Shown here: piece by piece, positions 1 through 64,000 of the stretch
Numbering within the stretch: position 1 is the first letter of the stretch
Layout of the letters: every line of letters begins with the position of its first letter
IMG/VR virus record: IMGVR_UViG_2711768077_000003
Coordinates: 1,191 to 65,190 of that record
DNA: 64,000 nucleotides
Source: a virus
Lineage: Duplodnaviria; Caudoviricetes
Strand: one strand, 5' to 3'
Notes under the pieces: model-generated
Database searches by the model: none
What the model saw: the letters and a program-made list of their open reading frames with translations, nothing else
Told to the model about the DNA's origin: nothing
Translations under genes and position numbers: made by a program

Positions 1-142
1 CGCAGGCAAGATGGCCGAGGTTCACGCTGCGCGCGCTGACCATGCCGATGACGATCATGCAAAGCGTCTCCAGACGGCTCTTGCTCAAGTCGAGATCTGG
101 ACGCAGAATATTCGTGAGGGCGGAGATGGCGTGGTGAAGCAT
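1..142 (-). CDS. IS4-family transposase, N-terminal part (runs off window)
   Basis: Manual translation from ATG at 142: MLHHAISALTNILRPDLDLSKSRLETLCMIVIGMVSARSVNLGHLAC, resembling IS4-family transposase N-termini. Confidence 0.7.
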   Translation of the reverse strand, partial: MLHHAISALTNILRPDLDLSKSRLETLCMIVIGMVSARSVNLGHLAC

Positions 143-216
143 CGGACGTTTCCTTGGTCGGAGTCGTCCAGTTGAATCCATCCAGCCGCCCTCAGCCAGC
201 ACTGTGTCGTGTAGTG
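1..216 (-). mobile_element. End of IS4-family insertion sequence; putative terminal IR at about 203-216 (tgtgtcgtgtagtg)
   Basis: Transposase start plus IR-like end; the partner IR would lie outside the window. Confidence 0.5.
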
Positions 217-380
217 TGGCCAGCATACGAATATCGCCAGGAAGGAACCGGAAATCAGTGGTTTAGCCCAATGGACCCCGGCTGGAACCTTCGCTGGACC
301 CCGGAAGCCAGCGGCGCGGCCTCTGCCTGCGCGCTCCTCTCCCGAGTATGCCATGAGTGATAGACTAGGACGCGCCTCGC

Positions 381-416
381 GTCTCGCTCTCCGATGTCTC
401 ATCGAAAAGTGTCTCA
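381..416. promoter_or_regulatory. Three GTCTC/TGTCTCA direct repeats with exact 15-bp period (putative regulator binding sites)
   Basis: gtctc at 381, 396 and 411 in non-coding DNA downstream of the replication module. Confidence 0.45.
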
Positions 417-475
417 CGAAGGCGATTTCGCTTGACGGCGGGTCGGGCAATCTCAGCGGTGGGAGCGCCGTTCAC

Positions 476-1261
476 TCACGAAGTTGCGCCCGTTTCGTCA
501 AGGATGAGCCGAGCGGTCTCTTTCGGCTGATCCCACATCGGAAAATGCCCGCAGTTCTCGAACCAATGCAGCCTGGCGGATGGAAACGCCTCCTTCGCCC
601 GGGCGGCCTGGCGCGGCAGACACAGACGATCCTGGCGACCCCATCCGATGACGACGGGGCGGGATGTCCCCGCCGCCGGTCCCTCCTGTTCCGGAGCGGT
701 GGCGAGGTCGCGCACGAGTTCGTCGAAAGTCTTGGTCGCGGCAAAGCTCTTCAGTTCGGTCGTCACGACGTCACCGTCCAGCTTCCAGGGACGTGCCGAC
801 AGCTGCGCCAGGAGCATGCTACGGGTCACAGCGGATCGGGAGAGGGTCGGCAGTGTAGGCCCGAGACCGCGCACGAGCCGGATCGACGCCAAAAGCGTAG
901 AGCGGAAGTATGTCCGTTCCCAGCCCCGCCAGAAGCCGCCGGGATCGAGAGCGATCGTGGCGCCGACTTTCCCGCGGCGCGCCATCTCGAGCACGATCCG
1001 TGCGCCGAGCGAGCTGCCGACGATGTCAATGCCGTCAAGCCCCTGTTCGCCGATGAAGGCCTCGACGCTGTCGGCGAGCCCCGTGAAGGTGCTGCTGCTG
1101 GTATCCCCCGGTGTTGCGCCATGGCCCGGCAGGTCCAGCGCCACGACCTCGCGCGTCTCGGAGAGCGCAGCAAGGATGGTCGTCCATGAACGCCACGAGC
1201 CTCCGAGGCCGTGCACGAGGAGAAGTGGAGGGCCCGCGCCCTCACGTATGAAATTCAGCAT
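476..1261 (-). CDS. Alpha/beta fold hydrolase
   Basis: HGLGG oxyanion motif, DLPGHG, G-S-S-L-G nucleophile elbow, WGRQD, C-terminal GHFP. Confidence 0.9.
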   Translation of the reverse strand: MLNFIREGAGPPLLLVHGLGGSWRSWTTILAALSETREVVALDLPGHGATPGDTSSSTFTGLADSVEAFIGEQGLDGIDIVGSSLGARIVLEMARRGKVGATIALDPGGFWRGWERTYFRSTLLASIRLVRGLGPTLPTLSRSAVTRSMLLAQLSARPWKLDGDVVTTELKSFAATKTFDELVRDLATAPEQEGPAAGTSRPVVIGWGRQDRLCLPRQAARAKEAFPSARLHWFENCGHFPMWDQPKETARLILDETGATS

Positions 1262-1369
1262 CCAAGCCTTTCTCGGTCCCATGCGGGGTGCGACAAGCTG
1301 TCGCCTTGGGCGCACCGTAAGTTTGATGACAACGCGGAGATCAACAACTTGATCCTCACGCCGGCCCGG

Positions 1370-1798
1370 TCACCCAGCCCGCGCCCTGCCGATCACGTAG
1401 CTCATAGAGCGCGTTGTAGGTGGAATTTTGCCATTCAGCCGCCAGACGATCACTGCAAGCCCGTACTGGTAACGCCGGTCTGCCGTCGCACGACTGATCC
1501 TCAGTTCCCAGCATATCGGCTTCCACGGCGTCCCATTGGCCCGCAGCCAGACAAGCCGCGCATCGTCCTTTTCCAGCCAGCGCAGCCAGAGCATCGCCTC
1601 CTCGGCCTGCGTGATCTGTCGCGGGCTGGGCCTCGGGCGACGCATCTGCGGCTCCTGGGCGACCTTGTCGGCGAAGCTGTGGAAATACTCGGGCCATGCG
1701 TTGAAGAAGCCCTGCGGCATCACGCCCGGCATCTGCCGCATCACGCCGGCCGCAAGCTCCAGCCGGTCCTGCACCTGCGCTGTGGTCCAATCACCCAT
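1370..1798 (-). CDS. Phage HTH protein (DUF6362-like, sigma region 4-like)
   Basis: C-terminal WKPICWELRISRATADRR HTH-like segment; last gene of the replication module. Confidence 0.7.
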   Translation of the reverse strand: MGDWTTAQVQDRLELAAGVMRQMPGVMPQGFFNAWPEYFHSFADKVAQEPQMRRPRPSPRQITQAEEAMLWLRWLEKDDARLVWLRANGTPWKPICWELRISRATADRRYQYGLAVIVWRLNGKIPPTTRSMSYVIGRARAG

Positions 1799-1994
1799 GA
1801 CGCGCCTCCCGTTCCCGCTTGCCGTAGAGCCGCTCGCCGAGTTGACGGATCAGCTCGCGCTCCGGCCAAGTCAGGCGATCATCGTCGACAGCCACCGCCA
1901 GCAGCCCCTGTTCCTTCCAGCCGTCGCGCTTGACCTCGTCGGGGTTGCGGCGGTGACCGCCGTAGCCCTTGGGCGTGAATCGCATGCCGCTCAT
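1791..1994 (-). CDS. Small conserved phage hypothetical protein
   Basis: MSGMRFTPKGYGG... 67 aa; start and stop overlap both neighbours. Confidence 0.65.
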   Translation of the reverse strand: MSGMRFTPKGYGGHRRNPDEVKRDGWKEQGLLAVAVDDDRLTWPERELIRQLGERLYGKREREARHG

Positions 1995-2509
1995 TGCACA
2001 CCTCCCCGGGTCTCCAGCGCCCAGAGCAGGATCGCGATGGCGTCGGCCTCGTTGTCGTCGGCGGGCGAGAAGCCGCGCGCGCGGGCGGCCGCCATCATGG
2101 CGTCCTTGTTCGCGTTGCCCTTGCCGGTGGCGTGGCGCTTGATGGTGCCGACCGGCACGCCCTGATAGGCGACGCCCGCGTTCTCCGCCCACAACGTCAG
2201 CGTGGCCATCAGCCCGCCATACACATGCGCCGCGTCGGTCCCGACATGCCTGCGCACCTCCTCGAAATGGATGGCAGTGATGGCTCCGGCGTCGTGGGCC
2301 AGCTGCTCGAGCCAGCCCCGGAACCGCAGGTAGCGCATGCCGCCGCCGTCGTAGCGGCTGGGCCGGAATGACACGGTGCCGCTGGTGATCAATCCGTCCG
2401 CGGCCTGCAAGGCCCAGCCGGTCGTGGTGCCGAGATCGAGGGCGAGAAGGACAGGCAAGCCGGGGCAGGGGGCGCTCATGGCTGTTGGGGTGAGAGATGC
2501 GTGGGCCAT
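1991..2509 (-). CDS. RuvC-like Holliday junction resolvase (phage type)
   Basis: LALDLGTTTGWA, FEEV, KRHATGKGNANK and DNEADAIA motifs. Confidence 0.8.
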   Translation of the reverse strand: MAHASLTPTAMSAPCPGLPVLLALDLGTTTGWALQAADGLITSGTVSFRPSRYDGGGMRYLRFRGWLEQLAHDAGAITAIHFEEVRRHVGTDAAHVYGGLMATLTLWAENAGVAYQGVPVGTIKRHATGKGNANKDAMMAAARARGFSPADDNEADAIAILLWALETRGGVQ

Positions 2510-2565
2510 GATTGGCTCCTTTCCGGTTTGATGTTCGATAGGGTGACGGGCAGGACATGCGGGGC

Positions 2566-5493
2566 TCATGGATCGAGCTCCCGCAGCCAATCGGGGACGG
2601 GTGAACCTCGGGAACCTTTCGCGGGAGGTTCACACGGAGGTTCACACCGACAAGGTTCTGAATTCACGGGGCTTTGTGAACCTCGCGAACCTTGTGAACC
2701 TTTTCCGGCATCATCCTTCGCATGTGCGTGCGCGCGCGCGTGCGTAAGGGTTGGTAGAGGTTCACAAGGTTCACAAGGTTCACATTTGCAAGCCCGATCA
2801 ATGGCTTGATCGTGTGAACCTCGGTTTTGGAGGTTCACACCCGCGCCCCGAGGTTCACACGCATCAGACCCTCGCGCGTCAGATTGCGGACGCGATGGCT
2901 GCTCCGAGACCTTCAGCTGCCATTTGACCGCCCGCCGAAACGTGCCAGCCTGGACCAGCCTGAGCGTCAGATCGCCCACCTGGAACACGCGGTCCCGCAT
3001 CTTCTTGATGGCGATCCCGAAGCTGGTCTTCTGCGCGCGGTCCGTGTGACAGGTGATGGGGGGCGCCGGATCGTAGAACAGGGCCACGTCGAAGAGGTCG
3101 GCCGCGCCCACCTCGGCAGTCCCGAAACGATCCCACTAGGCGGCGATGAAGGCGCTCCAGCCCGCGCCCTCGCTGTCAGAGGCCTCCATCATCTCCTCGA
3201 GATTGCCGAGAAAGCCGGGAATGCCCGCGACCTCGAGCACGCCGCCGACGACATGCGCCCAATTCTCGAAGGAGCCGATGGTGCGCGCGCCGCGCGGCTT
3301 TCCGGCGGCGATCCACGCCTGGCAGAGCGTGAGGCAGGCGGCGACCAGCCGGGGGCGGTTGGCACGCACCCATGTCATCAGATCGGGATGGCGGAAGCCG
3401 GTGCGCTGCCAAAGACGCTCCTCGTGGGGATCGAGCCGGATGCGCAGGAGGCGGCGCGCCATCTCGTTGGAGAACTCGGGGTTGTTGCCGGTGGCGATCC
3501 AGAGACAGCGGATCGGCAGCCGCGTCATTTCCGATGCGCCGAGGATCCGGTCCTCCCAGAACGGCGCGGTCAGGGCGGCCGCGACGGCGGAGCTGTCGAG
3601 CTTGGCGCGCAGGTTGTCGATCAGCACGATGGCGGGGATCTGGCGCAGCTTGGCGGTGACGCGCTTGCGCCATTCGTCGTCGTCCCGCCCTTCGGTCATG
3701 ACGCTCGCGCCCGAGCCGGTGAGGATGGTGGCCACGGCATCGACCATCAGCGTGGCGCCGGAGCCGGGGCTGGGCTTCTCGATCAGGTGCAGCGGCGTCG
3801 GCCCGTCGATCATGCCGCGCAGGAAGCCGAGCAGCAGCAGCGCGATCACATGCGCCATCTCGGCGGGACCGACGAAGGGGAAGTCGCCGAGCAGATCCTC
3901 GCACAGCAGATTGCGGGCGGCGGCAACCTCGGCGGCTGACGGCTTGGCCGGAATGGTCGGCACCACGAACCCGGGCGTCGGGGCATAGAGAAGCCGCGCG
4001 TCGGGATGATAGCCCGGCGTGGTCAGCAGCGTGCCGCCGCGACCGAATACCGGCGTGTTGACGATGCCTACCAGCACGGGCAGCGCCGGATCGGGCGTGG
4101 CCAGCACGGATTTGACCACGGCTATTGGCGGCGGGGCCGCGATCAGCTCGCCCTTGCCATTCAGCTTCTTCCAGTGCGCAAGCCGCGCCAGCATGTGACG
4201 CAGCCGTTCCTCGGTGATCGCGGTGGCGACCGGACGGCCCTCGTCATCGGGCACCACCCATGTCGGCTGCCCGGCGAAACGGAACACCCATGGCGTCCGG
4301 TTCGAGGCCATCAGCAGACTCCAGACCCGCTCGACCGAGCGGGCGAGATCGCCCTCGTCGGCGCGCAAGGTGGGGATGGCCTCGCCGCTGCCCTGATAGT
4401 TGACCGGCCGGTGCTGCCCGATCAGCAGTGTGGGTTCTGCCTCGGTGATGGCCTCCGCATCGACGATCAGGGCGGCGATGGCCTCGGGCCCTTTGCGCAG
4501 CAGCAGGTCGTTGAAATCCTCACCCTCCTCGGGCGGCAGGACGACGGCCACGTCGCGCCCCTGCGCGCGCAGGCGCCGGGCGGCGGCCTCGGCGGCCCGC
4601 AGACCGGCCCCGGAGGTGTCGTTGTCGGCCAGGATCAGCACGCGCCGGACGCCAGGCGGCAGATCGACCTGTTCGAGGCCCGATGTCGACAACGTCGCCC
4701 AGACCGGCAGATCGGGGCATGCGGTCATCACCGCGAGACCGGTTTCGATGCCTTCCGAGAGCGCCAGCCGATCGCCGTCGCCGAGCGCGGCCAGACGCAC
4801 GGCGCCACCCGCCACCCGGCCGAGCATCTTCTTCGCCTTGTCGAGGGGCGCCTTGCTGACTGACTCGTCCTCGATGGCGAGGTAGCTGCGATGCAGCCCG
4901 ATGACCGCGCCATCGCGGTCGCGGACCTGGCCAAGCATGGCCGGATAGCCGGTCTTCGTCTCCCAATGGGTCAGGTCAGGGTGAAACAGCAGATCGGCGG
5001 CCTCGGGCACCATCAGGCCGCGTCCGGTCAGATACCGCGCGACCGGAGAGCCCGTGATCGTCTCCGCACCCGTCAGGATGTGCGCGATCTCGAGCGCGGG
5101 ATCGCGCTTCAATGGGGGCGGCGTCGGCGGCGCGCGGCGTTCCGGTGCGCCGGGCGCGATGCCCGCGATCTCGGCCGCCTCGACGATCAGGGCCCGGCCG
5201 TCGAGCCCGGTCGCTTCCTCGATGGCGCTGATCGGGCCGCCGCCCTGATTGCCGTCGAAGTCGATCCAGTCACCAGCATGCGCGCCTCGAAGGGTGATGA
5301 CGCAGGAGCCAGTGTTCCGCGGCGCGTCGCCCCGGATGTTGGCGAGCCGCCACTCGTCGCCCGACCTGCGCCCGCGCGGAAACAGGCGTGGCACCCAGAC
5401 TTCCGCGGTCTCGCGAAGGCGCGCCACCACCAGGTCGAGATCGTAGCGCAGAGGCTCGCCGCCGAGCGGTTTGGCATCGTTGAGGTCAAGCAA
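2566..5493 (-). pseudogene. Phage primase (TOPRIM)-helicase-like replication protein interrupted by an in-frame TAG at 3136-3138
   Basis: TOPRIM motifs EGIETG, ILADND, EDFND; the ORFs 3136-5493 and 2566-3111 are in the same frame (FIAA*WDRFGTAEVG). Confidence 0.75.
2600..2860. repeat. GGTTCACA/TGTGAACC iteron-like array with a central alternating purine-pyrimidine tract (putative origin)
   Basis: About 12 exact or near copies in both orientations; tandem triplet 2759-2784; palindrome cgatcaa-tggc-ttgatcg at 2795-2812. Confidence 0.7.
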
Positions 5494-6769
5494 GGATCAC
5501 CAGACCTTTCTCGGCCCGCGTGATCGCGGTGTAGAGCCAGCGGTTGCGGTCGGCGGCGCTGCGCCCGAAGCCGTCGTCGAACACGACGACGTTCTCCCAT
5601 TGCGAGCCCTGCGACTTGTGGCAGGTGATGGCGTAGCCCCAGCTGGACTCGATCAGCCCGCGCCGGATCTGCCATTCTCGCCGCCCGCGTTCGGGATCGT
5701 AGGCGACATGATCGGCATATTCGCCGCGCCAGAAACTCTGTCGCCCGCCAAGGCTCACCCCGTCCTCGGTCTCGACCATGGCGCTGAAGGCGAAGGCGTC
5801 GTCCGGATCCTGCCGCACCTCGGTGAGGGCCAGGAACATGCCGTTGATCAGCCCGAGATCGTGGCGGTTCTTTAGACAGATGATCTTCTCGCCGCCGCCT
5901 GTCGGATAATCGGCGCCGAACCCGGCCGCGCGTTTCATGGCGGTGTTCAGCCAGCGCCGCGTCGCGTTGGTGCCGCAGATCACCTGGCCACCCTGCAGCA
6001 TCTGCGCGGGACCGACCTCGTGGCGCGACATCTTCCAGACATGGTCGTCACGCGCGCCGGGCGGGATCGGCAGTTCCTGGCGGGCCAGCGTCGCAAGCCG
6101 CAGGATAGCGCTGTCGGCCGCCTGGCGGTGCACCTCGGTCAGCATCACGTCCGGCACGGTCTCGGTGAAAAAGCCCGTGTCCTTCACGGGCGGCAGCTGG
6201 CCGGGATCGCCCAGCACGAGGATCGGCTTGCCGAAGGCCAAGAGATCGTGGGCCATATCCTTGCCCACCATCGACACCTCGTCGAGCACCAGGAGGTCCG
6301 CGTCGCGCAGGATCGACTGCTCGTTGATCAGGAACTTCGGCTGGTGGATGTCCTTGAGGCGCAGCTCGAGCTGGGCGATGCGCGTCATCGCGAAGCCCCG
6401 CTCGGCCGGGCCCATGCGCGGCAGGTCGCGCCGCAGCGCCAGCAGATCCTCGGTCGCGCGCGCGATCTCTTCGGGCGTCGCCTCGGAGACGCGGTAGATC
6501 AGGCTGTGGATGGTCTGCGCGGGCGTGCCCTTGCGCGTCATGACGAGCGCCGCCTTGCCGGTGAAGGCGGCGAAGAGCACGCCGCCAAGCCCGCCCGGGG
6601 TCATCGGTTCAAGCCCCAGCGCCTCGATCGCCATGGCGGTGATCGTGGTCTTGCCGGTCCCGGCATAGCCGAACAGTCGGAAGATCTGCTGGTCGTGCCG
6701 CCGCGTCTCGTACCAGTCGCGGATGGCGGCGATGGCGCGGCCTTGGGTATCAGAAAGGGTGATAGTCAT
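5486..6769 (-). CDS. RecD/Dda-like SF1 helicase
   Basis: Walker A GYAGTGKT, DEVSMV, GDPGQLPPV, HRQA, YAITCHKSQGS, YTAITRA. Confidence 0.92.
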   Translation of the reverse strand: MTITLSDTQGRAIAAIRDWYETRRHDQQIFRLFGYAGTGKTTITAMAIEALGLEPMTPGGLGGVLFAAFTGKAALVMTRKGTPAQTIHSLIYRVSEATPEEIARATEDLLALRRDLPRMGPAERGFAMTRIAQLELRLKDIHQPKFLINEQSILRDADLLVLDEVSMVGKDMAHDLLAFGKPILVLGDPGQLPPVKDTGFFTETVPDVMLTEVHRQAADSAILRLATLARQELPIPPGARDDHVWKMSRHEVGPAQMLQGGQVICGTNATRRWLNTAMKRAAGFGADYPTGGGEKIICLKNRHDLGLINGMFLALTEVRQDPDDAFAFSAMVETEDGVSLGGRQSFWRGEYADHVAYDPERGRREWQIRRGLIESSWGYAITCHKSQGSQWENVVVFDDGFGRSAADRNRWLYTAITRAEKGLVILA

Positions 6770-7539
6770 GCCCGGTCCTCCCAGCAGCGGACGGCGAAGG
6801 GGCAGAACCGGCAGAGGAAGAAGTCGGGGCTGGTCGCGATGCGGGGCAGCAGATCGCCCGCGTCCGCGGCGCGCAGCACGTCGACCGCCTTGTCCGACAG
6901 CGCCTGCGCGGCGGCCGGATCGAACGACACATGCTCGTGGTAGAGCTCGCAGGTGTCCTTGTTCAGCGCGGTAAAGAGCGCGGACCCGAGGCCCATATAG
7001 GCCATGTAGATCTGCATCTGGCCGAAATAGACGGGCTTCGAGAGCTGCACGCCTTTCTTCGCCGTGTCCGACCAGGACGAGGCTTTCAGCGCCTTGTGTT
7101 CCCAGAGCACGGGCCAGGCGAGACCGATCTCCGGGCCGCCGATGATCACGCCGTCCACATGGCCGCGTATGCGTCCGCCCGCCGTCTCGAAACCGAACTG
7201 GCCGCCAGCCTGCGTCTGCGTGCGCAGATCGAATCCGGCCTGCCGGAGCCAGCGGATCGCCAGATCCTCGAAGACATGCCCGGCCGCGAAGATGCGAAGA
7301 ACGCGCCCCTCGAAATCCTTGCCGGGATCGGGCGGCGTGTGGGTGACCTCGTAGACCAGCCGCCGCGCGCAGGGTTCGCCGATGCGGCTGGCGCCCAGAT
7401 AGCCGCGCGGGCGTTGGCCCTCGCGTTCGGCCTCCAGCGCGGCATCGATGCGGCCGTTGATCCGCGCGCCGAGGGGTTCCGGTTCAGAGGCGTCGCGGCC
7501 ATAGACACAGCCGGATCCGTGATTGAAATCGACCAGCAT
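6766..7539 (-). CDS. PD-(D/E)XK (Cas4-like) exonuclease
   Basis: GHVDG, WEHK, QMQIYM, N-terminal Cys plus C-terminal CRFCPFAVRC. Confidence 0.8.
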   Translation of the reverse strand: MLVDFNHGSGCVYGRDASEPEPLGARINGRIDAALEAEREGQRPRGYLGASRIGEPCARRLVYEVTHTPPDPGKDFEGRVLRIFAAGHVFEDLAIRWLRQAGFDLRTQTQAGGQFGFETAGGRIRGHVDGVIIGGPEIGLAWPVLWEHKALKASSWSDTAKKGVQLSKPVYFGQMQIYMAYMGLGSALFTALNKDTCELYHEHVSFDPAAAQALSDKAVDVLRAADAGDLLPRIATSPDFFLCRFCPFAVRCWEDRA

Positions 7540-7549
7540 CCGCACCCCC

Positions 7550-7978
7550 TCAGAACGGCACGTCGCCGTTGTCGGACTGGCGCTGCATCGAGGCTTGAAA
7601 GCCGTCGACGCAGGCCTCGATCACGCGGTCGATGTCCGCGGCCGGGCGGTCGAAGAAGGGCTCCATCAGGCCCATCTCCGTCAGCGCCTCGGCGAGCATC
7701 CGGCGGGCCTCCACGATGGCGCGCGTCTCCATGTCGGTCTTGTCGATCATGCCGTGGTTCCTTTTGGCGTTGGCCGAGCCCGCCATCAGGCAAGCCATCG
7801 AGCAGAAGCGGTAATGAGGGTGACGGTCCCAGCGCAGGCCGTGGCAGTAGCCGAAGCCCCTGGCCTCGCGACCGCACTGGGCGCAGGGCACGCGCCGGGC
7901 GAGATTGGCGTGCGAAGGAGGGCTCCGCCCGTTCGCGGCTGAAACGCTCCCCCGGAGCCTTTCCGAGACGCCGCTCAC
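7550..7978 (-). CDS. DUF6511-like phage protein (Cys-rich)
   Basis: CAQC...FCSMAC; C-terminal DVPF; GTG start overlapping the upstream stop (start inferred). Confidence 0.6.
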   Translation of the reverse strand: MSGVSERLRGSVSAANGRSPPSHANLARRVPCAQCGREARGFGYCHGLRWDRHPHYRFCSMACLMAGSANAKRNHGMIDKTDMETRAIVEARRMLAEALTEMGLMEPFFDRPAADIDRVIEACVDGFQASMQRQSDNGDVPF

Positions 7979-8208
7979 CCCATGAGCAGCAGGTCCAGCG
8001 CGTCGCGCTCCTCCTTGTCCGGGGCGGCGGTCCGGCGCTCGGAGGACAGCACGATGGACCGGCTGATGGCGTTCGAAGCCATGCATTCCAGATCGCGCCG
8101 GGTCAGGCTGGCGATGGGGCGGTCGAGACGCCCGCGCGCCTCGAGCCAGCGTCCCATCGCCAGTGCCGCCTCCGTGGTGACATGCGCCTGCCATTCGTCC
8201 GGGCTCAC
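7975..8208 (-). CDS. Phage hypothetical protein
   Basis: GTGA overlap with the upstream stop; (M)SPDEWQAHVTTEAALAMGRWLEARG. Confidence 0.6.
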   Translation of the reverse strand: MSPDEWQAHVTTEAALAMGRWLEARGRLDRPIASLTRRDLECMASNAISRSIVLSSERRTAAPDKEERDALDLLLMG

Positions 8209-8930
8209 GGGTTCAGCCAGGTCGGGCCGTTGCCGGGTTTGGCGGCGGGCGGTGTCTGGGTGGCGGGCTGGGCGGGAGCCGTCGGCGCACCCCAGGCAGG
8301 CGCCGCGGGCGCGGAGGCCGACTGCGGCTGGCCCCAAGCCGGGGTCGCGGGCTGCGCGGGTGCTGCGGCGGGCCGGGGCTTGTTCGAGGGCTGGGCGGGC
8401 ACGGGCTCGCCCGCCATCACCTTCTGCCATTCGGGCGCGGTGGGCAGCACGACATGGTCGAGCTTGTTGGCGTCCTTGTAGGCGGGGTTGCGGCTCGGCT
8501 CGATCTGGATCTTGGCGACGAAACTGATCCCGTCGAGATCGGCGAGCCCACGCAGCACCCGCTTGACCTTCGCCGCCTCGCTCATGTCCTCGGGGTTCAG
8601 CCCGAGCGCGCTGTCGATCATGGCGCGGAAGGTCGATTTCGAGATCTTCCAGCCGATCGACTGGCCCAGCTCGTCGAGCTTGCCGCCTTGCACGGTAAAG
8701 TTCTGCCAGAACTTGCGCCGGGCATGCGGGCCCTCGGCGACGGTGAACTCGGCGTCGAGCATCAGCACATCGCTGCCGGGCTGGTTCGAGGCCTTGAGCA
8801 GCCCGCGATCCGCGTCGCTCGATCCGTCGGTGCCGCCCTTGCGCAGCGTCATCACGAGCCTGGCGAAGGTGCCGTCCGGGATCAGGTCGCCCGACTGCTG
8901 CGGCTCCACGTCGTTCATGTCGAAGGTCAT
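8205..8930 (-). CDS. Putative phage ssDNA-binding protein (DUF669-like)
   Basis: IPDGTF N-terminus, RKFWQNF, Pro/Ala-rich tail ending PTWLNP; adjacent to an AAA ATPase. Confidence 0.6.
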   Translation of the reverse strand: MTFDMNDVEPQQSGDLIPDGTFARLVMTLRKGGTDGSSDADRGLLKASNQPGSDVLMLDAEFTVAEGPHARRKFWQNFTVQGGKLDELGQSIGWKISKSTFRAMIDSALGLNPEDMSEAAKVKRVLRGLADLDGISFVAKIQIEPSRNPAYKDANKLDHVVLPTAPEWQKVMAGEPVPAQPSNKPRPAAAPAQPATPAWGQPQSASAPAAPAWGAPTAPAQPATQTPPAAKPGNGPTWLNP

Positions 8931-8934
8931 GTCG

Positions 8935-9789
8935 TCATCCTTTCCGGGGTTGGTTGATCTTGGTGAGGAGCGCGCCGAGATCGGGCGGCTCGGTCATGTC
9001 GAGACGGCCAGAGCGGTCCTTGGCCGGCAGGCCGAACGGATTGCCGGATTGGCAAACGAGGCGGCGCGCGTTGCCCTTGTCGGGATCGTGACGCCAGGTC
9101 GGGGGCGCATCGGGGCCCGCGCCGGGATCCTGCGAGAAGAGGCTCATGGTCAGCACCTGATCGACGATGCCGGGGAGCTCGCGGGCGACCTTTCCGCCGT
9201 CCATCTGCGGCTGCCAGGTCACCCGGTTCATGTCGTCGACGACCTTCTCGAGGATGCCGACGAAGACGACGGTGCGGCCGGGCGCATGCTGAAGATGCTT
9301 GAGGAGACCGATGACCTCGCGCGCCAGCAGGCCGTAGGCGCCGCGCGTGTCGGGTTTGCCGGTGCGTTCCGACAGCGCCTCGGGCCGGGTCTTGGCCCAT
9401 GCCATGGCCTGACGCGTCAGGTCGGTGATGCTGTCGACAAAGATGATGCGCTTGGTATCGATCTTCTCGGCCAACTCGGGATGCTGCGCACGCAGATGCG
9501 CGTGGTGGGCCTCCGAGAAATGCTCCTCGGGTTGGGCGGCCGGGTTCGCGCCGCCGATCAGGCAGGCAATGTCGACCGCGTCGGAAAAGCGGCGGATCGG
9601 GATGCTGTCTCCCGGCCAGTCCTGGACGGACTTGAGGCCCGCCTCCAGATCGATGCAGAGCGTCTCGGCGGGTGGCAGCGTCTTCAGCAGCGTGGTCTTG
9701 CCCGCGCCGCTCGGCCCGAACAGCGCCATGGTGGTCTTGCCCTGCGCCTCGCGCAGCCGGTCGTCAGCGGAGATGATGCGCAGGCTCAT
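8935..9789 (-). CDS. AAA_24/Sak4-like ATPase (phage recombination)
   Basis: GPSGAGKT, IDLEAG, FVDSIT, AKDRSG. Confidence 0.82.
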   Translation of the reverse strand: MSLRIISADDRLREAQGKTTMALFGPSGAGKTTLLKTLPPAETLCIDLEAGLKSVQDWPGDSIPIRRFSDAVDIACLIGGANPAAQPEEHFSEAHHAHLRAQHPELAEKIDTKRIIFVDSITDLTRQAMAWAKTRPEALSERTGKPDTRGAYGLLAREVIGLLKHLQHAPGRTVVFVGILEKVVDDMNRVTWQPQMDGGKVARELPGIVDQVLTMSLFSQDPGAGPDAPPTWRHDPDKGNARRLVCQSGNPFGLPAKDRSGRLDMTEPPDLGALLTKINQPRKG

Positions 9790-10274
9790 TGATCGCCCCC
9801 CTGCGGGACGATCTCGATCTTCAGCGTGCCGGGCCGTACGGTGCGCGCGGGCTCGAAACCGGCGCGGATTGCATCGGGCCAGGCGGCGTATTTGCGCTCG
9901 GGCACCTTGAACGCGATGTCGACGTACTGGGCGGGATCGTCCCCGGCGGTGCGGATGCGCTCGACCATGGCGGCGAGGCGATCCTGATCCCAATCGACCC
10001 GTTTCGGCAGATCGGCGACCACGGTGAAATCACCATCGTCGAACCGGATCGTCCCGGTGTCCTTGCCCGCCGCCTGCCGCTCCTCGGCGGCGCGGGTGGC
10101 GTAGCGGACCGTCAGAGCGCCATCCAGGCGGGCCTTCGCGGCCTTGTCCCGCTTGATGCGCTCATCGACGTCGCGCTGCAGGATGGCCAGCAGTTCGACG
10201 GGCAGCTGGGCGATGTCCTGCAGGCCGAGGCCCGGCAGGTCGTCGACGGTGGGGGTGTTCGCGGGGAACGGCAT
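9786..10274 (-). CDS. Phage hypothetical protein
   Basis: MPFPANTP... with RBS ggag; stop overlaps the ATPase start. Confidence 0.7.
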   Translation of the reverse strand: MPFPANTPTVDDLPGLGLQDIAQLPVELLAILQRDVDERIKRDKAAKARLDGALTVRYATRAAEERQAAGKDTGTIRFDDGDFTVVADLPKRVDWDQDRLAAMVERIRTAGDDPAQYVDIAFKVPERKYAAWPDAIRAGFEPARTVRPGTLKIEIVPQGGDQ

Positions 10275-10318
10275 GTAAGGGTCTCCATGATCGGCAAAGA
10301 GGGATTGGAAGGCGGTGG

Positions 10319-10708
10319 TCACGCGGCAGCCCGACCACTCGAACCGGTGGCGTGGTCGGGCTGCCCCTGCTCGGCGAGCAGGAGCGCGGACAGCGACACG
10401 GCTGCGGCCTTCGGCTTGGGGCGGGCGACGGCGATGTAGGCGAACTGGTCGGGACCCAAGCGCTCTTGCACCAGGTGCACGAGGCCCCGTTCGGCGGCCC
10501 AGAACGCGCGGGCGCCGAGCCAGGTCAGCCTTGTGCGTTCTTCGGTCGTGAAGCGGGACAATCCCTGACACCGATCGAGCGTCAGAAAGCCGCGATGGTA
10601 TTCGAGCCGGTCGCCCGGCACGGCCTGCGCCACCCAGGCGCAGAACTCGATCTCGGTGAGCGGTCGGCGGGCGCGGACCGTGATGAAGGGGGTGGTGCCC
10701 ATGAACAT
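10319..10708 (-). CDS. Phage hypothetical protein
   Basis: Strong RBS aaggaggag; FCAWVAQA...YHRGFL motif. Confidence 0.7.
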   Translation of the reverse strand: MFMGTTPFITVRARRPLTEIEFCAWVAQAVPGDRLEYHRGFLTLDRCQGLSRFTTEERTRLTWLGARAFWAAERGLVHLVQERLGPDQFAYIAVARPKPKAAAVSLSALLLAEQGQPDHATGSSGRAAA

Positions 10709-10730
10709 GATCTCCTCCTTTCGCCTCTAC

Positions 10731-11324
10731 TCAGGCCGCCGCGAGATCGTCCCAGGCGGGACCGAGACCGTGAGCGGTGAGGACGTGACGGAGATCGGCG
10801 AGGCGGCGGTAGAGCGCGGACCGGCTGCCGAAACCCTCGGTTGCGAGCGCGGTGACCGGGCGATGCGCCAGCGCCGCGCAGAAGCGGCGATCCTCGGCCG
10901 GGAGCCGCGCGAGCGCCGCCTGCAAGGCGTGGTGCAGTTCGGTGACGGCGGCGGCGCAGCAGGGTTGGCCGTGCCAAGAGGCGAGACCGTCGTCCTCAGT
11001 CAGCGTGTCGCCGACCGGCTCGCGGGTACCGGCCAGCGGCACCTCGAGCGAGAGCAGCGATCCACCCTGCGCACGGCGCTGGCGGTGATGGCGCATCGCG
11101 ATCCGCGAGGACTGGTTGCGCAGGACGATGTTGGCGAAGGCGCCGATGCTGCCGCGCGAAGGAACGTAGGCGGGCAAGCGGCGCAGCAGATCGACCAGGA
11201 GTTCCTGGCCCAGATCCTCGCGCTCGCAGAGCGGCAGGCTCAGCTTGCGCCGGAGGCGTTGCGCCGCCGCATCGGCCTCGCGGATGATGGTTTCAATGTC
11301 GTCGTGGGAGAGTTCGATCTGCAT
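10731..11324 (-). CDS. Sigma-70-like (ECF-type) phage regulator
   Basis: REDLGQELLVDLLRRLPAY region-2-like segment; C-terminal HTH SRSALYRRL. Confidence 0.7.
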   Translation of the reverse strand: MQIELSHDDIETIIREADAAAQRLRRKLSLPLCEREDLGQELLVDLLRRLPAYVPSRGSIGAFANIVLRNQSSRIAMRHHRQRRAQGGSLLSLEVPLAGTREPVGDTLTEDDGLASWHGQPCCAAAVTELHHALQAALARLPAEDRRFCAALAHRPVTALATEGFGSRSALYRRLADLRHVLTAHGLGPAWDDLAAA

Positions 11325-11514
11325 CGCTGTGCGCCTCGGTCATCGTTTCTGATGAGTCCAAGGTGCCGGATGCGGTCGGCGCGCAGGTGGGAACGGGGTG
11401 GGAATAAGGTGGGGGCATGGTGGGTCTGGCCCTTTGCCCAAGGCGACAAGTGTGGCGCTTCACTTGGCCTTCGTGTCCGGACTGCTTATCGCCGGGCGCA
11501 TTTTTATTTTCCAC

Positions 11515-12729
11515 CTACCCCGGGCGGTAATAGATGGCGTCGAGCATTGCCGCCCGACACTCCCAAAGCTGTCCATCGCCACTTTCGGGCTTGTCGATGT
11601 TGTACCACTCCGATGCGCGGATCACTTCCACGACCCGGTCCCAGTAATTTTCGAGGCTGAGAGTCGACTTGGCGAAGCCCATCCCATTCGCCGCGGCCAC
11701 AATATTGGGATTGGAAATGCAGAGGAATACGTCGGGACGTTTCATGGCAAGCAGACGTGACGCCGTCGCGACGCCCCCAACTCTGCTCGAATTGGTAAAC
11801 GCCTTCACAAAAAGGCGCGCAAATCGGTCGAAATGCTCCTTCGTGACCTCTCCCTTTTGTGGAATGCTATCAACGGCGCGAGCTAGGGATCGGTCGTTCT
11901 CTGCGATGCGATTTTTGAAGTCTCCCGCGCCACGCATGGAGCCGAACCAACCCCAATCTCGATCAAGAGATTTGTGACTCGCCTTTTCTTCAACCCCTAT
12001 TGCACCTGCAATTGCTTTCCTTTGCGGCGTTGTGAGGTCGTGGAAAGAAGGCACGGCAGATAGCCAACCCTGCACAGTTCGGAGCAGGTTCAGACTTTCA
12101 TCAACGTCGTGGTGAGCCGACCCTCGCACGGCGCGGACATACTGATCCCAACCCATACCGACCAAGGGGGACGATAGGCTCTTCACGCTTGCAGGCGGCA
12201 CCCCTGCCAGCGGATCGCGAGGTGGACCCGGCCTCCTTGCGGCTAGCTTGCATCCCAAACGGTATCGCGCCGCCAAATCTTCTGTTACGCGGTCACCGAG
12301 TGAGGCGCTTCGCGCGGCGAAGGAAAGGGTATCAGCTAGCATCTCGTCGCTGATGGAACCCGTAACCAGGACACAGGCCTCGTGGTTCTTGCCAAGCCCG
12401 CCGCGAGTGAAGTTAGCGCTCCCGATGATTGCAGCAGCCCGTTTCCCAGAACGGAACGCGTAGACCTTTGGGTGGAACGTCCCACCAGGAAATTTCGTGA
12501 CGACGTAGCATCCGTCGACCCCGATGAGAGAGTCGACAAGGTCTGGATCGGTCTGAGCGAACGCGAGCCCGAATGTTACGGCTCTGATTTTTGCCGAATG
12601 CGATAGGAGTTTTCGGGCCAGGGAGGTGGATGTGCCCCAGGCGACCGCCCAATGAAACTCGTCATACTCCGCCACGAGGCCCTCGATGGCATTCTCTACG
12701 TCGTTCCCCGTCAGAAATTCGATTTCCAA
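11515..12729 (-). CDS. PLD-family (NgoFVII-like) nuclease, putative defence gene
   Basis: FHPKVY...IIGSANFTRGG..N.E PLD nuclease motif; C-terminal RLLAMKRPD; lower GC; start codon (TTG) uncertain. Confidence 0.75.
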   Translation of the reverse strand: MEIEFLTGNDVENAIEGLVAEYDEFHWAVAWGTSTSLARKLLSHSAKIRAVTFGLAFAQTDPDLVDSLIGVDGCYVVTKFPGGTFHPKVYAFRSGKRAAAIIGSANFTRGGLGKNHEACVLVTGSISDEMLADTLSFAARSASLGDRVTEDLAARYRLGCKLAARRPGPPRDPLAGVPPASVKSLSSPLVGMGWDQYVRAVRGSAHHDVDESLNLLRTVQGWLSAVPSFHDLTTPQRKAIAGAIGVEEKASHKSLDRDWGWFGSMRGAGDFKNRIAENDRSLARAVDSIPQKGEVTKEHFDRFARLFVKAFTNSSRVGGVATASRLLAMKRPDVFLCISNPNIVAAANGMGFAKSTLSLENYWDRVVEVIRASEWYNIDKPESGDGQLWECRAAMLDAIYYRPG

Positions 12730-12833
12730 TTCAATCAATCCCTCACGCCACTTGCAGGACATCAGATGGCCAAAGCATAGCAGGCGCGGATCAGCCCACA
12801 ACTCGTGGTGAAGGGAGAGAAACCGAAGCGCCG

Positions 12834-13787
12834 CTAGCAGTCGTCGACCACGATCTCCGTTGCCGGGACGCCGAGCCGGTAGCCCCGGTTTCGAACAGTC
12901 GCGATCAGGGACTTGCTCTCGGCATTGGTGAACCCGGCAGCCTTGAACGCGTCGCGCAGCTCGCGGATCAGATCCTTGGCCTCGCGCGCCGTCGTCCCTT
13001 CGACATGGGATCGGGAGGCGACCTGATCGCGCGACAGCGCCTTCTCAAGCAGGCGTTCGAACACGGGGAAAATCTGACGCGACAGAATGACGGAGCGACC
13101 GTCCCACTGAACCTCGGCCGTCGCCCTTCGCACGCGTAGCACGGGTGCCAGTGGGACCGGCGCCAGAGCCGCGATGTCGATTGTGCCGCCGCCGCCATCC
13201 GAGGCAGGCATCAGCACCGCGTGGGTTTCGACCAGATGAAAGCCCGCATCCTGATAACGCCGGGCGGCCTCCGCTGGTAACTGCGGTGCGAGGATCGTGA
13301 CGTCGGAGCCCTGCGCTGCCTGGCGCAACGAAGCGATGATGCCGTCGCCGGTCAGAGCTGCAGACTCAAGCGCAAGAAACACTGCACGTCCGGATCGCGT
13401 ATCGCCGAGCCGCCAGACGTTCTCCGCGGCGCGTTTCGGAGCTGTGGCGAACCCTGCCGCGGCACCGATCACGGATGCCAACGCCTCGGCGCCGATGCGA
13501 AACACGCGTAGATCGTCCTCGGTGAGATCTACGTCATTTCGGCGGTCCAGCGGACATTCGGCACGATATCCGTCGCCCGCTTTCCGGATCGGCCGACAGG
13601 GGAGTCCGCATTCGCAGGCGTCGCAGACCTCCCAATCGGAGAGCGGCGCCTGTTCGACCAGGACACGTTTCGCCAGCAGCCGGTTGAAACCCGGACCAAA
13701 GAACGGCGCGGAAAGCTCGCCGGACAGGATCGCGTCGTCGCCAGCCTCACTCAGCCGCGTCAACAACCTCAAAATCGTCTCGGTCAT
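12834..13787 (-). CDS. Regulator with C-terminal winged-helix (OmpR-like) domain
   Basis: CDACEC Cys cluster; C-terminal IATVRNRGYRL wing motif. Confidence 0.7.
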   Translation of the reverse strand: MTETILRLLTRLSEAGDDAILSGELSAPFFGPGFNRLLAKRVLVEQAPLSDWEVCDACECGLPCRPIRKAGDGYRAECPLDRRNDVDLTEDDLRVFRIGAEALASVIGAAAGFATAPKRAAENVWRLGDTRSGRAVFLALESAALTGDGIIASLRQAAQGSDVTILAPQLPAEAARRYQDAGFHLVETHAVLMPASDGGGGTIDIAALAPVPLAPVLRVRRATAEVQWDGRSVILSRQIFPVFERLLEKALSRDQVASRSHVEGTTAREAKDLIRELRDAFKAAGFTNAESKSLIATVRNRGYRLGVPATEIVVDDC

Positions 13788-14988
13788 TCATCAGCCCGTT
13801 CCGTTCGATCAGCTTCATCACCCGCGCCTCGTGCTGGGTGCGGCGGAACTGCACGACGCCCGGGGGCCGCAGCTTGACCGTGACCTGCGGCTGGCGCTTG
13901 CCGTCGCCCTTAAACAGGATCCGGAACACGAGTTCGCCCAGCCTCCAGGCGCCGCCGAACGAGACCGGTGTGCTGCCGAAATGCTGGAGCGCGTCACCGC
14001 CGAGATCCCGCGACCGCAGCGTGCGCACCACGCGGGGATACCCCTTCTTGCCGGGCGCCATCAGGTCGGCCGCCGCCTCAATGATAAGCACCTTGTCGAT
14101 CAACGGATCGTAGGCGGCGTCGAAGGCGAAGCCCGGTCCGGCCAGTTCGACCGGGCGCAGGGTATAGAGGTCCTGCGCATCGTCGCCGTCGAAGAAGCCG
14201 GGCCGGTCGAGGATGATCGAGGCGAAGAGTTCCGCGATCTCGGGCTGATGCGCCTTCCTGATGCGGGCCAGTCGCAGCATGCCGGTGTTCTCGGAGTATC
14301 GCAGCACGGCGTGGGAAATCTGGCGCACGCTGATCACCCGTTCGACCTGGCCCTCGACGACCGGCATGGTCGAGACCATGGAGCCGTGGCTGACCACGAG
14401 GTTGATCTCGTCATCGTCTTCGTAGTCGCCCACCCGGCAGTAGTCCCCGAGAAACGCGTCACGGAAGAGCGCGGCAACGGCCGTCCGGAACGCCTCGACC
14501 TTCTCCGCCGTCAGATCGATCGCGACGCCACGTTCCCGGCCGGCAAATTCATGCAGGCGGTCGGCAGTGAGCATCGCCATGTGGTCAGCGGCCGCATCGA
14601 ACAGGTCCGGATGCTCCAGAAAGACCCGGACGGCGATGTGCTTGGGATCATGCGCCTTGTTCGGCGCGTCCTCGTCGCCGGTCTTTATATCGGGGAACAG
14701 ATCGACGCCCTGACGGACTGCCTGCGCCTGGATGATCTCGAGGCCGCGGGCATCGCCCAGTTCCGCGATGCGGTGCAGATCGCCGCGCAGCCCTTCGGGA
14801 TAGCTGTCCTCGGCGCCAGTCAGCAACTTCTCCAGCGCCTCGCGGGCGGCATCTTCCTCCTGGTCCAGCAGGTCGACGGAGAAGCCCTTGTACTTGCCCT
14901 CGTGCCGCGCCAGCAGCGGCTTCATCAGGGCGAGATCGATGGTCTTGATGAACCGGGGGTTCACGAACTTTTTCAAATTGCCGGCCAC
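13747..14988 (-). CDS. Conserved hypothetical protein of the integrative element
   Basis: 413-aa ORF with high-GC codon usage, overlapping the regulator, divergent from the recombinase module. Confidence 0.75.
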   Translation of the reverse strand: MAGNLKKFVNPRFIKTIDLALMKPLLARHEGKYKGFSVDLLDQEEDAAREALEKLLTGAEDSYPEGLRGDLHRIAELGDARGLEIIQAQAVRQGVDLFPDIKTGDEDAPNKAHDPKHIAVRVFLEHPDLFDAAADHMAMLTADRLHEFAGRERGVAIDLTAEKVEAFRTAVAALFRDAFLGDYCRVGDYEDDDEINLVVSHGSMVSTMPVVEGQVERVISVRQISHAVLRYSENTGMLRLARIRKAHQPEIAELFASIILDRPGFFDGDDAQDLYTLRPVELAGPGFAFDAAYDPLIDKVLIIEAAADLMAPGKKGYPRVVRTLRSRDLGGDALQHFGSTPVSFGGAWRLGELVFRILFKGDGKRQPQVTVKLRPPGVVQFRRTQHEARVMKLIERNGLMNDRDDFEVVDAAE

Positions 14989-15125
14989 GACGAATCCCCT
15001 TTCCTGAATGATAAGTGTTCTTGATACGTTCCCATGCGCGATTCTTCAACCTGTGCGGGATCGGCTGGGACGCTTTCCGACATCGACGAGTAGAGGCCAG
15101 AGGAGACGACCGCTCCGAGGCCCGC

Positions 15126-15329
15126 ATGAAACGCCCCAATCCGCTCCCGGCCAACCAGATGACGCCCGCAGAACGCCGCGCCGAGTTGTGCGGCCTGCTG
15201 GCGCTCGGGCTGGTTCGGCTGACGCAGAGACAGTCAAGCGAACTATCTGACGGAACCGGAGAAAGTTCGCTACACTATCCGCCCGACCAGAGCGGTCATG
15301 CAACCACCGAGAAACGGAGAACCGCATGA
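15126..15329 (+). CDS. Small hypothetical protein upstream of DUF2924
   Basis: MKRPNPLP...AERRAELCGLLALGLVRL; ATGA overlap with the next gene. Confidence 0.6.
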   Translation: MKRPNPLPANQMTPAERRAELCGLLALGLVRLTQRQSSELSDGTGESSLHYPPDQSGHATTEKRRTA

Positions 15330-15775
15330 CCGACACGATTCCCGCGCGCCTGGCCGCGCTCAAGACCACGCCCACGCCCGACCTGAAGAGGCAGTGGCGG
15401 GACCTGTTCGACAGCGAGCCGCCGCCCTTCAACCGGCGCTTCCTGGAGTCCCGCCTGGCCTATCGCATACAGGAACTCACCTATGGCGGGCTGAAGCCGG
15501 AGACCATCCGGCGGCTGGAACGAATGGGCGAGGAACTGGACGGCGGCGACAGGACTAAGCGCGGCATCCGCGCCGATCGCGACCGCCCGATCACCGGCAC
15601 GCGGCTGCTGCGCGAGTGGCAGGGCGTCGAACAAGTCGTCACAGTGACCGCGGATGGTTTCGAATGGCAGGGGCGGCCCTACAAGTCGCTGTCCGCTATC
15701 GCTCGGGCGATTACCGGCACGCGCTGGAACGGCTGGACCTTCTTCGGGCTCAAGAACCACAGGGGGCGGACATGA
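15326..15775 (+). CDS. DUF2924 domain protein
   Basis: LAYRIQE, GTRLLREWQG, YKSLSAIARAITGTRWNGWTFFGL. Confidence 0.88.
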   Translation: MTDTIPARLAALKTTPTPDLKRQWRDLFDSEPPPFNRRFLESRLAYRIQELTYGGLKPETIRRLERMGEELDGGDRTKRGIRADRDRPITGTRLLREWQGVEQVVTVTADGFEWQGRPYKSLSAIARAITGTRWNGWTFFGLKNHRGRT

Positions 15776-17097
15776 CGAAGCCGCCGGATAAATCGAAGGT
15801 CATCCGCAAGCTGCGCTGCGCGGTCTACACCCGGAAATCCTCCGAGGAAGGGCTGGAGCAGGAGTTCAACAGTCTGCACGCCCAGCGCGAGGCCTGCGAG
15901 GCGTACATCGCCAGTCAGCGCTCCGAGGGCTGGGTGCTGATCCGCGATCAGTATGACGACGGCGGCATCTCGGGCGGGACGCTGGACCGGCCCGGCCTTC
16001 AGCGGCTGCTGGAGGACATCGAGGACGGGCTGGTCGATGTGGTGGTGGTCTACAAGATCGACCGTCTCAGCCGCTCGCTGGCGGATTTCGCCAAGCTGGT
16101 GGAGGTGTTCGACAGGAACGGCGTCACCTTCGTCTCGGTGACGCAGTCCTTCAACACCACCACCTCAATGGGGCGGCTGACGTTGAACATCCTGCTCTCC
16201 TTCGCCCAGTTCGAGCGGGAGGTGACGGCCGAGCGCATCCGCGACAAGGTCGCCGCCAGCCGGAAGAAGGGTATGTGGATGGGCGGGGTGCCGCCCTACG
16301 GATACCGGGTGGAGAACAGGAAGCTGCTGGTCGACGAGGACAACGCCGCGCATGTGCGCTGGATCTTCGCCCGCTTTCTCGAGATCGGGTCCTGCACCGA
16401 ACTGGCGCGTCAGGTCGGCACGCGCGGCCTCCGGACGCCGCGTGGCAACCGGATCGACAAGAAGTACCTCTACCGGATGCTCAACAACCGCGCCTATATC
16501 GGCGACGCGGTTCACAAAGGGGAGAGCTACCCCGGCGAGCACGACGCGATCATCGACCGCGAGATATGGGACCGCGTCCATGCCATCCTGCAGGAGAGCC
16601 CGCGCAAGCGCGCCGCGCGCACCCGCGCCGACACCCCGGCGCTGCTGAAGGGGCTGCTTTTCGGGCCGGACGGCGCGGCTTTTTCGCCGACGCACACCCG
16701 AAAGTGCGACAAGCTCTACCGCTACTATGTCAGCCAGACCGTGCTGAAGCATGGCGCGGGGGCCTGTCCGGTCGGCCGCGTACCAGCAGGCGAGATCGAA
16801 GCCGCCGTGATCGACCAACTGCGCGCTGTCTTCCGCCAGCCCGAGATCGTGGCAGGTACATGGAAGGCGGCCCGTGCCCACGCCGACGGCATCACCGAAG
16901 CCGACGCCCGGACGGGCCTGCAGCAACTAGATCCGCTGTGGGACGAACTGTTCCCCGCAGAACAGGCGCGCATCGCGGCGCTGCTGGTCGAGCGAGTGGA
17001 CATCGGCGTGGACGACCTGAACGTCCGGCTACGCGTGGACGGCCTCAGCGGCCTCGCGCATGAGATGCTGGCCGGCAGGATCGGAGAAGCTGCATGA
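15772..17097 (+). CDS. Large serine recombinase (integrase)
   Basis: YTRKSS catalytic motif, DGGISG, RPGL, VYKIDRLSRS, PPYGY, YRYY. Confidence 0.93.
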   Translation: MTKPPDKSKVIRKLRCAVYTRKSSEEGLEQEFNSLHAQREACEAYIASQRSEGWVLIRDQYDDGGISGGTLDRPGLQRLLEDIEDGLVDVVVVYKIDRLSRSLADFAKLVEVFDRNGVTFVSVTQSFNTTTSMGRLTLNILLSFAQFEREVTAERIRDKVAASRKKGMWMGGVPPYGYRVENRKLLVDEDNAAHVRWIFARFLEIGSCTELARQVGTRGLRTPRGNRIDKKYLYRMLNNRAYIGDAVHKGESYPGEHDAIIDREIWDRVHAILQESPRKRAARTRADTPALLKGLLFGPDGAAFSPTHTRKCDKLYRYYVSQTVLKHGAGACPVGRVPAGEIEAAVIDQLRAVFRQPEIVAGTWKAARAHADGITEADARTGLQQLDPLWDELFPAEQARIAALLVERVDIGVDDLNVRLRVDGLSGLAHEMLAGRIGEAA

Positions 17098-17489
17098 CCC
17101 GCGGTACAGCGGTCCCCGACACGGTGACGCTCCACGTCCCATTTCGGTTTGTGAAGCGTGGCGGGCGGAAGGAAATGCATTTGCCGGAAGGCGCTACGCA
17201 CTCGCGGCAGACCGACAACGCGCTGGTCAAGGCGCTGGCCCGCGCCTTCCGCTGGAAGCGCATGCTGGAGTCGGGGGATTTTACCACCATCGCCGAACTG
17301 GCCGAACGGGAGGGGCTCGCGCCCTCATACATGACCCGCGTCCTGCGCCTGACCCTGCTCGCGCCGGACATCGTCGAGGCAATCCTGGACGGAAAGCAGG
17401 GGCCGGAAGTGACGCTGGCAAGGGTACTTGAGCCGTTTCCGGTGGAGTGGGAAGCGCAGTGTCTCGACATGATCGCCCGCCGTGGTTAG
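17094..17489 (+). CDS. Recombinase-associated HTH protein
   Basis: KRGGRK, TIAELAEREG...YMTRVLRLTLLAPDIVEAILDG. Confidence 0.75.
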   Translation: MTRGTAVPDTVTLHVPFRFVKRGGRKEMHLPEGATHSRQTDNALVKALARAFRWKRMLESGDFTTIAELAEREGLAPSYMTRVLRLTLLAPDIVEAILDGKQGPEVTLARVLEPFPVEWEAQCLDMIARRG

Positions 17490-17550
17490 TTCTTGGGCGG
17501 CGCTTCCGCTCCGAAATTGGCGGCGGCACAACGGCAGATTCGGCGAGAAA

Positions 17551-20517
17551 ATGACAAAAGAATTGGAAATTGAGAAGGAGCTGATAAATAAACTTGAGGG
17601 ACTCAAGTATGTTCTGAGAGACAATATTAGGGATCGCGGCGCGCTTGAGAATAATTTCCGCGAAAAGTTTGAATCACTAAATCGAGTCCAGCTCACAGAC
17701 AACGAGTTTGAGCGCCTTCTCGAGAAAATGGTAACGCCTGACGTGTTTGAAAATGCTGAGCGGCTCCGTAATCGCAATACCTTCGAGCGGGAAGACGGTA
17801 CTCCACTTCATTACCAGCTCGTGAACCTGAAAGACTGGTGCAAGAACACATTTGAGATCGTCAACCAGCTGCGCATCAATACCAAGAGCAGCCATCATCG
17901 CTACGACGTCATACTCCTGGTCAACGGCCTTCCGCTCGTTCAGATCGAACTGAAATCGTTGCAGGTCTCACCACGGCGCGCGATGCAACAGATCATCGAT
18001 TACCGCAATGATCCGGGGAACGGCTACACGAACAGCCTCCTCTGTTTCATGCAGCTGTTCATTGTCAGCAATCGCAGCCAGACTTGGTATTTCGCAAACA
18101 ACAACAACGAGCATTTCTCATTCAATGTCGAAGAGCGGTTCCTGCCGATTTATCGCTGGGCCACTCGTGACAACAGGAAGGTCCAGAACCTCGCCCAGTT
18201 CGCCGACCAGTTCCTGACCAAATGCACCCTGGCGGAGATGATCAGCCGCTACATGGTGCTCATCCAGAACGAGCGAAAGCTCATGATGATGCGCCCCTAC
18301 CAGGTCTATGCGGTCAAGGCGATCGTCGACTGCATCCATGAGAACCGCGGCAACGGCTACATCTGGCACACGACCGGCTCGGGCAAGACGCTAACTTCGT
18401 TCAAGGCGTCAACGCTCTTGAAGGACAATCCCGACATCGAGAAATGTTTGTTCGTCGTCGACCGCAAGGACCTAGACAAGCAGACCCGCGAGGAGTTCAA
18501 CCGCTTCCAACCGAATTGCGTCGAGGAGAACACCAATACCGAAGCACTGGTGAGGCGCCTTCTGTCTGAGGATTACAAGAACAAGGTTATCGTCACCACG
18601 ATCCAGAAGCTGGGCCTCGCGCTGGACGGGACGAACAAGCGCCAGTATCGCGAGCGGCTCGAGCCTCTGCGCGACAAGCGCGTGGTCTTCATCTTCGACG
18701 AATGCCACCGCTCGCAGTTCGGCGAAAACCACAAGGCAATCAAGGAGTTCTTCCCCAACGCTCAGCTCTTTGGCTTCACCGGCACGCCGATATTCGAAAA
18801 GAACGCCAACGCGGTTCGGGTCGAGGGCGAGGAAGCGCGACTGATGACGACGCAGGAGGTCTTTCAACAGGAGCTCCACGCCTACACGATCACCCACGCC
18901 ATCGAAGACGGCAACGTGTTGCGCTTCCATGTGGACTACTTCAAGCCCGAGGGCGCACCCATCAAGCCCGGTGAGACGCTGGCCAAGCGGGCGGTGGTCG
19001 AGGCAATCCTCCACAAGCACGACGCCGCCACCAACCAGCGCAAGTTCAACGCTCTCTTCGCTACCGCCAAGATCGACGACGCGATCGAGTATTTCCACCT
19101 GTTCAAGGAAATCCAGGCCGAGCGCGCCGCGGCGCTCGAGGACTTCATCCCCCTCAACATCGCCTGCGTCTTCTCACCCCCGGCCGAGGGCAACCGCGAC
19201 GTCGCCCAGTTGCAGGAGGACCTGCCGCAGGAGCTGAAAGACAACAAGGTCGAGCCGAACCGCAAGAAGGAGGCGCTGGCCGAGATCATCGACGACTACA
19301 ACGCCCGCTACGGCGCCAACCACCGGATCACGGAATTCGACAGCTACTATCAGGACGTGCAGCAACGGATAAAGGATCAGAAATATCCCAACTCCGACCT
19401 GCCGCGCGACAAGAAGATCGATATCACCCTTGTCGTCGACATGCTGCTGACGGGCTTCGACTCGGCCTATCTGAACACGCTCTACATCGACAAGAACCTG
19501 AAGTATCACGGCCTGATCCAGGGCTTTTCGCGCACCAACCGGGTGCTGAACGACTCCAAGCCCTACGGCAACGTGCTCGATTTTCGCGCCCAGAAGGACG
19601 CCGTGGACGAGGCCATCGCCCTCTTCTCGGGCGAGGCGCCGGACCGCGCCCGCGAGGTCTGGCTGGTCGATCCCGCGCCCAAGGTCATCGAGAAGCTGGC
19701 TGAGGCCACCCGCAAGTTCGCCGGTTTCATGGCCTCGCAAGGGGTCGAGCCCCGCCCCGAGGACGTCGCCAATCTCAAGGGCGACGAGGCGCGGGCGGGC
19801 TTCATCGAACGTTTCAAGGAGGTGCGGCGGCTGACCACCCAGCTCGACCAGTACACCGACCTGACGCCCGAGGATAAGGCGAAGATCGAGGCGTTGATCC
19901 CGCGCGACGATCTGCGTGCCTTCTCGGCCCAGTATCTGGAGGTCGCGAAACGCCTGCAGGAGCACCAGCACAAGACCGAGGACCCCGACGACCCGATCCA
20001 GCAACTGGAATTCGAATTCGTGCTCTTCGACAGCGCGCTCATCGATTACGACTACATTATGAAGCTGATCGCGCGCTTCACCAGCCAGCCGCCGGAAAGG
20101 CGGAGGATGACGCGCAAGGAGCTGATGGGCCTGCTCGCCTCCTCCGCCCGGCTGATGGACGAGCGCGAGGATCTGGAGGCCTATGTCGCCACACTGCACG
20201 AGGGCGAGGGCTTGAGCGAGGAGGAGATCCGCGCAGGCTACGAACGCTTCAAGGCCGCGCGGGAAGAGGAAGAGCTGGCCCGTATCGCCGCGGGGCACGA
20301 TTTGCCCGTGGAGGCGCTCAAGGAATTTGTCGCGGGCATCCTGCGCTTCAACATCTTCCACCCCGACGCGCTGACCGAGCTTTTCCGCCCCAAGGGGCTA
20401 GGCTGGAAGGTGCGGAGCCGCGCCGAGCTTGCCCTGATGGAAGACCTGATCCCGCTTCTGCGCAAGAAGGCCGGCGGGCAGGAGATTTCGGGGCTGGAGG
20501 TCTATGAAGATGCCTGA
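17551..20517 (+). CDS. hsdR: Type I restriction endonuclease subunit R
   Basis: D...QIELK nuclease motif, HTTGSGKT, DECHR, FTGTP, MLLTGFD, QGFSRTNR. Confidence 0.95.
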   Translation: MTKELEIEKELINKLEGLKYVLRDNIRDRGALENNFREKFESLNRVQLTDNEFERLLEKMVTPDVFENAERLRNRNTFEREDGTPLHYQLVNLKDWCKNTFEIVNQLRINTKSSHHRYDVILLVNGLPLVQIELKSLQVSPRRAMQQIIDYRNDPGNGYTNSLLCFMQLFIVSNRSQTWYFANNNNEHFSFNVEERFLPIYRWATRDNRKVQNLAQFADQFLTKCTLAEMISRYMVLIQNERKLMMMRPYQVYAVKAIVDCIHENRGNGYIWHTTGSGKTLTSFKASTLLKDNPDIEKCLFVVDRKDLDKQTREEFNRFQPNCVEENTNTEALVRRLLSEDYKNKVIVTTIQKLGLALDGTNKRQYRERLEPLRDKRVVFIFDECHRSQFGENHKAIKEFFPNAQLFGFTGTPIFEKNANAVRVEGEEARLMTTQEVFQQELHAYTITHAIEDGNVLRFHVDYFKPEGAPIKPGETLAKRAVVEAILHKHDAATNQRKFNALFATAKIDDAIEYFHLFKEIQAERAAALEDFIPLNIACVFSPPAEGNRDVAQLQEDLPQELKDNKVEPNRKKEALAEIIDDYNARYGANHRITEFDSYYQDVQQRIKDQKYPNSDLPRDKKIDITLVVDMLLTGFDSAYLNTLYIDKNLKYHGLIQGFSRTNRVLNDSKPYGNVLDFRAQKDAVDEAIALFSGEAPDRAREVWLVDPAPKVIEKLAEATRKFAGFMASQGVEPRPEDVANLKGDEARAGFIERFKEVRRLTTQLDQYTDLTPEDKAKIEALIPRDDLRAFSAQYLEVAKRLQEHQHKTEDPDDPIQQLEFEFVLFDSALIDYDYIMKLIARFTSQPPERRRMTRKELMGLLASSARLMDEREDLEAYVATLHEGEGLSEEEIRAGYERFKAAREEEELARIAAGHDLPVEALKEFVAGILRFNIFHPDALTELFRPKGLGWKVRSRAELALMEDLIPLLRKKAGGQEISGLEVYEDA

Positions 20518-21694
20518 GGCCAAGCCCGGACCGGTGCCCGAATTGCGCTTCCCCGAGTTCCGCGATGCCGGGCCATGGGAGGTGAAGCGGTTGGGGGAGT
20601 TGGTCGAAACGGTCACGCCGCCCAAGAAGCTACAGACCTCCGAATACCTCCCGAGTGGCAGGTTCCCGATCATCGACCAATCGCCCAGCGACGTTTGCGG
20701 GTGGACCAACGACGAAACTGCGATGGTCCAGGCGGATTTCCCGCTGGTAGTCTTTGGCGATCATTCCTGCGTCGTGAAGCTGGCGAATGGCCCGTTTGCT
20801 CAAGGCGCGGACGGGATCAAGATTTTGGCTCCAACTTCCGAAATTGAAGCCAGGTTCCTGTTCCTGTCATTGCAAGCAGACCCCATCGAGCAAAAGGGTT
20901 ACAAGCGCCACTTCTCCACGCTCAAGGAGAAGCAGATACCTTTTCCGCGCAAGGACACGGGCGAACAACAAAAGATCGCCGATTGTCTGCGGTCGCTGGA
21001 TGATCTGATCCGGGCCGAGAAGCGGCGGCTCGAGGCTCTCAGCGCCCATAAGACGGGCCTAATGCAATGCCTCTTCCCCGCCATCGGACAAACCACCCCC
21101 CGCCTCCGCTTCCCCGAGTTCGAGGGGGCCGGCCCGTGGGAGGTGAAGCGGTTGGGGGACAGTGAAATTGCGCGGTTCATTCGTGAGCGCGTGGCCGCCG
21201 AAGACGTTCCTCTGGGACATTACGTGAGCACCGTGAACCTGTTGCCCGCTTTCTGCGGCTTGTCGCCGGAGCCTGAGAAACCGCCTGCCGGAAGCGCCAT
21301 CGCATATCGGGAGGGCGATATTCTCATGTCGAACATTCGCCCGTATTTGCAAAAGGTTTGGGTCGCCGATCGCTCAGGTGGTGCATCGAATGATGTCTTG
21401 GTCGTTCGCCCAAGCAAGAGCGTCGTGAAGTCGTTCCTTAGCCAATTGCTGATGTCTGAGCGCTTCATTTCGCACGTCATGGGCGGCGCCAAGGGCGTAA
21501 AGATGCCTCGCGGAGATCTCGAGCAAATTCAAGATTTCGAGGTTCCCCTTCCGGCCAGACCGGAACAACAAAAGATCGCCGATTGCCTGACCGCGCTCGA
21601 CGATCTGATCCGGGCGCAGGGCGAGACCATCGAGGCGCTCAAGACCCACAAGCGCGGGCTGATACAGAGGCTTTTTCCGCGGGAGGTCGGTTGA
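20504..21694 (+). CDS. hsdS: Type I R-M specificity subunit S
   Basis: Two TRDs bounded by repeated LRFPEF..WEVKRLG and EQQKIADCL conserved regions. Confidence 0.95.
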   Translation: MKMPEAKPGPVPELRFPEFRDAGPWEVKRLGELVETVTPPKKLQTSEYLPSGRFPIIDQSPSDVCGWTNDETAMVQADFPLVVFGDHSCVVKLANGPFAQGADGIKILAPTSEIEARFLFLSLQADPIEQKGYKRHFSTLKEKQIPFPRKDTGEQQKIADCLRSLDDLIRAEKRRLEALSAHKTGLMQCLFPAIGQTTPRLRFPEFEGAGPWEVKRLGDSEIARFIRERVAAEDVPLGHYVSTVNLLPAFCGLSPEPEKPPAGSAIAYREGDILMSNIRPYLQKVWVADRSGGASNDVLVVRPSKSVVKSFLSQLLMSERFISHVMGGAKGVKMPRGDLEQIQDFEVPLPARPEQQKIADCLTALDDLIRAQGETIEALKTHKRGLIQRLFPREVG

Positions 21695-21697
21695 GCC

Positions 21698-22825
21698 ATG
21701 GTTGAACCGCTGGCCTTCGACACGCTCGACGGCCTCGCCGGGCATCTGCGCCAGCAGATCGAGACGACAAACAAGAAGGTCACGCTCATCTTCGCCCATA
21801 ACGGCACGGGCAAGACTCGGCTGTCGATGGCTTTCAAGGAGCTGGGCAAGACGCGCAACGGCGACGGCGAGGTGACTGCCCGTGACACGCTCTATTTCAA
21901 CGCCTTCACCGAGGACCTTTTCAACTGGGACAACGACCTGGAAAACGACCGTGACCGCGTGCTGCGGATGAACCGGGATTCCGCGTTCTTCAATGGCCTC
22001 GACGTGCTGGAAATGGAAAACCGCATCCGCCCCCTCCTGCACCGGTATTGCGATTTCGAGTTCCAGATCGACTATGACGCGGGCACGGTCCTGTTCTGGC
22101 GCGAGACCGTGAAAGACGCCGACGGCAATGACGTGCCCCTTCCCATCAAGATCTCGCGCGGCGAAGAAAACATCTTTATCTGGTGTTTTTTCCTGGCCGT
22201 CGCCCAGCTCGCCATCGACGGGCAAGAAGCCTATGACTGGGTGAACTACCTCTATATCGACGATCCCATTTCCTCGCTGGACGAGAACAACGCCATCGCC
22301 GTTGCCGCCCACCTGGCGCGAATGCTGAAGGATCAGGACCGGCTGAAGGCGGTGGTCTCGTCCCACCACACGCTGTTCTTCAACGTGCTGTGCAACGAGT
22401 TGAGCAAGCCGTGGCAGTTCTTCCTGGGTTGCGATGGCAGCGGCTGGCAGCTGCGCAACACGGGCCAGACCCCGCGCTTCTATCATGTCGCCATGCTGAA
22501 GGAGCTGCACGCGGCCGCGCAGTCCGGCAAGCTCTACACTTATCACTTCACCATCCTGCGCAGCATCATGGAGAAGACCTCGACCTTCCACGGGTTCAAC
22601 AGTGTTGGCGACGTGTTAAAGCGCAACCCGGACGACGAGGATGGCACGCTGCATTTCCGCTATGTGCAGCTTCTGAGTCACGGGAGCTATTCGCTTTTCG
22701 AGCCGGTCGAGATGATCGAGGAGAACAAGCGGATCTTCCGGACAATTTTGGACAACTTCATGAACGATTACCGCTTCAACCCCGATCTGTTCCCGGTGGC
22801 TGAGACAGAGGAGACCGCCGCATGA
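21698..22825 (+). CDS. prrC: PrrC-type anticodon nuclease (ABC ATPase + HEPN-like domain)
   Basis: AHNGTGKT, ISRGEE signature, YIDDPISSLD, SSHH, C-terminal LRSIME...LSH; sits inside the hsd operon. Confidence 0.85.
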   Translation: MVEPLAFDTLDGLAGHLRQQIETTNKKVTLIFAHNGTGKTRLSMAFKELGKTRNGDGEVTARDTLYFNAFTEDLFNWDNDLENDRDRVLRMNRDSAFFNGLDVLEMENRIRPLLHRYCDFEFQIDYDAGTVLFWRETVKDADGNDVPLPIKISRGEENIFIWCFFLAVAQLAIDGQEAYDWVNYLYIDDPISSLDENNAIAVAAHLARMLKDQDRLKAVVSSHHTLFFNVLCNELSKPWQFFLGCDGSGWQLRNTGQTPRFYHVAMLKELHAAAQSGKLYTYHFTILRSIMEKTSTFHGFNSVGDVLKRNPDDEDGTLHFRYVQLLSHGSYSLFEPVEMIEENKRIFRTILDNFMNDYRFNPDLFPVAETEETAA

Positions 22826-24456
22826 CCGAACAGGACCAGACCAAGCTGGGCAAGACCCTCTGGGCCATCGCCGACCAACTGCGCGGGGCGATGAATGCGG
22901 ACGACTTCCGCGATTACATGCTGTCCTTCCTCTTCCTGCGCTATCTCTCGGTCAATTACGAGGAGGCCGCAAGGGCCGAGCTGGGCGCCGACTGGCCTCA
23001 GCTTCCGTCTGGCGACCGCCGTTCGCCGCTGGCCGTCTGGTATGCGCAAAACCCCGAAGATACCGAGGAGTTCGAGAAAGTGATGCGCCGCAAGGTGCAT
23101 TACGTCATCAAGTCCGATCACCTCTGGAGCTCCATCGCCGAGATGGCCCGCACTCAGAACGACGAGCTGCTGCACACGCTGCAGCAGGGCTTCAAGTTCA
23201 TCGAGAACGAGTCCTTCTCGTCGAGCTTTCAGGGGTTGTTCTCGGAGATCAATCTCGACTCCGAAAAACTCGGCAAGAATTACCCGCAGCGCAACGCGCG
23301 GCTCTGCACGATCATCCAGAAGATCAACGAGGGGCTTTCCGAATTCTCCAGCGGGCGCGACCTGCTGGGCGACGCCTACGAATACCTGATCGGCCAGTTC
23401 GCCGCCGGTTCGGGCAAGAAGGCGGGCGAGTTCTACACGCCCCAGCGGATTTCCGACATCCTGTCGGAGCTCGTCACGCTCGATAGCCAGGACCCGGCCT
23501 CCGGTAAACGTGACAAGCTGAACCGCGTCTATGACTTCGCCAGCGGCTCCGGCTCGCTCTTGCTGAACGTCCGGCGCCACATGCGCAAGGGCGGCATCGG
23601 CAAGCTCTACGGGCAGGAGAAGAACATCACCACCTACAACCTCGCCCGGATGAACATGCTGCTCCACGGCGTGCGGGACACCGAGTTCGAGATCCACCAC
23701 GGCGACAGTCTGGAAAATGACTGGGACATCCTGCGAGAATCAAATCCGGCGAAGAAGATCGAGTTCGATGCCGTGGTAGCGAATCCGCCCTTCAGCTACC
23801 GCTGGACGCCGACCGAGGAGACGGCGAAGGATTTTCGCTTCAAGAACTATGGCCTGGCGCCCAAGTCAGCCGCCGACTTCGCCTTCCTGCTGCACGGGTT
23901 TCATTTCCTCGCCAAGGACGGAACCATGGCGATCATCCTGCCGCATGGGGTTCTGTTCCGCGGCGGGGCGGAGAAGAAGATTCGCACCAAGCTCATCAAG
24001 GACGGCAACATCGATACCGTGATCGGCCTGCCGGCAAAATTGTTCTATTCCACGGGCATCCCGGTTTGCATTCTGGTGCTGAAGAAGTGCAAGCGCACCG
24101 ATGACGTGCTCTTCATCAACGCGGCCGAGCACTATCAGCCTGGAAAGCGGCAGAACACACTACTGCGCGAACACATCGACAAGATCGTCGAGACGTACAA
24201 ACAGCGAAAGGAAGAGGATCTCTATTCGAAGGTCGTCAGCCTTCAAGAGATCGAGGAAGAGCACGACTTCAACCTCAACATTACGCGCTATGTCAGCACG
24301 GCAGAGTTCGAAGAAGAAGTCGACCTAGCTGCTGTCCGCCAGCAACTTGATGACCTGCGAAAACAGGTTCGATCGGCAGCCCAGCGGCACAACGGCTATC
24401 TGGAGGAGCTGGGCGTGCCAATGTTGCCATACGAACTTGAAAATGGATCAGATTGA
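22822..24456 (+). CDS. hsdM: Type I R-M N6-adenine methyltransferase subunit M
   Basis: LWAIADQLRG, GEFYTP, DFASGSG, ANPPF, PHGVLFRG. Confidence 0.96.
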   Translation: MTEQDQTKLGKTLWAIADQLRGAMNADDFRDYMLSFLFLRYLSVNYEEAARAELGADWPQLPSGDRRSPLAVWYAQNPEDTEEFEKVMRRKVHYVIKSDHLWSSIAEMARTQNDELLHTLQQGFKFIENESFSSSFQGLFSEINLDSEKLGKNYPQRNARLCTIIQKINEGLSEFSSGRDLLGDAYEYLIGQFAAGSGKKAGEFYTPQRISDILSELVTLDSQDPASGKRDKLNRVYDFASGSGSLLLNVRRHMRKGGIGKLYGQEKNITTYNLARMNMLLHGVRDTEFEIHHGDSLENDWDILRESNPAKKIEFDAVVANPPFSYRWTPTEETAKDFRFKNYGLAPKSAADFAFLLHGFHFLAKDGTMAIILPHGVLFRGGAEKKIRTKLIKDGNIDTVIGLPAKLFYSTGIPVCILVLKKCKRTDDVLFINAAEHYQPGKRQNTLLREHIDKIVETYKQRKEEDLYSKVVSLQEIEEEHDFNLNITRYVSTAEFEEEVDLAAVRQQLDDLRKQVRSAAQRHNGYLEELGVPMLPYELENGSD

Positions 24457-24803
24457 CGTGGCTTCTGGTGCTCTTGTCATGTGACTGGACGCAGGTGTTG
24501 TCGAAGATAAGGTGCAGGCACCGTGCTCACGTCAGCGAACGTCCGACCTCGGTCGTTTCTCCGGAGAAGCCACCGGCATCGAAGTTTTCAGGTTTCGTTA
24601 CAAAATAATGATTTGATTTCAGCGCATTACGACAAATTCACCAAAATGGCGCAGTCATGAGGTTCGGAGAATATCGGCCCGGAGAGACCGCTTCCGGGCC
24701 TCCCGGCGCAGGGGCCGGTGCTCAGCCCATCCCGCATAACCCTCGAATACAACGAGAAAATCCGGCCGCGGCCGGATCGAGAGAACGCTTTCGCAGAGGC
24801 AAG

Positions 24804-24820
24804 TGGCGGAGGGGACGGGA
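24804..24820 (-). other. Putative att remnant resembling a tRNA(Ser-like) 3' end (tcccgtcccctccgcca)
   Basis: Minus strand ends in CCTCCGCCA; lies just beyond the cargo; no full cloverleaf. Confidence 0.45.
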
Positions 24821-25161
24821 CCGGGGACGAACGTTCTCTGGGTCTTAAGTCATTGATCAGGCGCGAGCCGGAGGGCCAAGGTCCGCATCAGCTATGTTCG
24901 ACGGGGAGTCGGTGCAGCAAGAAAGTGTCGCGATCGGGTCCGCACCTTAACAAGGGAGCGCAAGCATATCCGCCTTGACGGCATTCCGGCGCTTCAAGCG
25001 GCGACGTCGTGGGACCGTCGAGGCAAGCGATGAGGAGCGGCGCGCTTCTATGCGGGTATGCAGAAAGCGAAGATCGCGCTAAAATACACGTATGGCCTCC
25101 GACGATCGTGGCTCGGTTCAACGCACCCTCGGAGCGACCAAGACGGAATGGGAAGCACGCC

Positions 25162-25485
25162 ATGAGCACAGACTATGAACTTTCGCTTTCTTCATCGGAC
25201 GGTACAACCGCTCGCATAACCATCGTCGACAGCCTGAACCCTCTGCCTGGAAGCGATACCTGGACAGCAGCAGACAACAGTCAGTGGGAGGTCAACGGCG
25301 GAACGGTGACGAGTTGGGGATCGGGGGGCGCTTATCTCAGTGGGCCGGTCGGTGTACAGTCAATTTTCCTAGATGGGTTTGAGAAGAGCACAAAAGCGAA
25401 GGACACCGGTGACGGAGAGAAAAACTATGAGGGGGGTACATTCCCGGCGGGTTCCTTCCGCTGGCGCTGTACCTCGACGTCATAA
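25162..25485 (+). CDS. Small beta-rich hypothetical protein (107 aa)
   Basis: MSTDYELSL...FRWRCTSTS; plausible RBS (ggaag); protein-like composition. Confidence 0.6.
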   Translation: MSTDYELSLSSSDGTTARITIVDSLNPLPGSDTWTAADNSQWEVNGGTVTSWGSGGAYLSGPVGVQSIFLDGFEKSTKAKDTGDGEKNYEGGTFPAGSFRWRCTSTS

Positions 25486-25549
25486 CCACTTTCTTGTGTA
25501 GTGCTCGATCGGCTTACGCTGCTCGGTAGTGCCCCGCGGGATGGTCTAA

Positions 25550-26479
25550 GAGCCCGACCCGAAAAGCGTTGAGCAGTTCAGTGCCTTGTGATTCTGTCCG
25601 GTTGCCAGACTGGACGGAGGGTCACATGCCTTGGACTGAAACCGCTCGGCTTGAGTATGATCGGCGCGGCGGCCGCTACGCAAGCGATCTGACGGATCGG
25701 GAATGGGCGCTGATCGAGCCTTTCATGCCCTCGCCGCGTCGCATCGGCCGGCCTCGAACGACCGATTTGCGCGAGGTGATGAACGCGATCCTCTACATGG
25801 CGTCGACCGGCTGCCAGTGGGCCTATTTGCCGAAGGACTTTCCACCGCCCTCGACGGTGCAGCGCTATTTCTACGAATGGCGCGACAGCGGCCGGCTGAA
25901 GGCAATCAACCAATATCTGGTGATGGCGGCGCGCGAGCGCGATGGTCGCGACGCCACCCCTTCAGCCGGCGTGATCGACTGCCAGAGCGTGAAAACCACT
26001 GAAAGAGGAGGGGTTAGCGGCTTCGATGCCGGCAAGAAGGTCAAAGGGCGCAAGCGCCATATCGTCACCGACACGCTCGGCCTGATGGTCGGGCTGGTCG
26101 CGCACGCGGCCGACATCCAGGATCGCGACGGCGCGCCAGCGGTGCTCCAATCCATCCGCCATGCGTTTCCCCGGCTGCGGCACGTCTTCGCCGACGGCGG
26201 CTACGCCGGGCCGAAGCTCCGCAGCGCGCTGGACAAGATCGGCGACTGGACGCTGGAAATCGTCAAGCGCTCCGACGCCGCCAAAGGCTTCGAGGTGCTC
26301 CCCCGCCGCTGGGTCGTCGAACGCGCCTTCGCCTGGCTCGGCCGATGCCGCCGGCTCGCGAAAGACTGGGAGAAAACCATCGCCAGCGCCGAGGCATGGA
26401 TCACCATCGCCCACATCCGCCGCGTCACCCGCCATCTCGCAAGGCATTGTCAAACATCATAGAGTTTCGAGTCGGGCTC
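25550..26479 (+). mobile_element. IS5-family insertion sequence (930 bp) with TAA target duplication
   Basis: IRs gagcccgacccgaaa / tttcgagtcgggctc; taa at 25547-25549 and 26480-26482. Confidence 0.92.
25626..26462 (+). CDS. IS5-family transposase
   Basis: YASDLTDREW, TGCQW..LPKDFPP, KGRKRH, FADGGY, RRWVVER. Confidence 0.93.
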   Translation: MPWTETARLEYDRRGGRYASDLTDREWALIEPFMPSPRRIGRPRTTDLREVMNAILYMASTGCQWAYLPKDFPPPSTVQRYFYEWRDSGRLKAINQYLVMAARERDGRDATPSAGVIDCQSVKTTERGGVSGFDAGKKVKGRKRHIVTDTLGLMVGLVAHAADIQDRDGAPAVLQSIRHAFPRLRHVFADGGYAGPKLRSALDKIGDWTLEIVKRSDAAKGFEVLPRRWVVERAFAWLGRCRRLAKDWEKTIASAEAWITIAHIRRVTRHLARHCQTS

Positions 26480-26509
26480 TAAGAGCGCTGACCTTCGGAG
26501 AGGTCCAGT

Positions 26510-27268
26510 GCTGATCAGGTGGCCACGGCGGGCAACTTAATGCCGGGGTTGTCGGTGACACGCGCGAGCGTTTCCATGGACATATAGCGGCGTGCGACGG
26601 TTCACTCGTCGTTTTTTTTTGAGCATCAGCGCGCCGACAAGCTAGACGATGGCTTCGTCGTTGGAGAAGATGCCGATGACATCGGACCTTCGCTTGATTT
26701 CCCGGTTCAGTCGTTCGAGCGGATTCGTGGACGCGATCTGGGCTCAGTGCTCTCAAGGGAAGTCCATGTAGGCCAGAACGTCGTCCCGCGAGGCGTCCAT
26801 CGGGGTGCCGAGCTTTGCCTAATTCTGGCGCAACGCGTCGGCCACAACATCCCCACTGGGCTTCCGCGTCCACCTTGCTCTACTGGGCGAAGACCGTCTT
26901 CAGCATCGCGGCCACGGCGGTACGCTACTTGGCTGGGGCATAAGCCAGCGTATTCCGCATCCTGTGAACGCGGCGGCGCTGGTGCGTGGCGTCGAACACC
27001 CGCCGCGCGGCGGCCCGAAGCCCCTTTTGGTCGTCCGCGACCATCAGCTTCACGCCGCGCAGGCCACGGTCGGCGAGAGATCGAGAAAGTCCGTCCAGAA
27101 GGTCTCCGGCTCCGAAGGCCCTGTGACGACGCCGAGAACCTCGCGCTTGCCGAATCGAGCCAGAAATTTGGGCCCGGCCCCTTCCAGCGGGCGAGAGACG
27201 AAGGCGTTTACCCGCTGGTCGATCTCGACGTAGAGACGGCTAACCTGCGACTTCGACATGCCGCCAAG
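26510..27268 (-). pseudogene. Degenerate IS256-family transposase remnant
   Basis: Fragments MSKSQVSRL..IDQRVNAF..RPL and IASTNPLERLNREIKRR in different frames, with deletions. Confidence 0.75.
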
Positions 27269-27343
27269 GCGCAGCCAGAAACGACTATCCTGAAACCAAA
27301 TACCGAGCTACGCTTCCTTAGCACTTGCTGCGTGGAGAGCGAG

Positions 27344-27736
27344 ATGGACCAGTCAACCATCAGAGACCTCAGTTACCTGCTCGCCGTTATTGCAATGACG
27401 GGAGTCTTGATCTGGGGCCTGAAACATGTGTCGCGCGAGCTTGGCCGAGTGAATCCGACTACTAATAGAACACTCATGGCTGAGGCGCTTTCCGAGAAAG
27501 AAGGGACTGAGGCAGGAGTGGACGAAGACACCAGTTTCAGTCGAGTTTCCGGCGCGTTGGGTGCCATTGGGATCGCGGCGACATTCGTCGGAATTGGGTA
27601 CTGGGCGCTTCATGGTCTGTTCTTTGGAACTGAGGCTAATCTAGAAAAGATTTCGTCACTATCCACGTACTTCTTGGCGGGATCCGCGTTATTTATCCCC
27701 TACGGGTTTAACAAGATTTCTAAAATTTTCAATTAG
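27344..27736 (+). CDS. Small 3-TM membrane protein (130 aa; holin-like by topology only)
   Basis: Three hydrophobic segments (LLAVIAMTGVLIWGL; GALGAIGIAATFVGIGYWAL; YFLAGSALFIPYGF), basic C-terminus. Confidence 0.7.
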   Translation: MDQSTIRDLSYLLAVIAMTGVLIWGLKHVSRELGRVNPTTNRTLMAEALSEKEGTEAGVDEDTSFSRVSGALGAIGIAATFVGIGYWALHGLFFGTEANLEKISSLSTYFLAGSALFIPYGFNKISKIFN

Positions 27737-27892
27737 AAGCTAACTGCGATCGGGGCGGTCGTGGTGTGGTTAGCATCGCGGCGCTTCTAGGGCTGACCCA
27801 CGCGGGGTATCTCGTCGCCAAGAGGCGGCCAACGGACAAGACACGGAACTGACCAGGACGTGGATCGGGGCCGGAACCGGGGGAAGGACTGC

Positions 27893-30800
27893 ATGGCAGA
27901 GATACAAATATTCGGTGACGGCGCGGTTACTGTCGTTCTTGTCGCCGAAATTTCCGCCAGCTCCGCCCGCGTCACAGGTCTGATCGTCCGGCTTGCGGGA
28001 AACGAGGCGACCGTCACTCTCGCCGAAGCGATCGAAAACATTCACGTGAAACTGCTGTTCTTCGAGAACGAGGACGGAAAGTTCGGCCCGCCCCGCGACG
28101 AACTGCCTTCGATCAAGGAGGCGGCCGCACTGGGTCTTGCCGCGGCACGGGCCAAGCTGCGCGCCGAGTTGGCATCCGTCGAGATTCGGGAGAAGGGTAT
28201 TTTCGGCTTTCCAGCCGGATTCGCCAAGGCGTCAATGTCAATCCGCTTCGCCGATAGCGCGGACGGATCGCTTGGGTTCCGGCTCGACGCACGGACGCGG
28301 CTGGATGTATCGGCACAGTTCGCGCTCGAACAATATGCCATGGTTACCGCCAATGCCGAGTTGGAGGCGCGGATTACGGTCGCCTCGGAGGATGTGCTTG
28401 CATCGCTCGAATTGCTGGTGCCAACGCTCCCGAACCTAGGGTTCAAACTTCGAGATGTGGCCTTACCCACGTTGTCCTTCTACGACCTGAATGGGGTCGA
28501 CATCAAGATCGGCTCTCTGACAGCGCTGAAGCTACCCCTGCCCGAATGGCTGCCGAACATCTCCGTCGAAGGTGGCGCGCCATTTACGGTGTCGGCTGAT
28601 GCTGGCAATGGAGCCTTCGGTCTGAACGCAACGACCGATATCGATGTTCTGCTGGACTCGAACGAAATCGCGAAGATCGAAGATTTCGCGATCAGTCTCG
28701 ATGGTGGGACGATCAAAGTCGCGGGCAAGGTCACGGCCGAGCACGACACCCCGATTAACAAGCGCTTCGAATTCGGCGGCGGCGACCTGCCCGTCCGCGT
28801 GCAGGTGGCGGTAAAGAATGTGACCGCCGCCTTCGACGGCGGGGCCGGGGCCTTGGCCGTGACATGGACCTTCGAAGAAATCGCCGTCGAGGCGACCGAC
28901 GATCCCGGCGCGCGGATCGCCGTCGCACTCGATCTGGTCACGGTAACAACGTTGTCCAGCGGGGAGACAAGCTGGGACGCGGCAAATGCGAAACTTCTGG
29001 ACCTGGGCGCTGACGTTACCTTCGAGGTGCCCGACCTCAATATTATCGACGGGTTGATGAACCTGCGGCTTGGCTTTCTGGCCGATGCGGCGGGCGCTTT
29101 AGCGGAGTTCTTGGATCGGCTGGCCCGGCTCTTGGCCGCGGTCTTGCGCTACATGGCGCGCGCCGTGGGCGCGGTGACCGGCCTGTTGTCCGAAGTGGCC
29201 AAGGCGCTTGCCGGCCTGCTCGCGGACGGGCTGCGTAAACTGTTGGAGCTTCTGGACAAGGTCGGCGACGTCGTCACGCTGGAACTGCGCCTGGACGCGG
29301 CCACGCTGCGCCCCTTGCAGGTGGTCGTTCTTCCGGTGAACGCCGACCCGAAGCCCGTCGACATCGGCAGCAGCCTGCTGCGCGTGACAGCGGATCACCG
29401 CTTTGTGCCCGGCATGATTCTCGATTTCGTCAACCACTGGCAGGGGCTCGCGCTGTTGCGTGAACCTGATCTAAACGTCAATCCTCAAGTGACGATATCG
29501 ACCGACCTTTGGCTTGGGTCCGATACCGACGAGGCTGGAACGATCCCGGTCGAGTCCCCTGACCCGCTGATCTCGGTCTCGGCGACTGCAAAGGACCCCA
29601 ATGCCGCTGAAGCCATCGTGATCGCCGCACTCAGCCGCGGGCGGGGCAAGTTTTTTCAGACTTTCGGGGCAGAGCGAAAGAAGGCGGAGAAAAATAAAAA
29701 CGGCGTCATCACCTTCACCAGTGTCGGCGCCATTTCCGATCTGAAGGCGCTGTCAACAGACAACTTCCTATTCAAGCTGGACGCCGAGCGGCTGAAAAAC
29801 AAGATCACCGCTCTGATGCCGCAAGGGCCGCCAGAAAGCGGGAGCGACAAGCTTGCGCAATTCATCGACATTGAAGAGTTCACTTTCGATCCCGACAGCG
29901 CGCCTAAATTCAAAGGCAATTTGAAGGTCCGGATCAGAATTCCGACCACCGGGAATAACGAGATCCTGATCCCGCTGGAAATCTCCGCGGTGCTAGACAT
30001 AGAGACTCTGGAACTGACGCTGGATGCCGATGAAGAGATCATCATCCAGAGCAAGGCCATCGACGAAGTGATCTACGGGTTCGGCCTGATCCTCGCGCCG
30101 GTCGGGTATGACAAGGACAAAACCGTCGTAGGCGACTTGTTCAAGATCGGTTTTAAGAAAGGCGATTTGTCGCTGGAACTTGCCGCCGGTGCCAAGGCGC
30201 TTCTATCCTATGACCAGTTGTCGGGCGACGGCGCGTCGCTGGCCTTCGAAGCCACGGAATTCGCAATCGATCGCGGCGGACTGGACCTGATCGCAAGGGT
30301 CATGGCCGATCGCCCCGTGCGGCTGGGCGGACTGGATCAGCCGTTCCGCTTCAATCGCGGCTCAATCTCTATTCAGGGCGGTGTGCTACAGGGCGGGACA
30401 ATCTCGGGGTATGGCCCGATGCCGCCTGCGCTGATCGGCGAGGCAAAAGCCGAGATCGACCTCGTGTTCGGCCGACGCAACGGAAACCTCGCCCTGGTGG
30501 CCGCCAACGCCAAGCTGGAAAAGGAAGGAGAGCCGCTTTATTCCACCGGCACCCGGTTCCGCGTGGTGCTCGACGCGCTCGGCCTTGGTTTCGTCGATCC
30601 TGTCGTCGGCCCGACTCAGTTCTATTTCCAGCTGTGGGGTTCTGCCAGTTTCGAGCCGGAAATCGGCGCCTTTGATGGCGGGCTTCTGGAAAACTTAAAG
30701 TCGGTAGCGATCCGGCTCGAGGGTGCGCCGCTGACCGGCGACGGGCGCGAGTTGATCAAACACATCAGTTTCCTGGTCGAACTGGACCCGCCGCTGCGTG

Positions 30801-33800
30801 AAAAGCTGTTCGAAATCTTCAAGTTCGAAATTCGCGGCATCGCATTCTATCCGGCCAGCAAGGCCTGGCCCGACAATCCGCCCGCCATCGGGATCGCTGG
30901 ACAGATCTCTTTCCTCGAAGCTGGCGATGTCGTCTCCTCCGAAATCAGCTTCCACGAAATCCTGATCGCTTTGCCGGAACCGGGCGGCGATCTTCCGTTG
31001 CCGCGGATTCGCGCGGACGGGCTTTCGATGCTACTGCGCATTGGCGGCGTGGCGCAGGTCGAGGCGACTGCCCTCGCCGTAGATGGCTCGATCCCGTCGC
31101 TTTACGCCCCCGTGGCGCTTCCGGCCGATGTGACAGCCAAGGGCTTTCTCGCCTCCGGTCGGATCGACATCGTCGGGCTTGGCGCCTTTGGCGGCGCGAT
31201 GGGCGTGCTGGAGCTGAAAAAGAACAACCAAGTCAAACACGCAATGTTCATCTATGGCCAGGCCGAGAAGCTGACAGAGCGGATCGACACGCCGATCGGC
31301 CCGCTGTTCATCCGCGAGGTCGGCTTCGGCTTTGGCAAGAATTATACTCTGTCGGCCTTGGCCGGTGCGGACGAGGCCAAGACGCCGCGCGAATTGGTCA
31401 CGACACTGGACCGTTTGTCGAAGGTTCAGGGGAACCTTACGAACTTCAATGCCTGGACACCGCAATTCGACAAGGACGCCCTGACGCTGGCCCTGCGGGG
31501 GATGATCTCTGTCGCGGCCACCTCGACCAGTTCCGCCTCTTACGATGCGGACGGTGAGGCTAAGGTGTCGAACCCGTTGCTGATGGATATCGTCCTGGCG
31601 CTGCGCACCGATCTGACGTTCTTCGTCAACGTCCGCGGATGGCTCGCCACCAACTACAATGACTGGTTCATCGCCCCGTCGGGGGCAGAGTTCAAGGAAC
31701 GCCCGACGCTGCGCGGCTATCTGTATTTCTCGGTGCCGCGCAAAGAGTTCCTGGCGCGCTTCCTGTCCGACCCGACGGGGATCGTCGGCAAGCATCCGGA
31801 ACTGCCCGACGCACTGGTCAAGGCCATTGAGGGCACTCGATTCGCAGCAACGCTGTATATCCGTCCGGGCCTATATCACACCGAACTCGGCTGGCCCTAC
31901 GAATTGGGGTTTGAGTTGGGCAAGCCAACGGACAATTTCTATCTCTCGCTGTCCGCTGGTCTCGTGTTCCGGATCGAGGACGCGACAATGCTCTATGGCG
32001 TCGCGTTCAAGGCTTCGGGCCTGATGCAGTTCGGCGGAGAGGTGGGCAACGCCAACTTTGGCGCCAGCGCCACGGCCCGGGCGGATTTCCTGCTGGGCGC
32101 TCGCTTTATTGCCTATCTGGCACCGTTGAACCCCCGGGATACCCTGTTCTACGGCGAGGTCTACTTGGGCCTTACCTTGAAATTCTCGGTATCGGTCTGG
32201 CTGTCGTTCAAGGTGTTCCGAAAGCGGTTCACGCTTCGGATCGGCTTTTCCATCGGCCTGACCATCGAGATCGCCGCCGAGGTTGTGCTGTCCGGCCAGG
32301 GGCTGGGTGCGCGGGTTTATGCGTCGGTGGGTGTGCAAGGCTTCGGCCGGTCACTGTCTGTGGGTGTCGGATTTAGCTTTGGCGACAGCGCGCTGGACCG
32401 GGCGCGCGGCCGGGTCGCGCGGTTCATGCAGCTGGGCCTGGGCATCGACCCGCCGCGCGAAGAGACGCTGCTAGCCCCGGCACCCGCCGCCGAACCGGCA
32501 CGGAGCGAGCGGGCGAAAGAAGCGGACCGTTCGATCAGCGAAAGACACCCGCCGCAACCGCCGAATGCGCCACTGCCCGACCCGGTTACTGTGGAGCCAG
32601 CGAAGGGCCGGCAAATCGAGGGCACCGATTTCTGGGCGGTTCTCTTGCACGCCGGCAAGGATCCGAATGGCGAGGACACCTATCTGATCCAGCTCATCCC
32701 GCGCGATCATTCCGAAAGAGTGCGTGACACCGCCACTTTCTATGCGGAACCGTGGTTCATCAAGGATCAGAAGGAGGGCGCAAAGACGGCCGGGGCAACG
32801 AAGGGCCGCACCGAGGGCGACTACAAGATAAAGCTGACTACGGATATTGACGGGCTGAAATATTTCGGGCGCCTTGCGGAAGGCGACCCCAAGGCCCCCG
32901 CAACGCTGACGGCCATCAAGAAAGATGTCGAACTTCAGCTTTTCGCCAATCTTGCGCGTCCGGTCGGGGAAACCGAAAACGGCGACCTGGACCTGAATTT
33001 CCTGCTGACCGAGTGTTTCCTGGCGCATCCCGACAGCGTTCCCGGCGAGTTGGCGGAGTTTGGCTTTGGCGAGTCCCTGCCGGTCCAGCACACGCATCCT
33101 GACGCATTCGTGGACATCCCGCCTCGCCAGTCACGGGACAACCAGGCGCAGCGCTTCGCGGCCACGGATCCCGTCCTGGAGGCTTCGGTGATCGCCGAGG
33201 AAAAGCGCAGCGCGCTGATCAACAAGATCGGCGAAAGCGCCTTTGCGCTGGCTGAACGTGCGCGGGACCGCTCCGGCGCCGAGGACGCGGTTCGACTGGT
33301 ACAAGAGACCGAAACGCTGAATGCGGTGGATTTCGGCCTAACCTTCCTTCTCAAGGCGTCAAACCTGGACTTGTTCGAAAAAGACGGCAAGGCCCGGCTG
33401 GAGCTTTACAAGCGGGTTGGGGACTATTCGGCCGGTAACGAGCCGGACTGGGATTTCGTCAAATGCTCTGTTGAACTGCTTAATCATCCCGACGAGTCGT
33501 TCGAGGCGACCGAGCCCCGGCTGGACGATGCGCGGGTTGAATTGGCCGACGACGGGTATCGTTTGTACTGGGATCTCGAACCGGCGTTCGGGTCTTCTGC
33601 CGAGCTTGGCTTCGCCAAGGACCCCGAAACCCGGCTGGCTTTTTACGAGATAGAGCGCAGTTTCGAAGGCGCGGACATCGCGATGACGGCGCAGTTCCGG
33701 ACCAAGAGCGCGACCCCGCAGCAGCACAATTTTGACCCTGTCACCAACACCGTCGTCGTTAGCCGTTCGCGCGCTGCGCTGCATTTGACCGACGATCTAA

Positions 33801-36800
33801 GCCAGGGCGGCGTCCCCGAAGCGCTGCGTGCGCAGCTCTTTGGAACGCCCTTGCCCAAGGGTGCCAGCGCCCGTGCGATCTGGACCGCGGCCTTTGGAGC
33901 GTCGCCGCAGGCATCGGTGGTCTACAAGGTGACGGCCGTGGACGTTCTGGGCACGCGCACAGGGCTGCGAGTGCTGGAACGGACAATCGCGCGCCCGCCC
34001 TTGGACGTGCGTCCGCCGCTGTCCGTCGAATTGGCCGTCAGCTTCGAGGGCGAACTTCCAAAACTGCAACAGGATGCGGACCCACAGATCGACCTGACGC
34101 TAATCTATGAAGATGTCGAGCATTTTGCCGCCGCACAAGATCAGCCGCTGCAATTGCGGGTCCGGTCACACACGCTCTTGGGCGGGGGAGAATACGGTGC
34201 CGACGCGGTGGACGACGCCAAATCGCGTCCTGGCCAGGCGGATATCGATACCAAACGCGAGCGCGACGTAGATCTGTTCTTGGTTCCGGATGGCGGGGGG
34301 GCGCTGAAGGTCAAGCTTGGCTTGGCAGAAGGCGCTTCTTCGAAAGGGCTTCCCAAGGACAGGCGGTACAATCTGACTTTGGTGCCGAACGGCACGGCCG
34401 TAGCCGATCCCGCGCTTGAACTGCGTAGGGCGCTGCACATCCCGAAAACGGCCGGCACCGCCCAGGACCTGCGCGCCTGCCGCGCCTTCCTGCGCAGTTT
34501 CGGGAAACTCTATATCGACCCCACCCCCTGGCTCTATGTCGAAACGCTACTGCGCGCGGAAAAGACCGTTCCGCAGGCCGACAGCGTAGAGGAGGTCAGG
34601 GAATTTGCAGCCGTCGTCGAGGCCCTGGAGACACCGCTGTCGCTTCCGTTCCTTGCGCTCGAACAGAACCAGATCGAGCGCAACGCCGGGCGGCTGGAAC
34701 TCGTCTATCCCGTCGAGGGCGCCGAACTAAAACATCTGGCTGAACAAGCTGGGCCGGTGGTGACGCGTCGGCGGCTTGATCCCGAGCGGCGGGCGGCGAT
34801 TCGCCTGGACTTCAACGCCTCCGGCGCCCGGCTTGCCAAAGCCTCCGGAACCCGGCTGGCGTCGCTGGTGGCGGGTTACGACGTGTTTGTTGTCGACCCT
34901 GCGCGACTACGTTCGCTAGGCGGCAAAGATGGGCCAACTGCCGACCAGGTCGCCGCCGAAGCGCGCAAGCGGACTACGGTCAAGGTCCTGCCCCGCACCC
35001 TTGCCGGAACCTCGCCGTCTGCCCTGCCCGACACCCGCTCGATCGAGGTGCGCTATCCATCGGACACCGCCCGGACCGATCCCGAGCAGCTCAATGGCCG
35101 TACGCACGCGCCATGGTTCTCTGCCGCGGAAAGCCTCGTCGCCTTCCCGCGCCGCTGCCTGCGGCGGTCGCTGTTCCCCGCGCCGGAAGAGGCGATGATT
35201 TCGGAATTGCTGGCAGAACGGAAGGTGCGGAAGATTGACTTCGCGCTGACGCCGCTTCCAGGCGGTCTGCCGGATGAGCCATTAAGCCGCGCGAAGTGGC
35301 TTGCCAATGCACCGGTCGAGGTGAAGCGTGACATCGCACATCCCAATGCGGAAAAGCCTGCTCCTAAGGTCAAAGCGACCGCAGAGAGCGACGGCGACAT
35401 CATCACTTGGACCTACGAGAGCGACGATGACATTACCGTAGCCGAGGTGAGGGCCATCCTGCGGGGCTTGGTCATCCAGCCCGATGAAGTTGTCGAAGAC
35501 GCCTATCGCGCCTGGCGCGCGAGTGGCTCGAACCCGGGCTTGGCAAATCAGTTCCGGTTGCGCGTGGCGATCACCGCGACGGACGATCAAGGCAGCGCGG
35601 CTGAAAGCCATACCGAAGTCGATCTGGCCAGCAGCCTGCATCCGGTTCTGGCCGACACGCTCGATGCACTCAACTATATGCCGTACGACGAAAAGACGGC
35701 TGGGGCGGTCTATCGCGCCTTCGAGGTCGTGCGAGAGCCGGTGCCACCCCTGGAGACGGACGGGCTGGACACTTTTCTTGACGCCCGCGCGCCCTCTGCC
35801 GATCCCTACGGCTGGGGCGTTCTGCGCGCGATGGGACTTGCCGAAGGGGTGCGCATCTATGACGTCGACCGGGCGCAATTCCTGAAGGGTCAGGCGCTGT
35901 TCGATCATGTGGACAGGGTTCTGACGGAGGCGCTGAAACGGTACGACGTCGCGCCGCTGGGCCATCCGTTTGTCGAACTTGTCGACGTGCCGGACGATTT
36001 CATGGGCATCAGCTCTTTCGATGGCCGCGCGGAAGCCCCTGCAGAGGACACCCAGCGTATCCGCGCCGGCGATACCTCAATCCTGCAGATCGGCCTGCGC
36101 CCCCACGCAGACCGGCTGAGCGTGCCAGAGCCACCGGTGCGGTATCTTGTCTGTTCGCGCGTGGACGACAAGGCGCTTGCACCCGAAAAATTGACGTTTC
36201 CGGCCGACCAGGGCTCGGCGCTGATCGATACCGTCGGTCTGCCGCTGGAGCAGGGCGCCGGCGCAGCGCGGTTCGCGGTCGGCAACGCGTCCTCAATCGT
36301 ATTCCCGGGCCAACCGGAACTTCGGATCCCAGGTGGCGCGCAGATTTACTATGATCGCCTGTCGCGCCTCGTAAAGGGCCGGCCCGCGGTGCTGATCCGT
36401 GTGGCGGCGGTGGAAACCGGGTTCAAGTTCGGCGCCTTCCGCGACGCGTTGCAGCAGGCCATCGACCCGGCTCGACTGACGATATCGCCGTGGATCGACA
36501 CGCTGGACGATTGGACCGACACGCGAGACAAGGAGGGCACGTTGGGAGGCAACCCGTTCGATGTCTTTCCGCCGCTCGACGGGGCGCTATTGCGCGTCAT
36601 GCTCGACCTTCCGATCGCCGGGTCCAGCGACGAAACCCAGGCCTCGCGCTTCAAGTCTTGGCTGCCGCCGCGGCACAATCCGGCCAACGATTCTGCCGCG
36701 TTCGACGCGACAGCCTTCGCGGCGCGGTTTGGTGCGTGGTCGGAACGGTTCCTGCGGCACGGCGCGGCGATCAAGGGCCGCGGCGCCGCCACGAGTCACA

Positions 36801-38965
36801 TCGGCTTTGCCTTTGCCGCGCTGACCACCGGCGAAAGCTATGCCCGCACGCCCGATCAGAACGGTCGCGTCAGCGTGTTCATGATCGACCAGTCCCGCCT
36901 TGGCCGCGAGCGGTATTTCGCGATCCGGCCGTTCGGGCGTTATGTGTCTATCGAACAGGCGGCCAATGGCGGCGGCGAACGTCCCGTCACGCTGGAAGGT
37001 GCGCTGCATACTGACTGGCAGCGTCAGTTCGCCTCGGTGTCGCTGCCGCGATCTAAGCCCTTGGACCCGCCCGCTATCCTGTCCACCGCCCGCGCCGAGT
37101 CCGACGAAATCCGGCAAACGCGAGGCGTGGAACTTGTCGTCGCGCGCACCGCCGATCAGATCGTTTCCACCGCGAACCTGCGGGCCGAGCGGGCACTGCA
37201 GGGTGCGTGGACCGGCCTGGAACTGCGCGCCAGCTACCCCGCGCTGGATATCGCCCGCGCTTTATTGGGGAACAAGGACTTCGAGGCCTTCGAAGACTTT
37301 GACGACTGCGATTTTGGCGCCGACACGATGAAGCCGGGTGACATGAGCATCATGACGCCCGAGGACCTCGCACGGCTGGGCGAACGCGCGCCCGACGCCT
37401 GGCGCGGCGCGATCCGGTACGAAGTGGCTGGCGCCCCGCCGTTCTTTGATCTGATCGCGATGGTGCACCAGTCGGCGGGTGTCGTGGTCTCGGACGTCTC
37501 TGCGGTGCCGCTGCCTTCGTCCGGTGCCGTGCTGCGCTTGCCGCCGCGCGAGAAGGGCGGCGGCGTGCGGCACCACGTCCCGGCGAAAGTTCCGACGTGG
37601 CGTTTCGATTACGTCGAGGACGACGGCACGCTGAAGGCACAGGTCACCTTCGACCTTCCCATGGTGCGCAATATCGATCTCATGCCGGACGTCGACATCA
37701 CCGCCTGGACGGGCGACGACCCCGCCAAGGTCGCCACCGTCTACCGGCTGCCGGATGCGCAGGCGAGCTATCGTATCAGCACCCTGGCCCCGGACCTCGC
37801 CACAGCCACGCCGCTTATCGAGGTGCTGCCCGCGCAGGAGGTCAAGAACCCATTGGCCAGTCTCTATCACCCGATGCTCCTGTCCAACAGCTTCGACGCG
37901 GTGGCAAAGACAGTGACGCTGTCAGGGCAGAAGCCTGAACCTTACTGGAACTGGCGCCTGAGACTGACCGCCACGCTGCCCTCTGGAAAAGCACCGGAGG
38001 AGATCCATCTGCCCGATCCAACTGCCGATGGCAAAGGCGGCTTCACCAACCTTCCGACCGATTTCGACGCAGAGGTGTGGCTGCTTTGGGCCCCGCAGCG
38101 GACGTTCGAATTCATCGTCGAAGACCTGGATGGAGTGGCCGATCTGGTAAGTGCCCTAACAGCCTATGACGATGTGCCCGGAGTGGCCAAGATGATCACG
38201 GACCTGACGGCCGCGGGCGAAGGGGACAAGATCACCGCGGCCCTCCCGCTCGGTCTGGCGCCAGACGTGTCGGGGGTCACGGGCGCGGGCGCGACCGAGG
38301 GCGCGTTCACCTTTCCCGACAAGCTGGAGGCCGGGATCCCCGTTTCCGCCGCGCGGCGCAGCCGCGGTTGGGCGGAACACCTGCCCGGCAAGACCCGCGA
38401 CCTAGTGAACCGGATCATGAGGGCCCTTGGTGAGCTTCGCCGCCGGCAGTTGCCGACCGGCAAGTCGGGACTGACCGCCGTCTACCGGCGGACCGAGGTC
38501 AGTAGCAAGATCAGCGGTCTAGCCGCGCCCTACGCGCATTTCCGGTTGCTGCGCTACAAAGCGGATGACGGCACAGGGATCACGGACTCGCAGTTGCTTA
38601 CTCTGATCGACGCGCTGGAGGCGGCGCCGAGCAGCGACGAGCGCATTCGGGCACGGGCGCTGGACACCCTGGAACTTGCGCAAACGCCCGCCGCCGAGGT
38701 GACGATCGTCTGGCCGGTGGCGGACAAAGCTGTCGCCGTCAAGGACCTGACCAGCGCGGCGGTTTCGGATTCGATCTTCGCCGGTGTTCACTGGCTTCCG
38801 GACCGGGCAGAGCAGGACAACGTGCCCGCAAAGATAAAGGACATCGTGCGTGGCGCCATCCGCGAACGGGTGATCGGCGAAGGCGCGCGGCTGCGGCTAT
38901 CGGCCTACCGCGGCAACGCGCAGGCCGACACGGCGCTAATCGACCTGACTCTCGGCACGGAGTAA
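27893..38965 (+). CDS. Giant hypothetical protein (about 3690 aa); beta-rich DUF6603-like region plus FN3-like segments
   Basis: Uninterrupted 11-kb ORF with RBS ggaagga; no signal peptide; domain calls by eye only. Confidence 0.85.
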   Translation: MAEIQIFGDGAVTVVLVAEISASSARVTGLIVRLAGNEATVTLAEAIENIHVKLLFFENEDGKFGPPRDELPSIKEAAALGLAAARAKLRAELASVEIREKGIFGFPAGFAKASMSIRFADSADGSLGFRLDARTRLDVSAQFALEQYAMVTANAELEARITVASEDVLASLELLVPTLPNLGFKLRDVALPTLSFYDLNGVDIKIGSLTALKLPLPEWLPNISVEGGAPFTVSADAGNGAFGLNATTDIDVLLDSNEIAKIEDFAISLDGGTIKVAGKVTAEHDTPINKRFEFGGGDLPVRVQVAVKNVTAAFDGGAGALAVTWTFEEIAVEATDDPGARIAVALDLVTVTTLSSGETSWDAANAKLLDLGADVTFEVPDLNIIDGLMNLRLGFLADAAGALAEFLDRLARLLAAVLRYMARAVGAVTGLLSEVAKALAGLLADGLRKLLELLDKVGDVVTLELRLDAATLRPLQVVVLPVNADPKPVDIGSSLLRVTADHRFVPGMILDFVNHWQGLALLREPDLNVNPQVTISTDLWLGSDTDEAGTIPVESPDPLISVSATAKDPNAAEAIVIAALSRGRGKFFQTFGAERKKAEKNKNGVITFTSVGAISDLKALSTDNFLFKLDAERLKNKITALMPQGPPESGSDKLAQFIDIEEFTFDPDSAPKFKGNLKVRIRIPTTGNNEILIPLEISAVLDIETLELTLDADEEIIIQSKAIDEVIYGFGLILAPVGYDKDKTVVGDLFKIGFKKGDLSLELAAGAKALLSYDQLSGDGASLAFEATEFAIDRGGLDLIARVMADRPVRLGGLDQPFRFNRGSISIQGGVLQGGTISGYGPMPPALIGEAKAEIDLVFGRRNGNLALVAANAKLEKEGEPLYSTGTRFRVVLDALGLGFVDPVVGPTQFYFQLWGSASFEPEIGAFDGGLLENLKSVAIRLEGAPLTGDGRELIKHISFLVELDPPLREKLFEIFKFEIRGIAFYPASKAWPDNPPAIGIAGQISFLEAGDVVSSEISFHEILIALPEPGGDLPLPRIRADGLSMLLRIGGVAQVEATALAVDGSIPSLYAPVALPADVTAKGFLASGRIDIVGLGAFGGAMGVLELKKNNQVKHAMFIYGQAEKLTERIDTPIGPLFIREVGFGFGKNYTLSALAGADEAKTPRELVTTLDRLSKVQGNLTNFNAWTPQFDKDALTLALRGMISVAATSTSSASYDADGEAKVSNPLLMDIVLALRTDLTFFVNVRGWLATNYNDWFIAPSGAEFKERPTLRGYLYFSVPRKEFLARFLSDPTGIVGKHPELPDALVKAIEGTRFAATLYIRPGLYHTELGWPYELGFELGKPTDNFYLSLSAGLVFRIEDATMLYGVAFKASGLMQFGGEVGNANFGASATARADFLLGARFIAYLAPLNPRDTLFYGEVYLGLTLKFSVSVWLSFKVFRKRFTLRIGFSIGLTIEIAAEVVLSGQGLGARVYASVGVQGFGRSLSVGVGFSFGDSALDRARGRVARFMQLGLGIDPPREETLLAPAPAAEPARSERAKEADRSISERHPPQPPNAPLPDPVTVEPAKGRQIEGTDFWAVLLHAGKDPNGEDTYLIQLIPRDHSERVRDTATFYAEPWFIKDQKEGAKTAGATKGRTEGDYKIKLTTDIDGLKYFGRLAEGDPKAPATLTAIKKDVELQLFANLARPVGETENGDLDLNFLLTECFLAHPDSVPGELAEFGFGESLPVQHTHPDAFVDIPPRQSRDNQAQRFAATDPVLEASVIAEEKRSALINKIGESAFALAERARDRSGAEDAVRLVQETETLNAVDFGLTFLLKASNLDLFEKDGKARLELYKRVGDYSAGNEPDWDFVKCSVELLNHPDESFEATEPRLDDARVELADDGYRLYWDLEPAFGSSAELGFAKDPETRLAFYEIERSFEGADIAMTAQFRTKSATPQQHNFDPVTNTVVVSRSRAALHLTDDLSQGGVPEALRAQLFGTPLPKGASARAIWTAAFGASPQASVVYKVTAVDVLGTRTGLRVLERTIARPPLDVRPPLSVELAVSFEGELPKLQQDADPQIDLTLIYEDVEHFAAAQDQPLQLRVRSHTLLGGGEYGADAVDDAKSRPGQADIDTKRERDVDLFLVPDGGGALKVKLGLAEGASSKGLPKDRRYNLTLVPNGTAVADPALELRRALHIPKTAGTAQDLRACRAFLRSFGKLYIDPTPWLYVETLLRAEKTVPQADSVEEVREFAAVVEALETPLSLPFLALEQNQIERNAGRLELVYPVEGAELKHLAEQAGPVVTRRRLDPERRAAIRLDFNASGARLAKASGTRLASLVAGYDVFVVDPARLRSLGGKDGPTADQVAAEARKRTTVKVLPRTLAGTSPSALPDTRSIEVRYPSDTARTDPEQLNGRTHAPWFSAAESLVAFPRRCLRRSLFPAPEEAMISELLAERKVRKIDFALTPLPGGLPDEPLSRAKWLANAPVEVKRDIAHPNAEKPAPKVKATAESDGDIITWTYESDDDITVAEVRAILRGLVIQPDEVVEDAYRAWRASGSNPGLANQFRLRVAITATDDQGSAAESHTEVDLASSLHPVLADTLDALNYMPYDEKTAGAVYRAFEVVREPVPPLETDGLDTFLDARAPSADPYGWGVLRAMGLAEGVRIYDVDRAQFLKGQALFDHVDRVLTEALKRYDVAPLGHPFVELVDVPDDFMGISSFDGRAEAPAEDTQRIRAGDTSILQIGLRPHADRLSVPEPPVRYLVCSRVDDKALAPEKLTFPADQGSALIDTVGLPLEQGAGAARFAVGNASSIVFPGQPELRIPGGAQIYYDRLSRLVKGRPAVLIRVAAVETGFKFGAFRDALQQAIDPARLTISPWIDTLDDWTDTRDKEGTLGGNPFDVFPPLDGALLRVMLDLPIAGSSDETQASRFKSWLPPRHNPANDSAAFDATAFAARFGAWSERFLRHGAAIKGRGAATSHIGFAFAALTTGESYARTPDQNGRVSVFMIDQSRLGRERYFAIRPFGRYVSIEQAANGGGERPVTLEGALHTDWQRQFASVSLPRSKPLDPPAILSTARAESDEIRQTRGVELVVARTADQIVSTANLRAERALQGAWTGLELRASYPALDIARALLGNKDFEAFEDFDDCDFGADTMKPGDMSIMTPEDLARLGERAPDAWRGAIRYEVAGAPPFFDLIAMVHQSAGVVVSDVSAVPLPSSGAVLRLPPREKGGGVRHHVPAKVPTWRFDYVEDDGTLKAQVTFDLPMVRNIDLMPDVDITAWTGDDPAKVATVYRLPDAQASYRISTLAPDLATATPLIEVLPAQEVKNPLASLYHPMLLSNSFDAVAKTVTLSGQKPEPYWNWRLRLTATLPSGKAPEEIHLPDPTADGKGGFTNLPTDFDAEVWLLWAPQRTFEFIVEDLDGVADLVSALTAYDDVPGVAKMITDLTAAGEGDKITAALPLGLAPDVSGVTGAGATEGAFTFPDKLEAGIPVSAARRSRGWAEHLPGKTRDLVNRIMRALGELRRRQLPTGKSGLTAVYRRTEVSSKISGLAAPYAHFRLLRYKADDGTGITDSQLLTLIDALEAAPSSDERIRARALDTLELAQTPAAEVTIVWPVADKAVAVKDLTSAAVSDSIFAGVHWLPDRAEQDNVPAKIKDIVRGAIRERVIGEGARLRLSAYRGNAQADTALIDLTLGTE

Positions 38966-38970
38966 GAGAC

Positions 38971-41900
38971 ATGAGCCGACCCCTCCGCTCAATCCTCATC
39001 ATCGGCCCGCGGTGGAAGGACGGCGCACTTTGGACTTTCGATGCCGATCTGTTCATGGAAGTTCCCAAAGCGAAAAAAGAACCGCTGGTCGAACACACTC
39101 CAACCTTGCGCGGACTTGGCGCACGGATCGAGGCCGAGACACGGGTGATCGGAGATCCGGTCGAACTGCACGAGCCGCCTCTTCTGCGCGGGCGACTGGA
39201 CCTCGAGAAACCCGCCTTCGTTCAGCTTCATGGCCCCAAGGATACGCCGCACGGGTTCCACGATGCCGTGCAGCCGACTGGCACCGGCCGTGCCGATGTG
39301 CTGCTCGCCCAGACAGAGCCATGGCCCAACCCTTGGGACTGGCATCACCAGCAAGAACGACCAAACCCCAAGAAACTGATCGTCGTGCCGGACCAGAGGC
39401 TCGTGGCCGGGCGTATTGCCTTGCGTGTTCCGCGGGCAAAGAAGAATAAAAATGGCCTAGCGGAGTTTCTGCATTACAGCCCGGGCAAACACACGATCTT
39501 TCAAGGCCATCCTCTGGTCGGAGACGACGCTGGCAAGGGAACTGGGCCCTTGGTTCGCCTCGTCCCGGATGGGATTGAGATCGATGTGCGCCTTCCCCAT
39601 CCCCTGATCGACATTGTCCCGAACGTTCCCGATACGCTTCCGGTGCGAGTCCGCATCGAACCGGACGGCACCACCGGATTCCTCGCACGCCTAGTCGCCA
39701 TCCTCGACACCGATGGCCCGCCGCCAAACCTCTCCGCACTGTGGCAGAGGGCGTTCAACGCGCTCGAGGAGCAGGAGGCACCGCTGCGAGCGCAAGCCGA
39801 TACCCGCGCCGCCGTGCCGCCATTTGCCTGGCAGCTGTCACAAGACAAGACTGGTCTGCACCTTTACGCGCTCGACAAGTCGGCGGATTGGCGCATCCGG
39901 GTAGATCCGTCGGTTCTGGCGCTGCGCCTGGAAACCGACACGCCGTTCGGTTCTGAAACGCCCGCCGTGGCGAGGTTGGACAGCCTGGACGCAGCGGGCT
40001 CGGCCGATCTGACATTGTGGCGAAAGGGAAAGAAGACGCATCTGGAGTTCCGGTCCGCCGCCAACCCCGATCCGTCCAAGGATCGGCCGGAAATAACGGC
40101 AACCTATGGAGGGGGCGAGAAATACGAGCTCAAGACGCTGGCCACGCCGTCCTTGGAGGTCTACGTCCCGATCGCCGAGGCAGGCGCCCGCCGCGCCGTG
40201 CCGGACACTGTGCCGGATTGGGCGTTTCTTCCGGTCAGAGACGGGACCCTGCAGATCGCCGCCGCCCCCTTCGTGCCCGAAGAACAGGCCAATCCGCTGC
40301 CCAGCGCATCCTCGCTGATCGGTAATTGTGTCTTCCGTCAGACGCATCTGGCAATGGCAGTCGACGGGGCAGAGGACGTGAACGTTTCGGTCAGTTGGAC
40401 CGCCACCGCGGCTGGCGCCATCGCACTGAACTTCGCGGCCCCGTATGGGGCCCTGCGCGAAGCTCTGTGGTCGGCGGAAGAGGCGCCCACCAGCGAGCGG
40501 CTGCTGCCGACCGGCCGCACTGATCCGGGCCATCTGCGCGAATTACCCGCGAGGTTCGGCTCCGGGATCGCGCGGAACGCCAGCCTTCAGCTGACGCCGA
40601 CGGGCGGCGCGTGGAGCCTGACGCTGGACGGGACCATGGCACAGTCGATCCCCGCGATCCACTGGACCGCGATTGTCGGGCTGCCCCTGATCCCGGCCGT
40701 CCCGATGCTGGCCAGCGGCGCCGAGACGCGGCCGTCCGACATGCGGGCGGTGGTGCCCGTGGAACTGGATGGTATCATCCGCCTTGAGTCGGACGGTAGC
40801 ACCGCGCTGGCAAAGGTCGCGAACGACCCCGTCAAGACGCCGTCCGTCACCTGGCCTTGGGTCGAAAAGGCGGATCTGCCTGCCTGGGGCGTGCCGTCGG
40901 TGAACTTCGTTTCACCCACGGCGCCGGGGCTTGACTATGCCTGGGCGCCCGGAACACGGCCCGGCCGGGACAGCTTCGACGTCTCTTTGCGCTTCGATCT
41001 ACCGATCCTCGACGAGCTATATGCCCAACCCGACCCCGAAGCCGAGGCCGGCACCGCGGCCGACACGCCGCCGCCCCCGGCGCCGGTGACCGGAGTGCTC
41101 GATCTTGCGCAGATATCCCTGCTGTGGTCGCAGCGCGCCTTTGCCCTTGCCACGACGCGCACTCAAGGCGTGCGGGCCACAGCCTGGGCCGGCCACGGCG
41201 TGCCCGTGGACGGCCCCATCGCACTGGCCGCGCCCTATAGTGCGGACGCCACGGTGACCTTTGTCCGCGACTATGCGTTCCCCTCGGGCAACCTGCCGCT
41301 GGGCGGTTACAGCCTAACGTGGGATCGCGTGAAACCAACGCCCTTCAGCGGTGAGACGGCGCTGCTTGGCCCGATGGGCGGTGAGGATGAGCCGCTCGCA
41401 CTGGGCCTCACGGAGGAGGACGGGGCCCTGCATCCCAAGGGCGGCAAGGATGTTGCTACGCTGAAACTGGCCGGGTTTGCGCCCGACGCCTATCTCGACA
41501 AGAGTCTTGAGAACGACGATCCCACCAGTCTGTCCGATACGCGTGGCACCGCGATGGCGCGCGCCCGGACAACGAAGGACGGCGTGTCCCGCCCCGCCCG
41601 GTTCCGCGACCGCGATGGGAACGGCAAGGTCCGGTCCAAAGGGCGCGATCTGGTGACGTGGAACGATGCAATTGTCGTGAAGGGACTTGGATCTGACGCC
41701 CTGTTCTGGGTGCGCGACCTGCCGCATGACGAAGACGGCGTGTTCGACGGCACGAAGAACCCCGTAGAGGGTCGGCTCGGTCCGGACCCGACCCCCTTCG
41801 CGGCCAGAGCCTTGCAGGATGCCTTATACGAATGGCGCCTGTTCGAACGGCGGGCTGAGATGGAGAGCGCCGATTTCTCGATCCGGCACAATGGGCTGAC

Positions 41901-44900
41901 CTTGACGCCGCTGCGCCTGCTGCACGTCGGGACGAAGGAAATCTGCGTGCTGTGCCGCGCCAGCCTGGAGGGCCCGCTGACCGACCCGGAAACACGTGAA
42001 GCGTTCGGGGAGGAAACGCCCTACCGCATCGGACCGCTTGTCGAAATTAAATTCGGGCGAAGCGGCGGCAAGCTGGCCCTGGCCAAAGAGGCGCGGATCC
42101 GAGCGCTGGAGTCCGCCGGCGGCCTGGATCTGGTCCTTTCGGACAAGGACCCCGAACGCCTCGAATTTCCGCTGGTTGCCGCGCTGGTCCTGCGGCTGGC
42201 CGGGGCCACAAGCACCGTTGCGGACCCGGTGGGCTTGCGGCTTGCTGCGCAGTTGGGCGAGCTGAGTGACGATCCGGTTTTTCGCAGGATCGAGCTCTCG
42301 TTTTCGCTGTTTAACTACGACGTGACGCTTGCGATGGAGGTCGATGGAAAGGCGGCTCACCCGACCTATCAATTCACGCATCCCGACGCGCGCCCGGCGG
42401 ACGGGGTCTGGATCGCCGCCGCCCGGCTGGAACAGGTCGGTCCTGGGACCTCCGGATGGCGACTGGATGTGACCCTCGACGCGCGGGTAGAGATCGGGAC
42501 GCAAGGGGCGGATCGGCCGCACGTTTTGGACACGACCGGCGGCATGATCCGCTGGCTTGGCTACGAGGATACAGATCCGCCGGAAATACGGATCGATCAC
42601 GCGCGCGGCGCGATCTGGCTTTACCTCGAACCGGGCGGCCTTTCCACGATGGCCAGTCCGATCGAGGGGATGATGCTGACGACAGTCGACGAATGGCGAT
42701 TTAGCGCGGGCCTTGTGACCGGGACGGTTGCGGGCTCTGCAATTCCCGTCTGGCCACTCGCCTCCGGCTTGGTTCAGGCGCGCATGGCGGGCGAAGCGAA
42801 CGGTGTGCAAGTGGCATTGACAAGCCACACGCGCTGGTCGGGCGAAACCCGCGACAGCGAGGTCCTGCTGACCCGCGAGGCGGTGAAGGACGGTGCGCTG
42901 AGGTTCCAGAAGAGCGGCATCTCCTGGGACCCGGACGGACTTTCGGTCAAGGCGCCCGGAAATCCTGCCAAGGCCGCGCGCGTGGAAACCCGAAACGTTG
43001 CGCCGATCCGGCACGATGTTAGCGTGTCACTGCGCGATAGCCCGATTCCCGTTACCGCGCTTGCCCGGGACGGCGCCACGGTCCGGCTGACGCGGTCCGT
43101 AGCGCTGGAGCTTCAGGTGCGCCACCGGCTGCTGCGCGACAACACCGAACTGGCGGCTTGGCGCAGCTTTGACAATGTGCAGTTGACCTCAGAACAGCTG
43201 TGGCAGCAGGACTGGACGGGCAAGGCCTTTGGCCCGCGGTTCGAGGGCGGCCGCACGAGCTATCGCGGCGAGATCGACAAACGCCCCGAATATGCTGGCA
43301 TCGGCGATCGGTCACTGATGCTCAGCGGATTCGACGATCCGCTGCTGCGCACCGACGGCCACGACACACGGTTGATCCTGGTCGGCGGCGGGACCTGCGT
43401 GTTCGTACATCACAAGACGACCCATGCCTTCGGCCTGCCCTGGGCGATCGGCATGGACACCGGCGCGTCGGACCTGCCCAAGTCGTTCTGCGATCTGATG
43501 GTGTTCGGCGAAGGCGACGCGTGGAGAGCCCCCGTCGACGATGCGACACCGTTCGAGATTGCCGCCGATGCGTTGCCGCCCCTGGTTCAAGTACCGTCGA
43601 GTGTTCTGGGCAAGGCGGAGCTTGACGCCTTGTTGGCGACGAAACCGGGCATCGGCGGTGCGGCAGACCTCGTCTGGCCCAGCCTGCAAGCCTTTGTCGA
43701 ACGCGACCCGGCGGATGCAAAAGTGGGGGACGTCAAGACTTGGCCGCTCTTCCTGCCATCGCTCGTCGCGTTGCAGCAGACGCTGAAGTACATCGATCCC
43801 GACAAGCGTGCGGACTGGCGCATTCTGTCCGTGCGCCACCGCGCCAATGCCTCGGCTGTCGCGCTGGCCTTCCCGCATGAATCGATTGCCGCGCCGCCCG
43901 CCGCGCTGGAACGGGCAACCAAACTGCACTTGGTGGCGCTGGACAAAGGCAGGGCGCCCCGCTTCTTCGCCCTGAATGTTCCGCCGGATATCGCCGAGAT
44001 CGACACCGCGTGGGACCTGCTGGGCCCATCCCGCCTAGCCGACCTAGCCGAGGCGCAGATCACCGATGCCGTGGCGGTCGGCTTGGCGTTGCTGGGCCGC
44101 AAGACCGGTACCGGCGGCGAAGATGGCAAGGAGCCCGATATCCGGGTGCGCGATGTGCGGCCGGTGCCAATCGACCGCGCGGACAACCCTTTTGGCAGGG
44201 AGCAGTCGCAGCTCTTCGATGCGCATCAGCAGGTCTATCCCTCTCCCGCGCTGGGCTGGCCTGAAGCTGTTGACGCGCAAGGTGCGGCGCGGTTTGCCAT
44301 GGATGGCCGCGTCGACGCGCCTGTGATCTCGTCCAAAGCCGGGCTGGCAGGGCGCGTCGCAGTTCTATCGACCGGCTCCGCGGTGGCGACACGGGCCGAC
44401 AGGGCGCGCTACCTCGTCACGCAAGCGCGCGTGGTCTTCCACCATGGCGACGAGTTCGACAAGGTCGCGCTGCGGGCGCCGCCTGCGCGGCATTTGGCGG
44501 TTCTGTCCCCCCGGGCGCGCACTCCGATCCGCGAGGCCCGGGAGGAGGCGCTGCAACAGGCAATGGCCAAGTCTGCCGAAGACGGCAGCACCTCCACCAA
44601 TTCGCTGCTTCCCGCGACGATGGGGGTAATTCCCGCGATCTACTCCCGCGCACTGATCGGAGAACGGCCCGGCGTGCATGAGACCTTCATCGACGCTCTC
44701 CTCAGCGACGGCAACCGGTCCGATCTGATCGACCGTGGCGCGCGGGGCGCTGGACGATCGGCGGTCCTATCGCCAGTCTTGGCGCGGCAATTAAGAACCC
44801 CGCGCAGTCCCGCGCTGCCCGAAGATCCAAATTTCGATCTGACTTCGCGCCGGCGCACCTATGTTTCGCTGTTCGACCGTACCGCGCCGGGCGGTCTGGC

Positions 44901-46269
44901 CCTGCCTATGGCCGTCCGATGTGCCGCCTCCTCGCTCTGGCGCTTGGCAGAGACCGACCGCTTCATCCTAGATCTTCAGACCCTCTCGTTGGACCCAGGA
45001 AAGGTGCGCAACTCGCAGGAGAGGGGGCAACTGTTCCAGTTACGCCTGACGCTGTCACACGCCGGCAAGTCTCCGGTGATGGAGGCGCTGGCACAGAGCG
45101 GGTTTCTGTATCGCGGAACCAAAGAAGCGCCATACCATCTTCGTGCCTGGCTGTCCCTGGGCGAGACCCGGATCGACGCCTTCCGCCTTGACTGGCACGA
45201 GCCCGTCTCGCAGCCCAGCGTAGGGAAGGTGTCCAGGCATGAGCTAACGCTAGAACTCGCCTTCGCGGGCCGCGACCTCGGACCGTTGCTCAGCGCTTTG
45301 GCCGATCCGGACCCGAACACGCCAGCCACCCTGCAGATGTCGTTCGCAGACGAACAGAAGGCTGCGCCTTTCGATCCAACCGATGGAACGGCGCTGCTGG
45401 CTCAAGGCGAAGTGTCTGCCTTAATCACCGGCGAGCCCACCGCGCTGTCCTTCCCGATTGGGCGCAAGCCGGCACGACGCCCCACGCTCGATATAGAGCG
45501 GCGCAGCTTCCTGTTCGCCGATCCGGCCTTTGACCGCGCACTGGCGTGCCCCGGCTCCAGTTCCCAGGTTATTCGGAACGACGGCGGATCGCTTGCACTT
45601 GTTCTGACTGCGGACCGAACGCAGTACGCGCTGACGCAGACATTGTACTTTGCCTACGGCTCGATCGAGGACGGCGCCTTTGAGAGGAAGGGGATCGCGG
45701 CCAGCCTTAAACTGGCGCTGATCCCCAAACGCGGTGACGCGACACCGTCAGCGCCGGTTGAACTGCAGCTCGCGGGCAAGGTTGCCCTGCCGCTTCTCGG
45801 CGATGCCCAGCCGTATGGCCTGCCGCTTGGGCTTCTCGAACCGAAGACGTCGACCGCCCCTAGACCCGCACCCGGTGACCGGCTTTTGATCGAGCTGACG
45901 CCCAACGACGGGTTCAACGGCGGCGCGCTGAGGCTGGAACTGCCGCTCGCTGAACGCGCCGACGACCCGCGCCCCGCGGCGGTCTATTCGGTGATCGCCC
46001 TCGGCGCAAAAGACGCCGATGGACAACCGGTGTCGCGAACCCTGATGCACGCCGCGGCCCCGGCCCCCGACCGGGTCCAGTTCCAAGATCTCCTGAGCGA
46101 CTTGGCCACCGGGCACATCCGCAAAAATGCGATCTTTGAGTGGCGCACGACTGACCTGACCGACACGATCGATTGGCCCCATTACACTCTGACCAAAACG
46201 GACCGGTCGGGCGGCGCGCAATTGCCGAAGTACGAAGATGACCTTGTTTCACCGCCGCAGAAAGAGTGA
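38971..46269 (+). CDS. Giant hypothetical protein (2432 aa)
   Basis: 7.3-kb ORF starting 5 bp after the previous stop, RBS ggag; no signal peptide or recognisable enzyme motif. Confidence 0.85.
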   Translation: MSRPLRSILIIGPRWKDGALWTFDADLFMEVPKAKKEPLVEHTPTLRGLGARIEAETRVIGDPVELHEPPLLRGRLDLEKPAFVQLHGPKDTPHGFHDAVQPTGTGRADVLLAQTEPWPNPWDWHHQQERPNPKKLIVVPDQRLVAGRIALRVPRAKKNKNGLAEFLHYSPGKHTIFQGHPLVGDDAGKGTGPLVRLVPDGIEIDVRLPHPLIDIVPNVPDTLPVRVRIEPDGTTGFLARLVAILDTDGPPPNLSALWQRAFNALEEQEAPLRAQADTRAAVPPFAWQLSQDKTGLHLYALDKSADWRIRVDPSVLALRLETDTPFGSETPAVARLDSLDAAGSADLTLWRKGKKTHLEFRSAANPDPSKDRPEITATYGGGEKYELKTLATPSLEVYVPIAEAGARRAVPDTVPDWAFLPVRDGTLQIAAAPFVPEEQANPLPSASSLIGNCVFRQTHLAMAVDGAEDVNVSVSWTATAAGAIALNFAAPYGALREALWSAEEAPTSERLLPTGRTDPGHLRELPARFGSGIARNASLQLTPTGGAWSLTLDGTMAQSIPAIHWTAIVGLPLIPAVPMLASGAETRPSDMRAVVPVELDGIIRLESDGSTALAKVANDPVKTPSVTWPWVEKADLPAWGVPSVNFVSPTAPGLDYAWAPGTRPGRDSFDVSLRFDLPILDELYAQPDPEAEAGTAADTPPPPAPVTGVLDLAQISLLWSQRAFALATTRTQGVRATAWAGHGVPVDGPIALAAPYSADATVTFVRDYAFPSGNLPLGGYSLTWDRVKPTPFSGETALLGPMGGEDEPLALGLTEEDGALHPKGGKDVATLKLAGFAPDAYLDKSLENDDPTSLSDTRGTAMARARTTKDGVSRPARFRDRDGNGKVRSKGRDLVTWNDAIVVKGLGSDALFWVRDLPHDEDGVFDGTKNPVEGRLGPDPTPFAARALQDALYEWRLFERRAEMESADFSIRHNGLTLTPLRLLHVGTKEICVLCRASLEGPLTDPETREAFGEETPYRIGPLVEIKFGRSGGKLALAKEARIRALESAGGLDLVLSDKDPERLEFPLVAALVLRLAGATSTVADPVGLRLAAQLGELSDDPVFRRIELSFSLFNYDVTLAMEVDGKAAHPTYQFTHPDARPADGVWIAAARLEQVGPGTSGWRLDVTLDARVEIGTQGADRPHVLDTTGGMIRWLGYEDTDPPEIRIDHARGAIWLYLEPGGLSTMASPIEGMMLTTVDEWRFSAGLVTGTVAGSAIPVWPLASGLVQARMAGEANGVQVALTSHTRWSGETRDSEVLLTREAVKDGALRFQKSGISWDPDGLSVKAPGNPAKAARVETRNVAPIRHDVSVSLRDSPIPVTALARDGATVRLTRSVALELQVRHRLLRDNTELAAWRSFDNVQLTSEQLWQQDWTGKAFGPRFEGGRTSYRGEIDKRPEYAGIGDRSLMLSGFDDPLLRTDGHDTRLILVGGGTCVFVHHKTTHAFGLPWAIGMDTGASDLPKSFCDLMVFGEGDAWRAPVDDATPFEIAADALPPLVQVPSSVLGKAELDALLATKPGIGGAADLVWPSLQAFVERDPADAKVGDVKTWPLFLPSLVALQQTLKYIDPDKRADWRILSVRHRANASAVALAFPHESIAAPPAALERATKLHLVALDKGRAPRFFALNVPPDIAEIDTAWDLLGPSRLADLAEAQITDAVAVGLALLGRKTGTGGEDGKEPDIRVRDVRPVPIDRADNPFGREQSQLFDAHQQVYPSPALGWPEAVDAQGAARFAMDGRVDAPVISSKAGLAGRVAVLSTGSAVATRADRARYLVTQARVVFHHGDEFDKVALRAPPARHLAVLSPRARTPIREAREEALQQAMAKSAEDGSTSTNSLLPATMGVIPAIYSRALIGERPGVHETFIDALLSDGNRSDLIDRGARGAGRSAVLSPVLARQLRTPRSPALPEDPNFDLTSRRRTYVSLFDRTAPGGLALPMAVRCAASSLWRLAETDRFILDLQTLSLDPGKVRNSQERGQLFQLRLTLSHAGKSPVMEALAQSGFLYRGTKEAPYHLRAWLSLGETRIDAFRLDWHEPVSQPSVGKVSRHELTLELAFAGRDLGPLLSALADPDPNTPATLQMSFADEQKAAPFDPTDGTALLAQGEVSALITGEPTALSFPIGRKPARRPTLDIERRSFLFADPAFDRALACPGSSSQVIRNDGGSLALVLTADRTQYALTQTLYFAYGSIEDGAFERKGIAASLKLALIPKRGDATPSAPVELQLAGKVALPLLGDAQPYGLPLGLLEPKTSTAPRPAPGDRLLIELTPNDGFNGGALRLELPLAERADDPRPAAVYSVIALGAKDADGQPVSRTLMHAAAPAPDRVQFQDLLSDLATGHIRKNAIFEWRTTDLTDTIDWPHYTLTKTDRSGGAQLPKYEDDLVSPPQKE

Positions 46270-46328
46270 AGAGGCCGCACGTGCCTCGCCGTCCCGCGGC
46301 CCAGAAAATTGACATGAGGAGGTTAAAG

Positions 46329-47147
46329 ATGCCTGCGAAAGAGTCAGTCGATCAAATCAGGACAAGCGAGGCCACCAAATGGGATGCGGTCAAGACAATT
46401 ACCGGTGCCGCGCTCGACTTCCACATCACTTTTCTAGGCTGTGCCAAGGGGCAAAAACACGATGAAGCGATTGACGCAACAGCCCGGGCGCGGCTTTTGC
46501 GCATTTTGCGTGCCGTCTCCTGGGTCGAAAGCGCCCATGGAACCGCAGGCGCCAACCAACCAAAGCGTGATCCCATGCAGTCGGGTAATCCCAAGGATGC
46601 ATGGTGGAAGGAATTGACCGGTCAGTCCGGTCAAGGCTCGCGTATTGTACGCGGCCCAAGTCTGACAAATCTCTGGGCCAACGAAGTCGCCGCTGCCGCC
46701 GCGGCTTTCAACGGGTTCGATGCCAATGCGGCCATGGGCAAACTGGGGGACGAGAAGAAGGGGCATGACGACAGCAAGTTCACACCCGCCCACAGCTATT
46801 ACTGGGGCGTCGTCTATTTGATTCATCGCATCAATACGAAAGCGGGCGACAAGACCTACCAATGTGGCGACCTTTCACGCGCCCGACTGATTGACGGCGC
46901 CGTGGAATACAATGGAGGCGGTGTAAAGGACTATAGGGAACGTATTGAAACCGCGCTTGCGCTGATCGGCGACTTGTCGGAACGCGCCGTCGATACCCCA
47001 AAGGACGGCAGTCATCAGCGCCGTTTGGATGCCGTCCTGCTTGCTGAAGAAATGGGCAAACTGAAACTCCGAAACGTGGATTTACGCGCCGTCAAGGCGG
47101 AATTTGACAGGGACGGCAACGTAATCGCGTTATCGGTAGAGTTCTAA
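46329..47147 (+). CDS. Lysozyme-like/lytic transglycosylase-fold protein
   Basis: RBS gaggagg; AVSWVES (putative catalytic Glu), DPMQ (GLMQ-like), EYNGGG...Y. Confidence 0.6.
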   Translation: MPAKESVDQIRTSEATKWDAVKTITGAALDFHITFLGCAKGQKHDEAIDATARARLLRILRAVSWVESAHGTAGANQPKRDPMQSGNPKDAWWKELTGQSGQGSRIVRGPSLTNLWANEVAAAAAAFNGFDANAAMGKLGDEKKGHDDSKFTPAHSYYWGVVYLIHRINTKAGDKTYQCGDLSRARLIDGAVEYNGGGVKDYRERIETALALIGDLSERAVDTPKDGSHQRRLDAVLLAEEMGKLKLRNVDLRAVKAEFDRDGNVIALSVEF

Positions 47148-47372
47148 CACCGCATTGACAGTGGGCGAGACCAATCAGGAAGAACATGAAGATGCCCGCT
47201 AATTCGCTCGCAATATCGCGAAGGCCTGTCAGTGCAAGCCTTATATTTGGGAGGTGCAGGCTCGAAGTGCGGCGTCGGCGGTCGCTCAAGCGGGAAATTC
47301 GGGTAGCGAGCGAGATCAAACGTTACCGACGAACGACTGGGCGCTCGCTGCGTTCGACAGAATAGAGTTCGG

Positions 47373-48449
47373 CTATCCGATCTTGCAGCCCCAGAAGGAC
47401 GTGTGATCGGCGGCGAAGTAGCCGTCCGCGACCCGAAAATACCCCTGCAGCTCGACGGTATCGCCGGCCGTCAGCGGGACAATCGTCTGCAGCCAGATGG
47501 CGGTGGCGAGCGAGACGTGGGTGGCGGAGATTTCGCCGAGGGAGCCGCGGATTTCCGTCGTGCCGTTCAGCACGAGCCGTCCGCGCATGCGTGCCGTGGC
47601 GCTGGCGTTGATCTTGTAGAGCAGCGTCGCGCCGAACAGGTAGGTGCCGTCAACCGGGGCGACGAAGTGGTTGTTCGCGGCGTCGAACGCGCCCTGATCG
47701 TTGGTGTCGGTGTTGTTGAGGCCGATCTTCGTCCAGGTCCCGACGCCGACATAGTTGTCGTAGTTCGTGTAGGCCTTGAAGCGCGGGAGCCGGGGCTGGT
47801 CGACGACGCCGGTGGCGTTGTCCACGCTGAGGCCATCGAAGAAGGTGCTGCCGTCGGCGGAGACCGAGAGGCGGAAGCGGTCCGACCCGAAGAGCCCGAC
47901 CAGCGCCTTGGTGACAAAGTTGGTCTGGAGTGTCAGACCGAGATCGTCGCCCGCACCCTCCTTGCTCATGGTGTAGAACAGATCGCCCGTGCCGCCCTCG
48001 GCGACGGTCTTCGCCGTCCAGAGCGCGGCATTGAGCTTGGCTGAGAACGGGTTCGACGCATCCGCGGTGGCGCCGACCCCGAGCAGTGCCATGTTCTGCA
48101 GCGCCGCGGGCGTCGTCCCGATCCAGCCCGCGCCGTCGTAGACCAGCAGGAGGCCCTCGTCCTCGACCCATGCCCGCCAGCCTGTCCGTGGCGGCAGGCG
48201 CAGCCACGCGCCGTCCGTCCAGAGCGCGACATTCAGGTCCCACCCCGCCCAGTCGCCCGTTCCACCCGAGCCGACGATGTAGCGGTCGCCGTCGGCGGGG
48301 CTTCCGGGCGGGCTGGTCAGGTCGCGGTCCAGGACGGAGAGTTGCACTAACCCGTCGAGGATCCGCAGCGCCTCGTTGTGGGTGACATGCTTCTGAGCCT
48401 GCGCCGCCAGGATGTAGGGCAGCAGGAGATGGGTCGTGGCGTCGGACAT
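47373..48449 (-). CDS. DUF2793 phage tail (fibre/receptor-binding) protein with C1q-like C-terminus
   Basis: LLLPYILAAQAQKHVTHNEAL N-terminus; FVAPVDGTYLF and LTAGDTVEL C1q-like motifs. Confidence 0.85.
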   Translation of the reverse strand: MSDATTHLLLPYILAAQAQKHVTHNEALRILDGLVQLSVLDRDLTSPPGSPADGDRYIVGSGGTGDWAGWDLNVALWTDGAWLRLPPRTGWRAWVEDEGLLLVYDGAGWIGTTPAALQNMALLGVGATADASNPFSAKLNAALWTAKTVAEGGTGDLFYTMSKEGAGDDLGLTLQTNFVTKALVGLFGSDRFRLSVSADGSTFFDGLSVDNATGVVDQPRLPRFKAYTNYDNYVGVGTWTKIGLNNTDTNDQGAFDAANNHFVAPVDGTYLFGATLLYKINASATARMRGRLVLNGTTEIRGSLGEISATHVSLATAIWLQTIVPLTAGDTVELQGYFRVADGYFAADHTSFWGCKIG

Positions 48450-48456
48450 GGGGTCC

Positions 48457-51400
48457 TCACAAGGTCAGCGTGACAGTTTTCGGCGCGCCCCGCCCAACGA
48501 GGGCGGAGAGCTGGAAGATACGGATGTCGAGCGTGTCGCCGGGGTCGAGCGGCCCGCCCCAATCGGCGGTCTGCTGGGCGACGGTGTAGACGGCGCTGGT
48601 GGTGGCCGTGCTCAGCACGCGCTTAACCGTGGCGCCGTCGAAGATCTCGATTTCGTAGGCTTCCAGTTCCTCGGTCAGCGGCACCTCAAGCCCGCCCCAG
48701 CTGTCAGCCGCGAGCGCGCGGGACCGGCGCGTCCAACGGATGGTCAGATCGCCGGGCGAGCGCGGCGTGCGCCATGGCTGCTCGACATGGGCGACCGAGA
48801 ACGGCCGCAGCCCGACGCCTTCGGGCGTGAAGGCCTGCGCGACATAGGTCTCGTCGCTGACCGGGCGGCTTGCTGGGCCGATACGCCAGTTCCACGGGAT
48901 GCCGAGATCGGCCTCGGCGATGGGCAGTGACGCAAGCGCGGTGTCCAGAATCACGACCCGCGCGCCAGCAGGCGCCGGGTTGCCCATCGCGCCCTCGGTG
49001 CCGCGCTGGCCGCGCAGGAGCCGGGTCAGGCGATACCGGCCGGGCGCCAGCAGTTCCGCCGCGCCCGCCTGCACGATCTCCCACTGGCCAGTGGCACTTT
49101 CCACTGCCAGCGCGTTGGCGCCGCCGAACAGCGTCAGGTCGGTCACGCTCTCCAGTGTTCCGGTCAGCAGATCGACCACCAGCGCATTCCCGAGGTCGAA
49201 GCGCGACGTCGGCCCCGGGTAGAAGTCGGAGACGAGAGTCCCGATCCGGGCGCGACTGCCAAACGTGGTCAGCAACTCGAACCCGTCCGTTGAAGGGCTG
49301 CGGAACACCGCCATCTCTCCCGGCCACGGCATGGCATGCGCCGCTGCGAAGGGACGATGCGCGGGCTGGTCCTCGGTCAGCTGCGGCAGGTCCATCAGCA
49401 CCGCCTCGGGCGCGCCGAACACCACCGCCCGCGTCAGTGACGCCGCGCGGGGATCGCCGGGCGGCAGGTCGTAGGTCGCCCGGTCCTGGCGCACCGCCTC
49501 GATGCCGCGCGCCTCGGCGTCGGCGATGGAGACCAGCCGCAGATCGACCAGCCGCCCGTCATGCGCAAGCCGGATCGCGTCTGCCGGATCGAGCGCGAGA
49601 CGCGAGGGCGGCAGACGGAAGGCCGCCGTCTCGCGACCCACCCACGCCTCCATCAGGGCGCGGCGGCAGCGCCGCTCCGCCTCCTCGGGCGGCACGGCCA
49701 TCGGGAAGGACTCCGAGGCGATCCGGGTCGTGTCCACGGTGATGCGCCGCGCCTCGACGAGGGCCGCGTCGTAATCCTCGTCGGCCCGCGCGACCTGCCA
49801 CTTCAGCGCCTGCGGCAGTTCCGTCTCCTGGCCGCGCGTCAGCTCCAGCACGTCGCCCTCGCGGGGGGCCACCAAGTCGTCGGGGCTGAGAGTGGCGACA
49901 GAGGCCCGGCCGCGCATGACGAACCGGATCACCCCCTCGGTCTCCACCGCATCGAAGCCGAAGTGGCGCGACAGCGTGGTGATCGACGCGCGCGGGCTTT
50001 CCAGCGCCGTGATTGCGTAACCTTCGACCGCGCCCCAGAGGCCGGTGACGTCGATGCGGGACTCGGGGAGCCCCGCGCGCAGACAGAGGTGCCGGACCAG
50101 CGCCGCCAGCGACACCGCCCCAAGCCGCCCGGTCAGCCAGTGGCCGAGCCGCCAGTTCGCCCCATCCGTCCAGACGTCAGTCAGCGCCGGGAAGAACGGA
50201 TACGGCCGTGCGTCCCAGGTCCAGGCGGCGCATTCCGGCACATGCACCATCCGGCCGCCGTAGACCGAGGACAGCGGGTTGTTCGCGGCGTCGCCCCACC
50301 AGAGATACGTCGCCTCGAGATAGGCGCGCTGGATGGCGTCATCGCGCCAGCCCCGCGAGAAATGCGGCGTGAAGCTCTCCGACGACTTCGGGTCGAAGAA
50401 GACATTGGGCTGGTTCGTGCCCCGGTCGATGGCCGGACATCCGAGTTCGGTGAACCAGATCGGCTTGGACTGCGGCGCCCATGCCGTCGGCGCGCCGCTC
50501 TCCACCCCGCCCGGGCGGTTGTAATGCGCGTTCGACCACCAGGCGCGCAGATCCTTGTAGCGGAAGACCCACGGCTTGGCCGCGGCACCATCGGTGATCG
50601 GGGTGCGGACCTGCGCGGATCGGTCGGCCGCGCTGGCGTAGAACCAGTCGAAGCCTTCGCCGCCCGCGATGTTCGCCTGCAGATAGGCGCGGTCGTAAAT
50701 CGCGGGCCAGCCCTCAGCCGCGTCGGCGTGCTCGAAGCCGTCCCGCCAATCCGAAAGCGGCATGTAGTTGTCGATCCCGACGAAATCGATCTCCGGATCG
50801 GCCCAGAGCGGATCGAGGTGGAAGAACACGTCGCCGGAACCATCGCCCGGCTGGTGCCCGAAATACTCCGACCAGTCGGCGGCGTAGCCGATCCTGGTCC
50901 CAGCCCCGAGGATCGAGCGCACATCCGCAAGCAGGTCCCGATACGCCTGCACGGCCGGATAGGTGGACGCGCCCGAGCGGATCGTCGTCAGCCCCGGCAT
51001 CTCGGTCCCAATGAGGAACACATCGACCCCGCCCGCCGCAGCGCAGAGATGGGCGTAGTGCAGCACCATGCGGCGCAGGCCCCAGTCGCCGGGCGTGCCG
51101 GTCCAGCTTACGCTCTCGCCAGAGATGCTGAAGCTCGCAGGCGTGGCCGCGCCCAACAGCGCCGCCACCTGCGTGGCGGCCGTGGCGGTCTTGTCCACGG
51201 TCCCGGCGAAGCCCGCAGCCGGAGAACAGGTGATCCGGCCCCGCCAGGGGAAAGCGGGCTGGCCGGTCTCGGCGGCGTTGTCGGAATAGGGGTTCGGCAG
51301 CGTGTTGCCGAGCGGCACGTCCATCAGGATGAACGGGTAGAAAGTGACGCGCAGCCCGCGCGCCTTCATCTCCTGGATCGCCTGCACGACGGCGAAGTCC

Positions 51401-52422
51401 GACGGCGTACCGCCATAGACCGGGCGATCCTGGTCGTCCCCGCTGACGAGGAAGGCGTCGGCGCGGCTGACGCCGTTCACCGACCAGCTGGAGGGCGTGG
51501 TCGACTTGGCCGAGACCTCGACGCCCGGCCGGACCTTGCAGGAGCCCGCGCGCAGGTCGTCACCGAACCACGCCACCACGAGGCTGACGCTCTCGACCGC
51601 AGGCGCCATGGCCTGCAGCCGGTCCAGCGCCTCCACCATGTCGGTGGAGTCGGCCAGCGCGTTCAGGTTTTCCGGCACCGTCGTGCCGCCATCGGTCTTG
51701 CGGATCGCCTGCGTCGCATAGGTGAACTCGCCCGAGGCCGGGATCATGGTGACGGCGCGGGTCAGCCCTTCGGCGGTGTCGGGATCGGCGAGCGGGCGAA
51801 ACACCTCGAAGCTGATCTGCGGCAGACGATTGCCGAAGGCGCTGAGGTCGAGTTCTTCAAACACCACATAAGCCGTGCCGCGATAAGCGGGCGTGTTGGC
51901 CGCGCCCATCTTCGCGGCGATGAACGGATCGGCCGTCTGCCCCTCGTCGCCCGGATACCAACGCCAAGTGACGCCGGAGAGGTCCATCGGCTTGCCGTCG
52001 GCCCAGATGCGCCCGATCCCGCTGATCGGTCCCTCGCAAAGCGCCACGGCGAAAGAGGCGTAGTACAGATACTCGGTCGTCTTGACCTTGCCGCCCCCGC
52101 CGCCCTTGCCACCGCCCTGCGTGGTGGTCTTCGTCTCTTCGCGAAAATCGGTCGCCCAGATGATGTTGCCACCCATCCGCATGCGACCGTAGAGCCGCGG
52201 GATCACCGCGCCCTCGGTGGCCGAGGTGATACGCAGCGTGTTGAGCCGCGCGCCCTCGATGCGCTGGGTGGGCGCCAGCGACGAGATGATCCAGCTGTCG
52301 ACCACCGAGCCGATGCTGGAGCCGATGAAGCCGCCGATGGTGGCGGCGCTGACGCCGAGGATCGCGCCGCCGATCGAACCGCCAATGGCGGCGCCGGCCG
52401 CGCCGAGGACAAGCGTTGCCAT
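48457..52422 (-). CDS. GTA-type baseplate 'megatron' (RcGTA g15-like host-specificity protein)
   Basis: IPRLYGRMR, AYRGTAYVVFE..L..FGNRLPQ, YAADWSEY, IDNYMPLSDWRDG, NWRLGHWLTGR. Confidence 0.92.
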   Translation of the reverse strand: MATLVLGAAGAAIGGSIGGAILGVSAATIGGFIGSSIGSVVDSWIISSLAPTQRIEGARLNTLRITSATEGAVIPRLYGRMRMGGNIIWATDFREETKTTTQGGGKGGGGGKVKTTEYLYYASFAVALCEGPISGIGRIWADGKPMDLSGVTWRWYPGDEGQTADPFIAAKMGAANTPAYRGTAYVVFEELDLSAFGNRLPQISFEVFRPLADPDTAEGLTRAVTMIPASGEFTYATQAIRKTDGGTTVPENLNALADSTDMVEALDRLQAMAPAVESVSLVVAWFGDDLRAGSCKVRPGVEVSAKSTTPSSWSVNGVSRADAFLVSGDDQDRPVYGGTPSDFAVVQAIQEMKARGLRVTFYPFILMDVPLGNTLPNPYSDNAAETGQPAFPWRGRITCSPAAGFAGTVDKTATAATQVAALLGAATPASFSISGESVSWTGTPGDWGLRRMVLHYAHLCAAAGGVDVFLIGTEMPGLTTIRSGASTYPAVQAYRDLLADVRSILGAGTRIGYAADWSEYFGHQPGDGSGDVFFHLDPLWADPEIDFVGIDNYMPLSDWRDGFEHADAAEGWPAIYDRAYLQANIAGGEGFDWFYASAADRSAQVRTPITDGAAAKPWVFRYKDLRAWWSNAHYNRPGGVESGAPTAWAPQSKPIWFTELGCPAIDRGTNQPNVFFDPKSSESFTPHFSRGWRDDAIQRAYLEATYLWWGDAANNPLSSVYGGRMVHVPECAAWTWDARPYPFFPALTDVWTDGANWRLGHWLTGRLGAVSLAALVRHLCLRAGLPESRIDVTGLWGAVEGYAITALESPRASITTLSRHFGFDAVETEGVIRFVMRGRASVATLSPDDLVAPREGDVLELTRGQETELPQALKWQVARADEDYDAALVEARRITVDTTRIASESFPMAVPPEEAERRCRRALMEAWVGRETAAFRLPPSRLALDPADAIRLAHDGRLVDLRLVSIADAEARGIEAVRQDRATYDLPPGDPRAASLTRAVVFGAPEAVLMDLPQLTEDQPAHRPFAAAHAMPWPGEMAVFRSPSTDGFELLTTFGSRARIGTLVSDFYPGPTSRFDLGNALVVDLLTGTLESVTDLTLFGGANALAVESATGQWEIVQAGAAELLAPGRYRLTRLLRGQRGTEGAMGNPAPAGARVVILDTALASLPIAEADLGIPWNWRIGPASRPVSDETYVAQAFTPEGVGLRPFSVAHVEQPWRTPRSPGDLTIRWTRRSRALAADSWGGLEVPLTEELEAYEIEIFDGATVKRVLSTATTSAVYTVAQQTADWGGPLDPGDTLDIRIFQLSALVGRGAPKTVTLTL

Positions 52423-52431
52423 GTCGAGGTC

Positions 52432-52866
52432 TCAGCGTTGCGGGAACAGGAAAGCGAAGGCGATGCGCCGCCGCCAGCTTTGAGTGAGCGGTTCCTCGAT
52501 CACGCCAAGGCGCTCGTAGGCATGGAGGAAGGTGGCGGGGCCGGTCAGGATCCCGACATGCTTGGCGATGGCGCGCGGCTGCATGCGGAAAAGGACCAGC
52601 CCGCCGGGACTAGCAGCTGCCGTTTCCACCTCGATCATCATGCGCCGCGCGCCCTCGGCCAGAACCTCGCGCGGCCAGGTCTCGCCCCAGTCCCGGCTGT
52701 AGGGCGGGATCGGGAACGGCTCGGGGCCGACGACCTCGCGCCAGACGCCCCGCGCGAGGCCGAGGCAGTCGCAGCCGACGCCCCGAAGGCTCGCCTGGTC
52801 GTGGTAGGGCGTGCCGAGCCAGGACTGCGCGATGGCGATGACGCGTGCGGGATCGGCGGAGGTCAC
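52432..52866 (-). CDS. NlpC/P60 phage tail peptidase (RcGTA g14-like)
   Basis: WLGTPYHDQAS..GVGCDCLGL, KHVGI, FLHAY. Confidence 0.9.
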   Translation of the reverse strand: MTSADPARVIAIAQSWLGTPYHDQASLRGVGCDCLGLARGVWREVVGPEPFPIPPYSRDWGETWPREVLAEGARRMMIEVETAAASPGGLVLFRMQPRAIAKHVGILTGPATFLHAYERLGVIEEPLTQSWRRRIAFAFLFPQR

Positions 52867-53747
52867 AGCACAGACCCCTCGTGCCCGCCGTCCTTCGTGG
52901 CGTAGCGGAGAATCGCGTCCTGGCCGGGGATGTGCGGGAAACCGCGGAAGTTCGCTGTGTTCGCGAACTTCGCGCCGCAGGTCTCGATCCGCTTGTCGCA
53001 GCCCGCGCGGATCGTGAAGGCATCGCCCCCGGCGATGGTGCGCACCGGGGCTTCGAGCAGGGTCAGCACAGCGATACCGTAGGTGACGTCATGGCCGAGC
53101 ACCTCGGTGCGCCGCCCCGCATTCGCGCCGCTCGTCCATTCGAGCGTGCCGAAGGTGAACCAGCCGGATATGAACCCACCGAGGCCCGAAGCGGTGAAGG
53201 CCCGGTCCCGCAGGAGATCGATGACGGTGCCCGTGCCCTTGAACGCCGGATCATCGAGATCGACGCCGCAGCGCGCATCGCCGGGCGCGGCATCGCAGGT
53301 CGCCTGGAAGGTCCGCCCGACCGTCTGGCCAAGGACATGGGCGAGCGAGCGGACCTCGGAGACGAAGGCAAGCCGCCCGCGCCGGATCTGGCCGATGGCC
53401 CCGCGCCGCATCAGCACGCGTTGCGACGTGTCAGCCCAATTTACCCGCCAGACTTCGACCTCGGCGTTGTCCCAGCGGCCGTCGAGAATGTCGGTCTCGG
53501 TGATCCGATCCGAGGTCAGCACACCCTCGGCATCCTGCGCATCGACGGACAGGTCCGAGCCCGAGCGCACCTCGGACGCCGTCAGCCCGCTCTCGGGCTC
53601 GAAATCGAGGCTGTCGAAGCTGAGCGTCCGGTCGTGATCGGTGAAGCCGAAACTCGTGCCGTCGGCGCGCGCGATCCGCCAGCACCAGGCGAGCGTCGTC
53701 GTGCCATCTTCGAGATGGGCCTGCAGGTCGGGATCAAGGGTCTTCAT
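52863..53747 (-). CDS. DUF2163 baseplate hub protein (RcGTA g13-like)
   Basis: GFTDHDR, TCDA..GD.RC, AGCDK..ETC..KFAN..NFRGFPHIPG. Confidence 0.92.
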   Translation of the reverse strand: MKTLDPDLQAHLEDGTTTLAWCWRIARADGTSFGFTDHDRTLSFDSLDFEPESGLTASEVRSGSDLSVDAQDAEGVLTSDRITETDILDGRWDNAEVEVWRVNWADTSQRVLMRRGAIGQIRRGRLAFVSEVRSLAHVLGQTVGRTFQATCDAAPGDARCGVDLDDPAFKGTGTVIDLLRDRAFTASGLGGFISGWFTFGTLEWTSGANAGRRTEVLGHDVTYGIAVLTLLEAPVRTIAGGDAFTIRAGCDKRIETCGAKFANTANFRGFPHIPGQDAILRYATKDGGHEGSVL

Positions 53748-54370
53748 CGGCGCAGTTCCAGAAGCGGAATGGAGGTGATCGAGCCGAGCCGCTCGAGGTC
53801 GAGTGTCACGTCGAGCACGTCGGTGTCGAAGCGGACTGGCACGTCGAAGGCGAAGCCCGCGGTGACGGCGACGCCCTCAGCGGGCGCGCTGTCGAAGGTC
53901 ACGACGCCGGTGGTCGTGTCGACGGACCAGCCGCCGAGCTGTTCCGCGCCATCGAGCGCGATGACGACCGTGCCGGCGACCGGCTTGGTGATCGTCCGCA
54001 CCCACACTTGGCTTCCCGAAGCGTAGTGCTTCACCAGTTGGAAGGCGGTTGTGGCGCCGTCGCCAGTGCCGATCGCCTGGTCTGTCGGCGATGGCGTTCC
54101 CGATGGCGGGCAGGACTTGTGGTCACCCCAGTCCTTGAACCGGAAGCCGTGCAGGCGCCCGTTTCGCGCCTCGAAGAAGGCCACCACATTCGCCAGATCG
54201 TCGGCTCGGCGGATGCCGTAGGCGACATCGTAGCGGCGTCGCGAGTTGGCCCAGCTGGCGTTGCGTTCCTCGTCTCCGCTGGCCAGTTCGACGATCTGCG
54301 TGCGCCGTTCCGGCCCGCCCCGCGCGCCGCGACTGATGTTGTCCGGAAACCGGACCTCGTGGAACGCCAT
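53744..54370 (-). CDS. DUF2460 distal tail protein (RcGTA g12-like)
   Basis: FHEVRFP, GGPERRT, FFEARNGRLHGFRFKDW, FDVPVRFD. Confidence 0.92.
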   Translation of the reverse strand: MAFHEVRFPDNISRGARGGPERRTQIVELASGDEERNASWANSRRRYDVAYGIRRADDLANVVAFFEARNGRLHGFRFKDWGDHKSCPPSGTPSPTDQAIGTGDGATTAFQLVKHYASGSQVWVRTITKPVAGTVVIALDGAEQLGGWSVDTTTGVVTFDSAPAEGVAVTAGFAFDVPVRFDTDVLDVTLDLERLGSITSIPLLELRR

Positions 54371-56799
54371 CACATGCCCCTCCGCCCGAGCGAGACCGCG
54401 CGGGCGATGTCGGCCGCGACCTGCGTGCGCGATTGCCGGAAGCTCTCGGCGTCGCGGGCCATGATCGTGATGTTGAGCCCGCCGCCCGCGCCGTAACTCT
54501 GCGCCTCGCGACGCGACAGGACCCGTTCACCGCGTTGCAGGATCGCGGGCACCTCGTCGTGGCGGAGGCCAGCCATGCCGCCGGAATGCATCCGCGGGGC
54601 GGCGGCGAAGGCCATGGCCGGGACCATGCGCGAGGGCCCCGCGGATCCCACCATACCGCCCGCATGCAGGACGTTGGCGAATAGGCCACCCGCGCCGGCG
54701 AAAACGCCGGATAGCGCATTTGCAATCGGGCCCAGGATGAACCGGCGCGCGGCCAGCTTGGCGAGGTCGGCGATGAGAGAGGTGACGAGGTCGCGGAAGT
54801 TCAGCTTGCCGGTCTTCACGAACTCGCCGACCGCGTTCTCGGCCGACTGGAACGCGCTGACGAGGCTCTGGCCGATATCGCCACCGATCTCGCGGGCCTT
54901 GCTGGCGTAGTCCGACAGCGCGGCCGAAACCGCCTGCCAGCCGGTGACGGCTGCCTCGCTCGCGGGCTCTGCCGCAGCGGCGGCAGCTCCGGCCGCCGCA
55001 CCGGCGCCTGTCGCGGCGCGTCCGGCATCGCCGAGCGCCGTCTCCAGCCGCTCGGCAGCGCCGGTGGCCTCGGTCAGCGCATCGGCTCCGTCCTCATCGG
55101 TGCCGCGCATGGCATCCCGCAGTGCCTGCCAGCTTTCGAGCGGCGCACGGGCCCCTTCGGCCAGATCGCGCGCGGCGCCGCGATAGAGGTTCGCGGACTC
55201 GAGCGCGCGGTTCGCCGCCTCGGTCAGGCCGAGATCGGGCGCAGTGAGCGGGTTGTCCTCGAAGGCCCGGTCGAATGCTGCCTGCGCCGCTGTCGTGGCG
55301 GCACTTGCTGCACCCTCGAAGCGGTTCTCGATCTCGCCAAGGTCGAGATCGGGCACCAGCGAGATGCGCCTCTCGGAGCCGAGAGCTTCGAGTCCCTGGT
55401 TGATGCCGCCGATGAAGCCGTTGATGCGCGAGACCACGCCGTTCAGCATCGCCTCGACGCCGTCGACCAGGCTGTTGGCCGCCTGGAACGCGAGATCGCC
55501 GATGGCGGCGGGCAGCAGGCCCCAGATCGCCTTGATCGCCTCGTAGGCCCCCTCGAACGTGTTCGCCGCCGTGTTGCCGAAACCCACGACGCTCTCGATG
55601 GCGCTCTGCATGCCCGACGCGGCGTCGGCCTTCAGGTCGAAGAACATCGCCGTGGCGGCCGCGCCCGCCGCAGCCGCGCCCATCCTGATCCGCTCCCAGA
55701 CCTCGACCGCCAGGTCCTTCAGGAGCGACATCGCCTCGCCAAAGCCGCCCGCGCCGGACACGAGCCGGGTGAACTGGTAGACGAGCTCGCCCGCGCCAAC
55801 GATCAGCGCCCCGATGCCGGTGCGGATCAGCGCGCCGCGCAAAACGACCAGCGCCGTGGCGAGACCGCGCACAGACAGTGCAGCAGCGGCCATGCCAGCC
55901 ACCCACCGTCCCGCGAGGAAGGCCGCGAAGGATGAGCCGAAGGCGAATGCATAGGTCGTTAGGCGGCCAATGTTATCGAAGAGGCCGCGGATCGCGACGC
56001 CGAGTGGGCCGGTGCGGCTGGCGACCGCAGCCATGGCGTTGGCGACGGCTTCCAGCGCGGGGGCCGCGGCGACCGCGAGCTGGTTCGACAGCCCGCGCCA
56101 GATCAGCCCGAGCCGGGAGATCGCATCGTTAGTGCGCTCGATCTGGTCGGCATCCTGCTCGGAGACGACGACACCGAAGGCGAGGACATCCTCCGTCGCC
56201 TGGCGCAGCGTTGCCGTGTCGATCCGGCTCATGGCGATGGAGCCTTCCTCGCCGAACAACTGCCCCGCCACGGCGGCGCGTTCTGCGGCGGGCACGAAGC
56301 TCTCGATCGCCGCGTTGATGGCGCCGACCCGCTGGTCCAGCGGCAGGGCGATCAGCTCGTTGGCCGAGAGCCCGAGCCGGTCCAGCGCGTCGGCGGCGGG
56401 ACCGCTCCCGGCGGCCGCCTGGCTGAGACGGCGCGTCAGATCCTTGGTAGCCTGCTCGATGCCGGACATCGACACGCCCGCTAGCTCGCCCGCCCGCTCC
56501 AGCGTCTGGATCGAGGCGACCGTGGTGCCGAGCGACTGCGCGAGCTTCGCCTGCGCGTCGACGGTCTGCAGGCCAGAGCGGATCATCGCCACGCCAGCGG
56601 CGGCTGCGGCGGCCACGGCGGCGGCCGCCGCGACCCGGACTCGCCGTGAAAAGGCCGCGAGCCGTGCGTTCGCCGCCTCCATCTCCCGGCTCAGCCGTCC
56701 AAAACCGCGCGACCCGGCCTCGCCGACACCTTCCAGCTCGGCGCGCACCTGCCGTCCGCCCACGGCCGCGAGGCGGACGCTGACCCTCTTCTCAGCCAT
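54370..56799 (-). CDS. Phage tail tape measure protein
   Basis: Ala-rich helical 809 aa; C-terminal DEVPAILQRGERVL; expected position in the module. Confidence 0.9.
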   Translation of the reverse strand: MAEKRVSVRLAAVGGRQVRAELEGVGEAGSRGFGRLSREMEAANARLAAFSRRVRVAAAAAVAAAAAAGVAMIRSGLQTVDAQAKLAQSLGTTVASIQTLERAGELAGVSMSGIEQATKDLTRRLSQAAAGSGPAADALDRLGLSANELIALPLDQRVGAINAAIESFVPAAERAAVAGQLFGEEGSIAMSRIDTATLRQATEDVLAFGVVVSEQDADQIERTNDAISRLGLIWRGLSNQLAVAAAPALEAVANAMAAVASRTGPLGVAIRGLFDNIGRLTTYAFAFGSSFAAFLAGRWVAGMAAAALSVRGLATALVVLRGALIRTGIGALIVGAGELVYQFTRLVSGAGGFGEAMSLLKDLAVEVWERIRMGAAAAGAAATAMFFDLKADAASGMQSAIESVVGFGNTAANTFEGAYEAIKAIWGLLPAAIGDLAFQAANSLVDGVEAMLNGVVSRINGFIGGINQGLEALGSERRISLVPDLDLGEIENRFEGAASAATTAAQAAFDRAFEDNPLTAPDLGLTEAANRALESANLYRGAARDLAEGARAPLESWQALRDAMRGTDEDGADALTEATGAAERLETALGDAGRAATGAGAAAGAAAAAAEPASEAAVTGWQAVSAALSDYASKAREIGGDIGQSLVSAFQSAENAVGEFVKTGKLNFRDLVTSLIADLAKLAARRFILGPIANALSGVFAGAGGLFANVLHAGGMVGSAGPSRMVPAMAFAAAPRMHSGGMAGLRHDEVPAILQRGERVLSRREAQSYGAGGGLNITIMARDAESFRQSRTQVAADIARAVSLGRRGM

Positions 56800-57136
56800 G
56801 GGAGTGATCCATCTGTTCGTTGAGTTTTGCGACCATCACCGCCTCGATGACCGGCAGCAGTTCGGCCATGGCGAGCGGCGACACGCCGAGCGCGTCACCG
56901 AGCGCGAGCGCCGCCGACATGTCCCAGCCGATCACCGCGCCGGGCAGCACCCGGAGCTGACCTCCGAGGCGGCCGACCAAATCCCAGACCTGCCAACCTT
57001 CCGGAGTTTCCGGACGGTTCAGCCGCGCCGGGCAGTCCGGGCAGGTTTGCTCGCGGTCCTCGCAGGGTGCGCAGGCTTCGCAGTAGCGCTCGCCCCCGCC
57101 GAAGGACCATTCGGCGAGAGCGCGGAGGCGTTTTTT
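56792..57136 (-). CDS. Tail assembly chaperone, -1 frameshift extension (gpGT-like C-terminal part)
   Basis: Open -1 frame from the slippery site: KRLRALAEWSFGGGERYCEAC...CPDCPARLNRP...WQVWDLVGRLGGQLR...MDHSHG. Confidence 0.75.
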   Translation of the reverse strand, partial: KKRLRALAEWSFGGGERYCEACAPCEDREQTCPDCPARLNRPETPEGWQVWDLVGRLGGQLRVLPGAVIGWDMSAALALGDALGVSPLAMAELLPVIEAVMVAKLNEQMDHSHG

Positions 57137-57474
57137 TCCTGTTCCAGCAGCAGGCCTTTGGAGACGTAGGTCAGCTGGAAGGCCTCGAAGATCGGCCAGA
57201 CGTCGAGCAGCGCGTCGATAGTCTCGGGACTTGGATCGATGGGGTTGCCTTCGGCGTCGCCGATGCCCTCCCAGGCAAGCACGGCCCGTCGCGCCAGTGC
57301 TTTCGCGAAGGCGACGGCGCGCTCCTCGTCGGACGCCTCCTCGGGGAGGGCCTCCACGGCGGGATCGCTGCGCGTCGCCACCATCACCGCGGTGGTGAGC
57401 GGGCGCAGCTGCACCCGGACGCCGGGCGCGAGGTCATGCCAGCGCGGCGCGTTGGTCAGGTCGAGCGTCAGCAT
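57019..57474 (-). CDS. Tail assembly chaperone (gpG-like)
   Basis: MLTLDL...AWEGIGDAEG...EQEKN; lies between tail tube and tape measure genes. Confidence 0.8.
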   Translation of the reverse strand: MLTLDLTNAPRWHDLAPGVRVQLRPLTTAVMVATRSDPAVEALPEEASDEERAVAFAKALARRAVLAWEGIGDAEGNPIDPSPETIDALLDVWPIFEAFQLTYVSKGLLLEQEKNASALSPNGPSAGASATAKPAHPARTASKPARTARRG

Positions 57475-57476
57475 CG

Positions 57477-58433
57477 TCAGTACACCTCTATGTCGTTGAT
57501 CAGGGTTGCGGTGCACATCCGGCCGACGACGCTGTCCCGCGCGGCCTGCCAGTCGAAGGTGGCCTGCACCCCCTGCGGCCCGGAAATCTCGATCCGCGGG
57601 CGCGGCAGGTAGACGGCGTGCACGGTGAAGGCGAAGCTCTCGCCCGAGGGCAGCACATAGGCGAATTCCATCTCGCAGGCTTCGCCATTGATCGCCTGCG
57701 TCACCAACGTCTGGTCGGCGAAGCGCACCTCGATCCGGCCGGTCAGCGCGGCGATGGACGGGTCCGCCCCGTCGATACGGCCGTCGCTCCGGATGGTCTC
57801 GATCCGGTCGAGGTTGTTGGCATAGGTGATCTCGGCCGAGACCACGTTGCCGAGTGCGGTGCCGTTGCGGGTGATCGCCCCATTGAAATGGCCGAAACGC
57901 TTCAGCTCCAGCGCAGCGGGTGGTGAGGCGGGTTCGCCGAACGCGCTGGTGGTCGTGCCGACCGCCTCGCCCTGCGCCACCAGCCGCGCCGTGGCGGTCA
58001 GGAGCCCCGAGTGCTGCATCTGCCAGGTGATCTGGTCGAGCACGCAGCCGGAATACATCGCATAGCGCGGCACCTCGGGCATGCCGGTCTCGATCGACAG
58101 GCTGGGCAGAGTCCAGGACCCCGACTGGAACTCGTGGCTGTACGGAGCCACCGCGCCGGTCGTCGTGGGTGTGCCGAAGGCCGCCTTCAGCCAGAATCCG
58201 AAGGCCTCCGCGTCGAGCGGCACGACGACATCGCCGTCGGCCGTGACCGCGTCCTTGATCGGCGCCAGCGGATCGCGGCCGTAGCCCAAGAGCTCCGAGT
58301 TAAGCAGCGGCTGCTCCGCCCCCAGCGAGGTGCTGGCGAAGGGCATGCGGGTGAAGCCGCTGGCAGGCGGCGTTCCATAGGTCGTCTCGAACGCAAGCGC
58401 CATCAGCGCCCGCGCCCCCTGGGCTCGTGCCAT
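57477..58433 (-). CDS. Major tail tube protein
   Basis: MARAQGARA..ALAFETTYGT, LSIETGMPEVP, ISGPQGVQATFDWQA. Confidence 0.88.
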   Translation of the reverse strand: MARAQGARALMALAFETTYGTPPASGFTRMPFASTSLGAEQPLLNSELLGYGRDPLAPIKDAVTADGDVVVPLDAEAFGFWLKAAFGTPTTTGAVAPYSHEFQSGSWTLPSLSIETGMPEVPRYAMYSGCVLDQITWQMQHSGLLTATARLVAQGEAVGTTTSAFGEPASPPAALELKRFGHFNGAITRNGTALGNVVSAEITYANNLDRIETIRSDGRIDGADPSIAALTGRIEVRFADQTLVTQAINGEACEMEFAYVLPSGESFAFTVHAVYLPRPRIEISGPQGVQATFDWQAARDSVVGRMCTATLINDIEVY

Positions 58434-58458
58434 GGTGAAATTCCTTGGTGATCTCTAA

Positions 58459-58608
58459 CAGGCTGCTGAAAAAGAAAATGGACCTCGACGAACTGCATCA
58501 GCCGTCTCGAAGGGATGACAAGATATTGTGCGCAGGCGCTTCCAAAACCGATATGATGTGTCGTCGTAGGAGTCGAAGATGGGCACTCAAGGCTTTTTCA
58601 GCAGCCTG
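58459..58608. mobile_element. 150-bp MITE (IS5-like ends)
   Basis: Perfect 16-bp IRs caggctgctgaaaaag / ctttttcagcagcctg flanked by ctaa on both sides. Confidence 0.85.
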
Positions 58609-58698
58609 CTAAAAGGAAACCGCCACTGCCTGGTGCGGTTGTGGTTCGAAGGCAGCCAGTGACTGCCGACCTCAAGATGAAGTCCTGATGAGCCCGAG

Positions 58699-59010
58699 AT
58701 GGTTGATGAAAAAGCCCGACTGCATCGTCAGTTCGAAGCGGTTGCCCGGCGAGTGCCAGCGACACGCCGAGTCATTGATCCACTCTTGCACGGACGCCTA
58801 CAAAAGCTTCGGTTCCCGATCGCCAGCGCCCTCATCATTGGCAGTTTTTTGTCCATACTTCCGATCTTCGGCCTCTGGATGCTGCCGCTCGGCCTTCTGC
58901 TGCTGGCCGTGGATGTTCCACGCCTCCAGCCAACTATCTCCCGCGTGCTGATATGCGCACGCCGGCGTGGGAAAGTGTGGCGACATCGCGGTTCGTCGAA
59001 GCGACGGTGA
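58699..59010 (+). CDS. Small membrane protein (moron)
   Basis: Hydrophobic hairpin IASALIIGSFLSILPIFGLWMLPLGLLLLAVDVP with a basic tail; opposite strand to the phage genes. Confidence 0.65.
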   Translation: MVDEKARLHRQFEAVARRVPATRRVIDPLLHGRLQKLRFPIASALIIGSFLSILPIFGLWMLPLGLLLLAVDVPRLQPTISRVLICARRRGKVWRHRGSSKRR

Positions 59011-59021
59011 GTGCTGCTTCG

Positions 59022-59441
59022 TCAGCGTAGCGGATCAGCTAAAACATAATGCAGCACCACCGGGATCATCGCGGCCTTGAGGCTGGCCGCTCCCTCGACA
59101 GGCAAATCGACCGACCGCGGCGCTTCGGCCTCAACCCAATCGCAGAGACCGCCAAGTGTACGGTCAGCGGCAATGGCCGCGCCGATGCTGGCGGTCAGGG
59201 TATCGAAAGCTTCGTCACGGGCGGTGCCCTGCACGACTGCTTCAATCTCGACGTGGTGCTGGTAGTGGTAACGCAGAGGCGAGAGCGTCACCTCGGGCTC
59301 GCCTGGTTCGCCGTCGCGCAGGATCAGCAGGCCCTCGGCCGGTACGCGCTCAGGCAGCACGTCGCCGCGGAGCGCGGTGGAGGGCAGAGCCGAGAGCCGC
59401 GCGTAGAGCGCGGTGAGGATGGTTTCGCGAAGGGTGGGCAT
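59022..59441 (-). CDS. Tail terminator/completion-like protein
   Basis: MPTLRETILTAL, LRDGEPGEP, DRTLGGLCDW; immediately upstream of the tail tube gene. Confidence 0.75.
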   Translation of the reverse strand: MPTLRETILTALYARLSALPSTALRGDVLPERVPAEGLLILRDGEPGEPEVTLSPLRYHYQHHVEIEAVVQGTARDEAFDTLTASIGAAIAADRTLGGLCDWVEAEAPRSVDLPVEGAASLKAAMIPVVLHYVLADPLR

Positions 59442-59810
59442 GGTTTCACTGTATTGTGCAGGTGCAGAAAAGGTCCGCTTCGAGCCCTATTCTGCCACTT
59501 TACAGGCCGCGGCGAACGTCAGCTTTCGTAAGCCGGCGGACGGCAACCCGTCTCTGCGTCACTGAGCTCCTTCTGTGGCTTCCACGCGGCCTGATCCGCG
59601 GAGCGCAGTAGCGACGCTATCATGTCTGCGGGAACATCGGCTCTGGTGCTGAGTTGACCTTGGAACATGAAGTTGGAGCGTCTTATGTTTCGCCGGCTCG
59701 ACGTCTTTTCGGTAGTCCCACACGCGACGCGCATTGCTCGAGAATTCTAATCCGGTCGAAGCACAAGCTGGCTGATAAGCTAATCCGTTTTACCAGAGAT
59801 GGAGCCCGTA

Positions 59811-60359
59811 ATGTCGAAAATGTCGAACACGAAAAAAACGACTCTCGCAGCCGGTTTGTTGCTTTCGGGGCTATCTTCCCCAATACAAGCACAGGATACT
59901 GCTCAGGACGAGTCTTCAGCGCAGTCAACCGTCCCGGTGGTGGTTTATGAATTCGCCGCCACGGAAGTCGGAGCGGAGCCAAATCTCGTCGCGGCAATGC
60001 TCAACATGGCCGAAGAACCTCAACTATCTCGCCTTGAGGTAACCGATGTATCCGCGGATACCAGTGGTCTTGAAGGTGCGCTTGTATTTGAAGGGCTCGA
60101 GTCCTTTTCGCTTTGGCGCGAAGACGGCATGCAGAGTTTCTTCGAGCAGCTCGGCGGAGTGGGCTCCTTGGACACTACGCTGCGCATCTTTCGTCCCAAT
60201 TTAATGGCAAAAGGCTACTTGGACGGAACCGGCAACGCTCTCGAAGAGGTTTCCGTCAACTATCGCAATTCAGGCAACGATTCGGCCGGTGACGCCGACA
60301 TTGATGCGGTCACTGTAGTCTGTCCCGGCGACCATGCCGACTGTAAACCAAGCAACTGA
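59811..60359 (+). CDS. Secreted acidic hypothetical protein (moron)
   Basis: Sec-type signal (KKTTLAAGLLLSGLSSPIQA|Q); ends SGN...DIDA.T...DCKPSN; start approximate. Confidence 0.75.
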   Translation: MSKMSNTKKTTLAAGLLLSGLSSPIQAQDTAQDESSAQSTVPVVVYEFAATEVGAEPNLVAAMLNMAEEPQLSRLEVTDVSADTSGLEGALVFEGLESFSLWREDGMQSFFEQLGGVGSLDTTLRIFRPNLMAKGYLDGTGNALEEVSVNYRNSGNDSAGDADIDAVTVVCPGDHADCKPSN

Positions 60360-60370
60360 CCGAGGTAGTC

Positions 60371-60841
60371 ATGTCATATACAGTGGGGGCGCTTTCGGTC
60401 GGGATGCTGCTTGCGCTATCGGCTTGTGCGAAGACCGGGACTACTGCACTTCCGGCGTATCAGTTGGCGAATGGCCGCGTTCTCCAGGACGTCGTTACCG
60501 TGGCCGCCGACACGTCTGGAGGTGCCCCCGTGCTTACCGCACTGACGACCTACGATATTAGCCAACCCGGCAAGACGATTGTGATCGCCCGCGAGTCCGC
60601 TTCTTCTCCTGGAGTCGGATCGGTCATGGCGTCTGGACTCGGCAGCGCCGCGGTTACCTCGGCGGCCATACTGGGTTCTGCGGCGATATTGGACGGTCAC
60701 AACGATGGCGACACCGTCGTGAATGCGAGCTATGCCACGTCTGGAAATACAGCCATGGGAGACGGTGATCCCGGTGACATTGACGCATTGACGGCAGCGG
60801 TTGGCGATTGTGGGAGGGGCGATTGCAGCGCGAGCAACTGA
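60371..60841 (+). CDS. Putative lipoprotein (moron)
   Basis: RBS gaggt; lipobox LSAC; Gly/Ala hydrophobic segment; ends SGN...DIDA.T...DCSASN. Confidence 0.72.
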   Translation: MSYTVGALSVGMLLALSACAKTGTTALPAYQLANGRVLQDVVTVAADTSGGAPVLTALTTYDISQPGKTIVIARESASSPGVGSVMASGLGSAAVTSAAILGSAAILDGHNDGDTVVNASYATSGNTAMGDGDPGDIDALTAAVGDCGRGDCSASN

Positions 60842-61051
60842 CGAATCCCCGGAGGATTGGTGACGGCATCCCTGTGCGTCCAATAAGTGCTTTTTTTCCC
60901 GCTAAAGCGTCGGGGCAATTCCAATGGTTGTGCCGCAAAGGTGTATAGCGTCATCGGCCGGACCGTCCGCCGAATGTGCTATTCAGTGACGTTTGCTCTT
61001 CTACGGAAAGCGGACATCCGATGAACGGCAGCTCGGTCCGCATTGCTGGCG

Positions 61052-61684
61052 CTACAGCTTCCCCCCCACCCACTTCGCGACGATCAGCCCCGGCACGCTG
61101 TCGAGCGCCCGCTCGGCGTCTCCGTCGAGATCGAGCCGCTTCGGCAGCTTAACCTGCGGCACTAGCAGGAAGATCGGCGCAGTCACTTGACCGCGGCCGG
61201 TCTTCGATCGCGAGGCGACCGCTTGGCCGCGTGTGTTTAGCCGCGCCTTGGCGGCCACCAGCAGGCTAGGGCCGCGGCGGCGATAGACGAAGCGCAGGCG
61301 AAGCCCTCGGCGGCGCTCCCACTCACCGGGGGTGATCTTGCCGCCCCGGAGCCCGCGCCCGGCCGCTTCGGTCGGGATCGCGAGCCAGAAACCATTCTTC
61401 GAGCGGATCAGCGGCCCGGTGTCGTGGGCGCCGACGATCACCGGTGCCTTCGACCAGACCAGAGCCGCAGCGTTCAGGCTCTCGCCGGCCTTGGGATAGG
61501 TTTGACTCCGGATCGAGTTCGCCAGCTGCCGGCCGAGCCCGGCGCCTGTGATCTGGCCGCGCCAAGCGGTCTTGAGGCCAGTCCCGGCCTCGCGCATGGC
61601 GGCGGAGACCGCCTTCTCGCCGGCATTCACCTCCGCGGCCATGGCGGCGACGAGATCGGGCGTGGTGTCGAACTTCAGTTTCAT
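61052..61684 (-). CDS. DUF6441-like neck/tail completion protein
   Basis: LKTAWRGQITGAGLG, WLAIPTEAAG, PIFLLVPQVKL. Confidence 0.78.
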   Translation of the reverse strand: MKLKFDTTPDLVAAMAAEVNAGEKAVSAAMREAGTGLKTAWRGQITGAGLGRQLANSIRSQTYPKAGESLNAAALVWSKAPVIVGAHDTGPLIRSKNGFWLAIPTEAAGRGLRGGKITPGEWERRRGLRLRFVYRRRGPSLLVAAKARLNTRGQAVASRSKTGRGQVTAPIFLLVPQVKLPKRLDLDGDAERALDSVPGLIVAKWVGGKL

Positions 61685-61746
61685 CGAGGTCGCCATTCAG
61701 TTTCCTGCCTGCATGTGACACACTGGCTTTCTAAAATGAGGAGAAG

Positions 61747-62037
61747 ATGATGAGCGATCGTGACGTGTACGTGGAGAAGATGAAGGCGAAGCTGGACGAG
61801 TGGAACGCAGACATCGACAAGTTGCAGGCCCAGGCCAAGGCTGCGGAAGCCGATGCCAAGGCGAATAACGAAAAGCAGCTTGCTGAGATGCGCACTCAGC
61901 GAGACGAGGCTCAGGCGAAGCTGAAAGAGGCGCAAAACGCCAGCGATGCGGCGTGGGATGACATGCGCAAAGGAATGGAAAACGCCTGGGACAACATCTC
62001 GACTTCGTTCAAGAGCGCGATGAGACGCTTCCAGTAA
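61747..62037 (+). CDS. Small coiled-coil protein (moron)
   Basis: YVEKMKAKLDEWNADIDKL...AWDDMRKGMENAW; strong RBS gaggag. Confidence 0.8.
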   Translation: MMSDRDVYVEKMKAKLDEWNADIDKLQAQAKAAEADAKANNEKQLAEMRTQRDEAQAKLKEAQNASDAAWDDMRKGMENAWDNISTSFKSAMRRFQ

Positions 62038-62061
62038 CGTGATCCCGGGCGAGCTTCAGCT

Positions 62062-62373
62062 TCATGCCGGCCGCAAATCCACAGTCCAGACGAGCCGCTC
62101 GCGGTCGCGGACAGGTTCTCCCTGGATGAGGAAGGCCTCGCCCTCGATCTCGATCCGGTCGCCCGGACGCGGGGTCGGGACTTCCGCGACGCGCAGATCG
62201 ATGCGCGTGGTCTCCGACCAGAGGCGCGCGTCGCCGAAGCCGGTGGTGTCGTCCGCCCGGCGCGCCACGGCCCGGACGAGGACGGGTGCGCCACCCTCGG
62301 GGGTGTAGACGGCGTCGCGTGCGACATTGCCATCCGCGAACAGGGCGTCCAACGCCATTGCGACAGCCATCAT
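62062..62373 (-). CDS. Head-tail joining protein (lambda FII-like)
   Basis: Follows the capsid gene; PRPGDRIEIEG, RDRERLVW. Confidence 0.75.
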   Translation of the reverse strand: MMAVAMALDALFADGNVARDAVYTPEGGAPVLVRAVARRADDTTGFGDARLWSETTRIDLRVAEVPTPRPGDRIEIEGEAFLIQGEPVRDRERLVWTVDLRPA

Positions 62374-63386
62374 CAGGTCCGCCTTGCCGAGCGCAGAACC
62401 TGCGGGCGGGTGCAGATCGGCAACGGGTTGCTCTCGATCTCGAGGCGCACCCATTCGTCCCGGTCGCGGTCTGGGATCATGCGCGCGTAGAGCGGCAGAC
62501 CCACCGTGTTGACTGTCTCGAACGTGTCGGCGGGGGCGTAGTAGATCTCGAACAGCCCCTCGACCCCCTCGGGGTAGAAGTACGCCTTGTCCGTGGACAC
62601 GCCGAAGCCCAGCCCGCCCCGATAGCGCCGGAAGGTGATGCCGCCGAAGCTGACCTCCTCGCCCACGCGCCCGCGCAGATCTGCGGCCGCGGCAGTGTTT
62701 AGATAGGTCTCGCGCACCTCCTTGTGGGCGACCAGATCGGCGAAGAAGGCCGAGCCGCATTCGGCGCGCAGCTGCACCTGACCGGCGGCGAGACCGCCGA
62801 GGCTGTCCTCGACGCTTTCGATCATGGCTTGGCAGCGCTTGCGCAAGGCCCCCGAAGCCGGGGTGGCATTGTCCAGATCGAAGTCGACCTCCGCGGCCGG
62901 GGTGATGGCGAACTCGGCGTGGTAGTCGATGACCGTTGCCCCGTCCCTGGGATCCTTCACCACGCCCTGGATGCCGTTGAACAGGTGGAACTCAAACGTC
63001 GCCTCGGCATCGTTCCTGAGTCGGCCCAGTTTGCGCGCCACCTCGGTCTGCACCTGCTGGACGGCGGTTTCCGAACCAAAGTCACGGACTGCCTGGATCT
63101 CCGAGGCCCAGAGCACGTCCTGCTTCTTGAACTGTCGGCAGACGAAGGCGCGCATCTCGCGGCGCTCCGGGATCTGGCTCTCATAGGCCGAGCCGCGTTC
63201 GGAGAACGGGATCAGCGACAGGGTGCCGTCGCGGCTCTCGATCATTACGGTGCGGCTGCGGACGCCGCGGGCGCCGAAGAGCCCGGCCCCCGAGAGGATC
63301 GCGGGCTTGAAGGGGATGTTCTCGAGCGCGCGGGTCAGCTCGACAATGGTGAAGGCATCGCCTTCGAAGATGTCCATGGTGGCCAT
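62373..63386 (-). CDS. Major capsid protein (lambda E-like)
   Basis: MDIFEGDAF, FGGITFRRYRG, APADTFETVNT.G, ESNPLPICTRP. Confidence 0.92.
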   Translation of the reverse strand: MATMDIFEGDAFTIVELTRALENIPFKPAILSGAGLFGARGVRSRTVMIESRDGTLSLIPFSERGSAYESQIPERREMRAFVCRQFKKQDVLWASEIQAVRDFGSETAVQQVQTEVARKLGRLRNDAEATFEFHLFNGIQGVVKDPRDGATVIDYHAEFAITPAAEVDFDLDNATPASGALRKRCQAMIESVEDSLGGLAAGQVQLRAECGSAFFADLVAHKEVRETYLNTAAAADLRGRVGEEVSFGGITFRRYRGGLGFGVSTDKAYFYPEGVEGLFEIYYAPADTFETVNTVGLPLYARMIPDRDRDEWVRLEIESNPLPICTRPQVLRSARRT

Positions 63387-63426
63387 GGGAATGCCTCCGG
63401 GTCAGGAATTGGGGGGTGGCGCGGGA

Positions 63427-63792
63427 TCAGCGGACGAGAATGCCCGCGGCGAGCAGCGCCGCATGGGCGGCCGTGATCTCGGCCTCAGCGAGCGTGCCAG
63501 TGAATACGAGGTCGTGAGGGTTGACGATGGCGGGGCCGCGGACGAGGGCGACGGCCGGTGCATCGCCGGCGCTCGCATCCGCCTTGCCCCACAGCACCGC
63601 GACCGCGGTCTCGGTGCCGTCGATTGCGGCGGGATCGTGCGCGGCGTATTTGCCCGAGCCGGTGATCTTGCCCAGGACCGTGCCGGGTGCGAGCGTGCCC
63701 GCGGCGACGGTGATGGTCTCGCGGGTGTAGTCGCGCAGCACTTCCCAGACGAGGAAGCCGCCGGGGTGCGTGCCTTCTGTGAGCGAGGGCAT
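63427..63792 (-). CDS. Head decoration protein (lambda D-like)
   Basis: RETIT..G.L.PGTVLGKIT.SGKY..DP.A.DG. Confidence 0.85.
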   Translation of the reverse strand: MPSLTEGTHPGGFLVWEVLRDYTRETITVAAGTLAPGTVLGKITGSGKYAAHDPAAIDGTETAVAVLWGKADASAGDAPAVALVRGPAIVNPHDLVFTGTLAEAEITAAHAALLAAGILVR

Positions 63793-63795
63793 GGC

Positions 63796-64000
63796 TTATC
63801 CTTTCAACTTGAAGGTGCGGGCGATGACATCGCCCCAGGGGCGCGTGGTCTCGCTGCGCCCGGGTTGCGGGTGATGCGGATTGATCTGCGGCGCGGCCTC
63901 GGCCTTTGCGTCAAGAAGGCTCGCGCGCACCGCATCCAGGCTGGCGTCTTCCTCAAGGAAGCGCCCGGCCATCTGCGGCTGGCCTGCCAGGCGGCAGAGG
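63796..64000 (-). CDS. C-terminus of capsid protease/scaffold (S49-like), partial
   Basis: ...LCRLAGQPQMAGRFLEEDASLDAVRASLL...PWGDVIARTFKLKG*; directly upstream of the decoration protein gene. Confidence 0.65.
   Translation of the reverse strand, partial: LCRLAGQPQMAGRFLEEDASLDAVRASLLDAKAEAAPQINPHHPQPGRSETTRPWGDVIARTFKLKG

What the first reader, a model, noticed from the sequence alone, without database searches (positions are those of the whole stretch)
29900..32440. Giant protein 1 has a long amphipathic beta-meander resembling DUF6603 / bridge-like (AsmA/TamB/VPS13-type) folds
Seen: about 850 aa of short strands with alternating hydrophobic residues and Gly turns (FLASGRIDIVGLG, MFIYGQAEKL..PIGPLFIREVGFGFGKNY, LTFFVNVRGWL, FTLRIGFSIGLTIEIAAEV, LSVGVGFSFG). 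The FIY...P.GP.F....GFG.N segment recalls DUF6603 from memory. Inference: a repeating beta-groove with a hydrophobic face, suited to lipid transport or membrane insertion, in a protein lacking a signal peptide or N-terminal anchor.
Basis: partly seen in the sequence, partly recalled or inferred. Interest (0 to 1): 0.7.

Follow-up and report, generated by a model that had tools for sequence, protein, structure and literature searches.

The report
Porin-shaped DUF6603-like core of giant protein
The flagged stretch is the best-conserved core of a 3,690-residue protein; it is an all-beta region whose second half is a distant relative of the uncharacterised DUF6603 domain, is predicted to look like a porin wall, and belongs to a rare, mobile pair of giant genes of unknown function.

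Summary
Window 29900-32440 lies in a real 3,690-aa gene (27893-38965, +) and coincides with its most conserved part (aa 762-1511). AlphaFold2 predicts an almost all-beta region (508 of 900 residues in strands).

The DUF6603 recollection is right only as distant homology:
- The Pfam model does not hit the window protein.
- It is the top sub-threshold family in relatives: 3 of 38 and 1 of 11.
- Language-model features point to DUF6603.

The bridge-like lipid-transfer reading is not supported:
- There is no AsmA, TamB or chorein hit. Canonical TamB and AsmA genes lie elsewhere in this genome.
- The domain model (pLDDT 86, pTM 0.79) resembles 18-strand porin walls, but loosely (Z up to 13.2 at rmsd ~13 A). 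Foldseek finds nothing at E<=0.001.

The gene always travels with a second giant gene (38971-46269). The pair is rare and horizontally spread, and often sits beside defence and mobile genes. Its function is unknown.

The scan had noted DUF6603 cassettes in at least 7 other genomes, but no look-alike of this domain.

The parts
27893..38965 (+). Giant gene 1 (G1), 3,690 aa from the ATG at 27893. The ORF opens at the GTG at 27860, and residue numbers in this report count from that GTG.
   Evidence: ORF list and translation. An identical database protein has 3,690 aa. No Pfam, NCBIfam, PHROGs, PADLOC or PDB-sequence hit.
30143..32392 (+). Most conserved core of G1 (aa 762-1511). It coincides with the finding.
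   Evidence: Column conservation is 0.61-0.69 here against 0.26-0.51 elsewhere, in 21 full-length sequences. Mean column identity is 52% in the 38-sequence regional alignment A2.
29810..31096 (+). First half of the modelled region (aa 651-1079): beta-rich, with no family assigned.
   Evidence: AlphaFold2 strands with block pLDDT mostly 60-90. The language-model search finds only unnamed clusters, and the nearest named one is DUF6603 at 0.87, which is a lead only. No Pfam hit at E<=10.
31097..32509 (+). DUF6603-like domain (aa 1080-1550). It is predicted as an antiparallel beta-meander of about 22 strands, with four 21-24-residue amphipathic strands and a C-terminal helix.
   Evidence: AlphaFold2 pLDDT 86.2, pTM 0.79. 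hhalign against a DUF6603 alignment gives 81-82% probability. VIA-align finds porins at Z up to 13.2, rmsd 12.8 A, 270 aligned residues. Foldseek against PDB finds nothing at E<=0.001.
38971..46269 (+). Giant gene 2 (G2), 2,432 aa, starting 6 nt after the G1 stop. It is the constant partner of G1.
   Evidence: A G2 relative lies directly downstream of G1 in 30 of 39 related loci. In 5 more, a long frame that is open to the locus end follows G1. Full-length relatives have 2,428-2,538 aa and no Pfam domain. No family hit.
26747..27736 (+). Upstream ORF of 329 aa. It is not part of the conserved module.
   Evidence: No family. No relative in the 39 loci.
46266..47147 (+). Downstream ORF of 293 aa, overlapping the G2 stop by 4 nt. 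It is not conserved with the module.
   Evidence: No family. No relative in the 39 loci or downstream of G2 in five other genomes.

Best explanation
The flagged stretch is the conserved structural core of a giant cytoplasmically made protein (G1). G1 always comes with a second giant protein (G2), and the two form a self-contained, horizontally mobile two-gene module.

The second half of the stretch (aa ~1080-1550) is a divergent member of the DUF6603 superfamily. It is predicted to fold into a large next-neighbour antiparallel beta-meander of about 22 strands. This meander is shaped like the wall of an 18-strand porin and ends in four 21-24-residue hairpin strands that each have one hydrophobic face.

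I infer that this sheet is the load-bearing wall or shell of a large G1-G2 assembly. I also infer that the module serves some form of inter-genomic conflict (defence or attack) rather than envelope lipid transport.

Shown:
- The gene and the family are real.
- The flagged stretch is the conservation peak.
- The region is beta-rich and partly amphipathic.
- There is a distant DUF6603 link.
- The G1-G2 pairing is constant.
- The module is rare, mobile and often next to defence genes.

Inferred:
- The wall or shell role.
- The conflict function.
For: - Family and pairing: 477 representatives at E<=0.001. The 39 genome loci span Alpha-, Beta- and Gammaproteobacteria, a Synechococcus, Verrucomicrobiota and Acidobacteriota. 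G2 lies downstream in 30 of 39 loci, and a long open frame follows G1 in 5 more. A 25%-identical pair (3,266 + 2,191 aa) sits on a Sinorhizobium plasmid.
- No other neighbour is conserved.
- Core: the conservation peak is at aa 762-1511.
- DUF6603 link: with motifs seen in DUF6603 sequences.
- Fold. Of the 50 rows, ranks 1-37 are all membrane beta-barrels.
- Accessory and mobile: found in 0 of 24 other species of the genus and 1 of 300 other genomes of the class. It is on 11 plasmids, 8 of them conjugative, and on 0 of 50,697 phage records.
- Window context: serine recombinase, type I R-M with PrrC, and IS5 directly upstream. GC is 0.58-0.67 across 12-48 kb against 0.69-0.71 at 48-58 kb.
- Neighbourhood: of 117 upstream ORFs from 35 loci, 19 ORFs in 14 loci hit PADLOC at E<=1e-12. 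In 9 loci the hits are system-specific: Thoeris-type TIR, CBASS cyclase + patatin + CapP, Azaca ZacA/ZacB, HmaC, AbiLi/AriA-like, and PDC candidates. Pfam adds TIR, nSTAND3, EAD7, GAP1-N2, a MafB19 deaminase, integrases and transposases.
Against: - The DUF6603 link rests on sub-threshold evidence. The Pfam HMM does not hit the window protein. The hhalign probability is only 69-82%. The profile HMM of the region scores about 1 bit on four true DUF6603 proteins.
- The three companion genes of true DUF6603 cassettes have no detectable counterpart in G1 or G2, although the profiles used were thin.
- The porin resemblance has rmsd 10-15 A, so it may reflect only a generic meander sheet. Foldseek finds no PDB match at E<=0.001.
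- I could not see coordinates, so closure, curvature and which face is hydrophobic are unknown.
- Defence-island association was not compared with a background control. Hot spots collect any mobile cargo. G1 and G2 hit no PADLOC model. Five of the 14 PADLOC-positive loci rest on generic domains (AAA, subtilase, ABC, kinase, methyltransferase).
Confidence: 0.5

Rival explanations
1. Lipid-binding or lipid-transfer sheet. The long amphipathic strands would form a hydrophobic surface or cavity that carries lipids. This could resemble bridge-like transfer proteins (AsmA/TamB/VPS13, the first reader's idea) or the amphipathic beta-sheets of large lipid transfer proteins (MTP, apoB).
For: Strong period-2 amphipathicity over strands of 21-24 residues, which is longer than a bilayer needs. 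There are weak Foldseek rows for microsomal triglyceride transfer protein (prob 0.51, TMq 0.19), ApoB100 (prob 0.33) and LptD.
Against: - No AsmA, TamB, chorein or other lipid-transfer Pfam hit at E<=10.
- Canonical TamB (172.7 bits) and AsmA (77 bits) genes lie on other contigs of this genome, and those models do not hit this contig.
- No N-terminal anchor.
- No such structure appears in the top 50.
- No detectable internal repeat.
- The gene is rare and mobile, unlike envelope housekeeping transporters.
Confidence: 0.12
2. Membrane-attacking effector. The porin-like meander would insert its amphipathic hairpins into the cell's own inner membrane, or a target's membrane, and form a large beta pore. 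In a defence island this would act as an abortive-infection killer.
For: Ranks 1-37 of the 50 structural matches are transmembrane beta-barrels that span nearly the whole domain. The hairpins are amphipathic. There is no export signal, so the protein meets the membrane from the cytoplasm. The neighbourhood is often defence genes. Weak hits to the YaiO and MspA barrel families occur in relatives: 2 and 1 of 38, at E 0.012 and 0.11.
Against: The superpositions have rmsd 10-15 A. The strands are twice as long as a bilayer needs. The domain is embedded in the middle of a 3,690-aa chain. No sensor, protease or trigger domain is recognisable. No PADLOC model matches. No experiment exists.
Confidence: 0.13
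3. Exported surface or injection-type apparatus. G1-G2 would be a fused, distant version of the DUF6603 cassette, which earlier notes of this scan read as a machine with fibre-like binding arms and wall-binding modules. It would act outside the cell on a target.
For: The core domain is shared with DUF6603 proteins, which also sit in giant proteins of 1,513-3,390 aa followed by conserved unknown genes. Earlier notes are leads only. One relative's UniRef cluster is named 'LysM domain-containing'.
Against: - No similarity of G1 or G2 to the cassette companions.
- No secretion, fibre, LysM or wall-binding Pfam domain in G1, G2 or 11 long relatives, including the one with the LysM cluster name.
- No secretion genes are conserved nearby.
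- Absent from 50,697 phage records.
Confidence: 0.15

Closest known systems
Pfam DUF6603 (PF20248), an uncharacterised bacterial domain of about 500 residues
   Same: - Collinear motifs: F-x-(Y/F)-G...P-I-G-x-P...G-F-G-x-N, then G-(Y/L)-H...(Y/W)-P, then long amphipathic strands.
- hhalign probability 69-82%.
- Language-model score 0.94.
- It is the top sub-threshold Pfam family in relatives.
- It is likewise embedded in giant proteins with no other known domain.
   Different: - The Pfam model does not hit the window protein.
- This domain carries an insertion of about 100 residues before the second motif.
- True DUF6603 proteins are followed by three conserved companions (~500-680, ~300-340 and ~1,230-1,770 aa). 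G1 is instead followed by a single protein of about 2,400 aa, unrelated as far as can be detected.
- No paper mentions DUF6603 or PF20248 in the library searched.
Outer-membrane 16-18-strand porins (e.g. sucrose porin 1a0s, maltoporin 1mpr, OccD/OpdQ 3t24)
   Same: A next-neighbour antiparallel meander of many long strands. VIA-align gives Z 12.4-13.2 with 233-270 aligned residues spanning model residues 11-431.
   Different: Rmsd is 12.5-14.1 A, so the overall shape differs. Sequence identity is 5-11%. Foldseek gives no hit at E<=0.001. There is no signal peptide, the domain is internal to a 3,690-aa protein, and the strands reach 24 residues.
AsmA/TamB and VPS13-type bridge-like lipid transfer proteins
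   Same: A large, signal-poor, beta-rich protein with amphipathic strands.
   Different: No family hit. Canonical TamB and AsmA genes lie elsewhere in the genome. There is no N-terminal anchor. These proteins are not among the listed structural matches. The genomic behaviour is mobile and accessory.
Large lipid transfer proteins (microsomal triglyceride transfer protein 6i7s, ApoB100 9e9r)
   Same: Extended amphipathic beta-sheets. These are the best Foldseek probabilities for the domain model (0.51 and 0.33).
   Different: TM-scores are only 0.18-0.19 and E-values 0.03-0.06. They are eukaryotic secreted proteins with no sequence relation to this one.

Membership tests
Pfam DUF6603 (PF20248) | Score at or above the curated cut-off (27 bits) against the Pfam HMM | tested here: not met
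   No hit for G1 at E<=1, for the region or its pieces at E<=10, or in the six-frame genome search at E<=10. Relatives reach at most 15.5 bits (1 of 11) and a best E-value of 1.7e-4 (3 of 38).
Pfam DUF6603 (PF20248) | Profile-level similarity across the domain, with conserved motifs in the same order | tested here: inconclusive
   hhalign of A2 against a 27-sequence DUF6603 alignment gives probability 69%, E 4.3e-5. The second half alone gives 81-82%, with 343-354 collinear columns when extended. This is supportive but below the level usually taken as proof. The HMM-to-sequence score on four true members is about 1 bit.
DUF6603 four-gene cassette | DUF6603 protein followed by three conserved companion genes | tested here: not met
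   The cassette was seen in 4 of 4 DUF6603 loci examined. G1 is followed by one 2,432-aa gene. phmmer and hhalign find no similarity of G1 or G2 to the companions (thin profiles of 3-4 sequences).
AsmA-like clan (AsmA, TamB) | Match to the AsmA (PF05170) or TamB (PF04357) models | tested here: not met
   No hit in G1. Over the whole genome at E<=10, these models hit only contigs C157 (TamB, 172.7 bits) and C162 (AsmA, 77 bits), not the window's contig.
AsmA-like clan (AsmA, TamB) | N-terminal membrane anchor or signal sequence | tested here: not met
   A Kyte-Doolittle scan (19-residue window) found one marginal window at aa 25, which contains charged residues. The N-terminus is not conserved as hydrophobic in the family consensus. 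No dedicated predictor was run.
Bridge-like lipid transfer proteins (AsmA/TamB/VPS13/ATG2) | Repeating beta-groove fold with a continuous hydrophobic groove | tested here: inconclusive
   None is listed among the top 50 of Foldseek or VIA-align searches with either model. Two chorein-N rows in the viral library have probability 0.10-0.12. No internal repeat by self hhalign. Coordinates could not be inspected.
Outer-membrane beta-barrel porins | Closed transmembrane barrel, exported through Sec and the Bam machinery | tested here: inconclusive
   The shape match is Z up to 13.2 but with rmsd 12.8 A. No signal peptide was seen. Barrel closure cannot be checked without coordinates.
Known anti-phage defence systems (PADLOC-DB 2.0) | Match of a component to a defence-system model | tested here: not met
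   G1's only hit is noise (E 0.047). G2 has none.

The most novel reading that the evidence does not exclude
G1-G2 is a new two-gene conflict or defence system built from two giant proteins. Its conserved DUF6603-type beta-meander would be a giant, cytoplasmically made, porin-like pore or cage that is driven into a membrane, or closed around a cargo, on a trigger. That would give a first function to the whole DUF6603 superfamily.
Probability: 0.13. Interest if true: 0.85.

Novelty: new variant of a known kind. Interest (0 to 1): 0.6.

Why it matters
About 18 kb of coding sequence is kept intact as a mobile unit in bacteria of several phyla, yet neither protein matches any family, solved structure or paper searched.

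Linking its conserved core to DUF6603 joins two blocks of giant-protein dark matter into one superfamily. It also gives both a concrete, testable structural hypothesis: a porin-like beta wall.

The frequent placement next to Thoeris-, CBASS-, Azaca- and Abi-type genes makes an immunity or conflict role worth a direct phage-challenge test.

It also corrects the tempting lipid-bridge reading, which the evidence does not support.

Tried and rejected
- Direct family searches of G1 and G2 found nothing usable: Pfam, NCBIfam, PHROGs, PADLOC, PDB sequences, and a PDB profile search.
- A weak Pvc16_N hit (E 0.15, about aa 2003-2034) was treated as chance.
- The whole-region Foldseek search gave only TM<=0.16 rows (LptD, ApoB100, Rhs/Tc, teneurin). 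The viral library gave nothing credible.
- The profile search of 1.84 billion representatives lists only the best 150, all clear family members. The 47 weak hits that might have bridged to DUF6603 could not be seen.
- hhalign of the DUF6603 companions, and of two full-length DUF6603 giants, against G1 and G2 gave probabilities of 6% or less. The profiles held only 2-4 sequences.
- A search for conserved neighbours found only a ~600-aa unknown ORF upstream in 7 of 36 other loci. Nothing was conserved downstream in five genomes.
- No tRNA gene marks the island.
- Literature searches for 'DUF6603', 'PF20248', 'giant protein' + 'defense island', and 'giant genes' + bacteria + beta-barrel + hypothetical found nothing relevant (search listings only).
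- AsmA/TamB/VPS13-type structures were absent from the listed rows. This does not exclude them.
- No complex prediction was run, because I do not claim a specific interface.

Full report
WHAT IS THERE

Window 27860-38965 (+) is one open frame of 3,701 codons. An identical database protein has 3,690 aa, so the gene starts at the ATG at 27893. Residue numbers below count from the GTG at 27860.

Six bases after its stop, a second frame of 2,432 codons runs from 38971 to 46269. I call the two proteins G1 and G2.

Neither protein hits Pfam, NCBIfam, PHROGs, PADLOC or any PDB sequence at the thresholds used.

The finding's coordinates, 29900-32440, correspond to G1 aa ~680-1527. All of them lie in the second half of that stretch, at about aa 1095-1510.

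IS IT REAL AND MORE THAN CHANCE?

Yes.
- The region finds 159 proteins in the word-indexed search. All those listed have 2,096-4,132 aa, are named hypothetical where a name is given (one UniRef cluster reads 'LysM domain-containing'), and carry no precomputed Pfam domain.
- A profile of the region finds 477 cluster representatives at E<=0.001 among 1.84 billion, 339 of them at E<=1e-30.
- In an alignment of 21 full-length proteins, the most conserved part of G1 is aa 762-1511. Mean column conservation there is 0.61-0.69, against 0.26-0.51 elsewhere.
- AlphaFold2 on a 38-sequence alignment gives mean pLDDT 78.8 and pTM 0.55. It predicts 51 strands holding 508 of 900 residues, and few helices.
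- Period-2 hydrophobic alternation exceeds shuffles (z>1.64) in 16 of 33 strands of 8 or more residues. It is strongest in the long strands at region residues 726-844 (z 1.9-5.3). The amphipathic pattern is therefore genuine, but concentrated near the end of the region rather than spread evenly.
- No transmembrane-like segment was found by a simple hydropathy scan.

THE DUF6603 QUESTION

The Pfam model PF20248 does not hit the window protein:
- as a whole protein at E<=1;
- as the region or smaller pieces at E<=10;
- in a six-frame search of the genome at E<=10.

Even so, five lines of evidence point to DUF6603.
1. A language-model feature search of the 900-aa region puts DUF6603 clusters first: score 0.94, 197 of 256 features shared, 21 of 30 hits. 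That tool warns that a third of shuffled proteins can also give ten of ten best hits in one family.
2. I collected true DUF6603 domains from four proteobacterial genomes (4 of 301 genomes searched, counting this one, which has no match), plus 23 database proteins. hhalign of the region profile against this alignment gives 69% probability, E 4.3e-5.
3. Using only the second half of the region gives 81-82%. When the alignment is allowed to extend, it covers 343-354 collinear columns.
4. Scanning the 38 members of the regional alignment at E<=1, DUF6603 is the most frequent family: 3 of 38, best E 1.7e-4. The other nine families listed have 1-2 members each.
5. Among 11 long full-length relatives, the only Pfam hit at E<=0.01 is DUF6603. 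It scores 15.5 bits at the equivalent position, residues 1115-1252.

Against this, the region HMM scores only about 1 bit on four true DUF6603 proteins, and every line above is below the level of proof.

My reading is that aa ~1080-1550 is a distant DUF6603-superfamily domain that the Pfam model does not capture. It carries an insertion of roughly 100 residues.

The first half of the flagged stretch (aa 651-1079) stays unassigned.

THE FOLD

The second half, modelled alone, is confident: pLDDT 86.2, pTM 0.79. It shows about 22 strands in simple up-and-down order, a few short helices in the middle, four strands of 21-24 residues, and a closing helix.

Foldseek finds nothing in the PDB at E<=0.001. 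Its best probabilities are microsomal triglyceride transfer protein (0.51) and ApoB100 (0.33), at TM 0.18-0.19.

VIA-align, which does not depend on Foldseek, lists transmembrane beta-barrels in its first 37 ranks of 50. The top rows are sucrose porin (Z 13.2, rmsd 12.8 A, 270 aligned), maltoporin (12.8) and OpdQ (12.7), and the matches span nearly the whole domain. The 900-residue model gave the same kind of list at Z about 10.

The high rmsd means that the strand order and neighbour contacts resemble a porin wall, while the overall curvature does not superpose. I could not read coordinates, so three things remain open: whether the sheet closes, which face is hydrophobic, and whether there is a groove.

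NOT A BRIDGE-LIKE LIPID TRANSPORTER, AS FAR AS CAN BE TESTED

- There are no AsmA, TamB or chorein hits.
- The TamB and AsmA models find canonical genes on other contigs of the same genome (172.7 and 77 bits) and nothing on this one at E<=10.
- There is no N-terminal anchor.
- No internal repeat is detectable.
- No such structure appears among the listed rows of four fold searches, which by itself is inconclusive.
- The genomic behaviour also argues against a housekeeping envelope role, as described next.

THE GENE'S COMPANY AND SPREAD

Thirty-nine loci from reference genomes encode relatives of the region. They come from Alpha-, Beta- and Gammaproteobacteria, a marine Synechococcus, Verrucomicrobiota and Acidobacteriota.

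Evidence that G2 is the constant partner:
- A G2 relative follows G1 directly in 30 of the 39 loci.
- In 5 of the rest, a long frame still open at the locus end follows G1.
- The remaining four are short or broken contigs.
- A pair only 25% identical (3,266 + 2,191 aa) sits on a Sinorhizobium plasmid, next to an integrase, a papain-like protease and an AbiE pair.
- G2 diverges faster than the G1 core: its nearest relatives are 37-48% identical, against about 70% for the G1 region.

Nothing else is conserved around the pair:
- The 329-aa ORF upstream and the 293-aa ORF downstream in the window have no relatives in the loci.
- A ~600-aa unknown ORF recurs upstream in 7 of 36 other loci.
- Nothing is shared downstream of G2 in five genomes.

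The module is rare and mobile:
- It was not found in 24 other species of the same genus.
- It was found in 1 of 300 other genomes of the class.
- It occurs on 11 plasmids, 8 of them predicted conjugative, and on none of 50,697 phage records.

In the window, the pair follows a serine recombinase, a type I restriction-modification system with a PrrC anticodon nuclease, and an IS5 transposase. This stretch has GC 0.58-0.67, beside a gene-transfer-agent cluster at 0.69-0.71.

Across 35 other loci I scanned 117 upstream ORFs. These were the longest non-overlapping ORFs of 180 aa or more within about 7.5 kb. To fit the size limit, I left out 29 ORFs at the far ends of the loci. I also left out the 7 ~600-aa ORFs and one end-truncated ORF (L005:2-700).
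- 19 ORFs in 14 loci hit PADLOC at E<=1e-12.
- In 9 loci the hits are system-specific: a Thoeris-type TIR, a complete CBASS set, Azaca ZacA and ZacB, HmaC, AbiLi/AriA-like, and several PDC candidates.
- In 5 loci the hits rest on generic domains.
- Pfam adds more TIR proteins, nSTAND3, EAD7, GAP1-N2, a MafB19 deaminase, four integrases and four transposases.

I ran no background control, so this is an association, not a statistic.

TRUE DUF6603 LOCI

In the four I examined, the DUF6603 domain sits inside proteins of 1,513-3,390 aa. Each is followed by three conserved unknown genes of about 500-680, 300-340 and 1,230-1,770 aa.

Earlier notes of this scan describe the same cassette in at least seven other genomes and speculate about a machine with binding arms. 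Those notes are unchecked leads.

I found no similarity between the companions and G1 or G2, though with thin profiles. The scan holds no look-alike of this domain. The G1-G2 pair is therefore a separate architecture that shares only the core domain.

HOW IT MOST LIKELY WORKS

Shown:
- a conserved, beta-rich, partly amphipathic core;
- a distant DUF6603 relation;
- an obligatory giant partner;
- a mobile, accessory life style next to defence genes.

Inferred: the large meander sheet is the structural wall or shell of a G1-G2 assembly that acts in some conflict between genomes (confidence about 0.5 for the package; most of the doubt is on function).

Rivals:
- an exported apparatus akin to the DUF6603 cassette (0.15);
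- a membrane-attacking pore former (0.13);
- a lipid-binding or lipid-transfer sheet (0.12).

NOVELTY

Both proteins are annotated only as hypothetical in RefSeq. No paper in the library searched mentions DUF6603 or PF20248, and two broader searches found nothing relevant (listings only).

I rate it a new variant of a known but uncharacterised kind. It is interesting mainly because it ties two sets of giant unknown proteins together and offers clear experiments.

Noticed in passing
window 17482-24456 (+): A complete type I restriction-modification operon (HsdR, HsdS, HsdM) with a PrrC anticodon-nuclease gene (21698-22825; PADLOC PrrC E 2.6e-130) inserted between hsdS and hsdM.
   Followed up: partly
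window 15616-17097 (+), 25569-26462 (+), 11515-12801 (-): A large serine recombinase, an IS5-family DDE transposase and a PLD-like nuclease-type ORF lie in a stretch of lower GC (0.58-0.67 over about 12-48 kb). Together with G1-G2 this looks like one inserted island. No tRNA gene was found in the window, and the island ends were not mapped.
   Followed up: partly
window 47373-58433 (-): A gene-transfer-agent tail cluster borders the island directly: DUF2793 with a BclA/C1q-like C-terminus, GTA_TIM + Phage-tail_3 + Rcc01698_C, and a lambda-type tape measure.
   Followed up: no
L001:6175-7962, L010:6040-7785, L011:5566-7404, L015:5852-7741, L016:5902-7848, L023:5898-7823, L036:5593-7413: An unknown ORF of ~580-650 aa recurs immediately upstream of G1 in 7 of 36 other loci, in either orientation. 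The five members scanned have no Pfam family. It is absent from the window.
   Followed up: partly
L025:2729-5777 (-): Azaca defence genes ZacA and ZacB (PADLOC E 7e-125 and 1e-163) lie directly upstream of the G1 homologue in a Lysobacterales genome. L007 carries a full CBASS set (cyclase, patatin effector, CapP) in the same position.
   Followed up: no
L064 (Sinorhizobium chiapasense plasmid) 10647-29296: A pair of giant genes (3,266 + 2,191 aa), only ~25% identical in the core domain, is followed by a papain-like cysteine protease and an AbiEi/AbiEii pair. This suggests a wider superfamily of two-giant-gene modules.
   Followed up: partly
window 38971-46269 (+): The database copy of G2 is called at 2,038 aa, with a later start. 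Relatives of 2,428-2,538 aa align over the full 2,432-aa frame, so the longer frame is probably the real gene.
   Followed up: partly
window ~33866-33961 (G1 aa ~2003-2034): A weak hit to the Pvc16 N-terminal domain (E 0.15, 12.2 bits), a part of contractile injection systems. It was treated as chance.
   Followed up: no
L055-L058: True DUF6603 proteins (1,513-3,390 aa) are followed by three conserved genes with no Pfam family, in all four loci examined. In L058 the second and third genes appear fused.
   Followed up: partly
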